Source of the DNA: Anaerolineae bacterium
GTDB taxonomy: Bacteria > Chloroflexota > Anaerolineae > B4-G1 > DUEL01
Length of the DNA stretch: 64,000 nt
Reading direction: 5' to 3'
NCBI GenBank assembly: GCA_041082215.1
Contig: JBDOIF010000093.1
Location: 5,504 to 69,503, forward strand
Shown here: piece after piece, positions 1 through 64,000 of the stretch
Position numbering within the stretch: position 1 is the first letter of the stretch
Layout: each line of letters opens with the position of its first letter
Notes under the pieces: model-generated
Database searches by the model: none
The model's input: the letters and a program-made list of their open reading frames with translations, nothing else
Told to the model about the DNA's origin: nothing
Position numbers and translations under genes: made by a program

Positions 1-485
1 GGGTAGACCTCCCCCAGCCCCAGGGCGTAGAACTCCACCGACGCCTCACGCATGCGGGGGCTTTCCGCCTTGTTGGCTGCGACAAAGACCGGCTTCTGGG
101 AGCGACGGAGGATATCCGCCACCTCCATATCGGCGGGGGTCAGCCCCGCTGTGGCATCGGTGAGGAAGATGACCGCATCCGCCTCGCCGATGGCCAGCTC
201 CGCCTGGGCGCGGATGAGGGGGATAAAGGCCGCGGAGTCCTCCGTCAGCGGCTGCTCCGGCCCCGGACGGATGCCCGCCGCCACTTTCTCCGGCAACACC
301 TCGATGCCGCCGGTGTCCACCACGGTAAAAAGGACTTCGTTCCATTCGCAGGGAGCCTGCAACCGGTCGCGGGTCGTCCCCGGCCGCTCGTCCACCACCG
401 CGATCCGCTGGCCCACCAGCCGGTTGAAGAGCGTGGACTTCCCCACATTGGGACGCCCCACCAGCGCGACGATCGGCCGTTTCAT
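1..485 (-). CDS. der: GTPase Der/EngA, N-terminal part (gene continues beyond window start)
   Basis: Minus-strand translation begins MKRPIVALVGRPNVGKSTLFNRLVGQRIAVVDERPGTTRDR (P-loop G1 of Der). The ATG at 485 overlaps the stop of the upstream gene. Confidence 0.85.
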   Translation of the reverse strand, partial: MKRPIVALVGRPNVGKSTLFNRLVGQRIAVVDERPGTTRDRLQAPCEWNEVLFTVVDTGGIEVLPEKVAAGIRPGPEQPLTEDSAAFIPLIRAQAELAIGEADAVIFLTDATAGLTPADMEVADILRRSQKPVFVAANKAESPRMREASVEFYALGLGEVY

Positions 486-1732
486 GGAGACCTCCTGGGA
501 GTTGGCGTCGGTTCCACCCGGACCTCTACCTGAATGGTGGAGGGGAGAACCGACTGGGCCGTCACCCCTGCCGGCACCGCCACCACCTTCGGCTCGACGG
601 AGTGGCTGCCGGGGTTCAGGCCAAACAGGTCAACGATCACCCGCACGTCCTCATCCTTGAGCTGGTCCAGCACCGGCAGCGGCCCGCTGAGGATGACCTG
701 TACGGTCATCGGCGCGACGGTGGCGGTTATGCCCGGCTGGGCGAGCCCCTGAACCTCCACTGGCCGTTCTACCGTCAGGCTCCCCACCAGCGGCTCGACG
801 AAAACCCGCACAGCGACGACCGGTTCCTCCATCAACAGGGAAACCCCTTCCGGGACCAGGATGGGTAGCCGCATCTCCACATCCCCCTGCGCCCCCTCCA
901 GATTCAGCGGCTTTGTCTCCAGATAGCCCGGAATCTGGGCGATGAGGTCCGGCGGACCGTATGCCGTCACCACCGGCGGGTTCACGGTGATCCCGGAAAT
1001 GCGGTAGCCGGGGGCCACCTGCCCTTCCAGGAGCGCGGTGACGGCCAGGTCGCGGAAGCCGCTGAGCTGCTCGACCGGCACATAGACCGTAGCCTGGCCG
1101 GGGATGAGGGAGACGTAGGGAACAGGCTGTCCCTCCTCATCGAAGGGTTGGAGGACGAACTCCTCCTGGATGTCGGCCCGTGCCCCGTCCACGGAGACAA
1201 CGGCCACCGCCTCGACCACCCGGGTGACCAGCGAGGCCGGCCCGCTGACAACGACGATGGAGGGGATGACTTCGGGCTGTCGGGCTATATACCCCAGCGC
1301 GACGTCCCCCTCCAGACGCACACGGACCGGCACGGAAATGACCTCCGCCAGTTCCAGGTGGATCAGAATCGTCTCCGGGTCCACCTCCCGCACCATCACC
1401 GGGCGTCGGTCCACTTCCACCTGGACGGGAACCTGATGGGAACCCGGTCCGAGATGGCTGATGTCAGCGACGGCGTGGATCTGCTCAGGCTGGAGGTCCT
1501 GCCAGACCGACTCGGGGGCGCGGAGGGTGACCTGAACCTGGGCGTTCGTCTGCCCGTAGGCGACCATCCCCTCCGGCGGAGCCGAAAGGCGGACGGGGAC
1601 AGGGGAGGAGTATCGCCGCTCGATGGTGGGGTTTCCCTGTTCCACAGCCGCCAGCCAGACCAGCAAGGCCAGGATCAGAGAGAGGAGGAGCAATCCCAGA
1701 TTGCCGATCAGCCACCGGAATGCGCGCCTCAT
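482..1732 (-). CDS. cdaR: YbbR-like domain protein (CdaR-type regulator of diadenylate cyclase)
   Basis: An N-terminal TM helix is followed by repeated beta-rich modules. It sits directly downstream of cdaA with a 4-nt start/stop overlap. Confidence 0.65.
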   Translation of the reverse strand: MRRAFRWLIGNLGLLLLSLILALLVWLAAVEQGNPTIERRYSSPVPVRLSAPPEGMVAYGQTNAQVQVTLRAPESVWQDLQPEQIHAVADISHLGPGSHQVPVQVEVDRRPVMVREVDPETILIHLELAEVISVPVRVRLEGDVALGYIARQPEVIPSIVVVSGPASLVTRVVEAVAVVSVDGARADIQEEFVLQPFDEEGQPVPYVSLIPGQATVYVPVEQLSGFRDLAVTALLEGQVAPGYRISGITVNPPVVTAYGPPDLIAQIPGYLETKPLNLEGAQGDVEMRLPILVPEGVSLLMEEPVVAVRVFVEPLVGSLTVERPVEVQGLAQPGITATVAPMTVQVILSGPLPVLDQLKDEDVRVIVDLFGLNPGSHSVEPKVVAVPAGVTAQSVLPSTIQVEVRVEPTPTPRRSP

Positions 1733-2565
1733 CTCATCCCTCCGAAGCGGGCCAGCCAGCGTTGCAACCAGGAGGGCCAGAAGGACTCCAGCACAGGCTG
1801 ATGAAAGGCCAGAAGCACCCGTTCCAGCCGTTCAGGGTTCAGGTCGCGGATGATGCGGCCGTTGTGGGTGACCGATATAGCCCCCCGCTCCTCAGAGACG
1901 ACGACGCCGATGGCATCGGTCTCCTCGGTGATGCCCAGCGCAGCCCGGTGACGCAGCCCCAGCCGTCGGTCATCGAGGAACGCGGTGGAAAGGGGGAGGA
2001 CGCAGGCAGCGGCCAGGATCCGCCCGTTACGCAGGATAACCGCCCCGTCGTGGAGGGCCGTATGGGGGTCGAAGATGGTAACGAGGAGTTCCTGGGAGGT
2101 CTCCGCATCCAGCCTCACCCCTGTCTCGGCGTATTCCTGGAGGCCGGTCTCCCGTTCCAGGACGATGAGCGCCCCGATGCGGCGCTGGGAGAGGAGCCGG
2201 CAGGCCTCCACAACGGTGGATAGGGTCTGCTCCAGGGAGGCACGCTGTCCGGTGGGCCGGCTGAGGAGGGAGCCAGCCCGACCCAGCCGCTCCAGCGCCC
2301 GGCGCAGCTCCGGCTGGAAGATGACCGGTATCGCCACCAGGAAAGCAGGGAGGGCGCGCTCCACCAGCCAGCCGAACGCCCGGAGCTGGAACGCGCTCTC
2401 CAGGATGGCCAGAAAGATAATCAGCAGGATGATCCCCCGCAGCAGAGGGACTGCCCGGGTTCCCCGCACCAGGTAGAGGATAGCGAAGAAGATCGAAGCG
2501 ACCAGCAGGATGTCCAGCAGGTCGGTCCAGGTGATGCGCTCGACGAGCCACAACAGGTCAACCAC
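1729..2565 (-). CDS. cdaA: diadenylate cyclase CdaA (DisA_N/DAC domain, 3 N-terminal TM helices)
   Basis: DAC motifs are visible (TRHRAALGITEETDAIGVVVSEERGAISV). The ORF-track N-terminus (to 2853) runs into a repeat element and is not coding. A GTG at 2565 is preceded by GGGAGG. Confidence 0.8.
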   Translation of the reverse strand: MVDLLWLVERITWTDLLDILLVASIFFAILYLVRGTRAVPLLRGIILLIIFLAILESAFQLRAFGWLVERALPAFLVAIPVIFQPELRRALERLGRAGSLLSRPTGQRASLEQTLSTVVEACRLLSQRRIGALIVLERETGLQEYAETGVRLDAETSQELLVTIFDPHTALHDGAVILRNGRILAAACVLPLSTAFLDDRRLGLRHRAALGITEETDAIGVVVSEERGAISVTHNGRIIRDLNPERLERVLLAFHQPVLESFWPSWLQRWLARFGGMR

Positions 2566-2618
2566 CTTCAGCCTCCCTGGAATAAGTATACCATAGAGTG
2601 GGACAACTCGCACAGGTT

Positions 2619-2810
2619 GGGCGTATTTCAATTTCGGGGCGAGTGGTCCTCTCGCTCGCCGGTGGATCGCGAATCCCACGAATGGCCCGAATACAGCGAA
2701 CAGGAGGGATACCTGCTCCATTCGCGGTATTCGTTTCCACTTGCGCCATTCGTGTTTCCCCAGGTCCGGCCCGGGCCAGGGACATCTTGCCCCCAAACTG
2801 AAATACACCT
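2619..2810. mobile_element. MITE-like element copy A (about 190 bp, imperfect 21-bp TIRs GGGCGTATTTCAATTTCGGGGC / GCCCCCAAACTGAAATACACC, flanked by CACAGGTT duplication)
   Basis: It is about 85% identical to 31433..31624 and shares TIRs with 22760..22929. Eight of nine bases of the flanks are duplicated (gCACAGGTT / tCACAGGTT). Confidence 0.6.
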
Positions 2811-2900
2811 CACAGGTTATCCTACTTGCCCTTTCTACCTTTTTGTAGTACACTTAATATATAGAAACCAGAACCCGCCAAGGAGGTCAACGCAGTATCC

Positions 2901-3932
2901 ATGGCAGCCCAGGAAGGACGTAAGAAGGCATTAGAGGCGGCGCTGGCGGCGCTGACGAAACGGTTTGGGGAAGGGGCGGTGATGCGGTTGGGAGAGGCCA
3001 CCCACCTTACGGTGGAGGCCATCCCCACCGGCTCCCTCTCCCTGGATATCGCTCTCGGCGTCGGTGGCATCCCCCGGGGCCGCGTCACGGAGATTTACGG
3101 CCCCGATGGGGCGGGCAAGACCACCCTTGCCCAGCATATCGTCGCTGAGGCCCAGAAGCGGGGGGGCGTTGCCGCCTATATAGATATGGAGCACGCCCTC
3201 GACCCGACCTATGCCGCCGCCTGCGGCGTAGATGTCGAAAACCTCTACATCGCCCAGCCCGACACCGGGGAACAGGCCCTTGAGATCGCCGAAACCCTCG
3301 TCCGCAGCGGAGCCGTTGACGTCGTCGTCATTGACTCTGTCGCTGCCCTCGTTCCCCGCGCGGAGATCGAGGGGGAGATGGGGGATTCCCACCCCGGCCT
3401 CCAGGCCCGCCTGATGAGCCAGGCGCTCCGTAAACTCTCCGGAGCCATCAAGCAATCCAACACGGCTATGATCTTCACCAACCAGCTCAGGGAAAAGATC
3501 GGGGTGATCTTCGGCAGCCCGGAGACCACCACCGGAGGCCGGGCGCTCAAATTCTACGCCTCCGTCCGCCTCGACGTCCGCCGGGTGACTACCATCAAGG
3601 AGAAGGGCGAGGTGATCGGCAGCCGCACCCGCGTGCGGGTGACGAAGAACAAAGTCGCCCCCCCCTTCCGGGTGGCGGAGTTCGACATCATCTACGGCCA
3701 GGGCATCAGCCGGGAAGGGGACGTCCTCGACCTGGCAGTGGAGTACGGCCTGATCGAAAAACGGGGATCTTATTTCAGCTACAGGGGAGAAAACATAGCC
3801 CAGGGACGGGAGAACGCTAAGGTTTACCTCCGCGACCACCCGGAGGTGATGGCCGACATCGAGGCCCTTATCCGCGAAAAGGCCTTCGAGGTCCCTCCCC
3901 CCCTCCCCACCGAAGATGTCGAACCGGCCTGA
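2901..3932 (+). CDS. recA: recombinase RecA
   Basis: Walker [14 protein letters not shown], the L1/L2 regions and a full-length match to the RecA architecture. An RBS GGAGG lies upstream. Confidence 0.97.
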
Positions 3933-4165
3933 TCCGTCTTTCCGGCCTTCGCGACGCGGGTTCAGGGACGGCCAATCAACTGCCACGACGTTCGTCACAC
4001 CGGTTCGCCACCTGCTGGTCAGTGTAGCGAACAGACGCCCTGAAACAGGGCGGGGCCTTTGAGCCGGCTTAGCCGGATGGTTTGTCCAGAAAGCCTGGCC
4101 GACCTGTGCCGGGAAGCAAAGGGGCCAGTGCCGTTCCCGACCGGGGGCGAGATGTGACTGTACGC

Positions 4166-4196
4166 CGTGGCGGTTCAGCCACGGCGTCTCTTTTTG
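4166..4196 (+). terminator. intrinsic terminator/attenuator between recA and recX
   Basis: GCCGTGGC-ggttca-GCCACGGC hairpin followed by gtctcTTTTTgt. Confidence 0.55.
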
Positions 4197-4214
4197 TACA
4201 ACGTGGAGTTGCAG

Positions 4215-4865
4215 ATGGGTGGGCGGATCACGGCCCTGAAGGTGCAAAAAAGGAACCGACAACGGGTCAACGTCTACCTGGACGGCCGCTTCGCCTTCGG
4301 ATTGGCAGCGATCGAGGCCGCACGACTCAAGGTCGGCCAGCTCCTCTCCGATGAGGAGATCGTCCGCCTGCAGGAGCGAGATGCAGTGGAACGGGCCGCC
4401 GAACGGGCGCTCGGCCTGCTCTCCTACCGTCCTCGTAGCCGTTCGGAAGTGCGTCGCCGGCTATCGGAAAAAGGGTACGAACAGAACACTACCCAGGAAG
4501 CGCTGATCCGGCTGGAACGGGTCGGCCTGCTGGATGACCGGGCGTTTGCCCGCTACTGGGTGGAAAACCGACTCCAGTTCAACCCCCGGGGCGCGGCCGT
4601 CCTGCGGCAGGAGCTTCGACAAAAAGGGGTGGATGACCAGGTCATCGAGGAGGTCCTGGCAGAATACGATGAGGAGGAAGCTGCAGCCCGCGCCGCCGAA
4701 ACGGCGGTCCGCCAGCTCCGCCGTCTCGACCCCCCCACCTTCCGCCGCAGGCTCAGCGACTACCTCCGTCGCCGGGGATTTCCCTACGGCGTGATCGAGT
4801 CCCTGGTCGAACAGGCGCTGACCACCCACGACCCCGGGGAGCCTTGGGAGGAAAATGGAAAATGA
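4215..4865 (+). CDS. recX: recombination regulator RecX
   Basis: MGGRITALKVQKRNRQRVNVYLDGRFAFGL... is a typical RecX N-terminus followed by three-helix repeats. The ORF-track start at 4167 lies inside the terminator hairpin, so the ATG at 4215 is preferred. Confidence 0.8.
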   Translation: MGGRITALKVQKRNRQRVNVYLDGRFAFGLAAIEAARLKVGQLLSDEEIVRLQERDAVERAAERALGLLSYRPRSRSEVRRRLSEKGYEQNTTQEALIRLERVGLLDDRAFARYWVENRLQFNPRGAAVLRQELRQKGVDDQVIEEVLAEYDEEEAAARAAETAVRQLRRLDPPTFRRRLSDYLRRRGFPYGVIESLVEQALTTHDPGEPWEENGK

Positions 4866-6394
4866 TGCCGATCTGGACAGTCATTTTAGGGGCAATTTTA
4901 GCCCTGGCCGCGGGTCTGGCCCTGGGATATTTCTTATTCCACTTCAGCGCACAGAGCCACATCCAGAAGGCCCAGGCGGAAGCCCAGCGTATTCTGGAGG
5001 AGGCGGAGAACGAGGCAAAGAACACCGTCCTGGCGGCAAAGGACGAGGCCCTGCAGCTCCGCAACGAGGCTCAGGCTGAGGTCACGCGCTGGAGGGAGAA
5101 CCTGCGGCGCGAAGAAGAGCAGCTCCAGCGACGGCGGGAGAGGCTCGACCAGCGACAGGAGACGCTGGACAAGCGGGAACAGGCTCTGAACAAGCGACAG
5201 AGCGCCCTCGACCGACAGCGGAACTGGGTGGAGCAACTTCAGGAGGAGCGGGTGAAGGCCCTGGAGCAGGTCGCCCAGATGACCCGCGAGGAGGCCCGAC
5301 AGGAGCTGCTGGCTGCGGTGGAGGACAGCGCCCGGCAGGATATGGCCCGGATCATCCGCGAGATCGAGCAGGAGGCAAAGGAAGAGGGGGAACGACGGGC
5401 ACGGGCGATCCTCACCACTGTGATCCAGCGCATCGCCAGCGAGCAGGTAGCAGAATTAACCGTCTCGTCGGTTGATCTGCCCTCCGATGAGATGAAGGGG
5501 CGCATCATCGGACGGGGCGGACGGAACATCCGCACCTTCGAACAGATAGCAGGAGTAGATGTGGTGGTGGACGATACCCCCGAGGCGATCACCATCTCCT
5601 GCTTCGATCCTGTGCGGCGCGAGGTCGCCCGACGGGCGATGGAACGGCTGATCACCGACGGCCGCATCCACCCCGGCCGCATCGAAAAGGTGGTGGCGGA
5701 TACCCGCAAAGAAGTGGAACAGATGATCCGGGAGGAGGGCGAACGGGCGATCTACGAGGCCGGCGTGCCCAGCCTTCATCCCGAACTGGTCAAACTGCTG
5801 GGCCGGCTCCGCTTCCGCACCAGCTACGGACAGAACCAGCATGCCCACGCTGTAGAGACGGCCAAGCTGGCCGCTCTGATCGCCGCCGAGCTGGGAGCTA
5901 ACGTCGAGGTGGCCCGGCTGGGCGGCCTCCTCCACGACATCGGCAAGGCGGTGGACTTCGAGGTGGAGGGCACCCATTCCCTTATAGGGGCCGACCTCTG
6001 CCGACGGTACGGCGTGCCGGAGGAGGTGGTCCATTGCGTGGAAGCTCACCACCACGAGCTGGAGCCGCAGACCATCGAGGCCATTATCGTGGAGGCAGCG
6101 GATGCCATCTCCGGCGCCCGGCCCGGCGCCCGGCGGGAAAGCCTGGAACACTATATCAAGCGGATCCGGGCACTGGAGGAGCTGGCCGCTTCCTTCCCAG
6201 GCGTCTCCGAATCCTATGCCATCCAGGCCGGACGAGAGATCCGCATCATTGTCAAGCCGGAAGAGATGGACGACCTGGGAGCGATCCAGCTATCCCGCGA
6301 CATCGCCCGCAAGATCGAGGAGGGGATGGAGTACCCGGGGCAGATCAAGGTGACGGTGATCCGCGAGACCCGCGCGGTGGATTACGCCAAATAA
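4862..6394 (+). CDS. rny: ribonuclease Y
   Basis: N-terminal TM helix, long coiled-coil, KH domain (GRIIGRGGRNIR) and HD domain (LLHDIGKAVD, HH motif). GGGAGG lies 10 nt upstream of the ATG at 4862, and ATGATG overlaps the recX stop. Confidence 0.92.
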   Translation: MMPIWTVILGAILALAAGLALGYFLFHFSAQSHIQKAQAEAQRILEEAENEAKNTVLAAKDEALQLRNEAQAEVTRWRENLRREEEQLQRRRERLDQRQETLDKREQALNKRQSALDRQRNWVEQLQEERVKALEQVAQMTREEARQELLAAVEDSARQDMARIIREIEQEAKEEGERRARAILTTVIQRIASEQVAELTVSSVDLPSDEMKGRIIGRGGRNIRTFEQIAGVDVVVDDTPEAITISCFDPVRREVARRAMERLITDGRIHPGRIEKVVADTRKEVEQMIREEGERAIYEAGVPSLHPELVKLLGRLRFRTSYGQNQHAHAVETAKLAALIAAELGANVEVARLGGLLHDIGKAVDFEVEGTHSLIGADLCRRYGVPEEVVHCVEAHHHELEPQTIEAIIVEAADAISGARPGARRESLEHYIKRIRALEELAASFPGVSESYAIQAGREIRIIVKPEEMDDLGAIQLSRDIARKIEEGMEYPGQIKVTVIRETRAVDYAK

Positions 6395-6665
6395 CGTAAC
6401 TGCCTACCCCGTGGGTTAATCGCTCCGCCTGGCCCTCACCCCACCCCCGCCCGCCTACAGCGGGCACCTCCGGGGAGGAGGTAGGGAGAGGAGTGAGGGC
6501 CCAAACTATCACCAGGTAGGTAGTTACCAAATAACGGCAATTACCCGCCCGCGTAACACAGGCCGCCAGGCCTGTGTCTCGCAGGCTGACTGGGGGGCCG
6601 ACGCAGGGGCCGACACAGGGGCCGACGCAGGGGCCGACACAGGGGCCGACGCAGTCGGCCCCTAC
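6395..6665. repeat. hairpin-rich GC-rich intergenic block between convergent genes
   Basis: An imperfect long inverted repeat GGCCCTCACCCC...GAGTGAGGGCC spans 6431-6500, and a 9-bp stem ACACAGGCC/GGCCTGTGT lies at 6556-6578. A tandem array follows. Confidence 0.6.
6594..6662. repeat. 12-bp tandem repeat (GGGGCCGACRCA x5) capped by an inverted copy forming a 9-bp hairpin
   Basis: ggggccgacgca ggggccgacaca ggggccgacgca ggggccgacaca ggggccgacgca gtcggcccc. Confidence 0.8.
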
Positions 6666-7012
6666 ACGTTTTTCCAATGTTCTACCAGCCGCCGGATGCG
6701 GATGCGCTGGGCACGGAGCCAGCGGCGGGGACCCAGGATCGCCCGCCCGAACTCCGGTGGGCGGTCCGGCAATCGCCTCAACTTTCCCTCCGCAACCAGC
6801 CGCTCCCAGAAAGTGAAAAACCGCGCCTCCAGCTCCTGATCGCTGAACTCCTCCCCGCGCTCGTACACCTCTCTGGCCAACTGCTCGATGTAAGCGGCCG
6901 TCTCTTCGATCAACGTCTCCACCGGCTCAAAAACCACCCCCCACCCGTAGACGGGGTCCAGAGGCATCGAGCCGAACTCCATTGGGGAAGGAGGGCGAAG
7001 CTTCTCTTCCAC
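6662..7012 (-). CDS. hypothetical protein (116 aa)
   Basis: Intact ORF in a coding-dense context with no recognisable family. The start may be the internal MEFGSM. Confidence 0.45.
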   Translation of the reverse strand: MEEKLRPPSPMEFGSMPLDPVYGWGVVFEPVETLIEETAAYIEQLAREVYERGEEFSDQELEARFFTFWERLVAEGKLRRLPDRPPEFGRAILGPRRWLRAQRIRIRRLVEHWKNV

Positions 7013-7035
7013 AGGGCCTCCTCTCTAAGCGCTGC

Positions 7036-7644
7036 TCACCTTTCCTGAACCCATCGCCGCAACAGGGGGAGAGCTGCCTGAACCGCCCGCGCGCGGTGGC
7101 TGATCCGATTCTTCATCTCGGCGGACAGCTCGGCCATCGTACAGCCCATCTCCGGCAGGTAGAAGACGGGGTCGTAGCCGAACCCTCCCTCCCCCGCCGG
7201 CGCGGTGGCGATAACCCCCTCGCAGACCCCCTCGGTGGTGTGGAACTCTCCCTCGGGGGTCACAATGGCCAGCACACACCGGAAGCGGGCGGTGCGCTGT
7301 TCCCAGGGGACCCCGTCGAGATGCTTCAGGAGGGTGGCGAACCGCTCGGCGTCGGTGCCGAAGGTGTAGCGAGCAGAGCGGATGCCGGGAGCCCCGTCCA
7401 GCGCATCCACCTCCAGGCCGGAATCGTCGGCCAGCACGACGGCCTGCACCCCCCGTTCCCGGAGCGCCTGAGCGTAAGCCAGGGCCTTGATGCGGGCATT
7501 CTCGGCGTAGCTCGCCCCGTCCTCGGCCACCTCCACCTGTAGCCCCAGGTCCGGTGGAAAGAGGGGTCGGGCCGGGAGGGATGCCAGCAGCGCCCGATAC
7601 TCCCGTATCTTACCCGCATTCCGTGTGGCTACGAAAAGCTCCAC
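7036..7644 (-). CDS. rdgB: dITP/XTP pyrophosphatase (Ham1/RdgB family)
   Basis: The sequence runs from MELFVATRNAGKIREY to FGYDPVFY, with the conserved Ham1 motifs. Confidence 0.9.
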   Translation of the reverse strand: MELFVATRNAGKIREYRALLASLPARPLFPPDLGLQVEVAEDGASYAENARIKALAYAQALRERGVQAVVLADDSGLEVDALDGAPGIRSARYTFGTDAERFATLLKHLDGVPWEQRTARFRCVLAIVTPEGEFHTTEGVCEGVIATAPAGEGGFGYDPVFYLPEMGCTMAELSAEMKNRISHRARAVQAALPLLRRWVQER

Positions 7645-7671
7645 CTCCCGCCGCCTCCTGTCCCTCGCTCC

Positions 7672-10020
7672 CTACCCCCCCGCCTCCATCTCCACCTCCG
7701 GCAGCTCCTCCACCGACACCTCCGCCCCGCAATTGGTGCAGCGGGCCGTCCCCTTCCGTCCTTCGGTGAGCAGGCCGCCGCAGACCGGGCAGGGCTGGGG
7801 CAGTGGCCGCTGCCACACCCAGAAGCCGCACTCCGGGTAGTTGGCGCAGCCGTAGCCGACCCTCCCCTTGCGGGTCCGCTTCTCCACCAGGTCGCCGCCG
7901 CACTGAGGGCATCTGGCCCCCACCTTCTCCAGCCACGGCTCGGTGTAGCGGCATTCGGGGAACCCCTTGCAGCCGATGAACTTGCCGTACCGCCCCCAAC
8001 GGACGATCAGGGGCCTGCCGCACTTGGGGCAGTTCCGGCCGACCTCCTCCGGCCCCAGGTCCGCTTTCTCGATCCCCTGGTCGGCTGCATCCAGCCGCTG
8101 CTTGAATGGGACCCAGAACTCCTGCACCACTGGAACCCATTTCCTCTCCCCCGAGGCGATCTCGTCCAGCCGCGCCTCCATCTCGGCGGTGAACCCGTAA
8201 TCCATCACCTCCGGGAAGTGCTCCACCAGGAGGTCGTTGACCAGGAAGCCGGTCTCCGTGGGCACCAGCCGTCTCCCGTCGCGGCGGACGTACCCCCGCT
8301 GCTGGATGGTGGAGAGGATAGGTGCATAGGTGGAGGGACGGCCGATGCCGTACTCCTCCAGCGCCCGTATCAGCGTCGCCTCCGTATAGCGGGGCGGCGG
8401 TTGGGTGAAGTGCTGTTCGGGAATCAACCGCACCAGGTCCAGCAGCTCATCCACTTTCAACGGCGGGATCTGCTGTGTCTTCTCCTCCTCGGCATCCTCG
8501 TCGGCGGCCTCCTCATAGACCATCAGGAAGCCAGGGAAGCGGAGCGTGGAGCCGGTGGCGCGGAACAGGTAGGGACGGTCTTCCGCCATCCCATCGGGTC
8601 CTGCCGCCACCTCCACAGTGACCGTATCGTAGACCGCCGGTTCCATCTGGCTGGCCAGGAACCGCTGCCAGATGAGCCGGTAGAGCCGGTACTGATCGCG
8701 GCTCAGGTGCTCCCTGATCGCCTCCGGCTCGCGGAAGACAGAGGTGGGGCGGATCGCCTCGTGGGCCTCCTGCGCGCCCTTCGCCCGGGTCCTGTACACG
8801 GGCGGCCTGGGGGGCATGAACTTCTCACCATACCGCTGTGCGATGTACGCCCGGGCCTCCGCCTGCGCCTGTTCGGCCACGTTGGTCGAGTCGGTGCGCA
8901 TATAGGTGATGAGGCCCACCGGCCCGCTCCCCTCCAGATCAACCCCCTCGTAGAGCTGCTGGGCGATGCGCATCGTGCGGCCAGGGGTAAAGCCCAGCCG
9001 ACGGGAGGCCTCCTGCTGCATGGTGCTGGTGATGAAGGGCGGGGAAGGGCTTCGCCGCCGTTGCCCCTTCTTGACCGAAGAGACCACGTAGGTGGACCGC
9101 TCCAGCTCCTCCACCACTGCCCGGGTGGCAGGCTCATCCTTCAGGTTCACCTCCTCACCCCGGATACGGTGAAGCCGGGCCAGAAAGGTGCGGCGCGGGC
9201 CTAGACTAGCGCTACGCTTGGCCAGCTCCGCCTCGATGGACCAGTACTCCTCCGGCACGAAGCCCAGGATCTCCCGCTCCCGCTCCACCACCAGGCGGAC
9301 CGCCACCGACTGGACCCGCCCGGCGCTGAGCCGGCTTCGCACCTTCCGCCAGAGGAGGGGACTCAGACTGTAACCCACCAGCCGGTCCAGAACGCGGCGG
9401 GCCTGCTGGGCGTTCACCAGGTCCATGTTGATCTTGCCCGGGTGGGAGAAGGCCTCCTCGATGGCGTCGCGGGTGATCTCGTGGAAGACCACGCGTCGGA
9501 CCTGAGAGGGTTTGATCCCGACCGCCTCGATCAGATGCCAGGCGATCGCCTCCCCCTCCCGGTCCGGGTCGGTGGCCAGGTAGACCTCGGCCGCCTTGCT
9601 GACCTCTTCCTGGAGCTCTTTCACCACCTCCCGCTTTTCGTTGGGTACCCGGTAGTGGGGCTTGAAGTTGTCCTCCACATCCACCGACATCGAAGAGCGG
9701 AGCAGGTCCCGCACATGACCCACTGAGGCGCGAACAATGTAGCCCTTACCCAGAAAGCGGCCCACGGTGCGGGCCTTGGCCGGGGATTCGACGATCACCA
9801 GACGTCCGTCCTTCCTGGGCGGGGGCGGGGGGTCCACCCCCTCGTGGGCTGGCGTGGCTCCCATCCGGAACAGAGTCGTCCCACAGACCGGGCAGGTTCC
9901 CCGGACAGCCGGCCGCCCCGCAGCAGTGAAGACCGGCTCGGGGTCTTTCAACGGCCGCTTCGCTTTACAGCGCACACAGTAGGCCTCCAGAACAGTATCG
10001 GTTTGGTTGGTCATTCGCAA
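7672..10020 (-). CDS. topA: DNA topoisomerase I with three C-terminal zinc ribbons and an extra N-terminal C4 zinc ribbon
   Basis: Toprim domain (LVIVESPAKARTVGRFLG) and the catalytic region are present. Three CxxC...CxxC modules lie at the C-terminus. An N-terminal CVRC...CPVC ribbon precedes the Toprim domain. Confidence 0.92.
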   Translation of the reverse strand: MRMTNQTDTVLEAYCVRCKAKRPLKDPEPVFTAAGRPAVRGTCPVCGTTLFRMGATPAHEGVDPPPPPRKDGRLVIVESPAKARTVGRFLGKGYIVRASVGHVRDLLRSSMSVDVEDNFKPHYRVPNEKREVVKELQEEVSKAAEVYLATDPDREGEAIAWHLIEAVGIKPSQVRRVVFHEITRDAIEEAFSHPGKINMDLVNAQQARRVLDRLVGYSLSPLLWRKVRSRLSAGRVQSVAVRLVVEREREILGFVPEEYWSIEAELAKRSASLGPRRTFLARLHRIRGEEVNLKDEPATRAVVEELERSTYVVSSVKKGQRRRSPSPPFITSTMQQEASRRLGFTPGRTMRIAQQLYEGVDLEGSGPVGLITYMRTDSTNVAEQAQAEARAYIAQRYGEKFMPPRPPVYRTRAKGAQEAHEAIRPTSVFREPEAIREHLSRDQYRLYRLIWQRFLASQMEPAVYDTVTVEVAAGPDGMAEDRPYLFRATGSTLRFPGFLMVYEEAADEDAEEEKTQQIPPLKVDELLDLVRLIPEQHFTQPPPRYTEATLIRALEEYGIGRPSTYAPILSTIQQRGYVRRDGRRLVPTETGFLVNDLLVEHFPEVMDYGFTAEMEARLDEIASGERKWVPVVQEFWVPFKQRLDAADQGIEKADLGPEEVGRNCPKCGRPLIVRWGRYGKFIGCKGFPECRYTEPWLEKVGARCPQCGGDLVEKRTRKGRVGYGCANYPECGFWVWQRPLPQPCPVCGGLLTEGRKGTARCTNCGAEVSVEELPEVEMEAGG

Positions 10021-10067
10021 AAAGCCTCCTGAGAAAAGGGCCGCAGGGCGCAGGGGGCAGGGAGCGT

Positions 10068-10490
10068 CTACACACCCGCTGCAGTTCTCAAGCGCTTCCA
10101 GAGAGTCGCTACATCGGGGCCCAACCAGGTCGCCCAGCGGTCAATATAGGGAAAGTCAAAAGTTGAAGTCCACTCCGGTTCCTCGTTCAGGCGTACAACA
10201 ACCAGAATGTCCCGAATATCCTGCTCGTGTTTGAACAAGCGGCCCTCGTTCCATGCCATCAATTTGCCGACCACAATATCCTCGGGGCGCGCAAACCATG
10301 CCCCAATCACCCTGTCTCCAACCTGTATTGTACGTCGAATGCGCCGCTTCAGCGCAAAACCGTATCCTGGCTCCATCGTAGTGGGGATCAAGTCCACCTT
10401 GCGCCCCGCAGTAGTATCAATAACGTTGAACATGATGCCCAGGCGGATAGATTCTCGCATCTGGTAAGGGTCGGCATAGAACCGGGGCAA
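10068..10490 (-). CDS. hypothetical protein (140 aa)
   Basis: Intact ORF in tandem with the small upstream ORF at 10539..10739. No family recognised. Confidence 0.4.
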   Translation of the reverse strand: MPRFYADPYQMRESIRLGIMFNVIDTTAGRKVDLIPTTMEPGYGFALKRRIRRTIQVGDRVIGAWFARPEDIVVGKLMAWNEGRLFKHEQDIRDILVVVRLNEEPEWTSTFDFPYIDRWATWLGPDVATLWKRLRTAAGV

Positions 10491-10538
10491 TGGATAAGCG
10501 GCCGCTGAAGGATGTCCAGATATAATTCAAAATGGGCC

Positions 10539-10739
10539 TCATCCGCCATGCTGCAATCTCTCAAACATGAGAATGGTGAGTTCAAAATCGGATAACTGCG
10601 GATAGGCACGGCGCAGGCGGACCCGGACGGTATCGAGCCAGAGCGCCTGCAATTCCATCAGGGTACGGAGCCGCCGAGCAGGTGGTAGACGCATCAGCAG
10701 GCGAATCTGCTCTTCATCGGCAGGTCCCAGTACTCTCAC
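10539..10739 (-). CDS. hypothetical small protein (66 aa)
   Basis: Intact ORF upstream of, and co-oriented with, 10068..10490. Confidence 0.3.
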   Translation of the reverse strand: MRVLGPADEEQIRLLMRLPPARRLRTLMELQALWLDTVRVRLRRAYPQLSDFELTILMFERLQHGG

Positions 10740-10751
10740 GGAATTCCTCCA

Positions 10752-11825
10752 CTACAGCACTCCGTTCCTTCCCATCTCCCGCAGCCGCTGTACGATCTCC
10801 CGGACGTCCTGTTCCCGTTCGATGGGACAGACCAGGAGGGCGTCGTCGGTGTCCACGATGACCATCCCCTCCAGGCCGATGGTAGCGATCAGCCGGCGAC
10901 CACCGAAGACGACCGTGTTACGGGTATCCAGCCCCAGGTGCTCACCGACCACCACGTTCCCCTCCTCATCGGCGGGCAGGATTTCCCGCATGCTCGACCA
11001 GTTCCCCACATCCGACCAGCCGATGTCCACCGGTATCACCACCACATCCTCCGCCCCTTCCATCACCCCATAGTCAATGGTCTGGGGCGTCACTTCGGGC
11101 CAGACCCGCCGGAGGGTGGTCTGGTAGGCGGATGTGCCCAGCGTGGCCTCGATCTGGGCAAGCTGGGCGTAGAAATCGGGCATCTGCCGGGCAAATTCCT
11201 CCATAATCCGGTCCACCCGCCAGATGAACATCCCGCTGTTCCACGAATATTCGCCCGATTGGACCATATGGAAGGCGGTTTCAGCGCTGGGTTTTTCCGT
11301 GAACCGCTCGGCGCGGAAGACGGGGAAGCCCTCCACCACATCCAGTTGCTCCCCCTGCTTGATGTAGCCGAAGCCGGTGGAGGGGAAAGCGGGGGTGATC
11401 CCCAGGGTCACCAGATGGCCTCGTTCGGCGACGATGGCAGCGGCGGGGAGCACCCGTCGGAACTGCTCCACATCCTGGATAAAGTGGTCGGCGGTGAGGA
11501 CAGCCATCACCGCCTCCGGGTCGCGCCGCTTGAGGTGGACCGCCCCCAGGCCAATGGCGGGGGCCGTCCCCCGCCCCACCGGTTCGACGATGAAGTTCTC
11601 CCTGGGTAGCTCCGGCGCCTGAAACATCAGCTCCTCCAGGTGGTCTGCCCCGGTGACGACGTAGACCTCATCTGGCTGAAAGACCGGGGCGATGCGGTCC
11701 ACAGCGTGCTCGAACATCGTCCGCTCGTCCACCAGCTTGAGAGCCTGTTTGGGCCTGGCCTGGCGACTGAGCGGCCACAGGCGGGTTCCCCCACCGCCAG
11801 CCATGATCAGAGCGTAAAAAGCCAT
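10752..11825 (-). CDS. mannose-1-phosphate guanylyltransferase (GDP-mannose pyrophosphorylase)
   Basis: MAFYALIMAGGGGTRLWPLS nucleotidyltransferase signature with the left-handed beta-helix C-terminal region of ManC-type enzymes. Confidence 0.8.
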   Translation of the reverse strand: MAFYALIMAGGGGTRLWPLSRQARPKQALKLVDERTMFEHAVDRIAPVFQPDEVYVVTGADHLEELMFQAPELPRENFIVEPVGRGTAPAIGLGAVHLKRRDPEAVMAVLTADHFIQDVEQFRRVLPAAAIVAERGHLVTLGITPAFPSTGFGYIKQGEQLDVVEGFPVFRAERFTEKPSAETAFHMVQSGEYSWNSGMFIWRVDRIMEEFARQMPDFYAQLAQIEATLGTSAYQTTLRRVWPEVTPQTIDYGVMEGAEDVVVIPVDIGWSDVGNWSSMREILPADEEGNVVVGEHLGLDTRNTVVFGGRRLIATIGLEGMVIVDTDDALLVCPIEREQDVREIVQRLREMGRNGVL

Positions 11826-11863
11826 CTTTCCTGCCCTCCACGGTTGATATTGTAGGACAAGCT

Positions 11864-12985
11864 TCAGCCTGCCCTGCAACTGTATTCCGCCCCCTGTTCC
11901 CGCGCCGCCACGTACTTCATCCCTCCCACCTGACGGACCAGCCCTTTCAGCTCCATCATCGCCAGGGTGCTGGTAACCTGGGCAATGGGAAGGCCGACAG
12001 CCAGCCCCAGCTCATCCACGTGGGTCGGCTCCGCCCCCAGATGGGCAAGGAGCGCGGCCTCCGTCTCGCTGACCGGCAGGGTCTCCCGCGCCCGGGCCTG
12101 CTCCGCCGCCATCGCCAGATTCAGCTCCTCCAGAATGTCGGCAGGCTCCAGGACCATCTTTGCCCCGTCCTGGATGAGGCGGTTGGTGCCAGCGGAACCA
12201 GCGGCCAGGATGGAACCGGGCACGGCGAAGACCTCCCTCCCCTGTTCGGCGGCGTAGTCAGCGGTGATCAACGCGCCGCTGTCCCGGCCCGCCTCGGTGA
12301 TCAGCACCCCCAGGCTGAGGCCGCTGATGATCCGGTTGCGGGGGGGGAAGTTGCCCGGCTCCGGGGGAGTGCCCAGCGGGTACTCGCTGATCAGCGCCCC
12401 GTGGGCGGCGATCTGGCGGGCCAGCGCCCGATGTTCCGGCGGATAGACCCGGTCCACCCCGCAGCCCAGCACGGCGAGGGTCCGTCCTCCAGCCTCCAGG
12501 GCCGCCCGATGGGCCACCCCGTCAACACCCCGTGCCAGCCCGCTGACGATGGTGATCCCGCTCTGGGCCAGGGACGTGACCAGCCGATGGGTCACCTCCC
12601 GCCCATAGACGCTGATCCGGCGGGTGCCCACCACCGCTATCGCCCATTCGTCATCCGGCCTCAGCTCCCCACGGATGTAGAGGACCGGCGGCGGGTCAGG
12701 AACCTCCTGCAGAAGCCGGGGGTAACGGGGGTCTTCCCATGTGAGCACCTGCACCCCGGCGGCGGCGACCCGCTCGACCTCCCGTTCCAGGTCCACCGTG
12801 GCCCGGGCCTCCAGCAAATTCCTCAAGGAACGCCGGTCGAGTCCGGCCTGAAGAAGGGCGTCGGCAGGGGCATGCCAGGCCTGTTCCACATCCCCAAAGG
12901 CATCCAGGAGGGCCCGCAGCCGTGCCGGGCCAATGCCCCGGACCAGGTTGAAGCCGATGTAATAGCGCAGTGCGTCCGTTGCCAT
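11864..12985 (-). CDS. dprA: DNA processing protein DprA (Smf)
   Basis: The Rossmann-like DprA core (GLARGVDGVAHRAALEAGG...TLAVLGCGVD) and a C-terminal winged helix are present. The ATG at 12985 (MATDALRYY) is preferred over the long GC-rich ORF extension. Confidence 0.85.
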   Translation of the reverse strand: MATDALRYYIGFNLVRGIGPARLRALLDAFGDVEQAWHAPADALLQAGLDRRSLRNLLEARATVDLEREVERVAAAGVQVLTWEDPRYPRLLQEVPDPPPVLYIRGELRPDDEWAIAVVGTRRISVYGREVTHRLVTSLAQSGITIVSGLARGVDGVAHRAALEAGGRTLAVLGCGVDRVYPPEHRALARQIAAHGALISEYPLGTPPEPGNFPPRNRIISGLSLGVLITEAGRDSGALITADYAAEQGREVFAVPGSILAAGSAGTNRLIQDGAKMVLEPADILEELNLAMAAEQARARETLPVSETEAALLAHLGAEPTHVDELGLAVGLPIAQVTSTLAMMELKGLVRQVGGMKYVAAREQGAEYSCRAG

Positions 12986-12996
12986 CTTCGACCCCC

Positions 12997-13566
12997 CTAC
13001 TCCCCCAACAGACCCGGCAGGATCACGACCACCATTCGGCGGGCCTCCAGGTCCAGCTCCCGGACCACCTCCTCGATAGCGGGGATCAGCACCTCTCCCC
13101 GTGGGCCATGGATGACGTAGACATCGTTGGCGCCGGTATCCAGGACCTCCACCACCCGTCCCAGCGCCTCCCCTTTGTCGGTGACGACTTCCACGCCCAC
13201 AACCTGGAAGTAATAGTACTCGTCTTCTTCGAGGGGGACCGCTTCTTCGATAGGTATCTGGACCCACTGACCGCGCAACTGTTCGGCCGCGCTTCGGTCG
13301 TCGCAGCCGGCCAGCTTGATCAGGACCGCCCCCTGATGAAAGCGGACCCCTTCCACTGCGTAGGGACGGGCTTCCGAGCCCAGGTAGAGCATCCGTCGGT
13401 CGGGGAGCCGTTCGGGGTAGTCGGTGAGGATTTCGACGCGGAGCTCGCCCCGGACCCCGTGGGGCCGGATCACACGCCCCACAACCACGAAACGGGGCTC
13501 AGCAGGCCGAGGCGGCGGCCCTGAGCCCCCTTGATCTGCGCCACGCGCTCTATCCGGGACCCTCAT
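12997..13566 (-). CDS. rimM: ribosome maturation factor RimM
   Basis: VGRVIRPHGVRGELRV and the PRC barrel match RimM, and the gene sits in the rpsP operon context. The true start may lie downstream of the annotated ATG. Confidence 0.8.
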   Translation of the reverse strand: MRVPDRARGADQGGSGPPPRPAEPRFVVVGRVIRPHGVRGELRVEILTDYPERLPDRRMLYLGSEARPYAVEGVRFHQGAVLIKLAGCDDRSAAEQLRGQWVQIPIEEAVPLEEDEYYYFQVVGVEVVTDKGEALGRVVEVLDTGANDVYVIHGPRGEVLIPAIEEVVRELDLEARRMVVVILPGLLGE

Positions 13567-13573
13567 GCAGCGC

Positions 13574-13810
13574 CTAGACGATCTCGAGGGTCACTCGCTT
13601 CCCCTGCTTGGCGGCGAGCACCCGAACGAGTGCGCGCATTGCGTTGGCGGTTCGCCCCTCCCGGCCGATGATCCGGCCCATATCCTCCGGAGCGACCCGC
13701 AGTTCCAGGATGAGGGAGCTTTCCCCCTCGATCTCGGAAACGTGCACCTGCGATGGGTGATCGGCCAGAGCCTTGGCGATGTACTCGACCAGGTCCTTCA
13801 TAGCGGACAT
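13574..13810 (-). CDS. KH-domain RNA-binding protein (YlqC/UPF0109 family)
   Basis: [20 protein letters not shown] motif, in the conserved position between rpsP and rimM. Confidence 0.85.
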
Positions 13811-13899
13811 CGTTGCCCTCCCTTAACGTGGTAGATGAACCAGTAGTGCGGACGGAGCTACGTAGTGGGAGGCAGGGTCTCGCCGCCGGTTTGGCGGGC

Positions 13900-14346
13900 C
13901 TACGCCTCGGTCTCCTCCTCCCCCTGGCTTTCGGCCAAGTCAGCCTCTATGGCTTGCTCCTCAGCCGCCCTCCCTTCCGCTTCCTTCTTCGCAGTGGCCC
14001 GCACTGGCCGCTTCGTTATGCCCGACGCCGGTTGGGCCTTCACGTCCGCCTCCGCTTCGGCCACCAGCGCTTCCAGTGGTTCTCCGGCCTTCAACCGCGC
14101 GAACCGCGCCAACGTTCCCTGTTTCTCCAGCAGCCGGGCGGCGGTTTCCGTTGGCTGCGCGCCGACGCTCAGCCAGTGAAGCGCCCGGCCCTCCTGAACC
14201 TGCACCGTCTCCGGATCGGTGCGGGGGTTATAAAAACCGATCGCCTCGATGAACCGGCCATCCCGTGGCTCGCGGGAGTCCGCCACCACGATACGATAGC
14301 TGGGTTGCTTCTTTGCCCCTACCCTGCGAAGTCTGATCTTGAGCAT
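13900..14346 (-). CDS. rpsP: 30S ribosomal protein S16 with an acidic C-terminal extension
   Basis: [25 protein letters not shown] is the canonical S16 N-terminus. Confidence 0.95.
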
Positions 14347-14393
14347 GTGCCTCCTGACATCATAGAAGCTGAGTCTTTACAAATTCATCTTTT

Positions 14394-14416
14394 GCAAGAT
14401 AAATCTTGCGCTACAC
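14394..14416. promoter_or_regulatory. palindromic motif GCAAGAT-AA-ATCTTGC followed by GCGCTACAC (candidate operator upstream of rpsP)
   Basis: Perfect 7-bp inverted arms. Near-identical copies occur at 24341, 37278 and 37307. Confidence 0.4.
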
Positions 14417-14439
14417 AGTTACAGGCGGGTGTGCACTGG

Positions 14440-15771
14440 CTACCCGAATATCCGCGCCAGCCCTGGCAGCCCCCTCTTCCCTTTCCCTAACTGCTTCATC
14501 ATCCGCTGCATCTGCCGAAACTGGTTGAGCAGGGCGTTGACCTCCTGGACGGTAGTGCCGCTCCCGCGGGCGATCCGCCGCTTCCGGCTCCCGTTCAGGA
14601 CACGGGGATTCTGCCGCTCCTCGGGGGTCATGGAAAGGATAATCGCCTCCACGCGCCTCAGTTGCCGCTCTGCCTCCTCCGGCGCCACCACTCCGGATCG
14701 CTTCCCCATCCCGGGCAGCATCTCCAGAATCTGGCCCACGGACCCCATCCGCCGGACCTGTCGGAGTTGTTCCAGGAAATCCTCCAGGTCGAACTCCGCA
14801 CGGCGGATCTTCTCCTCCAGCCGGCGGGCCTGCTCCTGGTCGAAGGCCGCCTCCGCCCGCTCGATGAGGGTCAGCACGTCCCCCATCCCCAGAATGCGGG
14901 AAGCCAGCCGGTCGGGATGGAAGGGCTCCAGAGCATCGGCCTTCTCACCGGTGCCCAGAAACTTGATCGGCACGCCGGTCACCGCCCGCATACTGATAGC
15001 GGCCCCGCCCCGGGCATCGCCGTCTATCTTGGTAAGGATCAGGCCGGTAAGGCCGAGCCGCTTGTGGAATCCCTCGGCGATGCGGACCGCCTCCTGGCCG
15101 GTCATCGCGTCGGCCACCAGGAGCACCTCGACGGGGCGGACCCTCCGGACGATGGCCTCCAGCTCCGCCATCATCTCCTCATCCACCTGGAGGCGACCAG
15201 CGGTGTCGAGCACCACCGTGTCGTATCCCCGGCGGCGGGCTTCCTGTACGCCCCGCTCACAGATAGCAGGCGGGTCCGCCCGCACCCCCTCGCTGTAGAC
15301 GGGAAGCTCCAGTTGCCGCCCCAGCACCTCCAGTTGTGTCACCGCCGCCGGACGGTAGGTGTCGGCTGCGACCATCAGCGGCAGATGACCCGTCTCTTTG
15401 AGGTGACGGGCCAGCTTCGCCACCGTCGTGGTCTTTCCGGAACCCTGAAGCCCTACGGCCATCAGGACGTATGGGGCTGGCCCCCTCAGCTCCAGCCGGC
15501 CCGGCTCCCCAAGCGTGGCGATCAGCTCCTCATGGACGATCTTGATCACCTGCTGGGCAGGGCTGAGAGCTTTAGAGACCTCAGCCCCTACCGCCCGTTC
15601 CCGCACGCGGGCGATGAAATCTTTGACGACTTTGTAATGTACGTCCGCCTCCAGCAGGGCCAGCCGGATCTCCCGCAGGACCTCGTCCACGTCGGCCTCG
15701 CGCAGGACCCCCCGCTTTTGCAGCCGCCGGAAAACTTCCTGCAGTCTCTCGGTCAGGTTCTCAAACATCAT
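14440..15771 (-). CDS. ffh: signal recognition particle protein Ffh
   Basis: N domain, G domain (GLQGSGKTTT) and M domain. Full-length SRP54 homolog. Confidence 0.97.
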   Translation of the reverse strand: MMFENLTERLQEVFRRLQKRGVLREADVDEVLREIRLALLEADVHYKVVKDFIARVRERAVGAEVSKALSPAQQVIKIVHEELIATLGEPGRLELRGPAPYVLMAVGLQGSGKTTTVAKLARHLKETGHLPLMVAADTYRPAAVTQLEVLGRQLELPVYSEGVRADPPAICERGVQEARRRGYDTVVLDTAGRLQVDEEMMAELEAIVRRVRPVEVLLVADAMTGQEAVRIAEGFHKRLGLTGLILTKIDGDARGGAAISMRAVTGVPIKFLGTGEKADALEPFHPDRLASRILGMGDVLTLIERAEAAFDQEQARRLEEKIRRAEFDLEDFLEQLRQVRRMGSVGQILEMLPGMGKRSGVVAPEEAERQLRRVEAIILSMTPEERQNPRVLNGSRKRRIARGSGTTVQEVNALLNQFRQMQRMMKQLGKGKRGLPGLARIFG

Positions 15772-15825
15772 CCCCCTGCTGGACCGGGCCTTGTGGCGGC
15801 ATTATAATGTACGAGCTTCGTTTCG

Positions 15826-16971
<1,146 letters not shown>

Positions 16972-17006
16972 TCACCAATGGCACAAATCGGGCGAATGGC
17001 GCAAAT

Positions 17007-17765
17007 TCAGTAGACTTTCAGCAGCAGCAACAGGCCGCTGCACCCGGCCAGAAGGGCAGCCAGCCAGAAGTCGGCGCGGTGGAGCGGCAGCGGCGCGGGC
17101 CGTCCGCCGTTGGGGTCGAAGGCCCGCACTGCCGCCGCGTTCACCACATCATCTCCGTACCGCAGCGTGTTGGCGATGGTCGTCACGAGGAAGTGCTTGA
17201 GGGCCGCTGGGGGGCGCCGGGCACCTCCCCGCAACCAGATCGTCTGCCAGGTCACCCCTGCCATCTCCTCCAGCGCCCCCAGGAGATTCATCGCCAGCGC
17301 GGTGGCGAAGCCCAGCCCGCGCAAACCGAGCCGGTCAAACAGCAGGACGAGATCGGAGAGGGAAAGGGAGCCGATCCCCAACCCGAACGCCAGCGTCAGG
17401 CCGAAGGCCCGTCCGGCCATTTCCCAGCCGGCTGTCAGCCCCTCCCGCGAAAGGGGGAACGGCCCCAGCCAGACATCCGGCTCGCCGATCAGCAGTGGTC
17501 CCACCACCACCGCGGTCAGCACAAAGGCCCAGAACCGGGGGCGAAGGAGCATCCGCAATCCCTGGCGGCTCCAGGCCAGGCCGAAGGCCAGCTCAAAGAG
17601 CGCCAGACCCGGCAGCCATTCCCCTTTGACCAGAATAGCTGTCAGGGCCGCCCAGCCGGTGAACAGGAGATAACCCCACGGGCTCAATGGCCGCCTTCGC
17701 CCACAGCCACCCTGCGCCGCCCCAGCCGCCGCGCCACCGCGCCTCCCAGCGCCCACGCCCCCCAT
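17007..17765 (-). CDS. ecfT: ECF transporter transmembrane (T) component, CbiQ/EcfT family
   Basis: Polytopic membrane protein with the EcfT-type coupling helices region. The start is uncertain; a TTG at about 17687 overlapping the upstream stop is also possible, and the GC-rich N-terminal ORF extension is non-coding. Confidence 0.65.
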   Translation of the reverse strand: MGGVGAGRRGGAAAGAAQGGCGRRRPLSPWGYLLFTGWAALTAILVKGEWLPGLALFELAFGLAWSRQGLRMLLRPRFWAFVLTAVVVGPLLIGEPDVWLGPFPLSREGLTAGWEMAGRAFGLTLAFGLGIGSLSLSDLVLLFDRLGLRGLGFATALAMNLLGALEEMAGVTWQTIWLRGGARRPPAALKHFLVTTIANTLRYGDDVVNAAAVRAFDPNGGRPAPLPLHRADFWLAALLAGCSGLLLLLKVY

Positions 17766-18322
17766 CCGGCAAGCCCTCCGACAGCCAGCCGGATTACCAG
17801 GAGGATTGCCATGATCAGCACCGCTGCTGAAGGGTCCAGCCCCAGCATCCGGCTGCCCTCTTCCACCATCTTGTAGAAGACCTCCACGACATCCGCGCCG
17901 TAGACCAGCCGCATCATGACAAACTTGTGGGGCAGGCTCCACCCCACGGCCAGTGCCCCACCGAGGGCAAAGGTCCACGGCCGCAGCGAGCGGGAGAGCA
18001 GGAGGGCTCCCTCCATCAGCCCGCCCTCCACCAGGATGGCCACGAACGGCCCCAGCCGGGCGCCGCCAGGGCTGAGCAGCTTGATCAGCGCCGTCACGAC
18101 GCCGATCAGCAGGACCGAACCCCGCCTGGGCACAAAGTGGCGGCCCGTCAGGGCCACCGCTGCGCCAATGCCGCCCATCACCACGCCGGTCAGAAAGGTG
18201 TTGGCCTCAGGGGGAAAGAGGAGATGCAGGTAGCTACCCAGCGTCATCTCCACCACCCCCCAGAGCGCGCCGAACAACCCCACCGTGACCCAGTCTCGCA
18301 CCGTATAGGACGACATCTCCAC
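17684..18322 (-). CDS. membrane protein, probable ECF transporter substrate-specific (S) component
   Basis: About 200 aa with 5-6 TM helices, lying between the ecfA fusion and ecfT. Confidence 0.5.
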   Translation of the reverse strand: MEMSSYTVRDWVTVGLFGALWGVVEMTLGSYLHLLFPPEANTFLTGVVMGGIGAAVALTGRHFVPRRGSVLLIGVVTALIKLLSPGGARLGPFVAILVEGGLMEGALLLSRSLRPWTFALGGALAVGWSLPHKFVMMRLVYGADVVEVFYKMVEEGSRMLGLDPSAAVLIMAILLVIRLAVGGLAGWGAWALGGAVARRLGRRRVAVGEGGH

Positions 18323-18326
18323 CTCC

Positions 18327-19763
18327 TTAACTTCCCTGGAATGGCCCTTCGATCTGCCCGTCCTGCAACCTCCAAACTCGACCAGTGTACCGTTCTACCA
18401 GCCCCTGATCGTGGGTGATCAGGAGCACGGTCTGCCCGGCCCGGTTCAGCTCCGCTACAAAGTCCATCAACCGGGCCAGGTGCTCCGGGTCCTGCCCGGT
18501 CGTCGGCTCATCCAGGATCAGAAGCGCAGGGTGGAGGCTCAGAGTGGCCGCCAGGGCCAACCGCTGCTGCTGTCCGACACTGAGGGCATGGGTCGGCCGA
18601 TGGCGTAGCTCCAGAAGGTCGGCCTCCGCCAGTAACCTCTCCGTCTCCGCCTCCCCCTTCATCCCCAAATTGCGCGGGCCAAAGCGGACCTCCTCTTCCA
18701 CCGTATCGCACACCAGTTGGTGGAGCGGGGACTGCTGGAGGAAGCCCACCCGCGGCTGCCTGGCGACATGCCAGACCACCCGGCCCCGTCGGGGGCGAAG
18801 GAGGCCGGCCAGGACGCGGGCCAGGGTGGTCTTGCCCGCCCCGTTCGGCCCGACCAGGGCGGCGAACTCCCCCTGATGCAGCGTGAAGGAGCAATCCCGA
18901 AGGACCACCCCCTGACCGTCGTAGCCCACCGTGACCCCTCGAAGGGCCACCAGGGGCAGGCCAGGCGAAGGAGAAGGGGCAGAAAGTCGGGAAGGCAAGG
19001 GGGGCCGAACCCATGCCAGCACCCTGGCAGGAGGGCCGTCCGCCACCACCTGCCCGTCCGCCAGCCAGACCAGCCGGTCGGCATGGGCGAGGAAGGGGGC
19101 CAGCCGATGTTCGAGGACGACGACCGTGATACCCAGCCGGCGATGGAGCTCAACCAGGGTCCAGACGATCCGGCTCACCCCCTCTGCATCCAGATTCGCC
19201 GTAGGCTCGTCCAGGATCAGGATGGAGGGGCGCATGGCCAGGACAGCGGCGATGACCACCCGCTGCTGCTCCCCCCCTGAGAGGTACCGCACCGGCCGAT
19301 GGCGCAGGTCGGCGCACCCGACGGCGTCCAGGCTGTACTCGATGCGCGCGGCGACCTCCTCCGGGGGGAGGCCCAGGTTCCGCGGGCCAAAGCCCACCTC
19401 CTCCTCCACGGTCCCGCAGAAAAGCTGGGCTGCCGGGTTCTGAAGGACCAGCCCCACACGGGTAGCCATCTGCGCCACGGGATGCTGACGGGGGTCAAGC
19501 CCCCCCACCGAGATATGCCCCCTGACCTCGGCCGGCACCATCTGGGGGATCAACCCGACCAGCGCCTGGGCCAGTGTGCTCTTGCCCCCGCCGGAGGGAC
19601 CGCCGATGAGGAGGAAAGAGCCGGCAGGGACGGAAAGGCTCACTCCTCGCAGGGCATGGGCCTGGGGGTAACGGACGTGCAGGTCGCTGACCCGGATGGC
19701 AGGCTCCGTGGCAAACGTTGAGAGAGCCATCACGTCCACATACTCCGATACGCTTCCAACCAC
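18327..19763 (-). CDS. ecfA: ECF transporter ATPase, fused EcfA-EcfA' (two ABC NBDs)
   Basis: Two Walker A motifs (GGPSGGGKST, GPNGAGKTT), two LSGG-type signatures (LSGGEQQ, LSVGQQQ) and two Walker B motifs (ILDEPT). Confidence 0.88.
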   Translation of the reverse strand: MVGSVSEYVDVMALSTFATEPAIRVSDLHVRYPQAHALRGVSLSVPAGSFLLIGGPSGGGKSTLAQALVGLIPQMVPAEVRGHISVGGLDPRQHPVAQMATRVGLVLQNPAAQLFCGTVEEEVGFGPRNLGLPPEEVAARIEYSLDAVGCADLRHRPVRYLSGGEQQRVVIAAVLAMRPSILILDEPTANLDAEGVSRIVWTLVELHRRLGITVVVLEHRLAPFLAHADRLVWLADGQVVADGPPARVLAWVRPPLPSRLSAPSPSPGLPLVALRGVTVGYDGQGVVLRDCSFTLHQGEFAALVGPNGAGKTTLARVLAGLLRPRRGRVVWHVARQPRVGFLQQSPLHQLVCDTVEEEVRFGPRNLGMKGEAETERLLAEADLLELRHRPTHALSVGQQQRLALAATLSLHPALLILDEPTTGQDPEHLARLMDFVAELNRAGQTVLLITHDQGLVERYTGRVWRLQDGQIEGPFQGS

Positions 19764-20257
19764 TCCAGAGCCGCTTCGATCTGGCGGCGGCGGAAGTCGA
19801 AGACAAGCCGATTGAAGTCGTGCGGATCCCGGCGGGCAATCTGTTGCTCCATTCGCTCCAGTCGCTCCCGACAGGCAGCGGCCTGAGCTGCTACCAGCTC
19901 CTCAACCCCCTCAAGCCCCAATGCCCGGAAGAAGTAAAGCTTGGCAGGGAACTCCACCCGCATCTCCCGCATGGATGGGACGGGCTGGCGCAGCCACTCC
20001 AGAAAGCTGTGCTCTCCGGCCGGCGTGATGTGATAGACCTTGCGGGGCGGGCGACCCTCCTGAGGGAGGGGGGTGGAATAGACCAGGCCGGACCGCTCCA
20101 GTTCTTTGAGCGCCCCGTAGACATGGCTCAGCCCCATATACCAGACCTCTCCCAGCTCCCCCCGGACACGCCGGTAGAGGTCGTAGCCGTGCATCTCCCC
20201 CTGCTTGAGAAATCCCAGCAACACCTGTTCGAGTGGCAACCGCCTCCTGCCTCCCAT
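19730..20257 (-). CDS. PadR family transcriptional regulator
   Basis: LGFLKQGEMHGYDLYRRV...SHVYGALKELERSGLV winged-HTH of the PadR family. It overlaps the ecfA start, so the two are in one operon. Confidence 0.85.
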   Translation of the reverse strand: MGGRRRLPLEQVLLGFLKQGEMHGYDLYRRVRGELGEVWYMGLSHVYGALKELERSGLVYSTPLPQEGRPPRKVYHITPAGEHSFLEWLRQPVPSMREMRVEFPAKLYFFRALGLEGVEELVAAQAAACRERLERMEQQIARRDPHDFNRLVFDFRRRQIEAALEWLEAYRSMWT

Positions 20258-20295
20258 TCCCTCACCCCAGCCGTCGCAGGTTATCCGGCGAACGG

Positions 20296-20314
20296 ATATT
20301 CACAAAGTGAATAT
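20296..20314. promoter_or_regulatory. perfect inverted repeat ATATTCAC-AAA-GTGAATAT (candidate PadR operator)
   Basis: 8-bp arms with a 3-nt spacer, 40 bp upstream of the padR start, overlapping an AT-rich -10-like region. Confidence 0.5.
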
Positions 20315-20562
20315 ATTATACGTTCTCCCCCCCAAAAGTCAAATAACCAGGAGAAAGAAGGAGCGAAGCAAATTTCAACCACTGAGACCCAGAGGACACG
20401 GAGTTCTTTAGAAGGTCCTGAGGTCTCCTGATGTTTCTCTGTGCCCTCTGTGTCTTTGCGGTTTTTCTCCTGAGCGGTAAAGCTCTGGGGTCGAAGGGAC
20501 ACCAGCCATCATCCGCTTTGAACACCCGGACAGGATGTGCCTGCGACGGGAAACGCAGGTGC

Positions 20563-20596
20563 GGCGCATTGAAACCGCGCCGCACCTTGTTTAAAA
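20563..20596 (+). terminator. hairpin GGTGCGGCGC-attgaaacc-GCGCCGCACC followed by TTGTTTAAAAT
   Basis: 10-bp perfect stem followed by a T-rich tract on the plus strand, abutting the tRNA 3' end. Confidence 0.4.
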
Positions 20597-20683
20597 TGGT
20601 GCCGAAGGTGGGAGTCGAACCCACACGGCCGTACGGCCACTGCGCCCTGAACGCAGCGCGTCTGCCAATTCCGCCACTTCGGC
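20597..20683 (-). tRNA. tRNA-Leu (anticodon CAG), type II with long variable arm
   Basis: Reverse complement reads GCCGAAGTGGCGGAATTGGCAGACGCGCTGCGTTCAGGGCGCAG...GGTTCGACTCCCACCTTCGGCACCA. The anticodon loop is CTGCG-TTCAGGG-CGCAG and the CCA end is encoded. Confidence 0.9.
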
Positions 20684-20733
20684 CCGCGCTCCCGTTGGGG
20701 GCAAAGACTATTCTACCCGAAACTGGCAGTTTG

Positions 20734-22407
20734 TCAAGGCCCCCTCAGCTCCGTCTGGCTGACGATCACCCGCCGGGTGGTCACATACCACCTGTCAACC
20801 GCATAGAACCGGTCCGAAGGGGCCATCAGGGGGCCGATCTGGACGCCCTGAACCTTCCGGTCCACGCCGTAGGTATAGATCGGATGGTAGAGCAGGATGG
20901 CAGGCACCTCTTCGGCGAACAGTTCCTGGAACTGACGGTACAGCGCTGCCCGCTGCGCTGGATCCACCGTGATCCGGGCCGTCTCGATGATCTCGCTGAT
21001 CCGCCGGTGATCCAGCCCTGCATAATTCTGCCCCACCGTGATCTGAGTCTGATGCCACAAAGGATAGGGGTCCGGGTCGCCTGGCAGGGCCAGTTCGACC
21101 AGCGCCGCCTCATAATCCCGCCGCTCCAGCGCCTCACGCAGCCCCAGCGGCGAGGTGGTCACCACTGTGACCTGGAGGTTCAGCTCACTCCACTGCCGTG
21201 CCACCTCCTCCGCCAGCGCCGTCTGGAGGGGGTCGGTGGAGACAAGAAGGGAGAAGGCCAGCGGCTGTCCCCCCTCGTTGCGGGCAAACGCCCCTGGAGG
21301 CAGCGTCCACCCGGCCCCATCCAGCAGGGCCCGCGCCTGGTCGGGGTCGTACTCATACCGGCGGATCGCCTCATCATAGGCCCAGGTGCCAGCGACGACA
21401 GGGCTGTGGGCCACAATCCCCTGACCCTGCAGCAACCCCTCCACAATCCCCTGCCGGTCCAACCCGTAGAGGAGCGCCTGTCGGACCTCTCTCTCCTGAA
21501 AGAAAGGCAACTCATCCTTTCGGGCCAGGTTGAGGAAGATCAGCACATAGCGGGCCATCTGGGCCGAATAGAGGTTCAACTCCTCCCCCTGCACCTGAGG
21601 CAACAGTTCCAGCGTCACCCGGCCGATCCCCTCCACTTCCCCGGCCTGGTAGGCACGGAAAACGCTCTGGTAGGACGGGTAGAACCGGAAGCGGAAGCGC
21701 TCCAGAAGAGGCCCCGGACGGTAATAGTAGGCATTCCGTCTCAGCAGGATAGAGGTGATTTCCCCTTCCGAAGTCTCCACCTCTTCCACCTGGAAAGGGC
21801 CTGTCCCCACCGGGCTGAGGTTGAACTCCAGCCCTGGCAGGTCGGCTGCACGGACGCCCTCCAGGATGTGGGCAGGAAGGATGCCGACGGTGGTATAGTC
21901 CAGGAACGGGGCAAAAGGCTCGGAGAGGACGAATCGGATGGTGGCCTCGTCTTCCTTCTTCACCTGCACAGTGCGCCAGAGAGCGCCGACGTCGGGCGGG
22001 CCGGGATAATCGGGGTCCTGTAAGAGGTGGATGGTGAAGAGCACATCGTCGGCCGTGAAGGGGGTCCCATCCTGCCACCGCACACCGGTGCGAAGATGGA
22101 AAATATAGGTGAGGCCATCCAGAGAGACCTCCCAGCTTCGGGCCAGGTCCGGCTCCACCTCTCCCCGGCTGTTGAGGCGGGTCAGCCCGCTGAAGACCAG
22201 GGCACAGAGGTCCTGATCCACTTCATTGTAGGCAGAGAGGAGGGGGTTAATGGCATGGGGGGCTCCCGCCACACCCTCGACGTAGGTGCCTCCCACGGTA
22301 GGGACGGTAGTGGTGGTATAGATGAAGGCCAGATAGGTAAGGAGGATCGCCACCAGCGCCATACCGGCGCCGATGAGCAGAACCTGCCAGCGGACGGTGC
22401 GGGCCAT
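20734..22407 (-). CDS. ABC transporter substrate-binding protein, family 5 (oligopeptide/nickel type)
   Basis: An N-terminal TM/signal anchor is followed by an SBP_bac_5-like fold over 557 aa. Confidence 0.8.
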   Translation of the reverse strand: MARTVRWQVLLIGAGMALVAILLTYLAFIYTTTTVPTVGGTYVEGVAGAPHAINPLLSAYNEVDQDLCALVFSGLTRLNSRGEVEPDLARSWEVSLDGLTYIFHLRTGVRWQDGTPFTADDVLFTIHLLQDPDYPGPPDVGALWRTVQVKKEDEATIRFVLSEPFAPFLDYTTVGILPAHILEGVRAADLPGLEFNLSPVGTGPFQVEEVETSEGEITSILLRRNAYYYRPGPLLERFRFRFYPSYQSVFRAYQAGEVEGIGRVTLELLPQVQGEELNLYSAQMARYVLIFLNLARKDELPFFQEREVRQALLYGLDRQGIVEGLLQGQGIVAHSPVVAGTWAYDEAIRRYEYDPDQARALLDGAGWTLPPGAFARNEGGQPLAFSLLVSTDPLQTALAEEVARQWSELNLQVTVVTTSPLGLREALERRDYEAALVELALPGDPDPYPLWHQTQITVGQNYAGLDHRRISEIIETARITVDPAQRAALYRQFQELFAEEVPAILLYHPIYTYGVDRKVQGVQIGPLMAPSDRFYAVDRWYVTTRRVIVSQTELRGP

Positions 22408-22427
22408 AGTTGGTGAGGGGCGGCGGG

Positions 22428-22661
22428 CTAGCCGGGTATCTCCGTCACCAGCGCATTGATGATGGCGATGATGAAGAAGAGGACGGAGAGGACAATGGTG
22501 ACGATAAAGAGCGTGCGCTCAACGCCACGCCGGGTGCGGTAGATCGAGGTCGCTGCCCCGCCGAAGACCGACCCCACGCCGCTGGACCGGGTCTGCAGCA
22601 GGATAATAACGATGAGAGCCGCACCCAGGATGATCTGCACGATGTTCAGATAGGTACCCAT
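22428..22661 (-). CDS. secG: preprotein translocase subunit SecG
   Basis: 77 aa with two TM helices; MGTYLNIVQIILGAALIVIILLQ is a typical SecG sequence. Confidence 0.85.
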   Translation of the reverse strand: MGTYLNIVQIILGAALIVIILLQTRSSGVGSVFGGAATSIYRTRRGVERTLFIVTIVLSVLFFIIAIINALVTEIPG

Positions 22662-22759
22662 ACGTCAATGTTCCTCCTGCCAGGTTGGAGGTGTTCCCTC
22701 CCGAAACCAGCGGCATTATAACACGCACCGCCACCGGTAGCAAGTGGACACCCCCTGTG

Positions 22760-22929
22760 GGTGCATTTCAGTTTGGTGGCGAGTTATACCTTGATTTTGC
22801 CCACCTGATGGTGGGTTGATCCCTCACCCCTCCCCCTACCCCCTCCCACCAGGGGGTGGGGTGAGGGCCAGGCAGAGCAATTAGCCTCCAGCGCAGGCAG
22901 TTACCACATCCTCCAAAAAACTGAAATGC
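22760..22929. mobile_element. MITE-like element copy C (about 170 bp) sharing GCATTTCAGTTT terminal inverted repeats with copies A and B, flanked by a CCCCCTGT duplication
   Basis: The 5' end is GGTGCATTTCAGTTTGGTGGCGAG and the 3' end is ...AAAAAACTGAAATGC. Flanks ccccctgtg / ccccctgtt are duplicated. The interior carries the CCCTCACCCCTCCCCCTACCCCCTCCC hairpin repeat. Confidence 0.5.
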
Positions 22930-22991
22930 CCCCCTGTTTTGCGCCCGTCTGAAAACCGGTATAATAAGGCATCCTCAGCGGAGGTGCGGCG

Positions 22992-24332
22992 ATGGAGTTC
23001 GACTGGCAGGAAGTCACGGAAGAAGCGGTCCGATACCTGCAGGCGTTACTGCGTATCAACACGACGAACCCTCCCGGCAACGAAAAGGCAGCCGCCGATT
23101 ATCTGGCGGAGATCCTTTCTACCGAGGGGTACGAGCCGATCGTGCTGGAATCGGCGCCGGGCCGGGGGAACGTCGTCGCCCGATACCGGGGCAGCGGGGA
23201 ATCCCCACCCCTGCTGCTCCTTTCCCACCTGGACGTGGTGCCGGTGGAGCCCGCATACTGGGAGCACGATCCCTTCGGCGGTGAGATCGTGGACGGGATG
23301 ATATGGGGCCGCGGGGCGCTGGATATGAAGTCCATCGTCGTGATGCAGTTGATGACGATGCTGCTCCTGGCCCGTGGGAAGGTCCCCCTGGCCCGGGATG
23401 TCATCTTCGCCGCGACCGCCGACGAGGAGATGGGAGGGAAGTACGGGGCCGGGTTCCTGGTCAACCACCACCTCGACCTGATCCGGGCCGAGCACGCCCT
23501 GAGCGAGTTCGGCGGCTTCCCCATCGAGCTGGGAAGACGACGGATCTACCTCTGCCAGGTGGCGGAGAAGGGGATCTGCTGGGTGCGGATGCGGGCGCAG
23601 GGGAAGCCAGGCCACGGCTCGACCCCCCATCGGGATAACGCTGTGGTGAAACTGGCCGAGGGTGTGGCCAGGCTGGGACGGGCCGACCTCCCCTTCCACC
23701 GCACGGAAGCCGTGGCGGAGATGTTCCAGGGGATGGCCCGCGGCCTGGGCGGGGTACGGGGAACCGCCCTCCGGTTGCTGCTCAACCCCTTCCTCAGCTC
23801 CATCGTCCTCGACCTCCTGATCCGCGACCCCCGGCTCAGCGGCTACTTCCGCGCCCTGCTTCACAACACCGTCTCCCCCACCGTCCTGCGGGCAGGCGGC
23901 AAGACCAACGTCATTCCCTCCCAGGCGGAGGCGGAGCTGGACGGACGGCTCCTGCCCGGACAGGACCTGGAGCAGTTCCTGGCCGAGGTGCGGGCAGTGG
24001 TGGGGCCTGGCTTCGAGTTCGAGCCGATCGAAGTAGCGCCGCCGGTGGAAACCACCAGCCGGACCCCCCTCTTCGAGGCGATGGCAAAGGGGCTGCGGCG
24101 ACATGACCCCGGGGCAGCCGTCGTGCCGATGATGATGGTCGGTGGAACCGACGCCAAGCACCTGGCCCGCGCCGGTATCCCTTGCTACGGCTTCTCCCCG
24201 ATGCGCCTGCCACCGGATATGGACTTCCTGCGCATGGCCCACGGACATAACGAGCGCATCCCCGTAGATGCCCTGGCCTTCGGTGTCCAGGTCCTGTACG
24301 AGGTTGTGACGGATTTCTGTTTCAGGAGGTGA
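22992..24332 (+). CDS. M20 family metallopeptidase (ArgE/DapE/ACY1/CPG2 family)
   Basis: HLDVVPV, GRGALDMKS, E-E general-base region and a dimerisation domain. A -10 TATAAT lies at 22970. Confidence 0.85.
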   Translation: MEFDWQEVTEEAVRYLQALLRINTTNPPGNEKAAADYLAEILSTEGYEPIVLESAPGRGNVVARYRGSGESPPLLLLSHLDVVPVEPAYWEHDPFGGEIVDGMIWGRGALDMKSIVVMQLMTMLLLARGKVPLARDVIFAATADEEMGGKYGAGFLVNHHLDLIRAEHALSEFGGFPIELGRRRIYLCQVAEKGICWVRMRAQGKPGHGSTPHRDNAVVKLAEGVARLGRADLPFHRTEAVAEMFQGMARGLGGVRGTALRLLLNPFLSSIVLDLLIRDPRLSGYFRALLHNTVSPTVLRAGGKTNVIPSQAEAELDGRLLPGQDLEQFLAEVRAVVGPGFEFEPIEVAPPVETTSRTPLFEAMAKGLRRHDPGAAVVPMMMVGGTDAKHLARAGIPCYGFSPMRLPPDMDFLRMAHGHNERIPVDALAFGVQVLYEVVTDFCFRR

Positions 24333-24340
24333 ACTGCCGC

Positions 24341-24363
24341 GCAAGATCAATCTTGCGCTACAC
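24341..24363. promoter_or_regulatory. palindromic motif GCAAGAT-CA-ATCTTGC followed by GCGCTACAC
   Basis: Second copy of the motif seen at 14394. It lies between the M20 peptidase stop and the riboswitch promoter. Confidence 0.4.
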
Positions 24364-24365
24364 GT

Positions 24366-24460
24366 GGGGTTCGGACAGGAGTTCGGACAGGGTGGGAGAG
24401 CGACCCTCACCCCTCCCCCTACCCCCTCCCGCCTGTGTCCGAACTAACGTCCGAACTTCA
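24366..24460. repeat. GC-rich repeat block: GTTCGGACAGGAGTTCGGACAG ... CCCTCACCCCTCCCCCTACCCCCTCCC ... TGTCCGAACTAACGTCCGAAC (inverted GTTCGGAC pairs flanking the dispersed 27-mer)
   Basis: The 27-mer is identical to 22819-22845. The inverted repeat arms can be read directly from the sequence. Confidence 0.55.
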
Positions 24461-24470
24461 GCTACGCAAT

Positions 24471-24499
24471 TTGACTTCTCCGTCACTGTGTGTTATACT
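24471..24499 (+). promoter_or_regulatory. sigma70-type promoter TTGACT-17-TATACT with TGn extension
   Basis: ttgacttctccgtcactgtgtgttatact. It sits immediately upstream of the cobalamin riboswitch. Confidence 0.7.
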
Positions 24500-24504
24500 C
24501 TCCC

Positions 24505-24700
24505 CGACAACTGAATACGGCCTCGACAGAGGTGCCCCAAAGCCCGGATGTGAGGGGCACAAAGGGGGAAGACCGGTTCAAGTCCGGCGCTGTCCCGCAA
24601 CTGTAGGGACACGATTTGTCCGTGTCCAAGCCAGGATACCCGCCTCTGTCGGCGCCCACGCAACCTTCGCGGAAAGGGGGTGGCGCATGAAGGGCAAACA
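24505..24700 (+). promoter_or_regulatory. cobalamin (B12) riboswitch aptamer
   Basis: GGTGCCCC...AAGGGGGAAGACCGGTTCAAGTCCGGCGCTGTCCCGCAACTGTAGGGAC matches the conserved B12-element core (AAGGGAA-GGTGnAAnTCC...GCTGcCCCCGCAACTGTAA). Confidence 0.85.
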
Positions 24701-24710
24701 GACCTGCCAG

Positions 24711-24746
24711 GCCCTTCCCCGAGTAACGTGAGGGGAAGGGCTTTTT
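24711..24746 (+). terminator. intrinsic terminator (riboswitch expression platform)
   Basis: GCCCTTCCCC-gagtaacgtga-GGGGAAGGGC followed by TTTTT. Confidence 0.8.
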
Positions 24747-24857
24747 CAATAACCACCACAGAGACGCAGAGGACACGGAGGGAACCCGGTTACAGGAAAC
24801 TCCGTGAGCCTCATCTCCTTCGCATCTCAACGGTGAAGCATCTATGAGGAGGAAACT

Positions 24858-25946
24858 ATGTCCCGCGTATTCGTGGCGAGTGGACTCGCCCTGATCTTGC
24901 TTGCAGGTTCTGTCTTCCCGGCCTTTGCCAGCGACCCGGTGGGAACAGCGCTGGCTTATCTGGCCGCCCAGCAGCAGCCCGACGGTGGCTTCACCAACGG
25001 CTTCAGCGCCGGTTCCGACCTGGGCACTACCTGCGATGTGATCCTGGCCATAGCTGCCGCCGGGCAGGATGTCAGCACCTACCGCTCCTCCAACGACCGC
25101 TCGCCGCTGGACTACCTGGCCGCCCAGATAGCAGCCGGAGCAACGGAAAAAGTGGGCATCAAGGCTAAAGTGGTGCTGGCCCTGCTCGCCGCCGGGCAGG
25201 ACCCCGCCAGCTTCGCCGGCCACGATCTGCTGGCCGAACTGGAGGCCGCTTACGACGCGGAGAGCGGCAGCTACGGCTCCAATATCTTTGACCAGGCGCT
25301 GGTGATGCTGGCCCTCTTCAACGCCGGCCGACCAGTGCCGGAGGGAGCGGCCCAGTACCTGCTGGATAACCAGTGCACCGACGGAGCCTGGGCCCTCTTC
25401 GGCGGCACAACCCCCGGCACGGGCGACACCAACACCACCGCCCTGGCCATCCAGGCCCTCCTGGTCACCGGCCACCGGGACGACATCGGCACGGCCTTCG
25501 CCTACCTGCAGCGAGTCCAGAACACCGACGGCGGCTTTCCCTACCAGAACCCCTCTCCCTACGGCACCGACACCGACGCTAACTCCACCGCCTACGTCCT
25601 CCAGGCGCTGCTGGCAGCCGGCGAACCGCTGGGGAACTGGACCCCGGCCGGCACCGATCCGGCGGGGACGCTGGTCAATCTGTACGACCCCACCAGCGGG
25701 GCCTTCTTCTGGCAGACGGCCTATCCCTTCCCCAACGTCTCGGCCACTGCCCAGGCGATCCCCGCACTGCAGGGGTACACCTTCGTGAACCTGCCCCGGG
25801 TGGGCGCGACCATCGCCCCCCAGGCAGTGTCCACCATCCCCCTGCTGCCGGAGACCGGCGGGGCGGCTGGCTTGCCGGTAGCCCTCGGGGTCGCTGGTGC
25901 AGCGATGATCGGGGTGGGCCTTGCCCTGCGCCGCCGTGGCCGGTAG
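24858..25946 (+). CDS. secreted prenyltransferase/squalene-cyclase-like (alpha/alpha toroid) repeat protein with C-terminal LPXTG sorting signal; candidate cobalamin-binding alpha-domain protein
   Basis: Signal peptide; repeated QxxDGGF/W-type motifs (QQQPDGGF, NQCTDGAWALF, VQNTDGGFPYQ, DPTSGAFFWQ); C-terminal LPETGG followed by a hydrophobic stretch and RRRGR. It is the first gene after the B12 riboswitch, with AGGAGGA 7 nt upstream. Confidence 0.8.
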   Translation: MSRVFVASGLALILLAGSVFPAFASDPVGTALAYLAAQQQPDGGFTNGFSAGSDLGTTCDVILAIAAAGQDVSTYRSSNDRSPLDYLAAQIAAGATEKVGIKAKVVLALLAAGQDPASFAGHDLLAELEAAYDAESGSYGSNIFDQALVMLALFNAGRPVPEGAAQYLLDNQCTDGAWALFGGTTPGTGDTNTTALAIQALLVTGHRDDIGTAFAYLQRVQNTDGGFPYQNPSPYGTDTDANSTAYVLQALLAAGEPLGNWTPAGTDPAGTLVNLYDPTSGAFFWQTAYPFPNVSATAQAIPALQGYTFVNLPRVGATIAPQAVSTIPLLPETGGAAGLPVALGVAGAAMIGVGLALRRRGR

Positions 25947-26772
25947 CAAACGGGCCTGCAGGGGGGCGCGATACGTCGCCCTCCTGGTCGCTGGGGCGCT
26001 GCTCGTCGCCAGCCCGACGGCGGCGCAGGAGCCGCCCCATCGGGCCGGCCTGGTGGTGGTCCACGGGGACGGGCGGGCGGTCACCCGCTGCGTCTCCTTC
26101 GCCGAAGAGGCCATCACCGGAGTTGACCTGCTTCGCCGCTCCGGCCTCTCTGTGACCCTGTCCGCCTTCGGTGGGCTGGGATACGGCGTCTGCGCGATAG
26201 ACGGGGAGGGGTGCCAGGCCGAAAACTGTTTCTGCCAGTGCCAGGGGAGCCCCTGCGCCTACTGGGTCTACTCCCATCGCCAGCCGGATGGCTCGTGGGC
26301 CATCTCCGGCGTGGGGGCCAGCTCCTGGCAACTGCGGGACGGCGATGTGGACGGCTGGGTGTGGGGGGACGGGTCTACCGCTCCCCCACCCCTCCCCTTT
26401 GAGGCCATTTGCCCGGAAGATGCCGCTCCGCCTCCGACAGAACAACAGCCATCCCCGACAGCCGCCGGGTCTCCCACCGCACCGTCCACCCCACCCCCAT
26501 CGCCGACACATGCCATCGCCACCGCCACCCCTGCACCGCCCTCCGTCACAGCTACCCCAACCACCCCGCCAGGCCCCAGCCCGACCGTCCCCCCAACCCC
26601 CAATCCAACCATCCTCCCTACCCCCACGGACCGGCCTCCCGTATCCTCCCCCACCCCAACCTCCCAACCGGCAGCCGCTTCCGGTGTCTCTCCTGCCGGC
26701 TATGCCTTCTTCGGCCTCTTCACCCTGGGGCTGGTGGGCTTGCTCCTCTACGTCCTTTTGCGGCAAAAATGA
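25921..26772 (+). CDS. secreted Cys-rich DUF4430-like domain protein with Pro/Thr-rich stalk and C-terminal TM anchor; candidate cobalamin-binding beta-domain protein
   Basis: A signal peptide is followed by a globular domain of about 100 aa (CVSFAEE...GEGCQAENCFCQCQGSPCAYWVYSHRQPDGSWAISGVG...WQLRDGDVDGWVWGDGS), a long PT-rich linker and a C-terminal TM helix. It may start at TTG 25921 or GTG 25936. Confidence 0.65.
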   Translation: MPCAAVAGSKRACRGARYVALLVAGALLVASPTAAQEPPHRAGLVVVHGDGRAVTRCVSFAEEAITGVDLLRRSGLSVTLSAFGGLGYGVCAIDGEGCQAENCFCQCQGSPCAYWVYSHRQPDGSWAISGVGASSWQLRDGDVDGWVWGDGSTAPPPLPFEAICPEDAAPPPTEQQPSPTAAGSPTAPSTPPPSPTHAIATATPAPPSVTATPTTPPGPSPTVPPTPNPTILPTPTDRPPVSSPTPTSQPAAASGVSPAGYAFFGLFTLGLVGLLLYVLLRQK

Positions 26773-27569
26773 AACTCCGAAGCGCGATCTCCGGTTCCAT
26801 CTACGGGCTGAGTGCCGTCCTCGGCATCCTGGCCTTTCTGTACCCCTTCTTCCTCCACAGCCAGACGGCGGCTGCCGTAGGGCTGGCCCACAGCCAGGAC
26901 GCGCCGCTGGTGACGACGATGCTGGTGGGGCTTTCGCTGCTGGCCCTGCTGGTGGAAATGGAAGGGGAAGCGCTCAGCGCCAAGACGGTTGCCCTGCTGG
27001 GTGTGCTGGTCGCTCTCACCAGCGCCCTGCGCTTCCTGGAGGTCGCTTTCCCGATGCCCGGCGGCTTTTCCCCCATCTTCGCCTTCATCATCCTCGCTGG
27101 CTATGTCTTCGGCGGGCGGTTCGGCTTCCTGATGGGCGTGTTTACCCTGCTCGCCTCCGCCCTGATCACCGGAGGGGTAGGCCCCTGGCTTCCCTACCAG
27201 ATGTTCACTGCCGGCTGGGTCGGCCTCACGGCCGGCTGGCTCCCACGCAAAACCCAGCACACGACGCGCTCCATCCTCCTTCTCTCTATCTTCGCCTTCG
27301 CCTGGGGCTTTCTTTACGGCGCGGTGATGAACCTCTACTTCTGGCCTTTCGCCGTGGGGCCGGCCGGGCAGAGCTGGCAACCAGGCATCGGGCTGAAGGA
27401 GACCCTGGCCCGTTACGCCGCCTTCTACATCGTCACTTCGCTGGGATGGGACCTGATGCGGGCATTGGGGAACTTCGCCCTGATCCTGCTCCTGGGAGCG
27501 CCGGTGGTCCGGGTGTTCACCCGCTTCCGGCACCGCTTTCACTTCGAACTGGAGGCCAGCAATGGTTGA
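26769..27569 (+). CDS. polytopic membrane protein, probable ECF-type substrate-capture (S) component
   Basis: 267 aa with about 7 TM helices. It lies directly upstream of, and overlaps, the EcfT-A-A' fusion, and sits in the B12 riboswitch operon. Confidence 0.55.
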
Positions 27570-30330
27570 TGTGCGGGCCTGGCTTCTCTGGGCGCTGACG
27601 GGGACGGTGATCGCCTCCTCCACCCGCAACCCCCTCTATCTCTTCCTTCTGGTGCTGACGATCGCGGTGGTGGGCGCGGCCCGGCCATCCGGCTCCAGGC
27701 GGAAGCAGGCCCTATCCTCCCTCCGCTTTACAGCGGCAGCCGTCCCTCTGGCCGCCCTGTTCAACGGCCTGACCGCCCACATCGGCGATACGGTCCTTTT
27801 CCACCTGCCTGCCCGACTCCTGCTGATCGGCGGGCCGGTGACGGCGGAAGCCCTCATCTATGGGGCGATCAGCGGCCTCACACTGACCACAATTCTGAGC
27901 GCTTTCGCCGTCTTCAACCAGGTGACGCCGGTTCACGAACTGGTGGGCCTCACCCCACGCGCCCTGCACGAGACCGGCATCATCCTCTCCATCGCCCTCA
28001 CCTTCATCCCCCAGACGGGCCGCAGCCTGACCCGTATCCGGGAGGCCCAGGCTGTGCGCGGCCACCGCCTGCGGGGACTTCGCGGCTGGCTCCCTATCCT
28101 CATTCCCCTCCTGGTGAGCGGGATGGAACAGTCTATGGGGCTGGCCGAGGCGATGGTCGCCCGCGGGTACGGCTCCGTTTCGGACCGGGACCATTCCACC
28201 CGCACACGGGGGCTGCTGGCCCTGGGACTGCTCGGCGTGCTCGGGGGGTGGCTGGGGATGCTTTTCCTCCCTGCCTGGAAGTATGCTGCGCTGGTCGGGT
28301 TGCTGGCCGGCGGCCTTCTCGTCATCAGCGCACTGTGGCTGGCAGGACGGGCCGCTCCACGGACCGCTTACCGCCCCAGGCGGTGGACCCCTCAGAGCAC
28401 GCTGGTCGTTCTGGGCTGTGGGGCGGCGCTGGCTGCGGTCCTGTTGCCCTGGCCCGGAGCCGAAACGGCAGCCTATACACCCTACCCCAGCCTCACCCTC
28501 CCCCCCTTCGACCCGGCTGTCGGGCTGGGCCTGCTGGGGCTGCTGATGCCAGCACTGGCTGCAGAACGGCGACCTGCACGAGAGGAGGCCCGGGGACCGG
28601 TCCGTTCCTGCGCTCCTGTGACCTCATCCCCTTCTCCTGCGAGGAAAGGGGGAGGGAACGGGGATAAGGTCTCCAGACCCCTATCAGATGCCCCCTTCAT
28701 CCAGTTCAGCCGGTTCACCTATACTTACCCCCAGGCCCTCCACCCTGCCCTCTCCGGGGTGAACCTCCGCATTGAGGAAGGGGAATTCGTGCTGGTGACC
28801 GGCGTCTCCGGTGCAGGCAAGTCCACCCTGCTGCGGGCCCTCAACGGCCTGGTTCCCCACTTCAGCGGGGGGAAGGTGCAGGGCCACGTCTCCGTCGCCG
28901 GGCACAGCCCCGCCGTAGAAGGGCCGCAGGTGCTCAGCCGGGTCGTCGGCTTCGTCTTTCAGGACCCCGAGGCCCAGTTCGTCGTGGATCGGGTGGAGGA
29001 CGAGATCGCCTTTGCGCTGGAGAACCTGGCCCTCCCCCCTGCCCAGATGCGCCTGCGGGTGGAGGAGGTGATGGACCTCCTGGGGCTTACCCCACTGCGG
29101 GATCGGCCGCTGGAGAGCCTCTCCGGAGGGGAGAAGCAACGGGTCGCCATCGGCGCAGCCCTGGCCCTCCGCCCCCGCGTCCTCGTCCTGGACGAACCCA
29201 CCTCCCAGCTCGACCCCTGGTCGGCCGACGAGGTGTTGCAGGCCCTGGTGCGCCTGAACCGGGAGCTGGGCCTCACCGTTATCCTGGCCGAACACCGGCT
29301 GGAGCGAGTCCTCCCCTACGCGGACCGGCTGGTCTACCTGCCGGCCCCCTCGGAGGGGAGGCGGCGGAACGGGCGGGTGCTGAGCGGCCCACCCCGCCAG
29401 GTCCTTCCCCGGATGGAGCTGACGCCGCCGCTGGTCACCCTGGGCAAGGCTCTGGGCTGGGACCCGCTCCCCATTACCCTGGAGGAAGCGCCAGCGACCA
29501 GCGGCGAGCTACGGACAACCAGTAACCAGCAACCAGCAACGAGCTACAGGCAACCGGCAACCCTTCTCCGCATACGGGGGCTTTCTTTCAGCTACGGGGC
29601 CACCCCAGCCCTGCGCGGTGTGGACCTGGAGGTGGGGATGGGAGAGCTGGTGGCATTGATGGGGCGCAACGGCTCCGGCAAGACCACGCTGCTGCGATGC
29701 GTCGTGGGGCTGCTGCACCCTTCAGGGGGAGAGATCGAACTGGAAGGTCGCTCTCTTGTGGGGCTGGACCCGACCCGCATTTGTCGGCAGGTGGGGTATC
29801 TGCCCCAGGAGCCGGACGATCTGCTCTTTGCCGAGACGGTGGCAGAGGAACTGGCCGTCACCCTGCGCAACCACGGCCTTCTCGACCGCCCGCCTATCTC
29901 CCCTGCTACCCTGCTGGAGCGCCTGGGGCTGGGGGGTGTGGCGACGGCCTACCCGCGCGACCTGAGCGTTGGCCAGCGGCAGCGGGTAGCGCTGGGGGCG
30001 GTCACCGTCACCCGGCCCCGGCTCCTGCTCCTGGACGAGCCAACGCGGGGGATGGACTACCTCGCCAAGCAGGGACTGGTCCGCCTGCTCCGGGAATGGC
30101 AGGCGGAGGGGGTCGGTGTCCTGCTGGTGACCCACGATGTGGAGCTGGCAGCTCAGGCAGCGGACCGCGTGGTGGTGCTGGACCAGGGGGAGGTGGTCGC
30201 AGCGGGCCCCCCATCGGAAGTGCTTTCCGGCCCCTCCCTTTTCGCCCCCCAGATCGCCCGGCTCTTTCCGGGCACGGGCTGGCTGACCGTCGAGGAGGCG
30301 CTGGCAGGGCTGGCTAGGGGGAGTGGATGA
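27562..30330 (+). CDS. triple fusion EcfT-EcfA-EcfA' (ECF transporter T component fused to two ABC ATPase domains), 922 aa
   Basis: An N-terminal CbiQ/EcfT membrane domain of about 230 aa is followed by a Pro-rich linker. NBD1 carries [17 protein letters not shown] and VLDEPTS. NBD2 carries [17 protein letters not shown] and LLDEPT. Confidence 0.85.
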
Positions 30331-31405
30331 GCTGACGGTAGAAGGCCACCGTCTCCGCCGCCACCCGGGCCTGGGTGTAGTGAGCCAGTACCCGCTCCCG
30401 CCCCTTCCGGGCCAGCTCTGCCCGCAGCTCCGGCTCGGCCATCAGCCGGGCCAGATGGCCCCGCAGCTCCTCCACGTCCCCCTCCGGAAAGAGCAGGCCG
30501 GCGTCGCCGATCACGTGGGGGATCTCACCGCAGTCCGATCCGACCACCGGCACGCCGCAGGCCATCGCCTCCACCAGCACCCGCCCAAACTGCTCGATCC
30601 AGTTGGGCCGGGAGCGGGAGGGGAGGACCAGGACATCCAGCCGGTGGTAAAAGCGGGTCATCTGGGTGGAGGGAAGCGTGCCCAGGAAAGCGACCCGGTC
30701 CCCAATGCCCAGCCCTTTGGCCAGCTTCTCCAGATCGGCCCGCAGGGGGCCGCTGCCCAGCACCTCCACCCGCACCTCCCTCAGCTCTGCCGCCGCCCGC
30801 AGCAGGAGGTCAGCCCCTTTCTCCTCCACCAGCCGCCCGGCAAAACCGACCACAAAATCCTCCCGCCGCTCCCTCCGGGATGGAGGCGCAAGAAGGTGGG
30901 GGTCCACCCCGAACTGGGGGATAACGACCAGAGGGCCGATGTACCCTTTCTCCCGCCACACCCGGGCCGAGGTGTGGCTGCCGGCGATGGCCCCGTCGGC
31001 ATGGTGGAGGCAATATTTTTCAAAAAAGGAGAAGGGAGGGGGATAGCGACGGAGGAGATTCTGCCAGCTAAACCAGAGGGTGCGGCAACCCACCTGGCGG
31101 GCCAGCACCATCCCGTGAAAGGTCGCCAGATTGTACGGCTCCTCGTCCAGGTGGACCAGGTCAGGCCGGAAGGAGCGGATATGGCGGGCCAGGCGGGGGT
31201 AGAAGTGGAGGTGGAAGTTGCCGTTAAGGGCCATCCACTCGACCGCCAGCTCATACCCCTGCGTATGGGCACGCTCCAGGGGGAGCGTTCCGCGCTCGTC
31301 CCGCCAGTAGGGAGGCACGACCACCCGCAGCTCCAGATCGTCGTGGGAGGCGATCTCCTCCAGCTTGCGCTGGTAGATACCAACGATGCAGGCCTTGGAG
31401 ACCAT
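30314..31405 (-). CDS. glycosyltransferase family 4
   Basis: GT-B fold with EX7E-type motif ([21 protein letters not shown]). The ATG at 31405 (MVSKACIVG) is preferred because the upstream ORF extension runs into MITE copy B. Confidence 0.8.
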
Positions 31406-31432
31406 CAGGATGCGCAAGGGGTGTTCTCCACT

Positions 31433-31624
31433 GGGCGTATTTCCATTTCGGGGCGAGTGGTCCTCTCGCCCGCTGATGGATCGCGAATCCCACGAATGGC
31501 CCAAATACAGCGAACAGGAGGGATCCCTGCCCCATTCGCGGTATTCATTTCCATTCGTGCCATTCGTGTTTCCCCAGGTCCGGCCCCGGTCAGGGACATC
31601 CCGCCCCCAGACTGAAATACACCT
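31433..31624. mobile_element. MITE-like element copy B (about 190 bp) flanked by a 9-bp TTCTCCACT target-site duplication
   Basis: The element runs from GGGCGTATTTCCATTTCGGGGCGAGTGG to GCCCCCAGACTGAAATACACC. The flanks ttctccact / ttctccact are identical. It is about 85% identical to copy A. Confidence 0.65.
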
Positions 31625-31749
31625 TCTCCACTTCAGTCAGGTTTTGCGGATTGCGGATCCCGCGAATAGCCTGAATTCCAGGATGGATGGCGCTTTCATC
31701 CCTTTCGCGTCATTCACCCTCATTCGCGCTATCCGCGTTTTCCGGTTTG

Positions 31750-31778
31750 TTGACATCCCTTTGCATTGTGCTATAATT
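31750..31778 (+). promoter_or_regulatory. consensus sigma70 promoter TTGACA-17-TATAAT
   Basis: ttgacatccctttgcattgtgctataat, about 180 bp upstream of the 31961 gene. Confidence 0.7.
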
Positions 31779-31960
31779 TCGACCCGTTGACAAGTCGGCG
31801 AGGTGGCATGGGGCGATCACGCCGCCAGCGCAGCCCCGACAGGAGAGGTCCTCTCACCGCCGCGCTGGCGGCGGCATCATGGCTGCCGTTGCCCTTGTCT
31901 CTCCTCTTTCAACACGCCGAGGTGGAGGCAAGGTAAGAACAGGAGGTCAGGAGGAAGGTT

Positions 31961-33514
31961 ATGGGAAAAAAGAGCGGGCTATGGACCGTTGCGGTTGCGG
32001 CGGTGCTTGTTCTGGGGACCCTGTCGGGATGGGCAAATGCAGCGCCGTCGCTCCAGGGGACGGGAGAGAACCTGCTGAAGAACCCGGGGTTTGAGGGGCT
32101 CACCTGCAACCCGGCCTCTCCGCCGGGGTGGTGCTACGATAACTGGACCCGCGATACCTACAACGGGATTCCCTATGGGGAGATCTTCACTCCACAGGGA
32201 TGGGTCACGTTCTGGAGCGAGGGGACGAACCCGGCAGATGGGCGGAAGTACGGTCGGCCGGAGTGTAAGGTCATCCCCAAGCAAGCCCCCTTCCTGGGCC
32301 CTCCGGCCCGCATCCGCAGCGGGAACTACGCGATCATGCAGTTCGGTTTCTTCCGCGCCATTGACTCCGGCGTGTACCAGGTCGTCACCGGGCTGACGCC
32401 CCACGCCATCGTCCAGGCCTCCGCCTATGCCCACGCCTGGGCCTGCGGCGACGACGAGCACGGGGCCTACTCCTGCGGCGAGCCGTATCAGATGCTCTTC
32501 CGCGTCGGCATAGACCCCAACGGCGGCACCAATCCCTGGAGCCCGACCGTCATCTGGGCCAGCGGCTACTCGTACGACGAGTACCGCCTCATCGGCCCGG
32601 TGCAGGCCGAGGTGGGCGATGCTGGCACGGTTACCGTTTTTCTGCGGGCAACGGCCAAGTGGCCCCTGAAGCACAACGATGTCTACTGGGACGATGCCTC
32701 CCTGATCTACGTCACCCCGCCGGCCACACCGACCAACACCCCGCTGCCCCCGCCCCCCACGGCAACGCCCGGCCCCTCTCCCACTCCGCTGCCCACCCCC
32801 ACCCCCCGGCCCGATGGCGCCATCGTCCACATCGTCCAGCCGGGCGACACGCTCTTCGGCATCGCTCTCCAGTACGGCGTGCCGATGGAGCAGATTCAGC
32901 AGTTGAATGCCGGCTCCATCGGCCCCAACAATCTGATCCAGGTGGGTCAGGAGCTGGTCATCGCCATACCCTCCGCCACCCCCACCCCGGTTCCGCCCCC
33001 CACTCAGGTGGCAGAGGTCACCGCCACTCCTGCGCCCGCCGAGGTAGGGGCGGTCTGTGTGCTGGCCTACCATGACCGAAACGGGGATACCTTCCGGCAG
33101 CCAGACACAGAAGAGCCATTGCCCAACGCCGTCTTCTCCCTGGGCGATGCGAGCGGCCTTCTGGGGCAATACACCACCGACGGCCTGAGCGAGCCCTACT
33201 GCTTCACCGGGCTGGCCCCGGGCACCTACCGGGTGGCCATGCAGCCGCCAGCGGGCTATGTGGCCAGCGGGCCTTCCGACATGGCGCTCGCAATGGGCAC
33301 AGGGGGAGCGCTGGAAATAGCTATGGGGGCCAGGCGAGGCGAAGCACCGGCCACACCCGAAGGGTCGGAAGTGGTCCAGCCGGAACCCACAGAGGAGGCC
33401 ACCTCGGGCCTGCCGCTGGTGCTCCGCCGGGCGGCCGGCGTCAGCGGCATCCTGCTTCTGGGGCTGGCACTGGCAGTGGCCGTCCTCTTCGTCCTCTCCC
33501 GCCTGCGACGGTAG
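31961..33514 (+). CDS. secreted multidomain protein: carbohydrate-binding-like N-terminal domain, Pro/Thr linkers, LysM domain, SdrD-B/Cna-B-like domain, C-terminal TM anchor
   Basis: Signal peptide; NLLKNPGFE... beta-sandwich region; LysM (IVHIVQPGDTLFGIALQYGVPMEQIQQLN); a VCVLAYHDRNGDTFRQPD...GTYRV region; hydrophobic C-terminus followed by RLRR. Confidence 0.75.
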   Translation: MGKKSGLWTVAVAAVLVLGTLSGWANAAPSLQGTGENLLKNPGFEGLTCNPASPPGWCYDNWTRDTYNGIPYGEIFTPQGWVTFWSEGTNPADGRKYGRPECKVIPKQAPFLGPPARIRSGNYAIMQFGFFRAIDSGVYQVVTGLTPHAIVQASAYAHAWACGDDEHGAYSCGEPYQMLFRVGIDPNGGTNPWSPTVIWASGYSYDEYRLIGPVQAEVGDAGTVTVFLRATAKWPLKHNDVYWDDASLIYVTPPATPTNTPLPPPPTATPGPSPTPLPTPTPRPDGAIVHIVQPGDTLFGIALQYGVPMEQIQQLNAGSIGPNNLIQVGQELVIAIPSATPTPVPPPTQVAEVTATPAPAEVGAVCVLAYHDRNGDTFRQPDTEEPLPNAVFSLGDASGLLGQYTTDGLSEPYCFTGLAPGTYRVAMQPPAGYVASGPSDMALAMGTGGALEIAMGARRGEAPATPEGSEVVQPEPTEEATSGLPLVLRRAAGVSGILLLGLALAVAVLFVLSRLRR

Positions 33515-33543
33515 CTCTCGGCAGGGAAGCTCCGACAAACAGA

Positions 33544-33574
33544 CATCGCCTGGGGGATCCCCAGGCGATGTTTT
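33544..33574. terminator. bidirectional intrinsic terminator between convergent genes
   Basis: CATCGCCTGGGG-gatc-CCCCAGGCGATG followed by TTTT. Confidence 0.7.
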
Positions 33575-33596
33575 CATCGTTAGGGTCAGAGAACAC

Positions 33597-33794
33597 CTAC
33601 TCCTCTTCTTCCCACTCCTCTTCCCAGTCTTCCTCCCATTCCTCCTCGTAGTCAACCCAGTCCAGCTCAACGGGGTCCAGTTCGATCACCTCCAGCTCGG
33701 CTTCGCAGTAGGGGCAGACCACCCTCTGGCCGATTCTGGGGCGCCCGGACAACTTGATGTCGTCCCCACAGGACGGGCAAATCGCCACAGGCAT
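33597..33794 (-). CDS. LysW-like zinc-ribbon small protein with extended W/E-rich acidic tail (paralog 1)
   Basis: MPVAICPSCGDDIKLSGRPRIGQRVVCPYCEAELEVIELDPVELDWVDYEEEWEEDWEEEWEEEE shares the CPxCG...VVCxxCxAELEV..LDP architecture of LysW/amino-group carrier proteins. Confidence 0.75.
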   Translation of the reverse strand: MPVAICPSCGDDIKLSGRPRIGQRVVCPYCEAELEVIELDPVELDWVDYEEEWEEDWEEEWEEEE

Positions 33795-33934
33795 ATCCTA
33801 CCTCCTAACGGCTAAGATGGCTCTCTGTTGCAGGCGCGGTAGATTATAGGCAAAAGCTGTGAAAAAGGACGTAGAAGGGGCGTTCTAAAGACATTTCAGG
33901 GGACGGGGGAACGTGAAATTCCTGCCACAGTCGT

Positions 33935-34615
33935 TCAGCTCTGCGTGCTCAGCGTGTACCCCACGCCGGGGACGGTCATGATATAGCGGGGAGCGCGCGG
34001 GTCGGGCTCGATCTTGGCCCGCAGCCGGCTGACCAGCCCACGGACCAGGTCCCGGTCCCCCTCCCCCGTATATCCCCACACATGCTCCACCAGCGTCTCT
34101 GTGGGGAGCACCTGGTCTCGATTGATCATCAGCGTGTACAGCAGTCGGAACTCCAGGTGCGTCAACCGCTGAGGCGGCTGGTCCCCGACCTGCACCGCCC
34201 GTGTGGCGGGGTCCAGAGTCAGTCCTGCCACGCTCAGGGTCGGCAGCGTGAAGAACGGGACCCCCACCGCCCGCCGCAACAAAGCCCGCACCTGGGCGAT
34301 CAGCACCCGGGCGCTGAAAGGGCGCAGGATGACCAGGTCTGCCCCTGCCTCAAGGAGCTCGACATGAACCCCCTCTTCGATCCGGCCGGCGATCACCATC
34401 AGCGGCACCTGGGTTTGCGCCCGGAGGCGCCGAATCTGAGTGGCCGGTGGGCTTTCCCTGGCCGCCAGAACGACAAAATCCGCTGGCTTCTCCGGCCCTG
34501 TCTGCATAATCCGCTCCAGCGTGGCAGCCCGGCTCACGGTGAGGCCAGCCCGCTGCAACACCAGCGTCAGCACCGCCGCCTCGTCGGGGTCATAAGCAAC
34601 CAGCAGGGCGTGCAT
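33935..34615 (-). CDS. response regulator, OmpR/PhoB family (receiver + winged-helix DNA-binding domain)
   Basis: Receiver domain with a phospho-acceptor Asp and a C-terminal trans_reg_C (VGYTL). Confidence 0.85.
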   Translation of the reverse strand: MHALLVAYDPDEAAVLTLVLQRAGLTVSRAATLERIMQTGPEKPADFVVLAARESPPATQIRRLRAQTQVPLMVIAGRIEEGVHVELLEAGADLVILRPFSARVLIAQVRALLRRAVGVPFFTLPTLSVAGLTLDPATRAVQVGDQPPQRLTHLEFRLLYTLMINRDQVLPTETLVEHVWGYTGEGDRDLVRGLVSRLRAKIEPDPRAPRYIMTVPGVGYTLSTQS

Positions 34616-34846
34616 CCGAAAGAGACCTCCGCAGAATGGGATGGATGATGTCCTAATGATACCTTAATAGCGGAAGAAGACAAGTCAAAAAACGCCGAGA
34701 GGCACAGAGGACGCGGAGAAACGTCAGGAGGCCTCAGATTCTCCGCAGAGACTCTATGCTCCATGGTGAGAACAAACGAAAAGCCTCCCCCCCGATATGT
34801 AAGGGAGAGGCTTCTTGAGCTATGCTCAGCTTATTCGGTTTTCGTC

Positions 34847-34939
34847 TTACTTTTTCTTCTTGCCACCCGGCTTCTTCTTGCCGCCGCCCTTATCGGTGGT
34901 GGTGGTGGTGGTAGTAGTCTTCTGAGTCTTTTTTGCCAT
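34847..34939 (-). CDS. candidate 30-aa Lys/Thr-rich peptide MAKKTQKTTTTTTTTDKGGGKKKPGGKKKK
   Basis: Not in the ORF track because it is under 60 aa. GGGAGGGG lies 7 nt upstream of the ATG, 52 nt downstream of LysW-like paralog 2 on the same strand. Confidence 0.4.
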   Translation of the reverse strand: MAKKTQKTTTTTTTTDKGGGKKKPGGKKKK

Positions 34940-34990
34940 TTTAACCCCTCCCGTTAAGATAGAATCCCCTCGGGAAAGCCTTCCCAGGAG

Positions 34991-35227
34991 CTAGGCTTCT
35001 TCCCAGTCTTCCTCGTCCCAGTCTTCTTCGTCTTCCCAGTCCTCCTCCTCCCACTCTTCTTCTTCTTCCCAATCCTCCTCGTAATCCACCCAGTCCAGCT
35101 CCAGCGGCTCCAGATCAATGACCTCAAGATCGGCATCACAGTGCGGACATCTCACGCGCTGTCCGAGTGTGGGACGGCCGGAGAGCTTGATATCCTCCCC
35201 ACACGAAGGGCAGATAGCTATAGCCAT
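34991..35227 (-). CDS. LysW-like zinc-ribbon small protein with extended W/E/D-rich acidic tail (paralog 2)
   Basis: MAIAICPSCGEDIKLSGRPTLGQRVRCPHCDADLEVIDLEPLELDWVDYEEDWEEEEEWEEEDWEDEEDWDEEDWEEA. The true gene is the C-terminal 78 aa of the 264-aa ORF-track entry. Confidence 0.75.
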   Translation of the reverse strand: MAIAICPSCGEDIKLSGRPTLGQRVRCPHCDADLEVIDLEPLELDWVDYEEDWEEEEEWEEEDWEDEEDWDEEDWEEA

Positions 35228-35397
35228 GTCCACCTCCCTGAAATTCTGAAAAACCCTGTATTGCTTGTTGGACTTCCCCTTTGCGACGGCAATTATAGGG
35301 ATGTGCTGTGCAAACTGACGTGGAGAAAATGTGTCAAGGATGTCCCAGAGGTAGCTTCTGTGTGCAATTCCTGCGACTCCAACCACCGGCATCCTGC

Positions 35398-36255
35398 CTA
35401 TCCGTTCCGCTTCAGCTTTCCGGTCCTTTTGGCGTACTGCTCCCCCAGGTGGAAAATCCACAACCCCAGGGGAATAGCAACCACCCCGGCCACCCCCAGC
35501 GGCCACAGGTAGGGCCACAGGGAGCGCGTGGGGGCTCCTTTCAGGATCGCGGCCCGCATTCCCTCCAGCACAAACGTCGCAGGAGAGACCCGCGCCAGCG
35601 GTTGCATCCACGCCGGCAGGACCTCGACCGGATAGTAGACCCCTGAGATGAGCAGGAAGACCGCCTGCACCACGTTGGTCATCTGTGCACCCCGCTCCGG
35701 GAAGAGGAGCGGTAGCACCGAGGCGACGACCCCCAGGCCGATGAAGGAAAGGCTCCCTGCCAGCAACAACAGCATCGCCCCCCACAGGTTCGCCTCACTC
35801 AGGTCGAGCTGGAAGAAAAAGGCCACCACCCCCAGGATGACAGCGGTGAAAAGCAGGCTGTAGAGGACTGCAAAGACGGTCTGCCCCATCATATGGGTAA
35901 AGCGGGTGATGGGGGCCATAAAAGTGTACTCGATCGTGTCCTCCCACCGCTCCCAGGCGATCATCTCGCTGATGTTTTCAAAGATGATCGCCAGGAATCG
36001 CCAGACCATCGTGCCGATCAGCAGGTAGAGGATCAGATAGTCGGCGTCCATCTTTACACCGGAGATGGCCTCCATACCGGCGCCGATGTAGGTGATGGAA
36101 AGCGTGGAGGTGATGGAGTAGGCCAGCCAGACCAGCTCCCATCCCCAGTACCGCCGCACCAGGTTGAAGTTTCGCTCCACAAAAGCGTATGAAGCCCGTA
36201 ACTCCCGCACGATCTGGGCCATATCTCTCCTTTCCTCCTCCGAAATCAATCGCAC
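35398..36255 (-). CDS. ABC-2 family transporter permease
   Basis: Six TM helices with an ABC2_membrane-type pattern, in the same operon as ABC ATPase 38289..39128. Confidence 0.75.
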   Translation of the reverse strand: MRLISEEERRDMAQIVRELRASYAFVERNFNLVRRYWGWELVWLAYSITSTLSITYIGAGMEAISGVKMDADYLILYLLIGTMVWRFLAIIFENISEMIAWERWEDTIEYTFMAPITRFTHMMGQTVFAVLYSLLFTAVILGVVAFFFQLDLSEANLWGAMLLLLAGSLSFIGLGVVASVLPLLFPERGAQMTNVVQAVFLLISGVYYPVEVLPAWMQPLARVSPATFVLEGMRAAILKGAPTRSLWPYLWPLGVAGVVAIPLGLWIFHLGEQYAKRTGKLKRNG

Positions 36256-37280
36256 ACCAGCGGCTTTCGATAGACGGCGCTCCGCTTCACCGGACGGAAG
36301 CCCACACTCTCATACAGCCGCAACGCACTGTTCGGGTTTTCGGTATCCACCCCCAGGCCAACCTCGGTCATACCCCGCTCGCGGAACAGGATCAGGCTGC
36401 GCACGAGCAGAGCCCGGGCCAGGCCGCGCCTCCGCCACGGGCGGCGCACGCTCAGGTCATCCACATAGCCCCGCCTGCGGCCGTACACCCTGTTCTCCTC
36501 CTCGTCTATAAGGTTGATCGCCACCCCGGCCACCTGCTCCCCATCCCATGCCACCTGCCACAGCTCAGGCGCAAAGCAGGGGTCCCCAAGCCACCGCTCG
36601 TAATCCCCCGCCTCCGGCTCCGAATACCCCCAGTGGTCGCGGAACGCCTCCAGGTTGGCGTCCCACACCGCCCGGTAATGCTCGGGCCGGACCGGGCGGA
36701 CCTCCAGGCCAGGAGGGAGCGGCGGCGGCTCGAGGCCGTCCAGCTTGTCGTGGACCATTTCGTAAAAGTAGCGCACCGGCCTGTATCCCCGACTCTGCAG
36801 CAGTTCGATCCATCGCTCCTGGCAGTCGTCGGCGTGGGTGGAGAGGAAGCGGGGGCCATCGGCTCTGTGGCCAGCGGCGATCTGCCGGAGGCGATGTTCG
36901 CAGTACTCCAGCATCGCCTCCCATATCCCCCCGCCCCGCCATTCGGCGACCACCGATACGTAATGGCGGTAAATCCAGGCCCCATCCGCCTCCTGATGCC
37001 ACCTCACGTTTCCATAGCCGACTGGTCTCCCTTCCACCTCGGCCAGGATCGTATCCCGGCAGGGGTCGAAGTCCGTCCGGTGGGCAAACCAGTTGGCCAC
37101 ATGCTCCATTCTGACAAAATAGTCCACCCCATCCGCCCTGTTGCTCCGGTTAAGCACATCGGCGATGGCCGCGTAGTCCTCCTCCCCCCCGACGGGGCGG
37201 AAGGTGAGGCCAGGGACCTCCAGCCGGGCAGCCAGCCCGTCCATCTTCAGCTCCTCGTCCATCTCAACCTCCCGGCGCAA
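36246..37280 (-). CDS. tandem GNAT N-acetyltransferase (MshD-like two-domain architecture)
   Basis: Two GNAT cores (…VVAEWRGGGIWEAML…, …DDLSVRRPWRRRGLARALL…). The start may be TTG 37280 or the internal ATG at about 37262. Confidence 0.75.
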   Translation of the reverse strand: MRREVEMDEELKMDGLAARLEVPGLTFRPVGGEEDYAAIADVLNRSNRADGVDYFVRMEHVANWFAHRTDFDPCRDTILAEVEGRPVGYGNVRWHQEADGAWIYRHYVSVVAEWRGGGIWEAMLEYCEHRLRQIAAGHRADGPRFLSTHADDCQERWIELLQSRGYRPVRYFYEMVHDKLDGLEPPPLPPGLEVRPVRPEHYRAVWDANLEAFRDHWGYSEPEAGDYERWLGDPCFAPELWQVAWDGEQVAGVAINLIDEEENRVYGRRRGYVDDLSVRRPWRRRGLARALLVRSLILFRERGMTEVGLGVDTENPNSALRLYESVGFRPVKRSAVYRKPLVCD

Positions 37281-37322
37281 GATAAACTTTGCATTATGGT
37301 ATGATTCAAGATAAATCTTGCA
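37278..37322. promoter_or_regulatory. two tandem degenerate copies of the GCAAGAT-AA-ATCTTGC palindrome (GCAAGATAAACTTTGCA and TCAAGATAAATCTTGCACTACTGCGCTC)
   Basis: Read directly from the sequence. They lie in the 70-bp intergenic gap between two GNAT genes of one operon. Confidence 0.4.
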
Positions 37323-37351
37323 CTACTGCGCTCTCTTCGCTCCACAGTTTT

Positions 37352-38287
37352 CTACCCATTTCGGCGCCACAGGGTCAGGCTGTTCTGGGCTTCGAAACCC
37401 CGCGCAGCGGCCAGCGCCTGCCCCTCCGGCTCCTCCAGCAGCAGGTCCACATAGGCAAATCCCAGCCTGCCGGCCAGGTGTTGCACCGTCTCCACAAGCA
37501 CCCCCAGATCTGCCTGAGGCGGGGCCCAGATGAAGCCATCCGCCTGAGACGGCTCCAGCGGCTGGGCGGACACGCCCAACCAGGCCCCCCCGCCGTCGGG
37601 GAGCAGGACCCGCCAGCGGCCCCATGGAAGCCGCTGGAGTTCCGGCAGCGCCAGGTGAGGGAGGAGATCGTCCCACGCCTGACGGCCGCACTGGTAACGG
37701 CCCGCCCGCAGCACCACGCCTGTCCCTTCAGGATAGGGGGCATGAAGAGCAGGGTCCACCATCAGAGGGACGTCTCCCTTCAGCGTCTCCGCCTGCCACT
37801 CCCGCAGCCAGAGCCACGGCTCGAACCCCACCCGCGCATAGAACGGCTCCGCCGTCCGCTCCGGCTGGGTGGTCAGCGATAACCGGCCCCGTTCCTTTGC
37901 CAGCCCTGCTCCCGCCTCCACCAGCGCCCGTCCTACCCCCTGACCCTGCCAGCGGGCGTGGACGAAGAGGAGGGAGAGGTGGAGGGCCGGGCCATAGGGA
38001 GGCGGTTCGGGGTTCTCCACGAACTCCGCCTCCCCCACCACCCTTCCTCCCACCTCAGCCACCAGCACCGGGTGGCCTGCCCGCAGCCACCGGTTCAGGT
38101 GCACCGCACAGGTCTCCACACTCATCCACGGGCCGCCGTGGAGCCACCGCTCGTACAGGGAGAGGGCTTCGTAGGAGACAGGCTCCCCCTTCCCTCCCCG
38201 CCGCCAGGTCTCGACGTGGCTGCAGTGGATAGCGGTGACCGCCGCTGCGTCGGCCAGCGTTGCCGGTCGGATTCTCAGCTCTTCCAC
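37352..38287 (-). CDS. GNAT family N-acetyltransferase (two-domain)
   Basis: HARWQGQGVGRALVEAG acetyl-CoA-binding motif. Stop/start nearly abuts the upstream ABC ATPase. Confidence 0.75.
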   Translation of the reverse strand: MEELRIRPATLADAAAVTAIHCSHVETWRRGGKGEPVSYEALSLYERWLHGGPWMSVETCAVHLNRWLRAGHPVLVAEVGGRVVGEAEFVENPEPPPYGPALHLSLLFVHARWQGQGVGRALVEAGAGLAKERGRLSLTTQPERTAEPFYARVGFEPWLWLREWQAETLKGDVPLMVDPALHAPYPEGTGVVLRAGRYQCGRQAWDDLLPHLALPELQRLPWGRWRVLLPDGGGAWLGVSAQPLEPSQADGFIWAPPQADLGVLVETVQHLAGRLGFAYVDLLLEEPEGQALAAARGFEAQNSLTLWRRNG

Positions 38288-38288
38288 C

Positions 38289-39128
38289 TTATGCCTCCTC
38301 CAGCGCCTCTTCCCGCAGGTGCTTTCCTGTCAGCTCCATGAACACGTCCTCCAGCGTCACCTCGTGGCCGTTGGCGCGGGCCACACGGGCCTTGAGGCCC
38401 TCCGGGGTGTCCAGCGCCACGATCCGTCCCTCATCCAGGATCGCCACCCGGTCGCAGAGGGTCTCCGCCTCCTGCATGTCGTGGGTCGTCAGCAGGATGG
38501 TCGCGTCGTGCGTATCCCGCAGCTCCCGGACGAAGGCCTGCACCTCCCGCTTCGAGCGGGGGTCCAGCCCCGTCGTCGGCTCATCCAGGAGGAGAAGGAT
38601 GGGCTGGGTGAGGAAAGCGCGGGCGACGGCGACCTTCTGCTGCATCCCCCGGCTCATCTCCTCCATCGGCCGGAAGGCGTCGTCCCGCTTGAGGCCCAGC
38701 CGCTGCAGGATCTCCAGGATTCGCCGCCGGGCCTCCCCCGCGTCCAGGCCATACAGCCGGGCCCCGTAGAGGAGGTTTTCCATCGGCGTCAGCTTCTTGA
38801 AGAACGAGGCCTCCACCGAAACACGGTTGATCAGCCGTTTGACTGCCATCTCCTCCCGTTGCACGTCGTGGCCGAAGACGGTGATCCGGCCTTCATCGGG
38901 CAGGAGGAGAGTAGCGATGCAGCGGACCAGGGTGGACTTGCCCGAGCCGTTGGGGCCGAGGATGCCGAAGACCTCCCCGCGCCGGACCTGGAAGCTGACA
39001 TGGTCTATCGCCACGACCGGCTTGCGGCCGTCGCTCTCCCCCTTCCAGGGCCAGTGGAGTCCGCCACCTTTCACGAACCGCTTGCTGATGTCTGCGACCT
39101 CCAGGGCAATGGTTGTGCTGTCGTACAT
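38289..39128 (-). CDS. ABC transporter ATP-binding protein (ABC-2/daunorubicin-resistance type)
   Basis: Walker A GPNGSGKST, LSRGMQQKVAVAR and LLLDEPTTGLD. Confidence 0.9.
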   Translation of the reverse strand: MYDSTTIALEVADISKRFVKGGGLHWPWKGESDGRKPVVAIDHVSFQVRRGEVFGILGPNGSGKSTLVRCIATLLLPDEGRITVFGHDVQREEMAVKRLINRVSVEASFFKKLTPMENLLYGARLYGLDAGEARRRILEILQRLGLKRDDAFRPMEEMSRGMQQKVAVARAFLTQPILLLLDEPTTGLDPRSKREVQAFVRELRDTHDATILLTTHDMQEAETLCDRVAILDEGRIVALDTPEGLKARVARANGHEVTLEDVFMELTGKHLREEALEEA

Positions 39129-39499
39129 TGTCTATCCTCCAGGAGCAGGACAGGCTGAAGCTTGTCCTACAAGGGACGAGGCCGTGGACCCAAGCCCACG
39201 GCCTCGAGAAGACGGAGGGATAAACTTAGAGAAACGAAAAGGCCGTGGGTTTTGCAGGCGCCCACGGCCTTGATGACTTTATGTCAACCGCCGCCAGGCG
39301 CACTGCGACAGGGCAAAACCCGAGGACCGCCCTCATTGCGGACCCGGATCGCGCCGCTCAGCTTGGACATCGCAGTGCGCATCTTCGACCTCCTCCAGGA
39401 TTCAACACTTATTGTACTCCAGAATCAGGAATTGTCAAGCAGGGAAGCGGAAGGTATAATCGGAGAGATGGCCACAGACTCTCAGGAAGGATAGGCGGT

Positions 39500-40201
39500 A
39501 TGGCAGAGGAACTGGTCAACGTTACCGATGGGGCGTTCGAACGGGCTGTGCTGCAGGCCGACCGACCTGTGGTGGCGGTCCTCTGGTCCAGAGAAGACCC
39601 TCGTGCAGGGCAGGTGCGGCAGGTGATGGAAGCCGCTGGCCGCCGGTACGCCGGCCTCGTGCGGATCGCAGGGCTGGAGGCGAAAGACGCGCCCCAGGTC
39701 CATAGCCGCTACGCAGAGGGGCCGCTCCCTCAGTTCCTGTTCTTCCGCGACGGCCGTCTCATCGCCCGCGTGCGCGGGCTGCCCCGGGAGGAGATGCTCC
39801 ACCCGTGGGTGGAATACCTGCTGGGGCGAGGGCCAGCGCCCGGGCCACGCCCCCCATCCCCAGAACGGCCTGCCAGCTCCGGCCGGCCTGTCGCCGTCAC
39901 CGACACCGACTTCGACCGGGTGGTGCTGGGAGCGACAAAGCCGGTGCTGGTGGACTTCTGGGCCGCATGGTGCGGCCCCTGCCGGGCACTTGCGCCCGTC
40001 ATCGAGCGGCTGGCTGCGGAGTTTGCCGGACGGGCCGTGGTGGCCAAGCTGGACGTGGACGCCAACCCCCGCACAGCTCAACGGTACGGCGTGATGAGCA
40101 TCCCCACCCTCATCTTCTTCAAGGACGGAGAGGAGATGAGCCGACTGGTCGGCGTGCAGCCAGAGGAGCTCCTGCGCTCCCGGCTGGCCGCCCTGTTATG
40201 A
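39500..40201 (+). CDS. two-domain thioredoxin (degenerate N-terminal Trx-like domain lacking CxxC + canonical C-terminal thioredoxin WCGPC)
   Basis: The C-terminal half carries FWAAWCGPCRALAP...YGVMSIPTLIFF. The N-terminal half has a Trx fold pattern without active-site cysteines. The ATG at 39500 (MAEELVNV) is preferred over the GC-rich upstream extension. Confidence 0.8.
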   Translation: MAEELVNVTDGAFERAVLQADRPVVAVLWSREDPRAGQVRQVMEAAGRRYAGLVRIAGLEAKDAPQVHSRYAEGPLPQFLFFRDGRLIARVRGLPREEMLHPWVEYLLGRGPAPGPRPPSPERPASSGRPVAVTDTDFDRVVLGATKPVLVDFWAAWCGPCRALAPVIERLAAEFAGRAVVAKLDVDANPRTAQRYGVMSIPTLIFFKDGEEMSRLVGVQPEELLRSRLAALL

Positions 40202-40214
40202 AAAAAGGAGACCC

Positions 40215-40535
40215 ATGAGCGATCAACCGCCAGGTGCAAGGGAGTTCAAAATCGAGTTTCCCCCCGACCTCCAGGCGCTGTACGCTAACTTCGCCATCAT
40301 CACCCACTCCCCCTCCGAGTTCATCATAGACTTCGCCCAGGTGCTCCCCAACACGCCGAAGGCGCGGGTGGGCATCCGCATCGTCACCACCCCCACCCAC
40401 GCCAAGCTCCTCCTCCAGGCCCTGCAACGGAACCTGGAACGGTACGAGTCCCGATTTGGGGAGATCCGTATGCCCTCCGCCGGGGACGAGCTGGTCAGGC
40501 AGTTCTTCGGCGGGGTGACGCCGCCAGAGGAGTGA
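40215..40535 (+). CDS. DUF3467-like small protein
   Basis: FKIEFPPDLQALYANFAIITHSPSEFIIDFAQVLP pattern typical of that family. Confidence 0.55.
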   Translation: MSDQPPGAREFKIEFPPDLQALYANFAIITHSPSEFIIDFAQVLPNTPKARVGIRIVTTPTHAKLLLQALQRNLERYESRFGEIRMPSAGDELVRQFFGGVTPPEE

Positions 40536-40542
40536 GGGGAAA

Positions 40543-41187
40543 ATGGACGAGCTGGAAGCGATCGCCGAACGGATCCGGGCGGACCTCACGGCCCGGGACG
40601 AAGCACGGGAGGCCGCCCTCCACCGCTCCCGCGAGCTGATCCGCCTCTGCGCCACCGCCATCCGATCGGCCCACCGGGAGGAGTGGGACTCCGCCCACAA
40701 CCTGCTGGCCCAGGCGGATCGGGTGGCCGCGGAGATGGCGACTCTGCTGGAACCTTATCCGGACCTCTTCTTTTCCGGCTACACGCAGGATGGGTTGAAA
40801 GAACTGGCAGAGGCCCATCTGACTGTGGCGCTGATGACTGAAAAGCCGCTACCGGACCCCGATTCCCTGCGGCTCCCTTCCGCCACCTATCTGGGCGGCC
40901 TGTGCGAGGCGGCGTCCGAGCTCCGCCGCCGCTGTCTGAACCTGTTGCGCAGCGGACGGACGGAGGAGGCGGAGCGGCTGCTGGCAGCGATGGACGAGAT
41001 CTACGATCTTCTGGTCACCTTCGACTTTCCCGACGCGGTCACCGGCGGCCTTCGCCACCGGGTGGATAGTCTGCGGGGTGTGCTGGAGCGGACACAGGGA
41101 GACATGACCCAGGCACTGCGGCAGGAGCGGCTGATGGCGGCGCTGCATCGGTTCGAGGAGCGGTTGGGTGATGCAGGAGAACACTGA
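40543..41187 (+). CDS. hypothetical protein, all-helical (translin-like?)
   Basis: 214-aa helical ORF. The family assignment is tentative. Confidence 0.45.
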   Translation: MDELEAIAERIRADLTARDEAREAALHRSRELIRLCATAIRSAHREEWDSAHNLLAQADRVAAEMATLLEPYPDLFFSGYTQDGLKELAEAHLTVALMTEKPLPDPDSLRLPSATYLGGLCEAASELRRRCLNLLRSGRTEEAERLLAAMDEIYDLLVTFDFPDAVTGGLRHRVDSLRGVLERTQGDMTQALRQERLMAALHRFEERLGDAGEH

Positions 41188-41434
41188 CCGGATCATCCGC
41201 GCCAGCGAGATCGGCCAGTACACCTTCTGCGCCCGCGCCTGGTGGCTGGGCACGGTCGAAGGGCGGCCTTCTACCCACCAGCAGGAGATGGCAGCGGGGG
41301 ATATGGCCCACCGTCAGCACGGCAGACGGGTGCGGGCTTCGGCGATGCTGGCCCGCCTGGCCTATCTGCTCCTGGCCCTGGCGGCCCTGGCGGCGGCCGT
41401 CGCGCTGCTGCGTGCGCTGGGGGCAGGCGGGTGA
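41168..41434 (+). CDS. N-terminal fragment/partner of a Cas4-like PD-(D/E)xK nuclease (N-terminal Cys motif + hydrophobic segment)
   Basis: IRASEIGQYTFCARAWWL resembles the DUF83/Cas4 N-terminal Cys motif. A hydrophobic helix follows, then a stop that overlaps the next ATG (TGATG). Confidence 0.45.
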   Translation: MMQENTDRIIRASEIGQYTFCARAWWLGTVEGRPSTHQQEMAAGDMAHRQHGRRVRASAMLARLAYLLLALAALAAAVALLRALGAGG

Positions 41435-41955
41435 TGAACTGGACCGGCCTCTTCATCACCCTGTTGATCCTGGGGCTGGTCCTTCTCTGGCTGGCCCGCC
41501 GGTCCCGCGCCCGCACCGGGCTGCCCCCGGGCCGGATCGTCGCCGCCGACGTGGGCTCCTGGCAGCGGCTGGACCACCCCCTCTTTTCCCGGCGCCACCG
41601 GCTTGCAGGCCGGCCCGATTACATCGTCGCCGACGGGCCGGACCTGATCCCGGTGGAGGTCAAATCGGCCCGCGCCCCCGTCCACCCCTACAATTCCCAC
41701 GTCCTCCAACTGGCGGCCTACTGCCTGCTCGTCGCCGAAACGTCGGGGCGGCGGCCCCCCTACGGCATCCTCCGCTACGCCGACCAGACCTTCCAGATCC
41801 CCTACACTCGCGAGCTGGAGGAGGAGCTGCTGGCAGTACTGGAGGAGATGCGGGCAGGCCTGGCGGAAGGGGAGGCGCGGAGGAACCACAACGATACCCG
41901 CAGGTGTGCGGCCTGCGGGTATCGAGAGGTATGTGAGGAAGCTCTATCTCCCTGA
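41434..41955 (+). CDS. Cas4-like/DUF83 PD-(D/E)xK nuclease core with C-terminal CxxCxxxxxC cluster, preceded by a TM helix
   Basis: RPDYIVADGPDLIPVEVKSARAP (D...ExK) and QLAAYCLL (QxxxY) are present, and the C-terminus ends in RRCAACGYREVCEE. Confidence 0.6.
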   Translation: MNWTGLFITLLILGLVLLWLARRSRARTGLPPGRIVAADVGSWQRLDHPLFSRRHRLAGRPDYIVADGPDLIPVEVKSARAPVHPYNSHVLQLAAYCLLVAETSGRRPPYGILRYADQTFQIPYTRELEEELLAVLEEMRAGLAEGEARRNHNDTRRCAACGYREVCEEALSP

Positions 41956-41967
41956 ACGGCCTGTCCG

Positions 41968-43197
41968 TCAACCGGGGAGAGGTTCGCCGAAAAGCTCGTC
42001 CGCCCGGGCCAGCAGCTCCGCCCTCCGGTCCGGCTCCGTTCCCTTTGTCTCCAGATACCGCTCCAGAAGCTGCCGTGGGGTCATCTCTTCCGGGGAAAGA
42101 TTCCCCAGCCGCACCCGCGCCTCCCGCTCCACCTCCCGGGTGATGGAGCCGACGAAAGCGGCATCCGTCAGCAACGAACGGATATCCTGATCCCGTACCA
42201 GCGGCTCCTGATCGGCCCGCAGATGGAGGATCACCCGCACAACCGCATCCCTCAGGTCGTGGGCCGCCACTGCCCTCCGGAGCGCCGCCAGCGGGTCTTC
42301 GGCCCTCCGCAGGTCCGCCCTCACGGTGACAAAGGGGCGGGCGTCCACCTCAACGAACTTCCACACGGCTTCCCCCCGGGCCAGCTCCACCCAGCAGAAC
42401 CCCTTAGGCTCTCCCTCCTCGCCGAAGTCAACCCGCTCCAGGCTGCCGGCGTAGACGACAGGGGGGTGCCCTCCGCCGTTGAGGCTCTGATGCTTGTGGA
42501 TGTGGCCCAGAGCGACGTAATCCCAGGCCGGGTCGGCAAGCACAGAGCCCAGGACCACCGCGTCCCGCCCGATCATCACGCTCCGCTCCGAGCCATAGGT
42601 CGCACCGGAGACAGTGAGGTGGGCTGCCAGCACAGCGGGGATCTCTGGCTCAAGCCCGGCTGCCAGCGCCTGGATGTTCCCCGTGACGATGCGCTGGAGC
42701 TCCTGATCCAGTTGTTCGATGGAGAGGCCCCGGAACTGGTCGTGGGCCAGGAGGCGCTGGCGAGCCGGATAAGGGACGGTGGCAACCTGAACCGGGCCGT
42801 GGTGGGTCTCGATCCGGTGCACCTCTTCTTCCCGCCCCACAATGACGTTCGGCACGCCCAGGGTGTGGAAAATGTCTATGCTGGAAGCTCTCTGGACCAC
42901 TGCGGGCAGGTCGTGGTTGCCCACCAGGAGGAGGACAGGGATCCCGGCATCGGCGAGCCGCTTGACGCGGCGGGCGAAGGCCCGCTGATAAGTGGGGTTG
43001 GGGTCACGGGTTTTGTAGGCGTCGCCGGCAAAAAGCACCAGGTCCGCCTCATGCTCCAGCGCATACTCGACCAGCTCGTCAAAGCGACGGAGGAAGTCGA
43101 GCACCCGCTGATTCACCCCCGTGGTCGGGTCCAGGCGGCCGTAGTTTTCCATGCCGATGTGGAGATCGGCGAAGTGGAGGATCCGAATCCGGTTCAT
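41968..43197 (-). CDS. sbcD: Mre11/SbcD-family DNA repair nuclease
   Basis: Calcineurin-like phosphoesterase motifs (HFADLHIG, GDAYK, GNHDLP, GHIHK) are present. Confidence 0.85.
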   Translation of the reverse strand: MNRIRILHFADLHIGMENYGRLDPTTGVNQRVLDFLRRFDELVEYALEHEADLVLFAGDAYKTRDPNPTYQRAFARRVKRLADAGIPVLLLVGNHDLPAVVQRASSIDIFHTLGVPNVIVGREEEVHRIETHHGPVQVATVPYPARQRLLAHDQFRGLSIEQLDQELQRIVTGNIQALAAGLEPEIPAVLAAHLTVSGATYGSERSVMIGRDAVVLGSVLADPAWDYVALGHIHKHQSLNGGGHPPVVYAGSLERVDFGEEGEPKGFCWVELARGEAVWKFVEVDARPFVTVRADLRRAEDPLAALRRAVAAHDLRDAVVRVILHLRADQEPLVRDQDIRSLLTDAAFVGSITREVEREARVRLGNLSPEEMTPRQLLERYLETKGTEPDRRAELLARADELFGEPLPG

Positions 43198-43293
43198 AGG
43201 GACAGCTCCCGCAGTAAACAGACGTGAGGTGTTCCCCTCAGCCTGTGTACCAACCCTTCGTCGGTTGTGATGAAGTCGGCGCCGCGCTCCGTT

Positions 43294-44982
43294 CTAGATG
43301 CCTTCCGACTCGTCCTCCCCCCTCAACACCGCCCGGCCCCGGGCCAGCACCGCCTCCGGTTCCTCCTCCCGCACCCCCATCTCGGCGTAGAACTCGGGGG
43401 TACCATAGGTGCGGGTGCGGACCACCACCGGCATCGGTACGGCGTGGCCCAATACCAGTGCCTGCTGGCGGGTATCCAGCCGGGCCAGCACCTCCCGCAG
43501 CGGCTGGCTTCCGGCGATGCCGGAGAAGACCGCCCGGATGTCCGCCTCGTCGTCCAGGAGGCAGGTGACGCGGGTGCCGATCTGGCTCATCACCTCCGGG
43601 TCAATGCCGCTGGGCCGCTGGTCCACGATGAGCAGGGTGACGTTGTACTTGCGCAGCTCCCGGGCGATGGTGCCGAAGATGGTGTGGCGGGCAACGGCGG
43701 GGTCGAGGAACTTGTGGGCCTCCTCGACGGTGATGATCAGCGGGCGCGGCTCCTCCCCACCCCTGCCCAGCGCCGCCTCCTTACGCTCCACATAATGGGC
43801 GTGGATACGGCGGGTGATGTAGTTGGCCGCCAGGATGTAGGCCTCGAGGCTGTTGCCGAACCGCCCGAACTCCAGCACCACACTGATCCCCCGGTCCAGG
43901 TACTTCAGAATCTGGCTCACGGGGTCCTCCTCCACTTTCGGCTGGAGAAACTCGAAGCGGCGGAACATCCCCAACTTGCGCTGGATCGCCCCCAGGGTCC
44001 CACCGTGGAGTGTGCCCCGCTCCAGCGCCTCGTCCAGGTCCTCCAGCCGGTCCTCCTCATTCAGCAGCCGGGCGATCCATCCCGGCCCCAGCCTGCGGCG
44101 GAGGAAGTAGAGGGCGCCCACCTGCACGTCGGTGAGATCCATCAGCCCGGAGAGGCTGTCCACGTCCTCCGGCTCGATCTGGTCGTACCCGATGCGGACG
44201 ACGCCGTCCACCTTGCTGCCGCGCCGACGGGAGGAGTCCGGGTCGAGGGTGAAGACGGAGACCTCGCCGGTGGGGAAGAGCTGGCGAAGCCCTTTGATCT
44301 CCCGCCGGGCCTCGTCCTGGCTCTTCCAGCCGTACTCGTTGTGCATGTCGAAGATCAGGTTGACCGCCACCCGCTGGTGGATGATGCCAGCCAGCAGGAG
44401 GCGGGTGAGGAAGGTCTTGCCGGTGCCGGTCTTGCCGAAGACCCCCGCCGACCGTTCGACGAAGCGGTTGAGGTCGAGCGCCACGTGGACCCCCTCCATT
44501 TCCAGCGGGTCGCCGATGTAGAAGTAGCCCGGCCGGCTCTCCTGGCCGAAGATGAGGGCCACGTCCTCCTCGCTGGCAGTGTAGACGGGGGCGAAGTGGG
44601 CGGGGATGGTTTTGACCGGCTTCGGCTCGTCGCTCCCTTCCTCCACCATCAGCATCGGCGCGACGTGGATGCGGCCGAAGGTGGAGGTGCCCTCGTGAAC
44701 CCGGGCGATGAAGGGGTCGGATACATCGGGCGGGGTCTTCTCGATGAAGGGGTTGGTGGCATCCAGGGCCACGTCGTTGATGATGGAAAAGAACCGGCGG
44801 CCGGAGCGGCCGTGGATAACCACATACCGTCCCACCGCCAGCCCCTCGATCTGGGTCTGGGGGTCGAGTTTCACTTCCAGCCCCCTGGAAAGGCTCCCCC
44901 CCACGACGATGCCCAGCCGCTGGGCAGGGGCAGGCTCAGGGGCGCGAGGGAACCATCGGTCCAGCTCTTCTGAATGGGCCAT
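43294..44982 (-). CDS. herA: HerA-like ATPase/helicase (DUF87, FtsK-HerA superfamily) with N-terminal HAS-barrel
   Basis: An N-terminal barrel region (LGIVVGGSLSRGLEVKL...VGRYVVIHG) is followed by a Walker A motif (GKTGTGKTFL), the helical insert and a Walker B motif (LLIVDQ). Confidence 0.8.
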   Translation of the reverse strand: MAHSEELDRWFPRAPEPAPAQRLGIVVGGSLSRGLEVKLDPQTQIEGLAVGRYVVIHGRSGRRFFSIINDVALDATNPFIEKTPPDVSDPFIARVHEGTSTFGRIHVAPMLMVEEGSDEPKPVKTIPAHFAPVYTASEEDVALIFGQESRPGYFYIGDPLEMEGVHVALDLNRFVERSAGVFGKTGTGKTFLTRLLLAGIIHQRVAVNLIFDMHNEYGWKSQDEARREIKGLRQLFPTGEVSVFTLDPDSSRRRGSKVDGVVRIGYDQIEPEDVDSLSGLMDLTDVQVGALYFLRRRLGPGWIARLLNEEDRLEDLDEALERGTLHGGTLGAIQRKLGMFRRFEFLQPKVEEDPVSQILKYLDRGISVVLEFGRFGNSLEAYILAANYITRRIHAHYVERKEAALGRGGEEPRPLIITVEEAHKFLDPAVARHTIFGTIARELRKYNVTLLIVDQRPSGIDPEVMSQIGTRVTCLLDDEADIRAVFSGIAGSQPLREVLARLDTRQQALVLGHAVPMPVVVRTRTYGTPEFYAEMGVREEEPEAVLARGRAVLRGEDESEGI

Positions 44983-44985
44983 CGG

Positions 44986-45426
44986 TCACTTCTCCTCCAA
45001 TACGCCCAGGCGCTTCAGGTAGGCAGCGATATACCTGGCGAACTCCCGGAAGTCGGCACTTCCGTGTTGGAGGTGCTCATAGACCTTTTCCGGGTCCACC
45101 CGGAGATATTCATGCACCAGGATGTTTCGGAAGCCAACGATAGGAGCCAACCGGTGGGCAAAGTCCTCAGGAAGCACGCCTGCCTTTCCCAGAGCCTCGA
45201 TCGCCTCCCGGTAGTCCTGAATACGGTATGAGAAATCAGCAGTGATGATGTGTACGGCGATGTCTGCTATAGCCTGCGCCCCAAGCTGAAGGCTGTGCTG
45301 GATCGCGCGGTACTTCACGAAATCAGAAAGGATATCCGCGAAGGAGAAGGCACGGTAATGGTCCAATTCGGCGGCATAAGCCTCCAGGGCCTCCAACCGC
45401 TCCAGCACGGTCTCTTTATCTACCAT
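44986..45426 (-). CDS. hepT: HepT-like (DUF86) nucleotidyltransferase-substrate-binding toxin
   Basis: RNILVHEY (Rx4HxY) motif. It overlaps the upstream MNT gene by 11 nt. Confidence 0.8.
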   Translation of the reverse strand: MVDKETVLERLEALEAYAAELDHYRAFSFADILSDFVKYRAIQHSLQLGAQAIADIAVHIITADFSYRIQDYREAIEALGKAGVLPEDFAHRLAPIVGFRNILVHEYLRVDPEKVYEHLQHGSADFREFARYIAAYLKRLGVLEEK

Positions 45427-45859
45427 CGGCTCCTCCGGCCAGCAGACGCTGAAGAAGATACTTCTCCTTTATCCGGCGCAATGGTTTCGTGTCTATGTAA
45501 TCCCTGATCGCTCTCACCTCAAACCGCTCACGGGTTACCGGGTCCCGGCAGTGTAACAATCGTCCGTCCCGGTACACCCGGTGGCGAAGGAGAGGGGAGG
45601 CGTCGGCCAGATCGGCCACATAGACGTCGTCCCTATTGAACAGGCCGACGAGTTCTCCGATGAGCGCCAGGAGCCGATCGAACCGCTCCCCCTCCGGCAC
45701 GTCCGGGCCGAAGAGCACGGCGATGTCCACATCGGAGAGGGGGCCGGCATCGCCGCGGGCCTGGGAGCCGTAGAGGTAGGCCAGCACGACCCCGTACCGC
45801 TCGAAGATGGACCGCAGCCGCTCCTCATAGGGGCCCAAATCGCCCAGCGGGCCGCTCAT
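45416..45859 (-). CDS. mntA: MNT-type nucleotidyltransferase antitoxin
   Basis: YLYGSQARGDAGPLSDVDIAVLF is the GSx9-13DxD NTase motif. Confidence 0.8.
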   Translation of the reverse strand: MSGPLGDLGPYEERLRSIFERYGVVLAYLYGSQARGDAGPLSDVDIAVLFGPDVPEGERFDRLLALIGELVGLFNRDDVYVADLADASPLLRHRVYRDGRLLHCRDPVTRERFEVRAIRDYIDTKPLRRIKEKYLLQRLLAGGADGR

Positions 45860-46467
45860 CCCAGCCCCTCCCTCAACCTGCGGAGCAGCCCATCCAGCCG
45901 CAAGAGGTCGCCTGCCAGCAGCCGGGCCAGCTCCCGCCCTGCCTCAACCAGGAAATCCGCCCGCTCCTGTGGAGGGCGGGCTGCCGCCGCCACCCGGAGG
46001 CTGGTCGCCAGAAGCTCATCGGCGGGGATGCCGGGGGCGTCCAGCACCAGCCGGAAGTAATCGAACCGCTGGGTGAAGGACACCACCTCGTCGGGGCTGC
46101 ACTGGTAGAGAACATCCATCATCACTGGCGGCTGAGGGGGGATGCGGTGGAAAATGCGGTCCCCCTCCCGATACCCCACCGCCAGCACGCCCACCTCGAT
46201 GGGCACCTGCCGGTTGAACCGCTGGTCGAGGACGGCCTCCTCCTCTGGCGATTCGAGCAGCGCCAGATGGCGCATCATCAGGTCGTCCTCCACCGCCACA
46301 TCGTAGATCAGGCCGTAGACAAAGGTCCCCTGGGCGTGGCCTCTGGCCCGCACGAACGAGCCGAAGGCGGGGATATCGGGCTGCATCACCCGGCAGCCGA
46401 CGACGAACCCCTGGTTGGAGACCCGCATCACACGTCCGACCGGAATGGTAGTGTTGCCCATTACCAT
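45856..46467 (-). CDS. hypothetical protein with HAS-barrel-like N-terminus
   Basis: IPVGRVMRVSNQGFVVGCRV...GSFVRARG...GLIYDV resembles the N-terminal barrel of HerA-family proteins. It is translationally coupled to nurA upstream and MNT downstream. Confidence 0.4.
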   Translation of the reverse strand: MVMGNTTIPVGRVMRVSNQGFVVGCRVMQPDIPAFGSFVRARGHAQGTFVYGLIYDVAVEDDLMMRHLALLESPEEEAVLDQRFNRQVPIEVGVLAVGYREGDRIFHRIPPQPPVMMDVLYQCSPDEVVSFTQRFDYFRLVLDAPGIPADELLATSLRVAAAARPPQERADFLVEAGRELARLLAGDLLRLDGLLRRLREGLG

Positions 46468-47639
46468 CTCCCTCCGGTGAACTCGATCCTCCGCCTCCCC
46501 CCCCGGGTCAGCCGCTTGTAGTGGGCCTTGGGGGAGAGCGCGGCGGGAAGGCCAGCGGAAAGCAGGGCTGCCTCGATCATCTCCTCCAGCCGCTCCCGCT
46601 CCGGCCCGCTGATGTAGGCCAGCTCGTCGGCGCGGGCCAGCACGTAGGGGAAGCCGCCGGCAATACGGCTCTGGGCCACCACCCCGCCGTGCACCAGCGC
46701 CAGCAGGTCGGGCGTCTCCGCCGCCCAGCGGGGCAGCTCCACCCGGGCGATCACCGGCTCCTCCCCCTCCGAAGCAACGTTCAGGTAGAAGAACAGGACC
46801 TCATGCCCGTGCTCCCGATAGGTCTGATTGACGGAGCCGGGGGCGGCGAAGAGGGCTGAACGGGCCCCCGGCGGGAGAAAGGAGAAGATCGCCCGGTCCG
46901 GCACCCGCTCCAGCGGGTTGGGCTCCGCGTCCGCCCGCTCCTTCCTGCCGTCACAGAGGGCAAGGTGGAGAAGCAGGCCGACCTCGGCGGAGCGAGGGCG
47001 ACTGGTAAAGGCGGCCAGCGCCGCTCCCCTGCGCCGGATACGGTCCATTTCATCCAGATAAGACCGGATATGCCTGGCCCTGGATTCGGAGGGAAGGTCC
47101 TCCAGCACCCAGAGCAGGAGCGTGCCGTCTATCAGAGCCAGCACAGGCCCTTCCCCTGCCGCCTCGACCCGGTCGGCCAGATGGGCGATCTCCGCCCGGT
47201 CCCGCCGCACGTCCAGGAGGTTGCCCTGGACCAGCAACCGCCCTTCGTAGAGGTCTTTTTCTTCATAAAAGAGGTGAGGGACAGAACGGGGTTCGGGGGT
47301 TTCGCCGCTTCCGTGCCGGTAGGCCAGGCTGCCGACGTTGATCACGTAGTAGAGGGCAACTCCGTGCCGGTCCGGCCCGATCTGGGAGCCATCGGCGCCG
47401 ATGGCGGTGAACCGCTCCGGCAGAGGGGGGAGGGAGAACACACCGTTGAGCGGCTCGTGGGCAGGGACGGCGGCTCCCACTTCGGCGGCAGCGGCCTGCA
47501 GCCCGGTCCCCCGGTCGGCAAACTGGTCCAGCCAGGCGCGGGCTTTTGCCACCAGCTGGCCGAAGTCTTCCTGCTGGCGGGCCAGCGCCTGGCCCATCTC
47601 CTGCACCCTCTGCACCAGTTGGCTCAGCCCCAGCGTCAC
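46461..47639 (-). CDS. nurA: NurA-like 5'-3' nuclease
   Basis: RNase H-like fold with the FTAIGADGSQIGP motif (NurA IDGS). It is co-oriented with herA and mre11. Confidence 0.65.
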   Translation of the reverse strand: MTLGLSQLVQRVQEMGQALARQQEDFGQLVAKARAWLDQFADRGTGLQAAAAEVGAAVPAHEPLNGVFSLPPLPERFTAIGADGSQIGPDRHGVALYYVINVGSLAYRHGSGETPEPRSVPHLFYEEKDLYEGRLLVQGNLLDVRRDRAEIAHLADRVEAAGEGPVLALIDGTLLLWVLEDLPSESRARHIRSYLDEMDRIRRRGAALAAFTSRPRSAEVGLLLHLALCDGRKERADAEPNPLERVPDRAIFSFLPPGARSALFAAPGSVNQTYREHGHEVLFFYLNVASEGEEPVIARVELPRWAAETPDLLALVHGGVVAQSRIAGGFPYVLARADELAYISGPERERLEEMIEAALLSAGLPAALSPKAHYKRLTRGGRRRIEFTGGRW

Positions 47640-47725
47640 CTCTTCCCCCTTCCAGGTCCATTATACTTTGAGACGGGGGGAGGGGCAAGGGAGAGGGTGA
47701 GTGGGTGACTGGATGACTGGACGGC

Positions 47726-47754
47726 TTGACAAATTGGAGAAGTGGGTGTATACT
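47726..47754 (+). promoter_or_regulatory. consensus sigma70 promoter TTGACA-17-TATACT
   Basis: ttgacaaattggagaagtgggtgtatact, 40 bp upstream of the fmdB start. Confidence 0.7.
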
Positions 47755-47793
47755 ATACCCCAGTAGAGTATATAAAGATCGAGGAGGGAGTGT

Positions 47794-47988
47794 ATGCCGA
47801 TTTACGAATACCGTTGCCGGAAGTGTGGGGAACGGTTCGAGAAGTTCGTCCGTTCCCTGGCGGCCCAGCAGAGCGTGGAGTGCCCCCGCTGCGGGAGCCA
47901 GGAGGTGGAGAAGGCGGTTTCCCTCTTCGGAGTCGGCGGCGGCTCCCGCCCTTCCAGTTCCGGTTCCTGCTCCACGGGGTCGCTCTGA
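47794..47988 (+). CDS. FmdB-family zinc-ribbon protein
   Basis: MPIYEYRCRKCGERFE...CPRCGS. Confidence 0.85.
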   Translation: MPIYEYRCRKCGERFEKFVRSLAAQQSVECPRCGSQEVEKAVSLFGVGGGSRPSSSGSCSTGSL

Positions 47989-48034
47989 GGGGTCTCATAG
48001 GAGGGCCGTGAGTCCTCCAGGGATGGAAAGGACA

Positions 48035-48301
48035 ATGGCGATTCGGGATCCAGAGGTCAAGGCCGATCTGCTCAGACGGCTGCGCCGTATTGAGGGGCAG
48101 ACCCGGGGCGTGGCCCGTATGATCGAGGACGGCCGGGACTGCCAGGAGGTCCTCCAGCAACTGGCAGCGATCCGCTCCGCAGTCTACCAGGCCAGCCTGC
48201 GCCTGATGCGCTCCTTCGCCGTCGAATGCATCGAGGCCTCTAACGAATCACCCCGGGAGGCGGTGGAGGCGCTCATCCAGGCGCTCTCCCGCATCTCCTA
48301 G
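48035..48301 (+). CDS. CsoR/RcnR-family (DUF156) metal-sensing transcriptional repressor
   Basis: [49 protein letters not shown]...VEC. The true gene is the C-terminal 88 aa of the ORF-track entry. Confidence 0.75.
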
Positions 48302-48399
48302 CCCAATGGCGCTTATGTTGTGAAAAAGGACGCGGGGAAACCCCGTGTCCTGCATGTCCCTGTGGTCAAGCGATCAAATTCAATAAGGAGGTTTTTCCG

Positions 48400-49053
48400 A
48401 TGGCTTTGTTAGACGAAAACATACGGCAGCAGGTGGTGGAGTTCCTGAAAGACCTCGCCGGCCCGGTCCGGCTGGTGGTGTTCACCCAGGAGTTTGAATG
48501 TGAGTACTGTGTCGAGACCCGTCAGTTGGCGGAGGAGCTGGGCGAGCTTTCCGACCGGATCTCGGTAGAGGTGTACGACTTCCAGAGCGACGCGGAGAAG
48601 GCGGGGGAGCTGGGGATTGATAAGATCCCGGCCATCGCTGTCATCGGCGCGGAGGACTACGGGGTCCGCTTTTACGGCATCCCCTCCGGCTACGAGTTCA
48701 CCTCCCTGCTCCACGCCATCCGCACGGTAGCGGCGGGGAAGCCGGAGCTGAGCGAAGAGGGCAAGCGGTTCCTCGCCACAGTTGACCGGCCGCTCCACAT
48801 CCAGGTCTTCGTCACCCCCACATGCCCTTACTGCCCGCAGGCGGTAACGCTGGCCCATCAGATGGCCATCGCCAGCCCCCACGTGCGGGCGGACATGGTG
48901 GAGGCGATGGAGTTCCCGCATCTGGCGATCAAGTACCAGGTGATGGGCGTGCCTCGCACAGTGATCAACGAGACGGTGCACATCGAAGGGGCTGCGCCGG
49001 AGCTGATGGTGCTGGATAAGGTGCGGGAAGCGCTGGAGGGCGGAGAGGCGTAA
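48400..49053 (+). CDS. protein disulfide oxidoreductase, two thioredoxin-fold units (glutaredoxin-like, Pyrococcus PDO type)
   Basis: Active sites CEYC and CPYC lie in two tandem Trx-fold halves. Confidence 0.85.
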
Positions 49054-49057
49054 GGCT

Positions 49058-50068
49058 ATGGAGATCAAACCTCTGATCCCGGGTCTGGAACTGGTGAAGG
49101 GGGCGCCGGAGAAGGGGGAGCGTCCGGACGTATATGACCTGCTCATCCTTGGCGCGGGGCCGGCCGGGCTGACAGCCGCCGTCTACGCCGGCCGTGCGCG
49201 CCTCAGCACGCTGGTGATCGCCGGACCCCTGCCGGGCGGAGAGCCGACGAACACCGACATGGTGGAGAACTACCCCGGCTTCCCCGAAGGGATCGCCGGG
49301 ACGGAGCTGGCAGACCGGTTCCAGGCCCAGGCCAGGCGGTTCGGAGCGCAGATCGTCCTCGAGGAAGCGACGGCGGTGGACTTTTCCCACCGTCCCTTCA
49401 CCGTTCAGACCTATGGAGCTACCTACAGGGGAAGGGCGGTTATCGTCGCCACCGGCGTGGAGCCGCGTCGCCTGGGAGTGCCCGGCGAGGACCGGTTCTT
49501 CGGCCGGGGGGTATCCGCCTGCGCCACCTGCGACGGCTTCTTCTACAAGGACAAGCGGGTGGTGGTGGTCGGCGGCGGCGACAGCGCCATCGTCGAAGGG
49601 CTCTACCTGACCCGGTTTGCCCGTGAGGTCGTCGTCGTCCACCGCCGGGACCAACTGCGGGCGGCCAAGGTCCACCAGGAGCGGGCCTTCGCCAACCCCA
49701 GGATGCGCTTCGTGTGGGACAGCGTGGTGGAGGAGATCCTGGGGGAACAGACGGTGGCCGGTGTGCGGGTGCGCAATGTGAAGACCGGCGAGAGTTCGGA
49801 GATCGAGGCCGACGGGGTGTTCGTCTACATCGGCGTGGTGCCGAAAACCGGCCTCTTCGTCGGCCAGCTGGAGATGGACAGGCAGGGGTACATCGTCACC
49901 GACCGGCATCAGCGGACCAGCGTGCCGGGGGTGTTCGCTGCCGGCGATGCGCAGGACCCCGAATACCGTCAGGTGGTGGTCGCTGCCAGCACCGGGGCGA
50001 TCGCTGCGATGGAAGCGGAACGGTTCCTGACCGAATACTGGCAGACGCCTTTTGCGGAAAGCTCCTGA
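49058..50068 (+). CDS. trxB: thioredoxin-disulfide reductase
   Basis: GAGPAG, the CATC redox-active disulfide and GGGDSA NADPH-binding motifs. Confidence 0.92.
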   Translation: MEIKPLIPGLELVKGAPEKGERPDVYDLLILGAGPAGLTAAVYAGRARLSTLVIAGPLPGGEPTNTDMVENYPGFPEGIAGTELADRFQAQARRFGAQIVLEEATAVDFSHRPFTVQTYGATYRGRAVIVATGVEPRRLGVPGEDRFFGRGVSACATCDGFFYKDKRVVVVGGGDSAIVEGLYLTRFAREVVVVHRRDQLRAAKVHQERAFANPRMRFVWDSVVEEILGEQTVAGVRVRNVKTGESSEIEADGVFVYIGVVPKTGLFVGQLEMDRQGYIVTDRHQRTSVPGVFAAGDAQDPEYRQVVVAASTGAIAAMEAERFLTEYWQTPFAESS

Positions 50069-50128
50069 AAACCCCGGTGACTGTTGTGACTTCTGCCAGA
50101 TGGGCAAAGAGAACCTGGAGAGACGCCA

Positions 50129-50335
50129 ATGCCTGAACACCCACCCCCACCGACGATCCCCCGGGTTGACGAGCGCCGCTGCCGGGCCTGTCGGCAGTGC
50201 GCGGCGCGGAAGGTCTGTCGGGTCAAGGCGCTGGTCGCCCTCGACCCCGGCGAGCCGCCGTTTGTGGATGGCAACCGCTGTTATGGATGTCTGATCTGCA
50301 TACCGGCCTGTCCATATGAGGCCATTACGGCTTAA
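50129..50335 (+). CDS. 2x[4Fe-4S] ferredoxin
   Basis: CRACRQCAARKVC and CYGCLICIPACP cluster motifs. Confidence 0.8.
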   Translation: MPEHPPPPTIPRVDERRCRACRQCAARKVCRVKALVALDPGEPPFVDGNRCYGCLICIPACPYEAITA

Positions 50336-50352
50336 CCGAGGAGGAGGCAACC

Positions 50353-50610
50353 GTGAAAGCCTGGCGTTACCGGATCACCCTTCATGCTGCGGCCGACATC
50401 CTGGAGGCGCTGCCCGAGCCTGTGGAGCAGGTGCCTCCTATGATCTTCTGCGACGAAGAGGGCGCCTGTTACTTCGATGCGGGACCGAACCCTCTTACCC
50501 AGGCCATCGAGCGCGTGCTGAACCGGATGGGAGAAGGGGGTTGGGAACTGGTGCAGGTCGCTTTCCGGCCGACGCAGATGATCTGCCTGTGGAAACAACC
50601 CCAATCCTGA
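50353..50610 (+). CDS. hypothetical small protein (DUF4177-like?)
   Basis: GGAGG RBS and a MKAWRYRI... N-terminus. The assignment is tentative. Confidence 0.45.
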   Translation: MKAWRYRITLHAAADILEALPEPVEQVPPMIFCDEEGACYFDAGPNPLTQAIERVLNRMGEGGWELVQVAFRPTQMICLWKQPQS

Positions 50611-50637
50611 CCGGGCAAGCAGGGAGCGTCCTCTGAT

Positions 50638-51780
50638 ATGGACTACGACGCGATCATCGTTGGCGCGGGGCCGGCGGGCGCGTCGGCTGCTTACTGGCTG
50701 GGGGAAGCCGGGAGACGGGTGCTGGTCCTGGAGAAGGAGCGGCTCCCCCGCTACAAGCCATGCGGCGGCGGGGTCCCCCGGTCAGTGTTCGGCCAGTTCC
50801 CGTTCGACTTCTCCCCTGTCATCGAGCGGGAGATCGGACGGGTGCGCTTCCGTTTCCGCGACGGGCGGGAGGTCGCCGCCGATCTGCCGGACCGGCCGGT
50901 GGCGATGGTGATGCGGGATCGGTTCGATTACCACCTCCTGAAGCACGCCCGTGCGGAGGTGCGGGAAGGCACTCCGGTGGTGGCGCTGTGTCAGGACAGG
51001 GACGGAGTGGAGGTGGAGGCGGCCTCCGGGGAGAGCTTCCGTGGCCGTTACCTTATCGGCGCCGACGGGGCCAACTCCCGTGTGGCGCGGCTGGCGAGCC
51101 TGCGGCGGAGCAGGCGGATGGGAGCAGCACTGGAAGCAGAGGTCCCCGCCGACGACGCACTGCTGGAGGAATACCGGGATACGGCTCTTTTCCTTTTCGG
51201 TGTGCCGCCGATGGGATATATGTGGGTCTTCCCCAAAGCGGAGCACCTTTCGGTGGGCATCGGCGCCTTTCTGGGAACGGCCTCCCCGATGCGTTCCCTC
51301 CTGCAGCAGGAAATGGCCCGGCTTGGCATCCATGTGGGTGGGCAGGATGGGCAGGGCCATCCTCTGCCGATCTACCTGCGACACGAGCCGCTCCACAGGG
51401 GCCGGGTGCTCCTGGCGGGGGATGCCGCCAGGCTGATGGACCCGCTGCTGGGGGAGGGGGTCCGTCATGCCATCCGAAGCGGACGGCTGGCGGCGGAGGC
51501 GGTGCTGGCCGGGGATCTGGAAGGGTACACCCGACGGGCACAGCGGGAGATCGGAAGCAACTTTCTCTGGGGGTTGCGCTGGGCGTGCCTGTTTTACAGG
51601 TATCCCCGCATCTGCTTCGAATTGGGCGTGCGGAACCCCCTGTTTCTGACGGAGTTCCTGCGCCTGTTCGCCGAGAACACCACCTATCGCCGTATGGCGG
51701 CCCGTGCCCCTTTCGACCTGCTGCTGGGGCTGTGGCAGCGACGGCGGGCGACGAGTGCGCAAGCAACAAGTAACAAGTAA
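50638..51780 (+). CDS. geranylgeranyl reductase family FAD-dependent oxidoreductase
   Basis: DAIIVGAGPAGASAA...LEKERLPRYKPCGGGV dinucleotide-binding motif and GDAA motif. Confidence 0.85.
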   Translation: MDYDAIIVGAGPAGASAAYWLGEAGRRVLVLEKERLPRYKPCGGGVPRSVFGQFPFDFSPVIEREIGRVRFRFRDGREVAADLPDRPVAMVMRDRFDYHLLKHARAEVREGTPVVALCQDRDGVEVEAASGESFRGRYLIGADGANSRVARLASLRRSRRMGAALEAEVPADDALLEEYRDTALFLFGVPPMGYMWVFPKAEHLSVGIGAFLGTASPMRSLLQQEMARLGIHVGGQDGQGHPLPIYLRHEPLHRGRVLLAGDAARLMDPLLGEGVRHAIRSGRLAAEAVLAGDLEGYTRRAQREIGSNFLWGLRWACLFYRYPRICFELGVRNPLFLTEFLRLFAENTTYRRMAARAPFDLLLGLWQRRRATSAQATSNK

Positions 51781-51793
51781 ACAGGAGGTAGCA

Positions 51794-52129
51794 ATGATCG
51801 GTCGAGATTATCGGGCAGTGCCACGGGAACCGGTTGACGAGGACAAATCCATCCGCTGGGTCATCGGCAAACCGGAGGGGGCGCCCAACTTTGCCATGCG
51901 GGTGATCGAGTTCCAGCCAGGGGCGGTCTTCGCGACCCACCAGCACCCCTATGAGCACGAGATCTTCGTGCTGGAGGGGGAGGGGGTGGCGGAGGGGCCG
52001 GACGGGGAGGTGCAGATGCGGCCCGGCGTGGCCCTCTACATCCCTCCCGACGAACCCCACGGCTACCGGAACACCGGGGAGAGAGTGCTGCGGTTCATCT
52101 GCGTCATCCCGCACACGAAAGGCGGATGA
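51794..52129 (+). CDS. cupin domain protein
   Basis: HQHPYEHEIFVLEGEG...PHGYRN two-His cupin motifs. An AGGAGG RBS lies upstream. Confidence 0.8.
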   Translation: MIGRDYRAVPREPVDEDKSIRWVIGKPEGAPNFAMRVIEFQPGAVFATHQHPYEHEIFVLEGEGVAEGPDGEVQMRPGVALYIPPDEPHGYRNTGERVLRFICVIPHTKGG

Positions 52130-52210
52130 CGAGCGACGGATGACGAGTGGCGTCAAACGTCAAACGTCAGGCGTCAGGCGGATGACGAATGACGAATAAC
52201 GAATGACGGA
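52118..52210. repeat. heptad repeat array: GATGACGA/TGACGAA copies flanking CGTCAAA-CGTCAAA-CGTCAGG-CGTCAGG (partly inverted symmetry)
   Basis: Read directly from the sequence. It is related to the array at 54777..54858. Confidence 0.7.
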
Positions 52211-52218
52211 GGTACCCA

Positions 52219-52644
52219 ATGGCATCTGAGGCAAAGGTAACCTGGGTCGGTCCGGGCCTCCGGCTGGTAGGTGAAGCGTCCAGCGGCCCGGCCATCGTTT
52301 TGGATCACGTTCTATCGGAGGGGGAGCGGGAGACCGGCCCCCGGCCGATGGAGCTGCTGCTTATCGGGCTGGCGGGCTGCACGGCGATGGACGTGGTCTC
52401 CATCCTGCAGAAGAAGCGGCAGCCGTTCACCGGCCTCGAGGTGCGGGTGACGGCGGAGCGGGCCGAGGAACACCCCCGCGTCTACACCCAGATCCACCTG
52501 GAGTATGTGGTGAGGGGAAAAGGGGTGGACCCGCAGGCGGTGGAGCGGTCCATCGAGCTTTCACAGACCAAGTATTGTTCCGCCTCGGCGATGCTGGCGA
52601 AGGCGGCACAGATTACGACGTCGTACCGGATCGTGGAGGAGTGA
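52219..52644 (+). CDS. OsmC/Ohr family peroxiredoxin-like protein
   Basis: ELLLIGLAGCTAMDV and the SQTKYCSAS two-Cys OsmC signature. Confidence 0.85.
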   Translation: MASEAKVTWVGPGLRLVGEASSGPAIVLDHVLSEGERETGPRPMELLLIGLAGCTAMDVVSILQKKRQPFTGLEVRVTAERAEEHPRVYTQIHLEYVVRGKGVDPQAVERSIELSQTKYCSASAMLAKAAQITTSYRIVEE

Positions 52645-52718
52645 CGGGGATAAGGGGACGCGGAGTGGGGATTCGCCGCGTCGCCGTGTCACCGCGTCAC
52701 CTTCGAGGAGCGGAGGGT

Positions 52719-52898
52719 ATGAACAGGAACGAGCAAATCCGGAAGCTGGAACAGCGGATCGCCGACCTGAAGGCCCGGCTGCCCCGGCACTCGGTCCCTC
52801 CGGCGATGGTGATGGAGCTGGAAGAGCTGGAGGAGGAGCTGGCGCGGGCACAGGAAGCCCGATGGGACAAACGGGGATCCGAGGGAGTGGAGCCATGA
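52719..52898 (+). CDS. small coiled-coil protein (YdcH/DUF465-like), 59 aa
   Basis: GGAGGG RBS. MNRNEQIRKLEQRIADLKARL. Its stop overlaps the nfo start (ATGATG). Confidence 0.45.
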   Translation: MNRNEQIRKLEQRIADLKARLPRHSVPPAMVMELEELEEELARAQEARWDKRGSEGVEP

Positions 52899-53752
52899 TG
52901 CGGCTCGGCGCACACGAATCCATATCCGGCGGCCTGCATCTGGCCTTCGACCGGGCTCAGTCGGTGGGCTGCGAGGCGGTGCAGATCTTCGTCAAATCGA
53001 ACCGGTCATGGGCAGTAACCCCGCTGACCGAGGAGGACATCGCCCTCTTCCAGGCAAAGGGCAGGGAGACCGGCATCCAGCCCGTGGTAGGCCACACCTC
53101 CTATCTGCTCAACCTGGGCACGCCGGATGAGGAACTCTGGCAGAAATCGCTGGAAACACTCATCATCGAGCTGGAACGGTGTGAGGCGCTGGAGGTGCCC
53201 TACCTGGTGCTCCACCCCGGCTCCCACGTGGGGGCAGGGGAGGAGGCGGGGCTGGCCCGGGTAGCGGAGGCACTGGGAAGGGTCCACGCTGCCACACCGG
53301 GCTTCCGCACCCAGATCCTCCTGGAGACCACCGCCGGGCAGGGGAGCAACCTGGGATACTGCTTCGAGCACCTGGCCTGGCTCCTGGAAAACACCCCCGG
53401 GGGAGACCGGCTGGGGGTCTGCCTGGACACCTGCCACGTCTTCGTCGCCGGGTACGAGATCCGCACCCCCGAAGGGTACGAGGCCACGATGGAGGCGCTC
53501 GACCAAATCGTGGGCCTTGAGCGGCTCAAGGCAATCCATCTCAACGACAGCAAGGGGGACCTGGGCAGCCAGAAGGACCGGCACGAGCACATCGGCAAGG
53601 GGTACATCGGTCTGGAGGGATTCCGGCTTGTGCTGAACGACCCCCGTCTGTCCGGGCTGCCAGGGCTTCTGGAGACGCCCAAAAGCGACGACCTGCATGA
53701 GGATGTGGAGAACCTGGCAGTGCTGAAGTCGCTACGTCAAACGCCGAGATGA
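52895..53752 (+). CDS. nfo: endonuclease IV (deoxyribonuclease IV)
   Basis: TIM-barrel AP endonuclease 2 motifs (HxSYLxNLG, LVLHPGSH, CLDTCH, IHLNDSK). Confidence 0.9.
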   Translation: MMRLGAHESISGGLHLAFDRAQSVGCEAVQIFVKSNRSWAVTPLTEEDIALFQAKGRETGIQPVVGHTSYLLNLGTPDEELWQKSLETLIIELERCEALEVPYLVLHPGSHVGAGEEAGLARVAEALGRVHAATPGFRTQILLETTAGQGSNLGYCFEHLAWLLENTPGGDRLGVCLDTCHVFVAGYEIRTPEGYEATMEALDQIVGLERLKAIHLNDSKGDLGSQKDRHEHIGKGYIGLEGFRLVLNDPRLSGLPGLLETPKSDDLHEDVENLAVLKSLRQTPR

Positions 53753-54381
53753 GCGTCTTCGACGGGCTGGTGACAGGGTACGACCGGGGGATGTTGCCGC
53801 TGGAGTGGGCGGTGCTCAGGCAGTTGCGGCGCCGGGCCTTTCCCCTGGTGACCGGGCAGGTGCTGGAGGTGGGGGTTGGTACGGGGGTCAACCTCCCCCT
53901 CTACAGCTCCGAAGCCCAGGTGGTGGCGCTGGACGCCAGCGGGCCGATGGTCGCCCAGGCCGCCCGCCGCCCGACCCGCGCCCTGGTCCGGCCGGTCCAG
54001 GCAGACGTGGAGCACCTTCCCTTTGCCAGCGGCTCCTTCGACACCGTGACCGGCTCGCTCCTTTTCTGTTCCGTGCGGGACCCGGTGCGGGGACTGAAGG
54101 AGATACACCGGGTGCTCAGGCCGGGCGGGCGGCTGGTGCTGGTGGAGCACACCCGCGGGAAGGGGATAGGGGCCTGGCTGACCGATCTCCTCCATCCCAT
54201 CTGGTTCGCCCTGAACGGGACCTGTCACCTGAATCGGGAGACGGGCCGGATGGTGAGAGAAGCCGGGTTCCGACAGGTGCGGGAAGAGACAGGAGGGCTG
54301 GGGATTTTCCGGGTAATTGAAGGGCGGAAGCAGGAGACAGAACACAGGAGGCAGGATGCTGACGCAGTTTTTGCGGGATAA
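53749..54381 (+). CDS. class I SAM-dependent methyltransferase
   Basis: VLEVGVGTGVNL is motif I and a Methyltransf_11-like core is present. Confidence 0.8.
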   Translation: MSVFDGLVTGYDRGMLPLEWAVLRQLRRRAFPLVTGQVLEVGVGTGVNLPLYSSEAQVVALDASGPMVAQAARRPTRALVRPVQADVEHLPFASGSFDTVTGSLLFCSVRDPVRGLKEIHRVLRPGGRLVLVEHTRGKGIGAWLTDLLHPIWFALNGTCHLNRETGRMVREAGFRQVREETGGLGIFRVIEGRKQETEHRRQDADAVFAG

Positions 54382-54772
54382 CTGGTTGTTGCTGGTGTTT
54401 GTGGGCGGGCTGGCGGCACTCTGGTTGCTCCTGCACACGCCAGGCACGGAGCTTGCTTCAACGGCAGAGTTCGACCGGCGGGTCTCCGTCGGCCGGCCGG
54501 TGGTGGTCGAGTTCTACTCCAACACCTGAAGCGGATGCCTTCTGGCAAAGCCTGTCGTGGACAGGCTGGAAAGGGAGCTGGAGGGGCGTGCAGAGGTGGT
54601 GCGGGTGGATGCGATGACGCAGGTGGGAGCCGAGCTGGCCCGACGATACGGCGTGCGCGGCGTGCCCACCCTGCTGGTCTTCGACGGGGCTGGACAGGTG
54701 GTCTACAGCGGGGTCGGTCTGCCAGACAGGCAAGCGATTACGACAGCGGTGGATCGGGTTTCCGGGCAGTAA
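54356..54772 (+). CDS. membrane-anchored thioredoxin-fold protein with in-frame TGA at the CxxC position (candidate selenoprotein, UxxC = T-U-S-G-C)
   Basis: AGGAGG RBS. An N-terminal TM helix is followed by VVVEFYSNT-TGA-SGCLLAKPVVD...YGVRGVPTLLVFDGAGQVV. The TGA lies at 54527-54529, and the two ORF-track pieces (54317..54529 and 54557..54772) are in the same frame with no other stop between them. Confidence 0.55.
54549..54567 (+). promoter_or_regulatory. candidate bacterial SECIS hairpin AGCCTGTC-gtg-GACAGGCT, 22 nt downstream of the in-frame UGA
   Basis: Perfect 8-bp stem seen directly in the sequence; the apical region contains GU. Confidence 0.4.
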
Positions 54773-54776
54773 GATC

Positions 54777-54858
54777 GGGCGTCAGGCGTCAAACGTCAGG
54801 CGTCAAACGTCAGGCGTCAAACGTCAGGCGTCAAACGTCAGGCGTCAGGCGTCAGACG
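54777..54858. repeat. heptad tandem array (CGTCAGG/CGTCAAA alternating, about 11 copies)
   Basis: ggcgtcaggcgtcaaacgtcaggcgtcaaacgtcaggcgtcaaacgtcaggcgtcaaacgtcaggcgtcaggcgtcagacg. Confidence 0.85.
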
Positions 54859-54862
54859 TTGC

Positions 54863-55519
54863 CTACCAGGCCTGCCCCCGACCGGTCAGGACCCGCACCA
54901 GCAACCCCACCGCCAGTCCGCTGACAAACCCGCCGATGTGGGCAAACCAGGCCACTCCGCCCGTCGCCACGCTCATTGTGCCCAGACTGAGGAAGCCGTT
55001 GAAGAGCTGAAGGACGAACCAGAAGCCCAGGACGATGAGGGACGGCACACGGGCGATGCGCATCATAAAGTAGCCCGGCACCAGCACCCGCACCGGCGCG
55101 GCCGGGAAGAGGACCATATAGACGGCCAGGACCCCGGCGATGGCCCCGCTGGCACCGACACCCGGCACGGTGGAAGAAGGAGCGATGATCACCTGGGCCA
55201 CCCCTGCCGCGATCCCCGCTGCCAGGTAGAACAGCGTGTATCCCACCCGCCCCAGCGCATCCTCCACGTTGTCGCCGAAGATCCAGAGGTAGAGCATATT
55301 GCCAATCAGGTGAGCCCAACCCCCGTGGAGGAACATCGAGGTGAAAAGCGTGACCGCGGCCAGGGGATGGTCCATCGGGTCGGTGATATAGGCCGGGACC
55401 GCCCCCCAGCGCATAAAAAACCGGTCCACCCGCGAGCCCAGCATCAGCTCATACAGAAAGACCAGGACGTTGACCCCGATCAACCCCCAGGTGACCACCG
55501 GCACCCGACGACTGGGCAT
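54863..55519 (-). CDS. rhomboid family intramembrane serine protease
   Basis: GASGAIAGV catalytic Ser motif and a downstream His in TM6. The ATG at 55519 (MPSRRVPVVTW) is preferred over the GC-rich upstream extension. Confidence 0.85.
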   Translation of the reverse strand: MPSRRVPVVTWGLIGVNVLVFLYELMLGSRVDRFFMRWGAVPAYITDPMDHPLAAVTLFTSMFLHGGWAHLIGNMLYLWIFGDNVEDALGRVGYTLFYLAAGIAAGVAQVIIAPSSTVPGVGASGAIAGVLAVYMVLFPAAPVRVLVPGYFMMRIARVPSLIVLGFWFVLQLFNGFLSLGTMSVATGGVAWFAHIGGFVSGLAVGLLVRVLTGRGQAW

Positions 55520-55554
55520 CTCGTCGGAAATAGGAATCACACCCCTGCTCCTTT

Positions 55555-56076
55555 CTAACGCCGACGGTCCGGCCTCCAGTAGCCACCCTGCACCGTGCGA
55601 GCCTCCGAAACGGCGACGATGGCCCGATCGTCTGCCTCCTCCGCCAGCCGGATCACCGCCGACACGCTCTTGCGGGGCACGATGGCCTCCACGATACCCA
55701 CCGGGCTGGCCTGCCCCCGCCCGTAGAGCTCCGTCGCCCCGAACCCCGCCCTGCGCAGAGAGGCCGCCACAGCGTCCCCCCGCTGAGTGGAGATGATGCG
55801 CACCTCCGCGTACCCCAGCGCGATCCGCTGCTCCAGCACCATCCCCACCCACGTACCGGCGGCATACCCCAGGACGTAGGCGCTGAGGTTCCAGATGTTG
55901 CTCAGGTTCGTCACCACCTTGCCGATGGCCACAACGTAGACCAGGGCGCCCAATGTGCCAGCCAGAATGGCGGGCAGCTTGCGGCCCTGAACGGTGAGAA
56001 TGGTCCCCAGGGTGCTGACCGATATGCCGACCACCCGCAGGGCAAAGATAAGCAGAGCCTGAAGAAAAGTCTCCAT
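55555..56076 (-). CDS. UPF0316/DUF2179 family membrane protein
   Basis: Three N-terminal TM helices and a C-terminal soluble DUF2179-like domain. Confidence 0.6.
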   Translation of the reverse strand: METFLQALLIFALRVVGISVSTLGTILTVQGRKLPAILAGTLGALVYVVAIGKVVTNLSNIWNLSAYVLGYAAGTWVGMVLEQRIALGYAEVRIISTQRGDAVAASLRRAGFGATELYGRGQASPVGIVEAIVPRKSVSAVIRLAEEADDRAIVAVSEARTVQGGYWRPDRRR

Positions 56077-56196
56077 AACTAACTCGCCTCCCGATCCGTC
56101 GGCTGCATTATACCAGCCTGCGGACGGGAGGCAAGCTCCTGTTCAACCCGGCCCCAATTCCTTACCGCTCAGGAGGAGAACTATGGAGACGCAGAG

Positions 56197-56559
56197 TCAG
56201 TCCTCCTTCACCAGCGCCGACAGGATGGTGGTGACGATGCTCACGATGAGAGCGCCCCAGAAAGCCGGCCAGAAACCTTCCACGTAGAAGCCGATGCCGA
56301 ACTGATTGGCAATCCAGGCCGAAAGCCACAGGACAAAGCCGTTGATCACCAGGACGAAAAGTCCCAGCGTGAGCAGGATGAGCGGGCAGGTGAGGAGCTT
56401 GAGCACCGGCCGGACCAGGGCGTTGACCAGCCCCAGGATGATCGCCATCACCGCATAGGCCACCCAGGCGGTCCCGGAGACCCGGATGCCCGGCACCACC
56501 CATGCGGCGACGAAGAGCGCCAGCGCGGAGATCACCCAACGGACCAGGATTTTGACCAT
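56197..56559 (-). CDS. phage-holin-superfamily-IV-like 4-TM membrane protein (DUF360/YvlD-like)
   Basis: 120 aa with four TM helices and a VNALVRPVLKLLT motif. Confidence 0.6.
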   Translation of the reverse strand: MVKILVRWVISALALFVAAWVVPGIRVSGTAWVAYAVMAIILGLVNALVRPVLKLLTCPLILLTLGLFVLVINGFVLWLSAWIANQFGIGFYVEGFWPAFWGALIVSIVTTILSALVKED

Positions 56560-56623
56560 TTTACGCCTCCCTCGAATATATACGCACAGGTAGCCTCATG
56601 GGTTGCACTTTTCAGCCTCCAAT

Positions 56624-57892
56624 CTAGCCACTCCGCTGCAGCCGCTTGAGTGCGGCGTAAGCCGCTGGCCCCACCATCCCCTTCACCGTCCGCGCCCGCA
56701 ACGCCCGATCCAGATCCGCCATCAGGTCCTCCGGGTCCTCCAGCCCCACGCTCACCCGCACGATCCCCTCCCCCATCCACTCCCGGATCCGGGCCTTCTG
56801 AGCATCGGTCAGGTAGGGAACGGCATCCACATAAATATCGGTGGGGTAGTAGAAAAGAAGGCTGCGGGCGTGACCCAGGGAGGTGGCATAGGTGAAGAGG
56901 CGGACCTTTTCGGCCAGGGTGATGGCCGCGCCCAGCCCCCGCTTCAACTGGAAGGTGAGCATGCCACCAAAGGCGGACATCTGCCGACAGGCCAGCTCGT
57001 GCTGGGGGTGGCTTTCCAGGCCAGGATAGACGACGCGGGAGACGGCGGGATGGCTTTCCAGGAACCGGGCAAGTTTCAGCGCGCTCTCCGAGTGGCGGGC
57101 CATCCGCAGGGGCAGGGTCGCCAGCCCGCGGGCGATGAGCCAGGCGTTGAAGGGGCTGATCGCCCCGCCCAGATGGACCAGTGCCTCCTTGCGGATACGG
57201 TGGATCCCCTCCCGCGGCCCCACGATCACCCCGCCCAGCGTGTCCCCGTGGCCGTTCAGATACTTGGTGGCGCTGTGGACCACGTAGTCCGCCCCCAGCA
57301 TCAGCGGCCGCTGGAGGCACGGCCCGGCCCACGTCGAATCCACTACCAGAAGCGCCCCGGCGTCGTGGGCGATCTCCGCCAGGGCGGCGATGTCCGAAAG
57401 GCGGAGGATGGGGTTGGCCGGCGTCTCCACGTAGATCATCTTCGTGCAGGGCCGCAACGCCGCCCGCACCTGGTCGAGGTCGCCTGTATCCACCAGACTG
57501 ACCTCGACCCCGTACCGGCCCAGGTACTGCCCGAAAAGCTCCACCGATCCGGCATAGCAGACCTCGCTGGCGATGACGTGGTCGCCAGCGCTGAGGAAGG
57601 TGAAAAGGACGGCGGAGACGGCAGCCATACCGGAGGCCAGCGCCAGCGCCGCCTCCCCTCCTTCCAGCGCGGCCATCTTCTCCTCCAGCACCCGTGCCGT
57701 AGGATGCCCCCAGCGGGCATAGGCGTAAGGGGCCTGAGGGGAGGCCATCGTCAGTGCCTCGAACAGCTCCGAACCGAAGCCGGGCAGCCGGAAGGCAGCG
57801 GACATGTGGATGGGCGGCGTCAACGCCCCGGTGGAGGGATCCGGCTCCTCCCCCGCATGGACCGCCAGGGTTTCCAGAGAAAGGTCGGACAT
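56624..57892 (-). CDS. PLP-dependent Cys/Met metabolism enzyme (cystathionine gamma-synthase / methionine gamma-lyase family)
   Basis: HSATKYLNGHGD is the lysine-PLP motif, over the full-length fold. Confidence 0.88.
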   Translation of the reverse strand: MSDLSLETLAVHAGEEPDPSTGALTPPIHMSAAFRLPGFGSELFEALTMASPQAPYAYARWGHPTARVLEEKMAALEGGEAALALASGMAAVSAVLFTFLSAGDHVIASEVCYAGSVELFGQYLGRYGVEVSLVDTGDLDQVRAALRPCTKMIYVETPANPILRLSDIAALAEIAHDAGALLVVDSTWAGPCLQRPLMLGADYVVHSATKYLNGHGDTLGGVIVGPREGIHRIRKEALVHLGGAISPFNAWLIARGLATLPLRMARHSESALKLARFLESHPAVSRVVYPGLESHPQHELACRQMSAFGGMLTFQLKRGLGAAITLAEKVRLFTYATSLGHARSLLFYYPTDIYVDAVPYLTDAQKARIREWMGEGIVRVSVGLEDPEDLMADLDRALRARTVKGMVGPAAYAALKRLQRSG

Positions 57893-57920
57893 ACGTACCT
57901 CCTATCCTCCCGATGAGGGT

Positions 57921-59057
57921 CTACCCCTGCAGAGGCAGCCGGTAGACCCGGTACCGCTTGTACAACTGCGCCCCCATTCGCTCGGCCAGGATGGGCGTAT
58001 TGGGATTGTCCTCCGACGTGAGGGAGAGATCGAGCCACCTGTATCCCTTTGCCTTGGCCCGCCGGCCCATCTCGGCGAAGAGGAGCACACTGACCCCCGT
58101 GCCCCAGTATTCCGGCAGGACCAGGACGGACTTGACCGCCAGGCATTCCGGCTGGCGACGCATATGCCACCAGAGCTTCACGTAGTCCCACGGATGGCGG
58201 AGGCCGTCGGCGTGGATGAAGGCTTCGTTCAGGTTGGGGATGCCGGGGAGCCAACCCACCGCCTGGCCGTCCACCTCGGCAAAGAGGACCAGTTCGGGGT
58301 CAACGATCTGGCGGAACGGCTCCAGCATTGCCGCCAGCGCGTCCCGTCGCCAGCCGATGAAGTCGGGCAGGTGGGCCAGAGCGGCGTTCAAGAGGTAGAG
58401 CACCCGGTCAATCTCCTCGTCCCAGTGGTCCAGGTCCGCCTCCCGCACCCTGATCTCCCCCCGCTCCCGGATGCGGTCCGCCAGGCGGAAGAGCCGACGC
58501 GCCGCTGGCGTGGTGTCGTCCAGCTCGATGGCGTAGGCCAGATTATCCCCCCGGGCGGGCTGGAAGCCGAACCGCTCGAAGAAATCCTGATAATAGGGCG
58601 GCGTATGGCCGCAGAACAGAGCGGGGGGGCGGTCCCGCCCCTCGACGAGCACGCCGTAGCTGTCCTCGTAGTCCAGGTCGAAGGGGCCGTAGAGGGTATC
58701 CAGGCCGCGCCGGGCAGCCCATCGGGCGGCGTGCTGAAACATCGCCTCAGCGACGGCGTAGTCGTTCACACACTCGAAGAAGCCGATCATGCAGTCCCGC
58801 CGCCCGCCGCGCTCGTTGGTCGCCCGGTCCTCGGCGGTGCAGATAGTGCCCACCGGCTCGCCGTCTCGCCAGGCGATAAAAAACTCCGCCTCCCCTCGCT
58901 GGAAAAACACACCCCGTCGGGGGTCAATCCGTCGGGCCCGCTCCGGCAGGAGCGGGGGAACCCAGAGCGGGTCATCCCGGTAGATACGCCAGGGGAAGGT
59001 GAGGAAGAGGCGGCGCTGGCGGCGGGTGTGGACCGGTTGGATCTCGATTGTGCTCAT
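57921..59057 (-). CDS. GNAT-like acyl-CoA N-acyltransferase, two-domain
   Basis: 378 aa with acyltransferase-fold signatures. It overlaps the start of the downstream MFS gene. Confidence 0.6.
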   Translation of the reverse strand: MSTIEIQPVHTRRQRRLFLTFPWRIYRDDPLWVPPLLPERARRIDPRRGVFFQRGEAEFFIAWRDGEPVGTICTAEDRATNERGGRRDCMIGFFECVNDYAVAEAMFQHAARWAARRGLDTLYGPFDLDYEDSYGVLVEGRDRPPALFCGHTPPYYQDFFERFGFQPARGDNLAYAIELDDTTPAARRLFRLADRIRERGEIRVREADLDHWDEEIDRVLYLLNAALAHLPDFIGWRRDALAAMLEPFRQIVDPELVLFAEVDGQAVGWLPGIPNLNEAFIHADGLRHPWDYVKLWWHMRRQPECLAVKSVLVLPEYWGTGVSVLLFAEMGRRAKAKGYRWLDLSLTSEDNPNTPILAERMGAQLYKRYRVYRLPLQG

Positions 59058-60418
59058 AAGACCTCCTTGCCAGCACGGAGCCGGCGGCTTTCCAGCTCCC
59101 GGACAAGCCGGGTGTATTCCTCCCGGCCCAGGGGGTACAGGATGGCGAAGAGGATGCCTGCACAGAGGAGGAGGGCCGGAATGGGGCCGATGACGATGCG
59201 GATACCCATCAATGCGCTGGGAGGCTGCTGGGCTGCGTTCGGCATATAGCCGGTAAACTGGAGGATCAGCCCCACAGCAGGGACAGCCAGCGAGACGGAC
59301 ACCTTGTGGATCAACATAACCAGGCTGTAGAACATCCCTTCGTGCCGTTCACCGGTCTGCATTTCTCCCCACTCTATGGCATCGGGGAGGATGGACCAGG
59401 GGAGCACATGGGCGGCGGCGACGCCGATGCCGGCCAGGACGCACATCAGGAGCAGCAGGCTGAGCGGTGTGGCCGGGCCGAGGGTGATCAGCACGATCTG
59501 AACGACCGCCCAGAAGGAGATGCCGGCAACGTAGGCCCACCGCTTGTTCCACCGCGCCGACGCCCAGTTCCAGATCGGCAGAGCCAGAATCGCGGTGACG
59601 AAAATAGTGGCCATAATCAGGTCATTCTGAGCTTCTCGTTGAACAACGTACTTGATAAAGAACAGGAGCGATGTCTGGAGGATATCCACTGTGATCCAGG
59701 TGAGGAGGTAGATGACCAGGCCGAAGACAAAGGGACGGTTCCGAAAAGCAGCCCGGAGGGACTCGCGGAGGCCGGGCCGTTCCTGCACCATGAACTCCCG
59801 TCGCTCCCGCGTGCCGAAAAAGACCAGGAACATCGGAAGCGCGCTGGCAATCCCGAAGATGACCGCCATCAGCAACACCCGCGGTCCGCTCTCGGGCGTG
59901 AAAGAGCCGACGATCAGGAGGGGGACAGTGAACGCCAGGAGGCTCCCAAATATAGAGAAGAACATCCGATAGGCCGTGAGGCTGGTCCGTTCGTCATAGT
60001 CCTCCGTCAGTTCGGGTGTGAGGGCGAAGTAGGGCATGTAGATGGCAGTTGCGGCGGTGTCGTAAAGGACGTAGGCCAGCGCGTAATAGGCGGCAAGAAG
60101 GAACGGGCTTTCGAAAGGGGGACGGAACCAGAGCATCGTGAAGGCCAGCGCATACGGCAACGCGCCAAAGAGCAGGTAAGGCCGCCTCCTCCCCCACCGG
60201 CTCCGGGTCCGGTCGGAAAGGTGGCCGAAGAGGGGATCGTTGATGTAATCCCAGCTCCTGCCGATAAAGATGGCAATAGCGGCGATACCCGGCGCCACTC
60301 CGACGACATCGGTCATAAAGATCAGGAAATAAGCCCCGATGATGGTCGAGGTGAGGCTGAAGCCGGTATCCCCGGCCCCGTACATCAGCTTCGTGCGGCG
60401 CGATAGCTTCTCCGACAT
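59054..60418 (-). CDS. MFS transporter (GPH sugar:cation symporter-like)
   Basis: Twelve TM helices and the MFS D-R/K-x-G-R-R motif (SDRTRSRWGRRRP). Confidence 0.8.
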   Translation of the reverse strand: MSEKLSRRTKLMYGAGDTGFSLTSTIIGAYFLIFMTDVVGVAPGIAAIAIFIGRSWDYINDPLFGHLSDRTRSRWGRRRPYLLFGALPYALAFTMLWFRPPFESPFLLAAYYALAYVLYDTAATAIYMPYFALTPELTEDYDERTSLTAYRMFFSIFGSLLAFTVPLLIVGSFTPESGPRVLLMAVIFGIASALPMFLVFFGTRERREFMVQERPGLRESLRAAFRNRPFVFGLVIYLLTWITVDILQTSLLFFIKYVVQREAQNDLIMATIFVTAILALPIWNWASARWNKRWAYVAGISFWAVVQIVLITLGPATPLSLLLLMCVLAGIGVAAAHVLPWSILPDAIEWGEMQTGERHEGMFYSLVMLIHKVSVSLAVPAVGLILQFTGYMPNAAQQPPSALMGIRIVIGPIPALLLCAGILFAILYPLGREEYTRLVRELESRRLRAGKEVL

Positions 60419-60491
60419 AGCCTTCTCCTTATCTTGCCTCTCCGTGTCCCCGCGTCCGCGCATCCCCGCGTCCCTGTATCCCCCATCCCCC

Positions 60492-61664
60492 TCACTCTCC
60501 CCGATCCAGCCCTTCCAGGAACCGGCTCAGCACCTCCACGGCCTCCTCCATCCTCCCCGGATCGAGACGATCGGGGCTGTCCATCGCCGAGTGGAGGCCC
60601 CGCCCGCCCAGCTCCAGATCGAAGCTCCCCAGTGTTGCAGCGGGGATGCCCTGGCGCAGGAAGGCAAACCCGTCGCTGTTGATGAGGGGGACGCGGAAGG
60701 GCCGCTCCCCCGTCACCGCCTCCACTGCCCGTTCCAGCGCTCCGTTCAGCGCCGGGTCGGCGGGCAGCCGGACCATCGCCGTGCCGTCCTGATCCCAGAG
60801 CAGGTAGCCCCCGTTCTGGCCCATCACCTCCAGATTGACCACACAGGCAGGCAGGGGCCATTCCTTCCGATCCCGCACGTAGGCCAGCGCCCCCTGCATC
60901 TGGGCCTCCTCTCCCACGGTGAAGAGGAGCGTGAGGTGGGTGTGTTCCAGCCGCAGTTCGCCCCGTGCGGAGCGACGGGCCAGCTCCAGCAGGACTGCCA
61001 CCGCCGCCCCGTCGTCCACCGCGCCAGTGCTGGGGTGGCGGCTGAACCGTCCGCCGACCAGATTGGCGGCCATCGCCAGCCCGTAGAGAGCTGTCGGCAG
61101 GGCTGCTGCGAAGGCCGCCCAGCGGAGAAGCTGAGCGGCAGGGGCCGGAACCAGGCTGGCGACAAAGGTAAGCCCGCCCGCCGTCAGCGCCAGCCCCATC
61201 GCCAGACGCCCCAGCCTCAACAGCCGCTCCCGCTGTACATGGTCCAGAAGCTCGGTCTTGGAATCCAGGTGGGCGCAGAGGATCGCCTCCCGCTTCGGGC
61301 GGGGAGCAGGAAAGGAAACGACCAGGTTCTCGGCGGGCCGGCGGATGAGGGCGGTAACCGTCGGGAAGAGGAAGCGGGTCTCCGCCAGGGGGACCCCCAG
61401 GGCCAGGAGCGCCACGATCAGCCCCCACCACCCCCACCGGCCCAGCGCGGCAGCGGGGAGCAGAAGGCCGGTGAAGGCCATCCAGACCCCCAACCATTCC
61501 ATAAAATAGGGGCGCAGGATGAACCGGTGGCCCTCAACCGGCGTCCCCTCCCTCTGGAGCCAGGCCCGCACCTCCCCGACCGTCTCCTCCAGCGCCCGGC
61601 TGCCATTGGGGCGGGGACGGGCGAGGGAAGGGAGGAAGGCAGGGAACGAGGACCGCTCGCCCAT
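60492..61664 (-). CDS. membrane-anchored M28 family zinc aminopeptidase
   Basis: A TM region is followed by CAHLDS, the GAVDDGAAVAVLLELAR and FTVGEE metal-site motifs. The ATG at 61664 is preferred. Confidence 0.75.
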   Translation of the reverse strand: MGERSSFPAFLPSLARPRPNGSRALEETVGEVRAWLQREGTPVEGHRFILRPYFMEWLGVWMAFTGLLLPAAALGRWGWWGLIVALLALGVPLAETRFLFPTVTALIRRPAENLVVSFPAPRPKREAILCAHLDSKTELLDHVQRERLLRLGRLAMGLALTAGGLTFVASLVPAPAAQLLRWAAFAAALPTALYGLAMAANLVGGRFSRHPSTGAVDDGAAVAVLLELARRSARGELRLEHTHLTLLFTVGEEAQMQGALAYVRDRKEWPLPACVVNLEVMGQNGGYLLWDQDGTAMVRLPADPALNGALERAVEAVTGERPFRVPLINSDGFAFLRQGIPAATLGSFDLELGGRGLHSAMDSPDRLDPGRMEEAVEVLSRFLEGLDRGE

Positions 61665-61672
61665 CGCCTCCC

Positions 61673-63157
61673 TCACAGCGCGCTGAAATCCTGCCGGGAT
61701 TCGTCCTCGTAGGCCAGGTAATCTTCGTAGCTGCGCTCCCGCGTCATCTGCAGGTAGGCCTCCAGCTCCCTCTCCACCGCCGGGTCCAGCTCCCGGGGCC
61801 GGTGGGCCGCCAGGATCTCCTCCATCCGCCCGCGGGCCCGGTCCAGCACCGTCTTCCGCCCCTCCTTCTCCCAGGTATCGTACCCTTCCCGGACCATCAG
61901 CCGGGGCACAAAGTGCTCCCGGCGGAAGTAACGGGCGGTGTGAGGCTGGTTGAGGTAGTGGCCGGAGAAGCCGACCTGGCGGATCACATCCAGGGCCAGG
62001 GTCTCCTCGCTGACCTCGATGCCGCGGGCCAGTCGCAGGGCCATGCCGCACAGTTCATCGTCGAGCACCAGGAGCAGGTGGCTTTCCAGCATCGTCGAAT
62101 CGAGCGTGCCGCCGCAGGTGATGAAATGGATGCCGGAAAGGACCGCCGGAAGGAGGGTGGCGGTCCGCTCCACGCCGGCCTGGAGGTCCTCCAGCTTCGA
62201 CTCGGTGGTTGCGCCGACGCCCCGGGAGGGGAGGCCGTAGTAGCGGGCCAGTTGGGCGGACGCGGCGGTGATCAGCCCGGTCTCCACTCCGCCCAGCGCC
62301 ACCGTCCCCAGCCGCATGTTGGTGATGGTGGAGACGGTGCCGTAGAGGACGGGCGTGCCAGGGCGGGCGATCTGGGCCAGGACAATGTGGGCCAGGATGT
62401 TGGCGTTCTGCTGGGCCAGGAGGCCCGCCAGCGTGGCCGGGGCAGTGCTGCCGGCAAGCGCTTCAGGGGACATCGCCAGGGGCTGGCCGTACTCGGCGCA
62501 GATCAGCAGCCCTTCCGCCTGCATCTGGATCATCTGGAGGGGGCTGGCGACGGAGCAGATGGCGAAGAAGCGGGGGCGGGCCCGCAGCTCCTCCTTACCG
62601 CCGACAGCGATGGCCATCATCCGCATCATATCCAGCGTGGGCAGGAAGCCGTAGCAGCCCATCCCGAAGGGCTTGCGGCTGAGCCGCGCCCAGGCCATGA
62701 TCGCCTCGGTGTGGATGGTGGTCATCGGGATGTCGGCGGGCCAGATGTCCATCTGACTGTTGTGGATGTGATCAAGGCCGTCAATGATCCGGAGATGGCG
62801 GTGGAGGTCGGCCAGCGTCACCTCCCGCCGCTGGCCCGTACAGGGGTCAAGGATGTGGGTGGGGGTGCCCAGAGCGGCAAAGACCGTGCCCTCCCCTCCG
62901 ATCTCCACCTGGAAGTTGGGGTCATTGCCGTAAAGGGAGAAGGTGGAGGGGGCCTGTTCGATGGCCCACCAGACCAGCCGTTCGGGGATACGGACCGCCT
63001 GGGTCTCTTCATCCACCTCCGCCCCGGCCTCCTGGAAAAGCCTCCGTGCCCGGCCGTGGTCCACCCTGATCCCGACCTCGGCCAGGACCTTCATTGAAGC
63101 TGCGTGGATGCGTTCGATCTCCTGCTGGCTGAGAACCTCGAACGATGCCTTTCCCAT
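61673..63157 (-). CDS. trimethylamine methyltransferase MttB superfamily protein, non-pyrrolysine member (quaternary-amine/glycine-betaine methyltransferase-like)
   Basis: Full-length MttB TIM-barrel homolog of about 495 aa with no internal amber codon. The start ATG is at about 63157 (MGKASFEVLSQQEIERI). Confidence 0.8.
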   Translation of the reverse strand: MGKASFEVLSQQEIERIHAASMKVLAEVGIRVDHGRARRLFQEAGAEVDEETQAVRIPERLVWWAIEQAPSTFSLYGNDPNFQVEIGGEGTVFAALGTPTHILDPCTGQRREVTLADLHRHLRIIDGLDHIHNSQMDIWPADIPMTTIHTEAIMAWARLSRKPFGMGCYGFLPTLDMMRMMAIAVGGKEELRARPRFFAICSVASPLQMIQMQAEGLLICAEYGQPLAMSPEALAGSTAPATLAGLLAQQNANILAHIVLAQIARPGTPVLYGTVSTITNMRLGTVALGGVETGLITAASAQLARYYGLPSRGVGATTESKLEDLQAGVERTATLLPAVLSGIHFITCGGTLDSTMLESHLLLVLDDELCGMALRLARGIEVSEETLALDVIRQVGFSGHYLNQPHTARYFRREHFVPRLMVREGYDTWEKEGRKTVLDRARGRMEEILAAHRPRELDPAVERELEAYLQMTRERSYEDYLAYEDESRQDFSAL

Positions 63158-63386
63158 CCTGCTTCTCCTTCCCTGGGGTAGAATCCGCTCATCCTGCGGG
63201 CTATTCAGCAATTATACGTATATGCCGTAAAAGGACAAAAAACAAACAAACACGACATCGAGCGCCGAAGCGTCCGAAAAGCTGAATCCGCAGCCAGCGG
63301 AGACAAAAAAACGGCGCTCCCGGCCACCATGGCCAGGACGCCGCCTTTCTCAGCCTGCCCGCCGCGCCTCCCGCGGCTCCTTCCAG

Positions 63387-63653
63387 TTACTCTTCCTCTT
63401 CCTCGAACAGGAACTCCCGCTCGCCGACGGCCCGCTTATGCCGGTACACGATCCGACCGCGGCTCAGGTCGTAGGGGGAAAGCTCCACCCGGACCCGATC
63501 TCCCAGCAGGATACGGATGTAGTACTTACGCATACGTCCGGAAAGGTAAGCCAGCACTGCGTGACCGGTGTCCAGTTGCACCCGGAACTGGGTCCCGGGC
63601 AGCGTCTCGACGACCGTACCCTCGACCTCGATCTTACCTTCCTTTTTGCCCAT
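63387..63653 (-). CDS. infA: translation initiation factor IF-1 with short acidic C-terminal tail
   Basis: [66 protein letters not shown]. Confidence 0.93.
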
Positions 63654-63720
63654 CCGCCTGCCCCTCTCCTCGTCGCTGTTTCGCTCCCGCGGGACCGCTC
63701 ATCCGGTGCCTGGCCCGATC

Positions 63721-64000
63721 CTACCCGGAGACCTCCCCCTCCTCGAGCAGTTCGGTTTCCGAAGGACCTTCGACCGGCTCTTCCGCACCTTCGGGTTCGA
63801 CCTTGCCTGCCTCTGCCTGCCGGGCAGCCTTCTTCGCCATCCACTGCTCCCATTCCTCTTCCCGCACACGCCGGGCGCTCAGGCCAATACGACGCCGTTC
63901 CCGCTCGACCCGGAGGACCTTCAGCAGCACCTCGTCTCCAGGTTTGAGCACGTCCTCAAGGGCAACGCCAGGCCCGCCGACCATCTCGCTTGTGTGCAGC
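63721..64000 (-). CDS. C-terminal end of an S1 RNA-binding-domain protein (gene continues beyond window end)
   Basis: VLKPGDEVLLKVLRVERERRRIGLSARRV is the end of an S1 domain, followed by an acidic tail. Confidence 0.6.
   Translation of the reverse strand, partial: LHTSEMVGGPGVALEDVLKPGDEVLLKVLRVERERRRIGLSARRVREEEWEQWMAKKAARQAEAGKVEPEGAEEPVEGPSETELLEEGEVSG

Follow-up and report, generated by a model that had tools for sequence, protein, structure and literature searches.

Overall, we believe that gene 2 of the operon described here encodes a module for corrinoid capture at the cell surface, as part of an ECF uptake system that B12 represses, a reading to which we give a probability of about 0.7. 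It is strengthened by a cobalamin riboswitch and a CbrT-like transporter in the same operon, by a predicted fold whose nearest solved structures belong to the transcobalamin family, and by conservation of the arrangement across the Chloroflexota. At the same time, the loci of relatives suggest a role that goes beyond that of a simple half of a split transcobalamin, and the rival readings this raises are weighed below.

A cobalamin riboswitch heads a four-gene ECF operon

The window, by which we mean the whole 64,000-nucleotide stretch of DNA analysed, carries the following features.

24471 to 24499, plus strand: sigma-70-like promoter candidate, TTGACT-17-TATACT with TG before the second hexamer, a consensus match only
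24513 to 24661, plus strand: cobalamin riboswitch aptamer (RF00174), 75.8 bits where the gathering score is 31.5
24709 to 24748, plus strand: terminator-like expression platform, a 12-bp GC-rich stem (24709-24720 / 24732-24743) with an 11-nt loop, then UUUUU
24858 to 25946, plus strand: gene 1, secreted alpha/alpha-toroid protein of 362 aa with a signal peptide and a C-terminal sortase-type signal
25921 to 26772, plus strand: gene 2, 283-aa precursor, start at TTG 25921 or GTG 25936
25921 to 26025, plus strand: predicted signal peptide of gene 2, residues 1-35, cleavage at about TAA/QE as read from the sequence
26026 to 26424, plus strand: Cys-rich beta-grasp (SLBB, transcobalamin-beta-like) domain of gene 2, residues 36-168, 133 aa, 8 Cys
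26425 to 26691, plus strand: Pro/Thr/Ala/Ser-rich stalk of gene 2, residues 169-257, 89 aa
26692 to 26772, plus strand: C-terminal TM anchor of gene 2 (helix at about residues 258-280), RQK tail and stop codon
26769 to 27569, plus strand: gene 3, CbrT-like ECF S-component, Pfam PF07155 and PF12822
27562 to 30330, plus strand: gene 4, EcfT (CbiQ) fused to EcfA-EcfA', 922 aa, Pfam CbiQ and two ABC_tran stretches

The promoter candidate (10 of 12 matches, where shuffles average 0.1 sites) lies just upstream of a riboswitch match that is full-length over the RF00174 model and is the only riboswitch in the 64-kb window. The terminator-like hairpin behind it folds with an MFE of -23.8 kcal/mol (z -2.85); a pattern scanner with a loop limit of 8 flagged no terminator behind the riboswitch, presumably because the 11-nt loop exceeds that limit. 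The operon then runs in the order cobalamin riboswitch, toroid gene, gene 2, S-component gene and EcfT-A-A' fusion, and in 20 of 24 related loci a cobalamin riboswitch likewise stands directly upstream of the toroid/gene-2 pair.

The gene-3 S-component is not CbiM-type, and the sole meaningful match of its family profile in the PDB is 6FNP chain A (E 1.4e-6), a 182-aa chain from the B12 transporter ECF-CbrT that is taken, by its size, to be CbrT. Gene 4 overlaps gene 3 by 8 nt and scores 346 bits against NCBIfam ECF_ATPase_1, above the cut-off of 315. The elements of a B12-regulated ECF operon of the CbrT type are all found here: the riboswitch, a CbrT-related S-component, and a module of EcfT with EcfA/A'. 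Riboswitch and S-component together give gene 2 a stronger B12 context than the sequence-only reading of this DNA had known.

Gene 2 encodes a putative stalked surface protein

Gene 2 is a real gene. The open reading frame at 25921-26772 on the plus strand is present, its translation agrees with the peptides quoted in the earlier reading, and a word-indexed search returns 81 homologues, down to E 4e-66. The wider family comprises 3818 representatives at E<=1e-3 (clusters at 50% identity), with relatives in 459 species-level genomes. Competing frames, namely a minus-strand ORF at 25675-26766 and long plus-strand ORFs at 26288-27598 and 26409-27569, were set aside as high-GC shadow or extension ORFs.

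The only in-frame start codons before the hydrophobic core are TTG 25921 and GTG 25936, each of which precedes the gene-1 stop (TAG 25944-25946), so that the overlap with the upstream gene, already noticed in the earlier reading, is real and measures 26 or 11 nt. The further step taken there, from this overlap to translational coupling and 1:1 stoichiometry with the toroid protein, loses its basis among relatives, where the overlap is not conserved: in most related loci 72-298 nt separate the toroid-gene stop from the domain start, with a few outliers, and gaps are short in many. A 1:1 ratio of the two proteins may nonetheless hold. At its other end, gene 2 shares ATGA (26769-26772) with the start of the S-component gene.

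The N-terminus has basic residues (K10, R11, R14 and R17), a hydrophobic stretch from Y18 to A30, and then PTAA before the QE of the predicted mature protein, and a comparable basic and hydrophobic segment opens all full-length homologues. The stalk consists of 34% P, 20% T, 13% A and 12% S, and the anchor reaches a hydropathy peak of 2.41 over residues 262-280. The PT-rich linker and TM anchor proposed earlier are both present, as an 89-aa linker and a single hydrophobic helix followed by RQK. In homologues, the region behind the domain (stalk and TM) spans 45-307 aa, with a median of 133, and is not alignable, while a hydrophobic C-terminal tail ends 73 of 75 homologous ORFs. From these sequence features, the protein would be exported and held at the membrane by its C-terminus, with its domain outside.

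The domain between signal peptide and stalk had been described as disulfide-rich, and its cysteines lend this indirect support. A Cys-rich insert, CQAENCFCQCQGSPC, occupies domain residues ~59-78, between a clade-specific hairpin (see below) and strand 3. Across 287 domains, the first of two optional Cys pairs has both members in 213 and neither in 73, with one member or the other by itself in 1 and 0; for the second pair the corresponding counts are 209, 76, 2 and 0. The remaining four Cys of the eight are nearly invariant and follow the pattern C-x6-C-x4-C-x-C. Invariant residues of the domain are C56, G62, C63, C70, W80, W91, G106, W111 and W113. An extracellular location, and the way in which the members of each optional pair strictly come and go together, fit disulfides, of which the domain may contain up to four. 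The bonds expected would be C57-C164 and C107-C112, with two more among C91, C98, C103 and C105.

The predicted fold is that of a transcobalamin beta-domain

The earlier reading had likened this domain to DUF4430 and to the transcobalamin beta-domain. By sequence, the likeness fails. The gene-2 protein has no Pfam match at E<=0.1 in hmmscan, and neither PF14478 (DUF4430) nor PF01122 (Cobalamin_bind) is matched at E<=10 by 8 homologues or by either of two alignments of relatives (50 and 20 sequences, 70 in all with a few in both, the smaller including short-type domains), so that the hmmscan comparison suggested with the earlier reading is negative for the protein and its relatives alike. Two gene-2 family profiles run against the PDB retrieved no transcobalamin, and no match by sequence; phmmer of the protein against the PDB gave no link to transcobalamin or DUF4430.

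By fold, the likeness stands. An AlphaFold (AF2) model of the domain (pLDDT 92.8, pTM 0.87) has the element order b1 b2 helix hairpin b3 b4 b5, with DSSP assigning E5-12, E18-25, H32-38, E43-47, E53-58, E79-85, E91-93 and E108-114. In a Foldseek search of the PDB, the top 18 matches are all chains of transcobalamin, haptocorrin or intrinsic factor, or the DUF4430 structure 3U7Z; their E-values are modest (2e-4 to 2e-2), with TMq of 0.51-0.62 and TM-scores of 0.67-0.76 when normalised to the small targets. A clear gap separates them from the next beta-grasp matches (TMq <= 0.39). The TC beta-domain in isolation, either free or together with cyanocobalamin (5NO0, 5NP4), is one of the top matches. 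Structure prediction has thus recovered the transcobalamin beta-domain / DUF4430 fold.

Burroughs et al. (2007, PMC1796856) recognise the transcobalamin-like SLBB clade by a beta-hairpin placed right after the helix, and the model has this hairpin (43-47 / 53-58) directly after its helix (32-38). With a five-strand core and hairpin, nearest solved structures in this clade, and a predicted surface location in association with toroid and CbiQ/CbiO-type (ECF) genes, gene 2 has the characters of a clade member. Given that HMMER provides no link to DUF4430 or transcobalamin, the argument for common ancestry rests on fold and context.

In newer Pfam data, the tag PF28005.1 is carried by many relatives at 42-57% identity (P0044, P0048 and P0051 among others) and by the fusions P0082, P0226 and P0227 discussed below, and is absent from the closest relatives of gene 2. 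Against NCBIfam SCO2322_fam (NF040672), gene 2 scores 17.8-18.1 bits (E ~3e-3), short of the 85-bit cut-off; 33 of 35 relatives match the same family at E<=0.1 (best 2.6e-10), all below the cut-off.

The toroid partner and its conservation

The gene-1 protein ends in LPETGG, a hydrophobic stretch and RRRGR. In Pfam it matches SQHop_cyclase_N/C above threshold and Cobalamin_bind weakly (E 1.3e-4, below the cut-off), and it matches NCBIfam SCO2321_fam at E 2e-35, below the cut-off. By sequence it is nearer to terpene cyclases than to transcobalamin. Its AF2 model (pLDDT 83.6) finds single-domain cyclase-like toroids as its best Foldseek matches, with transcobalamin at ranks 4, 10, 14, 15, 17 and more, and the lowest rmsd values among its structural neighbours are those of transcobalamin. 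We rejected a terpene cyclase as the identity of this exported, LPETG-anchored, single-toroid protein; no DxDD motif is evident in it by eye, the corresponding repeat reading DTDANST.

That gene 2 is encoded beside an alpha/alpha-toroid protein, as the sequence-only reading had it, holds well beyond the window. In 58 of the 68 Chloroflexota loci that could be evaluated, a toroid gene of the same orientation ends within 1.5 kb upstream, 62 of 72 related loci contain ECF genes, and the synteny spans Anaerolineae, Thermoflexia, Caldilineae, Chloroflexia, Thermomicrobia and Dehalococcoidia. Indeed, the two are joined in natural fusions, either as signal peptide, gene-2-type domain, short SLBB and toroid (P0082, P0226, P0227) or as two domains and a toroid (P0106, P0166). 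This pattern suggests that the gene-2 domain pairs with the toroid protein.

A model for corrinoid capture

The general pathway may be pictured as follows. Consider a cell in which the operon is expressed. The gene-2 protein would be exported by Sec and its signal peptide cleaved, with the C-terminal helix staying embedded in the membrane, so that the ~90-residue Pro/Thr stalk would hold the 133-residue, disulfide-stabilised beta-grasp domain in or beyond the cell wall. Sharing the fold of the transcobalamin beta-domain, which clasps one face of B12, the domain would most likely bind cobalamin or cobinamide. It might do so by capping the central cavity of the LPETG-anchored toroid protein, as in transcobalamin, or by itself, as the isolated transcobalamin beta-domain can. 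The ligand would then be handed to the CbrT-like S-component for import driven by the fused EcfT-A-A' module. When B12 is plentiful, the riboswitch and terminator hairpin would shut off all four genes. In this model, B12 binding by the domain, the identity of its ligand, the contact with the toroid and the hand-off to the S-component are what we infer from fold, operon and synteny.

Alternative roles for gene 2

A tentative alternative, on balance unlikely, keeps gene 2 within B12 uptake but has its protein serve the S-component as a shuttle or hand-off factor instead of forming the beta half of a two-chain transcobalamin. On its tether, the domain would bind the corrinoid itself, or receive it from a trap containing the toroid, and dock on the CbrT-like S-component, acting as an extracytoplasmic substrate-delivery protein for the ECF transporter. 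Many Caldilineae-type loci keep a gene2-type gene although their toroid protein carries its own short SLBB (more than 100 such fusions are found), and in one of them, L068, the separate gene2-type gene stands immediately before the S-component gene. In 19 of 80 loci the domain is present in a second, paralogous copy. Gene 2 stays beside the S-component gene, and not the toroid gene, in three rearranged loci (L047, L078, L074), and the ATGA overlap ties the same two genes together in the window. Locus L052 goes further, with a gene2-type gene and S-component beside the cobinamide salvage genes cobS and cobU, and no toroid within 6 kb. In addition, the beta-domain of transcobalamin can hold cyanocobalamin in isolation (PDB 5NP4). 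Own-SLBB toroids beside gene2-type genes, together with the toroid-less loci, indicate that the gene-2 protein probably does more than supply the beta half that a split transcobalamin would lack. Nonetheless, the toroid of the window lineage has no SLBB of its own, which leaves gene 2 as the only candidate cap; toroid adjacency is the commonest arrangement; and genomes without a nearby toroid gene could carry one elsewhere.

A more elaborate relay, which we consider doubtful, would run in two tiers from a wall-anchored toroid trap to the stalked Cys-rich domain and on to the CbrT-like S-component, with a Cys cluster that is not purely structural. In BtuM, a cysteine supplies the thiolate ligand to cobalt; the C-x6-C-x4-C-x-C cluster could likewise give cobalt a thiolate ligand, or otherwise process the corrinoid at hand-off.

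Quite improbable is the uptake of another tetrapyrrole (heme) or of free cobalt, with the Cys cluster serving as a metal site and not as disulfides. Cobalt transporters are also placed under B12 riboswitches, 3U7Z entered the PDB as a 'putative metal binding protein', and the four nearly invariant Cys could be read in the same sense. Moreover, the ligand site occupies the same place in the fold as the Fe-S site does in beta-grasp ferredoxins (Burroughs et al., PMC1796856), and an operon of Lactobacillus sakei, Lsa1836-1840, which combines ECF genes with split transcobalamin alpha/beta-like proteins, has been tied to heme uptake (bioRxiv 10.1101/864751). Against this, the riboswitch is of the cobalamin class and is kept in most related loci, the S-component has CbrT and not a CbiM-type protein as its relative, and hemin did not compete with cobalamin in ECF-CbrT transport (PMC5997447). 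The cobS and cobU genes of L052 adjoin both a gene2-type gene and an S-component, and the extracellular location and co-occurring optional pairs fit disulfides.

Barely credible, and already disfavoured, is the reading that gene 2 encodes a secreted beta-grasp or cell-wall protein of a generic kind, present in the operon by chance and without a role in B12 uptake: its sequence matches no characterised family, the beta-grasp fold is common, and neither a toroid nor an ECF gene lies nearby in 4 of 80 loci (L028, L051, L053, L072), but the synteny is conserved across six Chloroflexota classes from Anaerolineae to Dehalococcoidia, the domain is fused to the toroid in natural proteins, the gene-2 frame overlaps both neighbours, and the structural neighbours are specifically of the transcobalamin family.

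Significance of a surface corrinoid-capture module

Regardless of the specific mechanism, a surface corrinoid-capture module would bear on several questions. ECF transporters are the textbook binding-protein-independent importers, and this operon serves the question of whether they can use extracytoplasmic capture proteins, and also that of whether the animal two-domain B12 clasp has a two-chain bacterial counterpart. The capture of B12 at environmental (picomolar) levels by ECF-dependent monoderm bacteria is poorly documented, and the only experimentally studied operon of like design was assigned to heme. In this context, a large Chloroflexota family (3818 clusters, 459 species genomes) offers a clean, riboswitch-anchored test case: the ectodomain is small and should lend itself to expression, the partner is defined and the transporter is CbrT-like. 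Current labels such as 'hypothetical', 'prenyltransferase/squalene oxidase repeat protein' and 'terpene cyclase' mask B12-scavenging capacity in a phylum that is abundant in sediments, hot springs and wastewater.

The concept of bacterial transcobalamin-like B12 scavenging dates from 2007 (Burroughs et al., PMC1796856); in the searchable literature we found no demonstration of the B12 binding predicted then for these proteins. With that concept and the split alpha/beta pair of L. sakei on record, gene 2 adds to a known kind: it is an uncharacterised bacterial member of an already predicted kind of B12-scavenging system.

Comparison with known systems

The beta-domains of mammalian transcobalamin, intrinsic factor and haptocorrin (2BB5, 5NO0/5NP4, 4KKI, 2PMV) have the same fold as gene 2, including the post-helix hairpin, and share with it secretion, an alpha/alpha-toroid partner domain and a B12 context. 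Gene 2 differs in sequence (~10-17% identity, undetectable by HMMER), in its extra Cys-rich insert of ~20 residues with up to four putative disulfides, and in being a separate polypeptide on a Pro/Thr stalk and TM helix instead of lying C-terminal to the toroid. Even in the natural gene-2-type fusions the domain order is reversed relative to transcobalamin, with the SLBB first. The best small-domain match is the DUF4430 structure 3U7Z (RUMGNA_00854 of Ruminococcus gnavus; TM 0.74-0.76 to target, rmsd 3.5-3.7 A), like gene 2 a bacterial secreted protein; gene 2 and the 70 sequences of relatives differ from it in having no PF14478 match, and some relatives are tagged PF28005, a separate and newer Pfam family.

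The closest parallel in operon logic is that of L. sakei, in which Lsa1839 (TC-beta-like) and Lsa1840 (TC-alpha-like) are encoded with lsa1836-1838, giving separate secreted beta/alpha-like proteins, an S-component, EcfT and a fused EcfA-A' (bioRxiv 10.1101/864751). That system was assigned to the uptake of heme, not B12, by a deletion mutant and docking, and its proteins are HHpred-detectable transcobalamin homologues described as soluble; the word 'riboswitch' occurs 0 times in the paper (bioRxiv 10.1101/864751). The window operon is set apart from it by the cobalamin riboswitch, the CbrT-like S-component, the Cys-rich insert, the TM tether and the LPXTG-anchored toroid.

In Actinomycetota, the SCO2321 and SCO2322 families (NF053823, NF040672) are matched by gene 1 and by 33 of 35 gene-2 relatives, respectively, and to judge by the consecutive locus numbers, the two genes may be neighbours there as well. 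With scores far under the curated cut-offs (122 against 300 and 18 against 85 bits), the window proteins are distant relatives and not members; our literature search found no functional literature on SCO2321-2324.

ECF-CbrT of Lactobacillus delbrueckii (6FNP; Santos et al. 2018, PMC5997447), the closest solved relative of the gene-3 S-component, is an ECF transporter that imports cobalamin and cobinamide at the expense of ATP. It works without an extracytoplasmic binding protein and with an ECF module common to other S-components, whereas the window operon encodes its own dedicated EcfT-A-A' fusion along with two surface proteins. BtuG and BtuH of Bacteroides have folds unrelated to that of gene 2 (BtuG is a beta-propeller) and belong to a diderm outer-membrane TonB system with lipid anchoring. 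They are nonetheless its functional analogue: they are surface lipoproteins that have been proposed to capture cobamides and pass these on to a membrane transporter (PMC13616437), from loci that, like the window operon, are B12-regulated.

The operon around gene 2

Gene 2 is a real and widespread gene, and its neighbourhood reads, from the elements encoded there, as a B12-regulated ECF uptake operon with the following features.

Upstream of the riboswitch: promoter-like TTGACT-17-TATACT, a consensus match
24513-24661: cobalamin riboswitch (RF00174; 75.8 bits, gathering score 31.5), with no other riboswitch in the window
Downstream of the riboswitch: 12-bp GC-rich hairpin plus U5 (-23.8 kcal/mol)
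24858-25946: gene 1, secreted alpha/alpha toroid (Pfam SQHop_cyclase_N/C above threshold)
25921-26772 (+): gene 2, 283 codons
Gene 2, N-terminus: signal-peptide-like, with basic K10, R11, R14 and R17, hydrophobic Y18-A30, and ...PTAA/QE
Gene 2, residues 36-168: globular segment with eight cysteines
Gene 2, residues 169-257: low-complexity stretch of 89 residues (P 34%, T 20%, A 13%, S 12%)
Gene 2, residues ~258-280: single, strongly hydrophobic helix, then RQK
26769-27569: gene 3, ECF S-component
27562-30330: gene 4, EcfT (CbiQ) fused to two ECF ATPase domains

The translation of gene 2 contains all the peptides quoted in the sequence-only reading, and the proline- and threonine-rich linker and transmembrane anchor proposed there are borne out by the 89-residue stretch and the helix that follows it. 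The only in-frame starts before the hydrophobic core are TTG at 25921 and GTG at 25936, both upstream of the gene 1 stop (TAG, 25944-25946), so that the reported overlap of the two genes is real and amounts to 26 or 11 nt depending on the start codon; at its other end, gene 2 shares an ATGA with the start of gene 3 (26769-26772). Long ORFs on the opposite strand or in other frames at gene 2 are the usual shadows of a region of 65-67% G+C. Elsewhere in the window, a tRNA gene (RF00005, 51.9 bits; 20600-20683, -) overlaps spurious long ORFs, and 31961-33514 (+) encodes, from its translation, a secreted 517-aa protein with a LysM-like segment, Pro/Thr-rich linkers, a C-terminal TM helix and an RLRR tail, which suggests that the stalk and C-terminal anchor it has in common with gene 2 are a common surface-display format here.

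The gene 1 protein ends in a sortase-type signal (LPETGG, a hydrophobic stretch, RRRGR). It has matches below the cut-offs to NCBIfam SCO2321_fam (E 2e-35) and, weakly, to Cobalamin_bind (E 1.3e-4), and its sequence profile resembles squalene-hopene cyclase repeats, not transcobalamin. In its AlphaFold2 model (pLDDT 83.6, mostly >90 in the toroid itself) the closest structures are single-domain cyclase-like toroids, with rat, human and bovine transcobalamin at ranks 4, 10, 14, 15 and 17 and at the lowest rmsd values, 4.7-5.3 A. Publicly, this toroid and its homologues P0246, P0251 and P0295 are named 'prenyltransferase/squalene oxidase repeat-containing protein' or 'terpene cyclase/mutase family protein', names that are probably misleading because of the export signals, the riboswitch and the ECF context. 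For gene 3, the family profile matches a single PDB chain meaningfully, chain A of 6FNP (182 aa, E 1.4e-6). We take this chain to be CbrT, which serves as the S-component in ECF-CbrT, a biochemically characterised importer of cobalamin and cobinamide (PMC5997447).

A divergent transcobalamin-like domain

The gene 2 domain had been called DUF4430-like, a description that fails by sequence but holds by fold. Neither DUF4430 (PF14478) nor Cobalamin_bind (PF01122) was matched even at E<=10 by the window protein and 70 sequences of relatives from two alignments, and no transcobalamin or DUF4430 chain in the PDB was matched by the single sequence or two family profiles. The AlphaFold2 model of the domain, built on a 50-sequence alignment (pLDDT 92.8, pTM 0.87), runs b1 5-12, b2 18-25, helix 32-38, beta-hairpin 43-47/53-58, b3 79-85, b4 91-93 and b5 108-114, a predicted beta-grasp whose helix is followed by an inserted hairpin; such a hairpin typifies the transcobalamin-like clade of the SLBB superfamily (Burroughs et al. 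2007, PMC1796856). The missing matches and the modelled fold together argue that the protein belongs to a divergent family with the transcobalamin-like beta-grasp fold and is not a detectable PF14478 member. Against the NCBIfam SCO2322 family the window protein scores weakly (E 3e-3) and 33 of 35 relatives also score (best 2.6e-10), with no score reaching the curated cut-off, and some relatives carry a tag for the recent Pfam family PF28005 in precomputed annotations.

The globular part matched 81 proteins, down to E 4e-66, whose named members are Chloroflexota (Anaerolineae, Chloroflexia); of the cluster representatives, a domain profile search reached 3818 at E<=1e-3, 929 of them at E<=1e-30. 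Relatives are present in 459 species-level genomes, the best 80 of which carry Chloroflexota-type labels, including Anaerolineae, Thermoflexia, Caldilineae, Chloroflexia, Thermomicrobia and Dehalococcoidia, with the cultured Thermalbibacter longus and a Thermomicrobium strain among them. The full-length ones among the 81 all consist of a signal peptide, the domain, a variable Pro/Thr/Ala-rich linker and a TM helix with a basic tail. Of 75 gene 2 homologues in the best 80 related loci, 73 keep a hydrophobic C-terminal tail, and stalk plus TM region span 45 to 307 residues. One domain match, P0081 (177 aa), joins an N-terminal half with primase-type Pfam tags (PF09250, PF19779) to the ...GDVDGWVWGDGSTAPP... 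end, stalk and TM of a gene 2 homologue, and is probably an assembly or gene-calling chimera.

Invariant in domain numbering are C56, G62, C63, C70, W80, W91, G106, W111 and W113, within a GDVDGWVWG motif. Some 20 residues (domain 59-78, ...GEGCQAENCFCQCQGSPCAYW) separate the hairpin typical of the clade from strand 3; in transcobalamin, B12 is contacted by this general region and by the hairpin (Burroughs et al., PMC1796856). Over 287 near-full-length domains, profile columns 22 and 130 (window C57 and C164) are both cysteine in 213, singly in 1 and 0, and neither in 73, and columns 74 and 79 (C107 and C112) are both cysteine in 209, singly in 2 and 0, and neither in 76, while C91, C98, C103 and C105 are conserved at 97-100%. 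Since two pairs are thus gained or lost together and the other four cysteines are nearly constant, the pattern is consistent with four disulfides in an exported protein, two of them optional and two fixed, in line with the disulfide-rich character first proposed, though the four fixed cysteines could conceivably form a metal site instead.

Gene context in related loci

Context was counted over the best 80 related loci, 68 of which hold enough upstream sequence for the toroid count. The proposed toroid partnership gains from these counts: in 58 of the 68, a toroid gene on the same strand ends no more than 1.5 kb upstream, and natural fusions tie the two proteins, with a signal peptide, a gene 2-type domain, a short SLBB and a toroid in P0082, P0226 and P0227, and two gene 2-type domains, a toroid and further domains in P0106 and P0166. 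That gene 2 encodes a bystander surface protein is accordingly a reading to which we give almost no credence. ECF T/A genes occur in 62 of 72 loci, LPXTG/LPXSG-type signals on about half of the toroid proteins (30/59), and a cobalamin riboswitch directly upstream of the toroid/gene 2 pair in 20 of 24 loci scanned, the exceptions being three Thermomicrobia-type loci and L009, in which the riboswitch sits ahead of the cluster's second copy.

In some Anaerolineales loci the toroid and SLBB unit is duplicated in tandem ahead of a single ECF S/T set; L003 has a riboswitch for each copy (4431-4595 and 6882-7072), and L009, at the gathering score, only at the second (6895-7093). In the Thermomicrobia-type loci (L027, L033, L036, L038, L044-L046, L048, L055 and L059), extending the toroid match leads to the ORF directly upstream of the gene 2 homologue, and this ORF has at its end, in place of an LPXTG signal, a conserved ...FGYPLSEEF..G.VVQYFERARFEWHPG.WPER.DVLL.RLG module; tblastn detected no S-component next to their ECF T/A genes, and the three scanned had no riboswitch within 6 kb upstream. 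Many secreted toroid/SLBB proteins without LPXTG or a TM tail (toroid ORFs of L037, L054, L069, L071, L077 and L020; P0106, P0166, P0062, P0074 and P0070) have as their extreme C-terminus a short conserved motif, (V/F)(Y/F)LP(L/I/V)(I/V)x(K/R), for example YLPLILR, VYLPLVIR, VYLPIVIKDD and VWLPLIRR, which could be an undescribed Chloroflexota sorting or anchoring tag.

Several observations complicate a simple split transcobalamin. In more than 100 proteins (type: L068 4335-5840), a shorter, less Cys-rich SLBB is fused directly to the toroid, and such loci still hold a separate gene 2-type gene just ahead of the S-component gene; 19 of the 80 loci have the gene 2-type domain in a second copy. 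In the rearranged clusters L047, L074 and L078, gene 2 stays with the S-component gene, not the toroid gene. In L052 (5896-9783), directly after the gene 2-type and S-component genes come cobS, a gene for a xylose-isomerase-like TIM barrel, and cobU; a cydB-like gene and two ABC genes, probably cydDC, lie upstream, and a toroid gene is absent within 6 kb. cobS and cobU are cobinamide salvage genes, and the pair sits in a corrinoid salvage cluster. Finally, the gene overlap, from which translational coupling and 1:1 stoichiometry had been proposed, is present in the window but not conserved, the toroid stop lying 72-298 nt from the domain start in most loci. Taken together, the retained genes in fusion loci, the rearranged clusters, L052 and the unconserved overlap suggest that the role of the gene 2-type domain is tied to the S-component, as delivery or as a second binding step. 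The domain may also cap the toroid in the window lineage, whose toroid protein has no SLBB of its own.

A model for corrinoid capture

From the parts, fold, regulatory element, synteny and fusions observed, we infer the ligand, contacts, hand-off and stoichiometry of a capture system. Low B12 would allow transcription through the riboswitch and expression of all four tightly packed genes. The toroid protein would be attached to the wall by sortase, and the gene 2 protein held in the membrane, where its stalk of ~90 residues, tens of nanometres if fully extended, would let the beta-grasp domain reach into the wall. The domain would bind corrinoid either by itself or jointly with the toroid cavity, the two enclosing it in the manner of transcobalamin, and the corrinoid would then pass to the CbrT-like S-component for import driven by the EcfT-A-A' module. 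That the gene 2 protein is purely a shuttle, a reading that overlaps with this model, is possible but the less favoured view. Heme or cobalt as the ligand, or the cysteine cluster as a metal site, is improbable given the cobalamin class of the riboswitch, an S-component that is CbrT-like and not CbiM-like, and the cobS/cobU neighbours.

Relation to known systems

The concept goes back to Burroughs et al. (2007, PMC1796856), whose bacterial transcobalamin-like SLBB proteins had signal peptides and anchors of Gram-positive type. They also reported toroid fusions in both domain orders, operons with additional SLBB paralogues, and neighbouring CbiO/CbiQ genes, and they predicted B12 scavenging. 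An L. sakei preprint (bioRxiv 10.1101/864751) describes separate secreted transcobalamin beta-like and alpha-like proteins, encoded with an ECF transporter and proposed to feed its S-component, but with heme. In the literature searched we found no experimental work on the gene 2 family, which is related to the unstudied actinobacterial SCO2322 family. Gene 2 thus encodes a sequence-divergent example of an already described kind of protein, one that is Cys-rich, stalk-tethered and from Chloroflexota. In this context, it offers a clean, riboswitch-anchored and abundant test case, both for the extracytoplasmic capture proteins of ECF transporters and for a bacterial counterpart of the animal B12 clasp.

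Follow-up and report, generated by a model that had tools for sequence, protein, structure and literature searches.

ISKra4-family transposases are prokaryotic Mutator-like DDE enzymes (p-MULT4), and classical bacterial miniature inverted-repeat transposable elements (MITEs) are intergenic, often co-transcribed with their neighbours and mobilised in trans by related insertion sequences (IS). Correia/NEMIS of Neisseria, RUP of Streptococcus pneumoniae and Nezha of cyanobacteria measure about 100–300 bp and share terminal inverted repeats, duplications and hairpin-forming transcripts; we know of no classical bacterial MITE of this kind (Correia/NEMIS, RUP, Nezha) that inherits promoter-upstream targeting. 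For prokaryotic Mutator-like elements including the ISKra4 group, terminal repeats of 18–39 bp with a conserved terminal cytosine, p-MULT duplications of 8 or 9 bp and probable circular intermediates have been reported (PMC3942029). The ISKra4 group integrates 15–17 bp upstream of the sigmaA −35 box, on either side if the repeats are near-symmetric (PMC3942029), and Chloroflexi are already among its listed hosts (Guerillot et al. 2014, PMC3942029). The term MITE occurs 0 times in that paper (PMC3942029), and no description of ISKra4-derived MITEs was found in the literature searched. TnGBS conjugative elements and ISLre2 (p-MULT3) have the same superfamily chemistry as ISKra4 and likewise insert about 16 bp upstream of promoters, but they use another transposase family, reside mainly in Firmicutes hosts and show one insertion orientation. 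REP/BIME sequences are intergenic palindromes as well; REPs, however, are only 20–40 bp long, are associated with RAYT (IS200/IS605-like) proteins and show no target-site duplication.

In this study, we analysed a window of 64,000 nt, the whole stretch of DNA under consideration, and focused on a palindromic element at 31433–31624 on the plus strand, hereafter copy B. This element is very probably a non-autonomous ISKra4-family (p-MULT4) MITE, in which terminal inverted repeats of about 25 bp enclose a non-coding palindromic interior of 140 nt. The first-pass annotation had already called it a MITE, which was upheld: it is small, non-coding, bounded by terminal inverted repeats and flanked by a duplication, it has a second copy with a different duplication, its orthologous loci are empty, and it shares its ends with IS elements. 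Copy B resembles the ISKra4 group in its repeats of about 22–25 bp with terminal C/G, which are near-identical to those of NF033572-encoding elements, and in its 8–9-bp duplication, and the wider family described below likewise inserts at 15–17 nt from sigmaA −35 boxes, on their upstream side, with either end of the element facing the promoter if the repeats are near-symmetric. Unlike that group, it carries no transposase gene, measures 192 bp instead of 1.4–1.5 kb, has an unrelated interior and lies beside no recognisable promoter at the usual distance. Compared with classical bacterial MITEs, it differs in parent IS family, duplication length and target rule, and it is set apart from REPs by 8–9-bp duplications and DDE-type terminal repeats. 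The MITE call is now extended by the ISKra4 assignment; the element class and the mechanism are well known, and the mechanism is the expected one.

Read along the plus strand, copy B has the direction of the parent IS transposase gene, with its left end coming first. On the left, ...ggtg TTCTCCACT adjoins GGGCGTATTTCC, and on the right CTGAAATACACC adjoins TTCTCCACT tcag, so that both copies of TTCTCCACT abut the element directly. The left terminal inverted repeat (31433–31457, plus strand) is GGGCGTATTTCCATTTCGGGGCGAG and aligns with the ends GGGTGCATTTCAGTTTGGGGGC of three IS elements from other genomes (loci L031, L073 and L090), while the right one (31600–31624, minus strand) has the reverse complement AGGTGTATTTCAGTCTGGGGGCGGG and reads CCCCCAGACTGA. 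The two repeats are complementary at 18 of the 25 outermost positions, and each end has 1–4 mismatches to the 20-nt family consensus. Copy B as a whole is an imperfect palindrome: against the reverse complement of either itself or copy A, identity is 64–65% (E 1e-11 to 5e-13), with values of 64–67% in the self-comparison. It is non-coding, being crossed by spurious ORFs only.

The 9-bp duplication claimed previously is indeed perfect at both sides, with TTCTCCACT at 31424–31432 and 31624–31632, although its true length may be 8 bp. It is the single 9-mer in the whole window that is repeated at a spacing of 200 nt; the background is a mean of 1.4 such 9-mers per 64 kb per spacing (spacings 150–259), and the chance of one at a fixed boundary is about 2e-5. 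Copy B begins on the left with G, complementary to the conserved C, and finishes on the right with T, a variant that copy A has too. Across 147 junctions from other genomes, the base just outside ...CACC is C in 89%, whereas it is T in both A and B. Since this base belongs to the element family-wide, the ninth matching T is probably coincidental, the duplication being TCTCCACT (31425–31432 on the left, 8 bp) and the element 31433–31624, 192 bp counting the terminal T. A 9-bp duplication around a 191-bp element (31433–31623) is possible as well, the family using both lengths. If the terminal T is element, A and B both have perfect 8-mer duplications; if it is target, B has a perfect 9-mer and A a match of 8/9.

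Copy A lies at 2619–2810 on the plus strand, flanked by CACAGGTT at 2611–2618 and 2811–2818. A repeat search pairing 31432–31624 with 2618–2810 confirmed the same orientation noted in the first-pass annotation, but identity was measured at 92% in place of the roughly 85% given there; the flanking repeats form the exact limits of the similarity. The repeat of copy A differs from that of copy B and matches at 8/8 positions, or 8/9 if taken as 9 bp. The right end of copy A, CCCCCAAACTGA, preserves what is left of the last transposase codons, P-P-N-stop, its counterpart in B being CCCCCAGACTGA, and it is located 15–16 nt upstream of the recA −35 box (TTGCCC, 2826–2831; 17-nt spacer; TACACT, 2849–2854). 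The recA promoter is kept in L118–L120, and L118 and L119 are without the element there. As a side observation, the recA promoter region (window 2826–2870) was seen to be kept across four Anaerolineae lineages as TTGCCY-N17-TACACT together with the block GTAGTACACTTAATA, and this conserved upstream block might include an SOS operator. Element C (22759–22933, minus strand) has terminal repeats as in A and B and a different interior; its 22760 end is 16 nt upstream of TTGCTA (22743–22738), followed by a 17-nt spacer and TATAAT (22720–22715), and its duplication is ambiguous, since CCCCCTGT overlaps the terminal C run. The consensus of the A, B and C ends is G-GGTGYATTTCAGTTTGGGGG, the full 20-mer having 4 matches in the window against 0.00 expected, and the 12-nt end core GYATTTCARTTT is found 6 times where 0.09 would be expected. 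The A/B subfamily is thus present in two copies within 64 kb, plus one element (C) with only the ends in common.

Outside the window, the 5' end of copies A and B gave 0 exact matches in 185,579 species genomes, among which the source genome is therefore not included, and no match to the element was found in a plasmid collection. One scan of JGI metagenomes with interior 20–22-mers of A and B returned 0 matches; the single match of a second such scan was judged to be due to chance, as it stood in unrelated context and without terminal repeats. Logan contigs from other samples that encode an identical RecA break off within copy A, 29 nt before it ends and at one and the same base in independent assemblies, which is expected of a multi-copy repeat. 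An identical RecA is carried by SRR28530377 and SRR27730043. The 8% divergence between A and B implies that transposition was not recent, and, together with the absence of the subfamily from the other genomes and JGI metagenomes scanned, it points to an old, lineage-restricted amplification.

In the species-genome collection, a degenerate version of the end pattern matched 108 or more genome stretches; by our own estimate, about 35 matches over all taxa would arise by chance. Among the matches listed, 76/80 belong to Chloroflexota (Anaerolineae, Caldilineaceae, Ardenticatenaceae, Amarolinea, Roseilinea), and many of the matches fall at contig ends, as expected of repeats. Inverted-paired ends bound 43 elements of 98–1523 bp in other loci, or 46 with the three in the window. 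Most of these are 98–450 bp long, while three of about 1.5 kb (L031, L073, L090), whose ends match those of A and B, contain a transposase gene; these three come from other MAGs of Chloroflexota, where ISKra4-family insertion sequences are common. In L031 the ORF is intact, and its 463-aa product reaches 263.5 bits with the NCBIfam model NF033572, ‘ISKra4 family transposase’ (cut-off 205), and the L073 and L090 transposases give partial matches to the same model; assignment of the L031 protein to ISLre2 (NF033529) was rejected at 86 bits versus a cut-off of 200, as was ISH6, with a score well below cut-off. The transposase C-terminus ...PPN-stop falls inside the right terminal repeat (CCCCCAAACTGA), and several contigs end in exactly this C-terminus plus terminal repeat. 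Outside GGTG...CACC, the terminal base is G on the left in 40/46 elements and C on the right in 43/46, and exact flanking repeats indicate a duplication of 8 bp in 11 and of 9 bp in 15 of the 46 elements, the full-length L073 having a perfect 9-bp duplication. These ends and duplication lengths agree with the published p-MULT features (PMC3942029). No transposase was detected in the 64-kb window by tblastn with the parent transposase, and the A/B interior showed no similarity to the full-length IS elements found or to any other locus retrieved.

As a side observation on the full-length elements, the transposase of three diverged ISKra4-type copies (L090, L073 and L087) is divided between two ORFs, and in each copy the break falls at the same T(4-6)C(4-6) homopolymer, e.g. 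GGTCTTTTTCCCCCT (L090:4990–5010, L073:690–705, L087:555–570), with the downstream ORF in the +1 frame, whereas L031 has a single fused ORF. The split could reflect programmed frameshifting, transcriptional slippage or recurrent homopolymer errors; programmed frameshifting or transcriptional slippage is reportedly found in the ISMich2 group.

Target choice of the family was assessed on 147 non-redundant element–genome junctions in other genomes with an explicit rule for sigma70-like promoters. The junction profile has a T-T-G signal at positions 17–20 and an A/T-rich patch at 40–46. A promoter starts at offset 16 in 23 junctions and at offset 17 in 22 (about 45–46/147 together), while every other offset from 0 to 35 accounts for at most 2 junctions. 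The offset follows duplication length, being 17 in 9/9 cases of a 9-bp duplication with a promoter found and mostly 16 for 8-bp duplications, and the family offsets agree with the ISKra4-group specificity described in PMC3942029. In 24/34 paired MITEs a promoter is found at such an offset on at least one side. The remaining ~30% are without one, and promoter targeting should therefore be regarded as a tendency and not as a strict criterion; it nevertheless explains the presence of copies at divergent promoter regions. Copies A, at the recA promoter, and C fit the rule with an offset of 16. At copy B, by contrast, no recognisable promoter was found at the canonical offset on either flank. What does stand in canonical geometry to B is a hexamer that includes the GT4 start codon, TTGCGC (terminal base, 8-bp duplication, 7 nt, TTG); it has no −10 box, and this geometry is possibly coincidental. 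A bare TTG at the canonical offset occurs in 9/101 promoterless junctions versus about 5 expected, and because this enrichment is weak, we make no claim that B was targeted to TTGCGC.

The gene next to copy B encodes an intact GT4 glycosyltransferase of 367 aa (30314–31417, minus strand; Pfam Glyco_transf_4 / Glycos_transf_1) with a TTG start at 31417. Its protein is identical to the database protein P0001 over 367 aa, the next relatives having at most 80% identity. Homologues carry the names Anaerolineae, Thermoflexales or Thermoflexia, from which a Thermoflexales-like member of the class Anaerolineae is deduced as the source. Placement of the element in the 5' leader of this gene, as proposed in the first-pass annotation, proved correct; the real start is at 31417, and the probable promoter lies on the far side of the element. 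The same holds for the view that the N-terminus of the annotated ORF is MITE-derived: the 396-aa GT4 ORF starts inside copy B (LGHSWDSRSISGREDHSPRN...), and a spurious ORF at copy A contains this peptide too. On the opposite strand, the strong consensus promoter noted before is real, conserved and matches at 12/12 positions, except that it ends at 31777 and not at 31778; this sigma70-type promoter of the divergent LysM-domain gene (31961–33514) spans 31750–31777 on the plus strand, with TTGACA, a 16-nt spacer, TATAAT and a TG extension, and its block ATTATAGCACAATGCAAAGGCTTGTCAA is kept in L003, L004, L114 and L115. Back to back with it lies a probable GT4 promoter at 31765–31793 on the minus strand (TTGTCA, 17-nt spacer, CACAAT, 9/12). 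TTGCCA...CACAAT is kept in four orthologues, and TTGYCA-17-nt-CACAAT is the probable GT4 promoter.

In the four orthologous loci from related Anaerolineae (L003, L004, L114, L115), the GT4 gene adjoins the conserved block GACTTGCCAACG...AATTATAGCACAATGCAAAGGCTTGTCAA at 25–50 nt from its start, with a LysM-domain gene beside it also in L004. Promoter and ribosome-binding site are kept there, with GGAGG 9–10 nt before the TTG start codon, and there is no MITE. Related genomes with the same sequence at a conserved locus but without a duplication would have spoken against mobility, and the opposite was found, in relatives whose GT4 identity is at most 80% and which are not of the same species; exact-protein look-ups for the GT4 and LysM proteins gave no same-species contig on record with an empty site. 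Compared with these relatives, the window has two insertions between promoter and Shine-Dalgarno sequence, namely the MITE and a palindromic segment at 31644–31743, which we call ‘adj’. They separate the GT4 gene from its conserved promoter by about 320 nt and extend the leader from about 40–65 nt to about 350 nt, now with a strong hairpin. On the GT4 strand the duplicated target is AGTGGAGAA and contains the Shine-Dalgarno sequence GGAG (31429–31426). One copy thus sits beside the gene, 9 nt from the TTG start, and the GT4 gene stays intact because the duplication kept it there, while the copy beyond the element forms an orphan second ribosome-binding site. As a separate observation, the orthologous leader of L114 holds another GC-rich insert of about 170 nt (L114:1030–1195) between conserved promoter and ribosome-binding site, and the short GT4 leader seems to be a recurrent insertion site.

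These features bear on the question whether copy B, while a genuine MITE, has been domesticated, supplying the GT4 gene with, for example, a promoter that reads outward or a hairpin acting in processing or stability, instead of being a neutral passenger. The gene is intact though about 320 nt from its conserved promoter, and the duplication preserved its ribosome-binding site, both of which would fit such a role. However, we looked for a promoter reading out of copy B towards GT4 and detected none. Read-through from the conserved promoter is therefore the default assumption; it would suffice for expression, and GT4 is inferred to be transcribed in this way across the element. A missing canonical promoter next to the element is, moreover, shared by about 30% of the family. 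We consequently regard domestication as improbable.

A host cis-regulatory RNA or REP/BIME-like structural repeat upstream of genes, retained as a hairpin leader, attenuator or stabiliser and not mobilised by a transposase, could account for the predicted fold of the copy B RNA (−91.5 kcal/mol, z = −3.45), for a weak terminator-like stem on the GT4 sense strand at 31532–31512, for the position of both A and B just upstream of gene starts and for a copy of the core without terminal repeats in the same GT4 leader. Yet the element is missing from four orthologous GT4 leaders and two recA upstream regions, Rfam returned no match at gathering thresholds nor at E ≤ 1, the two downstream genes are unrelated, and both the flanking duplications and the ends common to transposase-encoding elements argue for transposition, so that this explanation is very hard to maintain. 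It is equally far-fetched that each copy is a full-length ISKra4 remnant whose interior was deleted in place and whose short form never transposed, even though full-length relatives with the same ends exist and copy A retains the transposase P-P-N-stop codons in its right end: A and B have a common 140-nt non-transposase interior without similarity to IS elements, at 92% identity, with identical boundaries, at unlinked sites and with different duplications, a pair which independent deletions would not yield, and one deletion whose short product then transposed amounts to the MITE model itself.

With copy B taken as a non-autonomous ISKra4-family MITE, the following course of events can be proposed. 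A transposase encoded elsewhere, as none resides in the 64-kb window, would bind both ends and mobilise the element in trans. The element would be excised or copied, probably via a circular intermediate as described for the superfamily, and would integrate with a staggered cut of 8–9 bp, whose repair would yield the flanking duplication. As the family usually integrates about 15–16 nt upstream of a sigmaA −35 box, copies pile up in promoter regions, and copy B landed between the conserved bidirectional GT4/LysM promoter and the GT4 Shine-Dalgarno sequence.

The second insertion in the GT4 leader, ‘adj’ (31644–31743, plus strand), is a CGCGAAT-rich palindrome of about 100 nt which is homologous to the MITE core in the same orientation. 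It aligns with positions 45–139 of B with a local score of 37, versus a shuffle mean of 16 and 0/500 shuffles as high; an alignment to the cores of A and B was obtained by nhmmer as well, with an E-value that is not independent, ‘adj’ being among the three profile-building sequences. It is without ISKra4-type terminal repeats and is not present in L003, L004, L114 or L115. Against L004 it appears as a clean insertion at gtcaggtttt^ccggtttgTTGACA, 11 nt past the right-hand duplication of B and 8–13 nt upstream of the LysM −35 box. GTTTT is found on both sides, where the right-hand one may be part of the core. The idea that removal of ‘adj’ restores the canonical distance between B and the LysM promoter was rejected, as this distance becomes 30 nt and not 16. 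No further copies of the core were found in the window or in any locus retrieved. One could speculate, and we consider this rather unlikely, that the A/B element is a chimera of ISKra4-type end arms around a separately insertable CGCGAAT-rich palindromic core. In such a chimera, the core may represent another small mobile element that nested into the MITE, or the MITE subfamily may have arisen by capture of promoter-proximal DNA between two ISKra4 ends.

For annotation of this Anaerolineae-class MAG, an ISKra4-family MITE at this site explains the false N-terminal extension of the GT4 protein, the spurious ORF at copy A and the breaks in short-read contigs. More broadly, it means that ISKra4-type elements gave rise to many MITE subfamilies across Chloroflexota which retain insertion 15–16 nt upstream of sigmaA promoters. 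In an uncultured phylum, such MITEs thus mark real promoters at no cost, and time and again they alter the regulatory DNA upstream of genes.

Several further repeats and RNA features were observed in the window. A different MITE-like element at 6396–6527, just after the RNase Y stop, has terminal repeats GTAACTGCCTACC / GGTAGGTAGTTAC and is flanked by CAAATAAC, a perfect repeat of 8 bp; the interior is G/C-rich and similar to that of element C (22852–22904) and the segment 24404–24433, and the element's type of end also occurs in L120, where it is inserted in the relative's recA leader, and in L001 and L080. The combination in element C of ISKra4-type ends with an interior like that of the 6396–6527 element suggests nested or chimeric MITEs. 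Just downstream of the latter, at 6584–6654, the tandem 12-nt repeat GGGGCCGACRCA is present in about six copies, and an intergenic array of a CnAATGGC motif at 16960–17010 shows weak similarity to the motif of the MITE core (nhmmer E ~0.1). Two tandem arrays of 7-nt units (CGTCAGG / CGTCAAA) occupy 52130–52195 and 54766–54873, 2.6 kb apart, and a common 33-nt motif, TTGTAGGACAAGCTTCAGCCTGYCCTGC, is found with 91% identity at 11850–11882 (plus strand) and 39140–39172 (minus strand), both intergenic. Common TCTTCCCAGTC-type repeats at 33604–33798 and 34995–35231 are 74% identical over 192 nt and, on the minus strand, seem to correspond to acidic repeat segments rich in Trp in two ORFs that are neighbours. 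Finally, a tRNA-Leu(CAG) gene lies at 20597–20683 on the minus strand, and a cobalamin riboswitch (RF00174, 75.8 bits) at 24513–24661 on the plus strand.

Follow-up and report, generated by a model that had tools for sequence, protein, structure and literature searches.

The window, meaning the whole 64,000-nucleotide stretch of DNA that was analysed, encodes two small paralogous proteins, A and B, on either side of an OmpR-type regulator gene. The features considered here all lie on the reverse strand and are as follows, with the type of evidence in brackets.

33597-33794, reverse strand: paralog A, 65 aa, with a LysW-fold zinc ribbon (residues 1-40), the motif ELDW and a 19-residue D/E/W tail (ORF, PF21344, AF2).
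33844-33927, reverse strand: activator-type promoter/operator of A, consisting of direct repeats in phase, unit ~TTTTGnACA (PWM, alignment).
33935-34615, reverse strand: 226-aa orphan regulator of the OmpR/PhoB family, carrying a pseudo-receiver domain (Trans_reg_C 84.8 bits, Response_reg 23.7 bits).
34656-34683, reverse strand: candidate sigma-70-like promoter of the regulator gene, TTGTCT-16-TATCAT (promoter scan).
34847-34939, reverse strand: K/T/G-rich micro-ORF, 30 aa, MAKKTQKT8DKGGGKKKPGGKKKK, net charge +10 (ORF and RBS).
34991-35227, reverse strand: paralog B, 78 aa, with a LysW-fold zinc ribbon, ELDW and a 32-residue D/E/W tail whose last residue is Ala (ORF, PF21344).
35293-35377, reverse strand: activator-type promoter/operator of B, with the architecture described for A (PWM, alignment).
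35398-39128, reverse strand: operon of ABC ATPase, GNAT, two-domain GNAT and ABC-2 permease (Pfam).

This inventory agrees with a preliminary description of the locus, which had reported LysW-like paralogs of 65 and 78 aa, an OmpR-type regulator between them, a K-rich ORF, GNAT domains (here assigned to two proteins, one of them two-domain) and ABC-2 genes. Both paralog genes are preceded by a GGAGG ribosome-binding site; in the case of B, this site serves an internal ATG of a longer ORF (34991-35785), and a protein identical to B is called in metagenome contigs (P0007). Both proteins match the Pfam family PF21344 (Zn_ribbon_LysW), with 43.1 bits for A and 44.1 bits for B at a cutoff of 27. 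The best Foldseek match of the globular domain is Thermus LysW (3wwl), with 50% identity across 40 residues, and LysW chains fill ranks 1-5 and rank 7. Similarly, a profile of the wider family to which A and B belong matches 3wwl with E=4.7e-13. In the AF2 model of A, residues 1-40 have pLDDT values of 88-92, and the tail (51-57) is devoid of secondary structure. The tails are long, acidic and rich in W and E, as had been described: past ELDW, A has 19 residues (14 D/E, 3 W, 1 Y) and B has 32 (24 D/E, 5 W, 1 Y), K and R are absent from both, and the net charges of the whole proteins are -19 and -29, respectively.

LysW and ArgW carry their substrate on the gamma-carboxyl of the terminal Glu of a C-terminal EDWGE motif, and LysW is loaded by LysX, which like ArgX is a RimK-type ATP-grasp enzyme. 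In contrast, A ends in EEEE and B in EEA, and EDWGE is found in neither. A search with LysW models, which had been suggested as a check, gave a divided result: membership of the Pfam family is clear, but A (40.2 bits) and B (21.4 bits) are both below the 53.2-bit cutoff of the equivalog TIGR01206. NF041070 (cutoff 75 bits) gives 23.7 bits for A and does not list B. No ATP-grasp, LysX, LysZ, LysY or LysJ gene was found by Pfam among the ~40 larger ORFs of the window (~15 smaller ORFs fell outside this search) or by tblastn, and a canonical lysine pathway in the window was rejected on this basis; the placement of the paralogs outside a lysine or arginine biosynthesis context thus holds. A and B are true LysW relatives by fold and homology and yet are not LysW, because they fall below the TIGR01206 cutoff, EDWGE and its Glu are not conserved, and the window lacks LysX, LysZ, LysY and LysJ. 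It is scarcely credible that they serve as ordinary LysW or ArgW in making arginine, or lysine by the alpha-aminoadipate route, with the pathway enzymes encoded outside the window. Although the homology is clear and some homologs carry the JGI or NCBI name 'lysine biosynthesis protein LysW', LysX, LysZ, LysY and LysJ are never adjacent to the related genes in ~30 lineages, and a genuine LysW that the same metagenome scan picked up (L067) ends in EDWGE and is unlike these proteins.

The two paralogs are identical at 38 of 50 N-terminal residues. Codon positions 1 and 2 are identical at 90 of 100 sites, but third positions at only 23 of 50. Purifying selection has therefore kept both copies, and they did not arise by a recent duplication. 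They are two members of an 'ELDW' family derived from LysW, here named X, which is large and previously uncharacterised: a profile search returned 2801 clusters when the threshold was E<=1e-3 and 571 when it was E<=1e-10, and in the loci examined the family occurs mainly in Anaerolineae. Nothing on this subfamily was found in the literature on LysW-like proteins, PF21344, or aminomutase and ATP-grasp, in keeping with the earlier statement that the arrangement is undescribed. Among 27 close homologs, E, L and D of the motif are invariant and W nearly so, and the tails are D/E/W-rich but variable in sequence. Tails range from 19 to 90 residues of D/E/W repeats across the family, so that composition is conserved but length and sequence are not. 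The C-termini of the close homologs, and of the single-domain members of 150 library representatives, are diverse (EEEE, EEA, YGH, DYR, PDF, DDL and EDW among others), and a C-terminal Glu is not conserved. For 50-aa tail-less relatives from Thermotogae, Bipolaricaulota MAGs and unassigned metagenome contigs, a shared neighbourhood was sought and none was found.

X proteins therefore resemble LysW/ArgW (TIGR01206, NF041070; PDB 3WWL, 5K2M, 3VPB) in their zinc-ribbon fold and sequence homology, in an acidic, flexible, Trp-containing C-terminal extension and, in some relatives, in having a gene beside an ATP-grasp ligase. They differ in the invariant ELDW, in the length of the tail (~14 residues ending in EDWGE in LysW), in their scores below equivalog cutoffs, in never having LysX, LysZ, LysY, LysJ or LysK adjacent, in the Ddl type of the ATP-grasp where there is one, and in having 2-5 paralogous genes grouped around that of a transcription regulator. 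Hundreds of database clusters bear, or would attract, the label 'lysine biosynthesis protein LysW' despite lacking the carrier features of LysW, and pathway reconstructions in Chloroflexota that rest on this name would be wrong.

Each copy in the window has its own transcription unit. An intrinsic terminator follows A (33543-33571, reverse strand, a 13-bp stem and a T-rich tail), and A is therefore monocistronic. B shares its unit with the downstream micro-ORF, closed by a second intrinsic terminator (34779-34815, reverse strand, a 15-bp stem and a T-rich tail). An Rfam scan of 33300-35600 for riboswitch or leader RNA gave no matches at E<=1. The micro-ORF has the ribosome-binding site GGGAGGGG 5 nt before its ATG, and its (ACC)n repeat varies in length between samples; in metagenome assemblies from this organism the called ORF has 30 or 29 aa. 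Its shared unit with B, the good ribosome-binding sites, the single terminator after both genes and the complementary charges (-29 for B, +10 for the peptide) are what would be expected if X were an acidic antidote or chaperone for a K-rich peptide, and the GNAT and ABC-2 genes immediately upstream might likewise place X in the export of a natural product. Both ideas are very improbable. In 14 other loci, K-rich small ORFs within 2.5 kb of X proved to be only frame-shifted readings of the acidic tail or noise, and the exact micro-ORF sequence is missing from the protein collection searched; the micro-ORF is specific to the species of the window, and A has no such peptide partner. The micro-ORF was thus rejected as a conserved partner of X, and the decoy option raised in the preliminary description is without comparative support because the micro-ORF is absent from all of these 14 loci. 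The GNAT and ABC-2 genes fare no better as a cluster with X: tblastn with the window neighbours showed them kept only in L010 and, beside the regulator, in L100, which with the window makes three lineages, and they are absent in L015, L036 and L101-L105. They do not track the LysW-like genes and were rejected as the conserved context of X.

Comparative analyses of gene order point instead to the regulator. Loci were collected by a genome-collection scan built on an 11-sequence alignment, whose degenerate patterns limit recall, so that the counts are samples and not a census; in 11 of the ~30 non-redundant X lineages recovered, X adjoins the same Asp-less regulator (57-84% identical). The regulator precedes X in the window, L010, L015 and L101-L103, and follows it in L032, L036, L046, L052 and L053. 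Additionally, in a sample centred on the regulator, comprising 6 orthologs picked solely by the length of their contigs, X lies no more than 1.4 kb away in 4. Paralogs flanking the regulator, as in the window, recur as X-regulator-X-X in L030 and L032, and in L036 the regulator is surrounded by five X genes. In 11 lineages, X is followed on its own strand, after 167-371 nt, by a gene for a sensor kinase (HAMP-GAF-PAS-HisKA-HATPase), and L103 has the order regulator-X-kinase. Regulator, kinase and aminomutase are all missing near X in six X lineages, and in L100 and L105 regulator orthologs are found with no X nearby. Judged by this linkage, it is the regulator gene that is the conserved partner of X; the micro-ORF, the GNATs and the ABC-2 exporter are not. 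Since much of this synteny comes from one class, Anaerolineae, common descent rather than selection may account for part of it. Five paralogs per regulator are also unexpected for a simple stoichiometric co-regulator.

The regulator itself is a predicted atypical OmpR/PhoB-type protein with a pseudo-receiver domain that lacks the phospho-acceptor Asp. Its winged helix scores 84.8 bits (Trans_reg_C), but its receiver domain, at 23.7 bits, falls under the Response_reg cutoff of 30.2. When aligned with KdpE, a two-residue gap deletes the phospho-acceptor Asp, A stands in place of the conserved S/T and R in place of the conserved K; the Asp is missing in all 11 orthologs inspected. Orthologs form at least 120 clusters at >=63% identity. 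The winged-helix output and degenerate receiver without phospho-acceptor are shared with ChxR, HP1043/HsrA, GlnR and NblR, and like atypical OmpR/PhoB regulators the window protein is an orphan in most loci. Unlike them, it belongs to a distinct, highly conserved Chloroflexota orthologous group and is consistently linked to small LysW-fold acidic proteins; such a class of protein partner or target is undescribed for the known atypical regulators, and a review of pseudo-receivers names none (PMC12632262). OmpR/PhoB regulators bind tandem direct repeats, and the Asp-less ChxR and HP1043 work without phosphorylation (PMC3960148, PMC8345958, PMC12632262). The sites of ChxR and HP1043 are tandem direct repeats (PMC3960148, PMC5253667, PMC8345958), as are the presumed sites of the window regulator.

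These presumed sites are the repeat-type operators of the X genes. Upstream of A, a TATAAT (33848-33843) has the proximal repeat unit 10 nt upstream and no -35 box. B has a TATAAT at 35297-35292, and its operator shows three repeat units spaced 11 bp apart. A sigma-70 scan called no promoter (-35/-10 pair) at either operator. The operator motif has two matches in the window, GCAGGAATTTCACG at 33912-33925 for A and GCAGGAATTGCACA at 35361-35374 for B, where 0.15 are expected. When 15 X promoters representing 5 clades are aligned without gaps, the phased repeats are seen to be conserved, with unit PWM peaks at positions 76, 64, 53, 43, 23 and 13; the phasing is ~10.5 bp (units 10-12 bp apart), with up to six units over ~65 bp, and a distal element, GCAGGAWTTnCAC, is conserved beyond the repeats. 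An operator PWM trained only on other loci, with the window left out, scores the A promoter at 27.0 bits, the highest value anywhere in the 64 kb (mean -61.6, sd 13.9), and the B promoter second at 19.9 bits; the next best is 8.7 in 128 kb scanned. It also recovers X promoters outside its training set (L053, L101, L103, L104 and L041).

The operator tracks X, not the regulator: the PWM has no match at the regulator's own promoter (34656-34683) and finds no operator in L100 or L105, both of which are without X. Nor does it stand before the GNAT/ABC-2 operon: in the window the operator precedes X only, a further point against an export role. In the kinase-linked 'CPSCGEWV' clade of X, an ordinary TTGCAA-N17-TAAAAT promoter takes the place of the operator. 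At the Pho box, where PhoB activates in the class II manner, tandem 11-bp direct repeats stand in for the -35 element. The X operators are similar in having units phased 10-12 bp apart, a proximal unit 10 nt from the -10 and no recognisable -35; they differ in the repeat (~TTTTGnACA), in having up to six units plus the distal element, and in being known from sequence alone. As far as repeat architecture is concerned, they are Pho-box-like predicted targets of an OmpR/PhoB-type regulator, although the repeats could be bound by another OmpR-type or other repeat-binding factor. The pseudo-receiver regulator conserved in Anaerolineae has a clearly defined candidate regulon, marked by the phased-repeat operator before ELDW genes, and a candidate partner family.

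A second recurrent neighbourhood suggests a different kind of partner. In at least 7 lineages (L012, L019, L020, L038, L101, L102 and L104), X lies directly upstream of, and on the same strand as, the gene for lysine 2,3-aminomutase, AblA (565.6 and 537.8 bits on TIGR03820; cutoff 525.4). One or two ATP-grasp genes come after AblA, with gaps down to 4 nt (L102), and in these lineages they are Ddl-type, not LysX/RimK-type. These tight operons point equally to a putative enzymatic partner of X, and the recurring order of ELDW protein, aminomutase and Ddl-type ATP-grasp suggests either that a carrier protein is used here in a new kind of chemistry or that beta-lysine is metabolised by a new route. 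X might thus be a carrier or substrate for beta-lysine chemistry, akin to the amino-group carrier AmCP and loaded by the Ddl-type ATP-grasp on Glu/Asp side chains or at the C-terminus, with the aminomutase and ATP-grasp of the window organism encoded elsewhere. The 50% identity to Thermus LysW is in favour of such a role, as are the frequent GNAT neighbours and an M20 peptidase (the LysK family) whose gene immediately precedes that of the regulator in L103 and L104. A carrier function is nevertheless considered rather unlikely. The C-terminal Glu that defines the carrier end is absent, and termini vary even within the aminomutase-linked clade; the ligase is of the wrong type for LysX; arrays of 2-5 paralogs with differing tails would be unusual; and aminomutase and ATP-grasp are not nearby in ~23 of ~30 X lineages. 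Similarly, tblastn with AblA, ATP-grasp and kinase queries found nothing in the 64-kb window. The carrier system considered in the preliminary description is thus weakened by the termini but kept alive by the aminomutase operons. A related idea, that X is the precursor of a RiPP (graspetide or cyclophane), was rejected: X lineages share no conserved modifying enzyme, the radical SAM protein of relatives is a genuine lysine 2,3-aminomutase and not SPASM-type, the ATP-grasp is Ddl-type, and the 'leader' is a folded zinc ribbon.

The same operons bear on the possibility that X acts in bulk, as an abundant, inducible, disordered acidic protein that would bind or buffer cations (K+, Mg2+, polyamines or beta-lysine) or shield macromolecules under osmotic or ionic stress. 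The regulator and kinase would then only control X, one output among others such as exporters and the genes for a compatible solute (beta-lysine). The product of AblA is beta-lysine, from which the osmolyte N-epsilon-acetyl-beta-lysine is made (PMC1224877), and in the aminomutase operons AblA is co-transcribed with X; each copy has its own inducible-type promoter, strong ribosome-binding site and terminator; multi-copy arrays are typical for small stress proteins; the tails are conserved in composition and not in sequence or length; and ABC-2 and MFS transporters and GNATs recur near the regulator. However, AblA is followed by an ATP-grasp gene and not by the acetyltransferase AblB, and the strictly conserved zinc ribbon and invariant ELDW indicate a putative specific docking function rather than bulk chemistry. 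A role as a stress polyanion therefore appears fairly doubtful.

The reading that is tentatively preferred, as possible rather than probable, is that the orphan regulator has A and B as its targets, and perhaps as its partners, and that they act through non-covalent docking of their tails. It corresponds to the regulatory module, the one of the options raised earlier that comparative evidence supports: the regulator is the conserved partner gene, and both paralogs carry the activator-type promoter of the family. We infer that the regulator binds four to six head-to-tail ~TTTTGnACA repeats, phased at ~10.5 bp, in the X promoters, where the repeats would replace the -35 element in the manner of PhoB and its Pho box, and that X in turn binds protein partners. 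Binding of the regulator would switch on A and, separately, B with the micro-ORF. The X products would retain the zinc-ribbon docking domain of LysW, with a disordered, polyanionic, Trp-studded tail in place of the short EDWGE end. The tail of LysW inserts into basic surfaces of its enzymes, and that of X may enter basic surfaces of its partners non-covalently, without the carrier chemistry of a C-terminal Glu. The likeliest partners would be signalling proteins, namely the Asp-less regulator and, in relatives, the large sensor kinase, which would create feedback; where they are encoded, the co-transcribed lysine 2,3-aminomutase and ATP-grasp are further candidates.

A more specific proposal is that evolution turned the LysW fold into a protein ligand for signalling, with X as the missing input or feedback element of a widespread Asp-less OmpR-type regulator. 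The zinc ribbon would dock, the polyanionic Trp tail would mimic DNA or a phosphorylated surface, and the regulator would be switched on or off; X might also relay a signal from the co-encoded sensor kinase, which would itself be unable to phosphorylate this regulator. In a variant, the X tail would be poly-modified with beta-lysine by the co-transcribed ATP-grasp and serve as a multi-site amino-group carrier. Stated together with this variant, the ligand proposal is thought quite unlikely. PmrD, SipA, Sda and the RssB anti-adaptors are small proteins tied to two-component systems that bind a kinase or regulator. They resemble X in the feedback role proposed for it, which is suggested by gene linkage, but we know of no LysW fold or polyanionic tail among them. 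The control of Asp-less pseudo-receiver response regulators is an open question in the field (PMC12632262), and a ligand role of X, if true, would be the first concrete mechanism for control of a pseudo-receiver by a dedicated small protein.

An isolated M20 peptidase gene is also present in the window, ~10 kb away, at 22992-24332.

The two acidic-tailed paralogs of the window, A and B, lie on the minus strand within 39128-33543, where the gene order is as follows.

38289-39128, minus strand, ABC ATPase
37352-38287, minus strand, GNAT
36246-37280, minus strand, two-domain GNAT
35398-36255, minus strand, ABC-2 permease
34991-35227, minus strand, paralog B, 78 aa
34847-34939, minus strand, K/T/G-rich micro-ORF, 30 aa
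34815-34779, intrinsic terminator after the micro-ORF
33935-34615, minus strand, OmpR-type regulator
33597-33794, minus strand, paralog A, 65 aa
33571-33543, second terminator, after A

A GGAGG-type ribosome-binding site precedes each of A, B, the micro-ORF, and the regulator gene. The preliminary description had reported two zinc-ribbon paralogs with Trp- and Glu-rich tails on either side of this regulator, and every particular was borne out when the ORFs, tails, and neighbours were re-checked. A and B have 38 of their first 50 residues in common; the first and second codon positions are identical at 90 of 100 sites, compared with only 23 of 50 third positions, and thus the duplication is old and both copies have been under purifying selection. 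Beyond the ELDW motif, the tail of A (19 residues) includes 14 D/E, three W, and one Y, and that of B (32 residues) includes 24 D/E, five W, and one Y. Neither tail has a basic residue, and the net charges of the proteins are -19 and -29, respectively. The micro-ORF contains a run of eight Thr codons at 34880-34905 (ACT ACT, then six ACC) whose length differs among metagenome assemblies of the same organism; its product has 30 aa in locus L001 and is 29 aa long in both L002 and L003.

The globular part of A and B is certainly LysW-like, as had been proposed, and Pfam, family-profile, and structural comparisons all agree on this. Both proteins exceed the PF21344 cutoff of 27 bits (A, 43.1; B, 44.1), and the profile of the ELDW family, any member of which is here called X, matches LysW of Thermus (3wwl; E=4.7e-13) and Thermococcus (E=3.8e-10). 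In the AlphaFold2 model, residues 1-40 form a confident four-stranded ribbon (pLDDT 88-92); its closest PDB structures are the LysW chains of Thermus, Thermococcus, and Sulfolobus, with 50% identity to Thermus LysW across 40 residues. In contrast, both proteins score under the TIGR01206 cutoff of 53.2 bits (A, 40.2; B, 21.4), and with NF041070 A reaches 23.7 bits, under the cutoff of 75, and B is not listed. For the tail, the model gives no secondary structure and a pLDDT of 51-57, which predicts disorder. Among X proteins there is no conservation of the LysW-type EDWGE terminus and its final Glu: A ends in EEEE, B in EEA, and homologs in YGH, DYR, PDF, DDL, EDW, and many others. X is a LysW-derived zinc ribbon that has the fold in common with LysW but differs from it by a disordered, polyanionic, aromatic tail and a variable C-terminus, and X, A and B included, has lost the hallmarks of LysW as a carrier. 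That X is an ordinary LysW is extremely improbable.

Close homologs of A and B fall into 27 clusters in a word-indexed search, and those with names come from Anaerolineae or Chloroflexota MAGs, some labelled "lysine biosynthesis protein LysW". The four Cys are present in all 27, as is an invariant E-L-D with a nearly invariant W after it; the tails differ from one another in both sequence and length and keep their richness in D/E and aromatic residues. An exhaustive search of 1.84 billion representatives with the family profile gave 2801 matches at E<=1e-3 (571 of them at E<=1e-10), among which are fusions of two or three domains, many joined by basic linkers. A and B almost certainly belong to this family. 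Many of the library proteins P0028-P0081 are fusions of two or three zinc-ribbon domains with K/R-rich linkers and basic tails, and several end in an acidic Trp motif (e.g. RDRDWGE, KDDWDW, EPKWDE). The fold is already known, and the family is implicit in PF21344 and in database names. No description was found in the literature of this ELDW/acidic-tail subfamily, of its linkage to a pseudo-receiver OmpR regulator and sensor kinase, of the Pho-box-like operator of X, or of the operon of X with lysine 2,3-aminomutase (AblA) and ATP-grasp genes. The present reading of X corrects a systematic mis-annotation.

About 100 loci were gathered from genome and metagenome collections and by exact-protein look-ups, and the neighbours of X were clustered across about 30 non-redundant lineages. 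Three partners, all on the same strand as X, recur beside its single or multiple copies: the Asp-less OmpR-type regulator, a sensor kinase, and a pair of aminomutase and ATP-grasp genes. The regulator orthologs (226-227 aa, 57-84% identical to that of the window) adjoin X in 11 lineages and in both orders, regulator first in the window, L010, L015, L101, L102, and L103, and X first in L032, L036, L046, L052, and L053. In 11 lineages, a gene for a sensor histidine kinase (HAMP-GAF-PAS-HisKA-HATPase; about 1100 aa) begins 167-371 nt downstream of X, and L103 has the order regulator-X-kinase. In seven lineages, lysine 2,3-aminomutase and then one or two Ddl-type ATP-grasp ligases directly follow X, with a gap between X and the aminomutase of 4 nt in L102. 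All three partners are absent near X in six lineages. Conversely, when six regulator orthologs were picked solely for long contigs, four had X within 1.4 kb, one of these an uncalled gene recovered by translation. Paralogs on both sides of the regulator also recur: L030 and L032 have X-regulator-X-X, and L036 has five X genes (starts at 8001, 9250, 9506, 9793, and 10515; cluster 8001-10730) around a regulator at 8381-9061.

The tight X-AblA-ATP-grasp operons, together with M20 peptidase neighbours, could indicate that the Ddl-type ATP-grasp uses X as a carrier or substrate in beta-lysine chemistry. However, the C-termini of X are variable, the ATP-grasp is of the wrong subfamily, X occurs in paralog arrays, and most X loci, like the window, lack these enzymes; this role is thus unlikely. 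No ATP-grasp, amino-acid kinase, semialdehyde dehydrogenase, or class-III aminotransferase was found among the roughly 40 larger ORFs of the window that were scanned, and tblastn with the relevant queries gave no match in the window, in line with the earlier claim that no LysX/ArgX-type ATP-grasp is adjacent to A and B. A lone M20 peptidase is encoded at 22992-24332. Both aminomutases scanned, from L012 and L102, exceed the cutoff of the AblA equivalog TIGR03820 (565.6 and 537.8 bits vs 525.4). A RiPP-precursor reading of X was rejected: the "leader" is a folded domain, there is no conserved tailoring enzyme, and the neighbouring radical-SAM gene encodes a true lysine 2,3-aminomutase. Ddl-type ATP-grasp gene pairs also lie beside the regulator without an adjacent X (L105, 5536-7684, with a GNAT gene; L104, 6149-7684), and thus the regulator may control a ligase-based pathway more generally.

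The other window neighbours had been suggested as possible partners of A and B, and neither suggestion held up. The K-rich micro-ORF is restricted to the window species. Only three lineages (the window, L010, and L100) have GNAT/ABC-2 genes with the regulator, and these genes occur independently of X. With neither association conserved, it is very unlikely that X acts as chaperone or antidote to the K-rich peptide, or that it belongs to a GNAT/ABC-2 product system. In L102, a 103-aa ORF between regulator and X (4270-4581) has a CxxC...CxxC zinc-ribbon-like pattern and a strongly basic R/K tail, with no Pfam or NCBIfam match; it may be a counterpart of the acidic X proteins. L101 has an 83-aa ORF at the same position.

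The regulator has a strong winged-helix domain (84.8 bits), but its receiver domain (23.7 bits) is under the Pfam cutoff of 30.2. Aligned with KdpE, it has a two-residue gap exactly at the phospho-acceptor Asp, and the conserved Ser/Thr and Lys are replaced by Ala and Arg. The Asp is missing from all 11 orthologs read, and the protein is highly conserved (at least 120 clusters at >=63% identity). This places it among the OmpR/PhoB regulators that act independently of phosphorylation, of which ChxR and HP1043 are examples (PMC3960148, PMC8345958). The control of such regulators is a general open problem (PMC12632262), and the ELDW-regulator system offers a tractable entry point to the wiring of Asp-less response regulators.

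Anchored on the -10 box, the sequences upstream of 15 X genes (five clades) can be aligned ungapped. A repeat unit, ~TTTTGnACA, occurs at alignment positions 76, 64, 53, 43, 23, and 13 (phasing about 10.5 bp), the proximal unit lies 10 nt from TATAAT, and there is no -35 element in the aligned promoters. PhoB-type class II activation has as its signature phased head-to-tail repeats that adjoin the -10 box and take the place of the -35 element. X carries a conserved promoter of activator type. A sigma-70 scan called a promoter for the regulator gene and none for A or B. Over the 64-kb window, with both strands scanned, a PWM trained without window sequences ranked the A promoter first (27.0 bits, 33844-33927) and the B promoter second (19.9 bits, 35294-35377), ahead of a next-best site at 8.7 (background mean -61.6, sd 13.9). 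Each of the two promoters holds one copy of the distal element GCAGGAWTTNCACR, and these are its only two occurrences in the window (0.15 expected). In 1.87 Mb of locus sequence, scanned on both strands, the majority of strong matches lie 44-136 nt upstream of X genes found by pattern. Others precede X genes that the pattern search missed (L030, L032, L036, and L102), and X promoters outside the training set were also detected (L041, L053, L101, L103, and L104). Matches in L041, L047, L039, and L019 were weak (<20 bits). Divergent second copies in L050 (157-240, minus strand) and L052 (86-169, minus strand) point off short contig ends, away from X and toward a truncated gene, which suggests that the regulon has a further member. 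Neither of the two regulator loci without X has the operator, and the kinase-linked "CPSCGEWV" clade has an ordinary TTGCAA-N17-TAAAAT promoter in its place. X is probably regulated by a repeat-binding activator, for which the adjacent OmpR-type regulator is the obvious candidate and, by a modest balance of probability, the binder. In the X clusters of L036, L030, and L032, X1 and X2 each have their own operator copy. At the start of most X transcripts, between -10 box and ribosome-binding site, there appears to be a GC-rich hairpin (e.g. L010, 7940-7975; L015, 7935-7965; L032, 1215-1245), which recurs in structure and not in sequence and may be an mRNA-stabilising 5' stem-loop.

For the molecular mechanism, we infer that the regulator would bind the repeats and switch on A and, separately, B with the micro-ORF. 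The ribbon and tail of X would then dock non-covalently on basic surfaces of partners, by the physical principle that LysW uses with its enzymes; these partners would be signalling proteins, in a feedback, and/or the aminomutase and ligase where present. This chain as a whole is put forward tentatively, and feedback of X on the regulator or kinase is a rather doubtful part of it. X could instead be an inducible polyanion that acts as a stress effector. The promoter, ribosome-binding site, and terminator design, the multi-copy arrays, tails conserved in composition only, and co-transcription with an enzyme making a beta-lysine osmolyte precursor would all fit, but the ribbon and ELDW motif are strictly conserved, and such an effector has a low probability.

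The window also contains an archaeal-style gene set for DNA-end resection (41434-47639).

41434-41955, PDDEXK/Cas4-like nuclease
41968-43197, Mre11-like metallophosphoesterase
43294-44982, HerA-type ATPase
46461-47639, NurA

Topoisomerase I (7672-10020) has an N-terminal DUF5679 domain, and a free-standing DUF5679 protein is encoded near an X gene in L007 (8515-8871). A single ORF of 922 aa (27562-30330), downstream of an ECF S-component gene (26409-27569), is an apparent fusion of an ECF-transporter T component and two ABC ATPase domains. The MttB-family (trimethylamine methyltransferase-like) gene at 61673-63211 has no in-frame stop within its ORF and is thus presumably a non-pyrrolysine member; it is followed by genes for an MFS_2 transporter and a GNAT.
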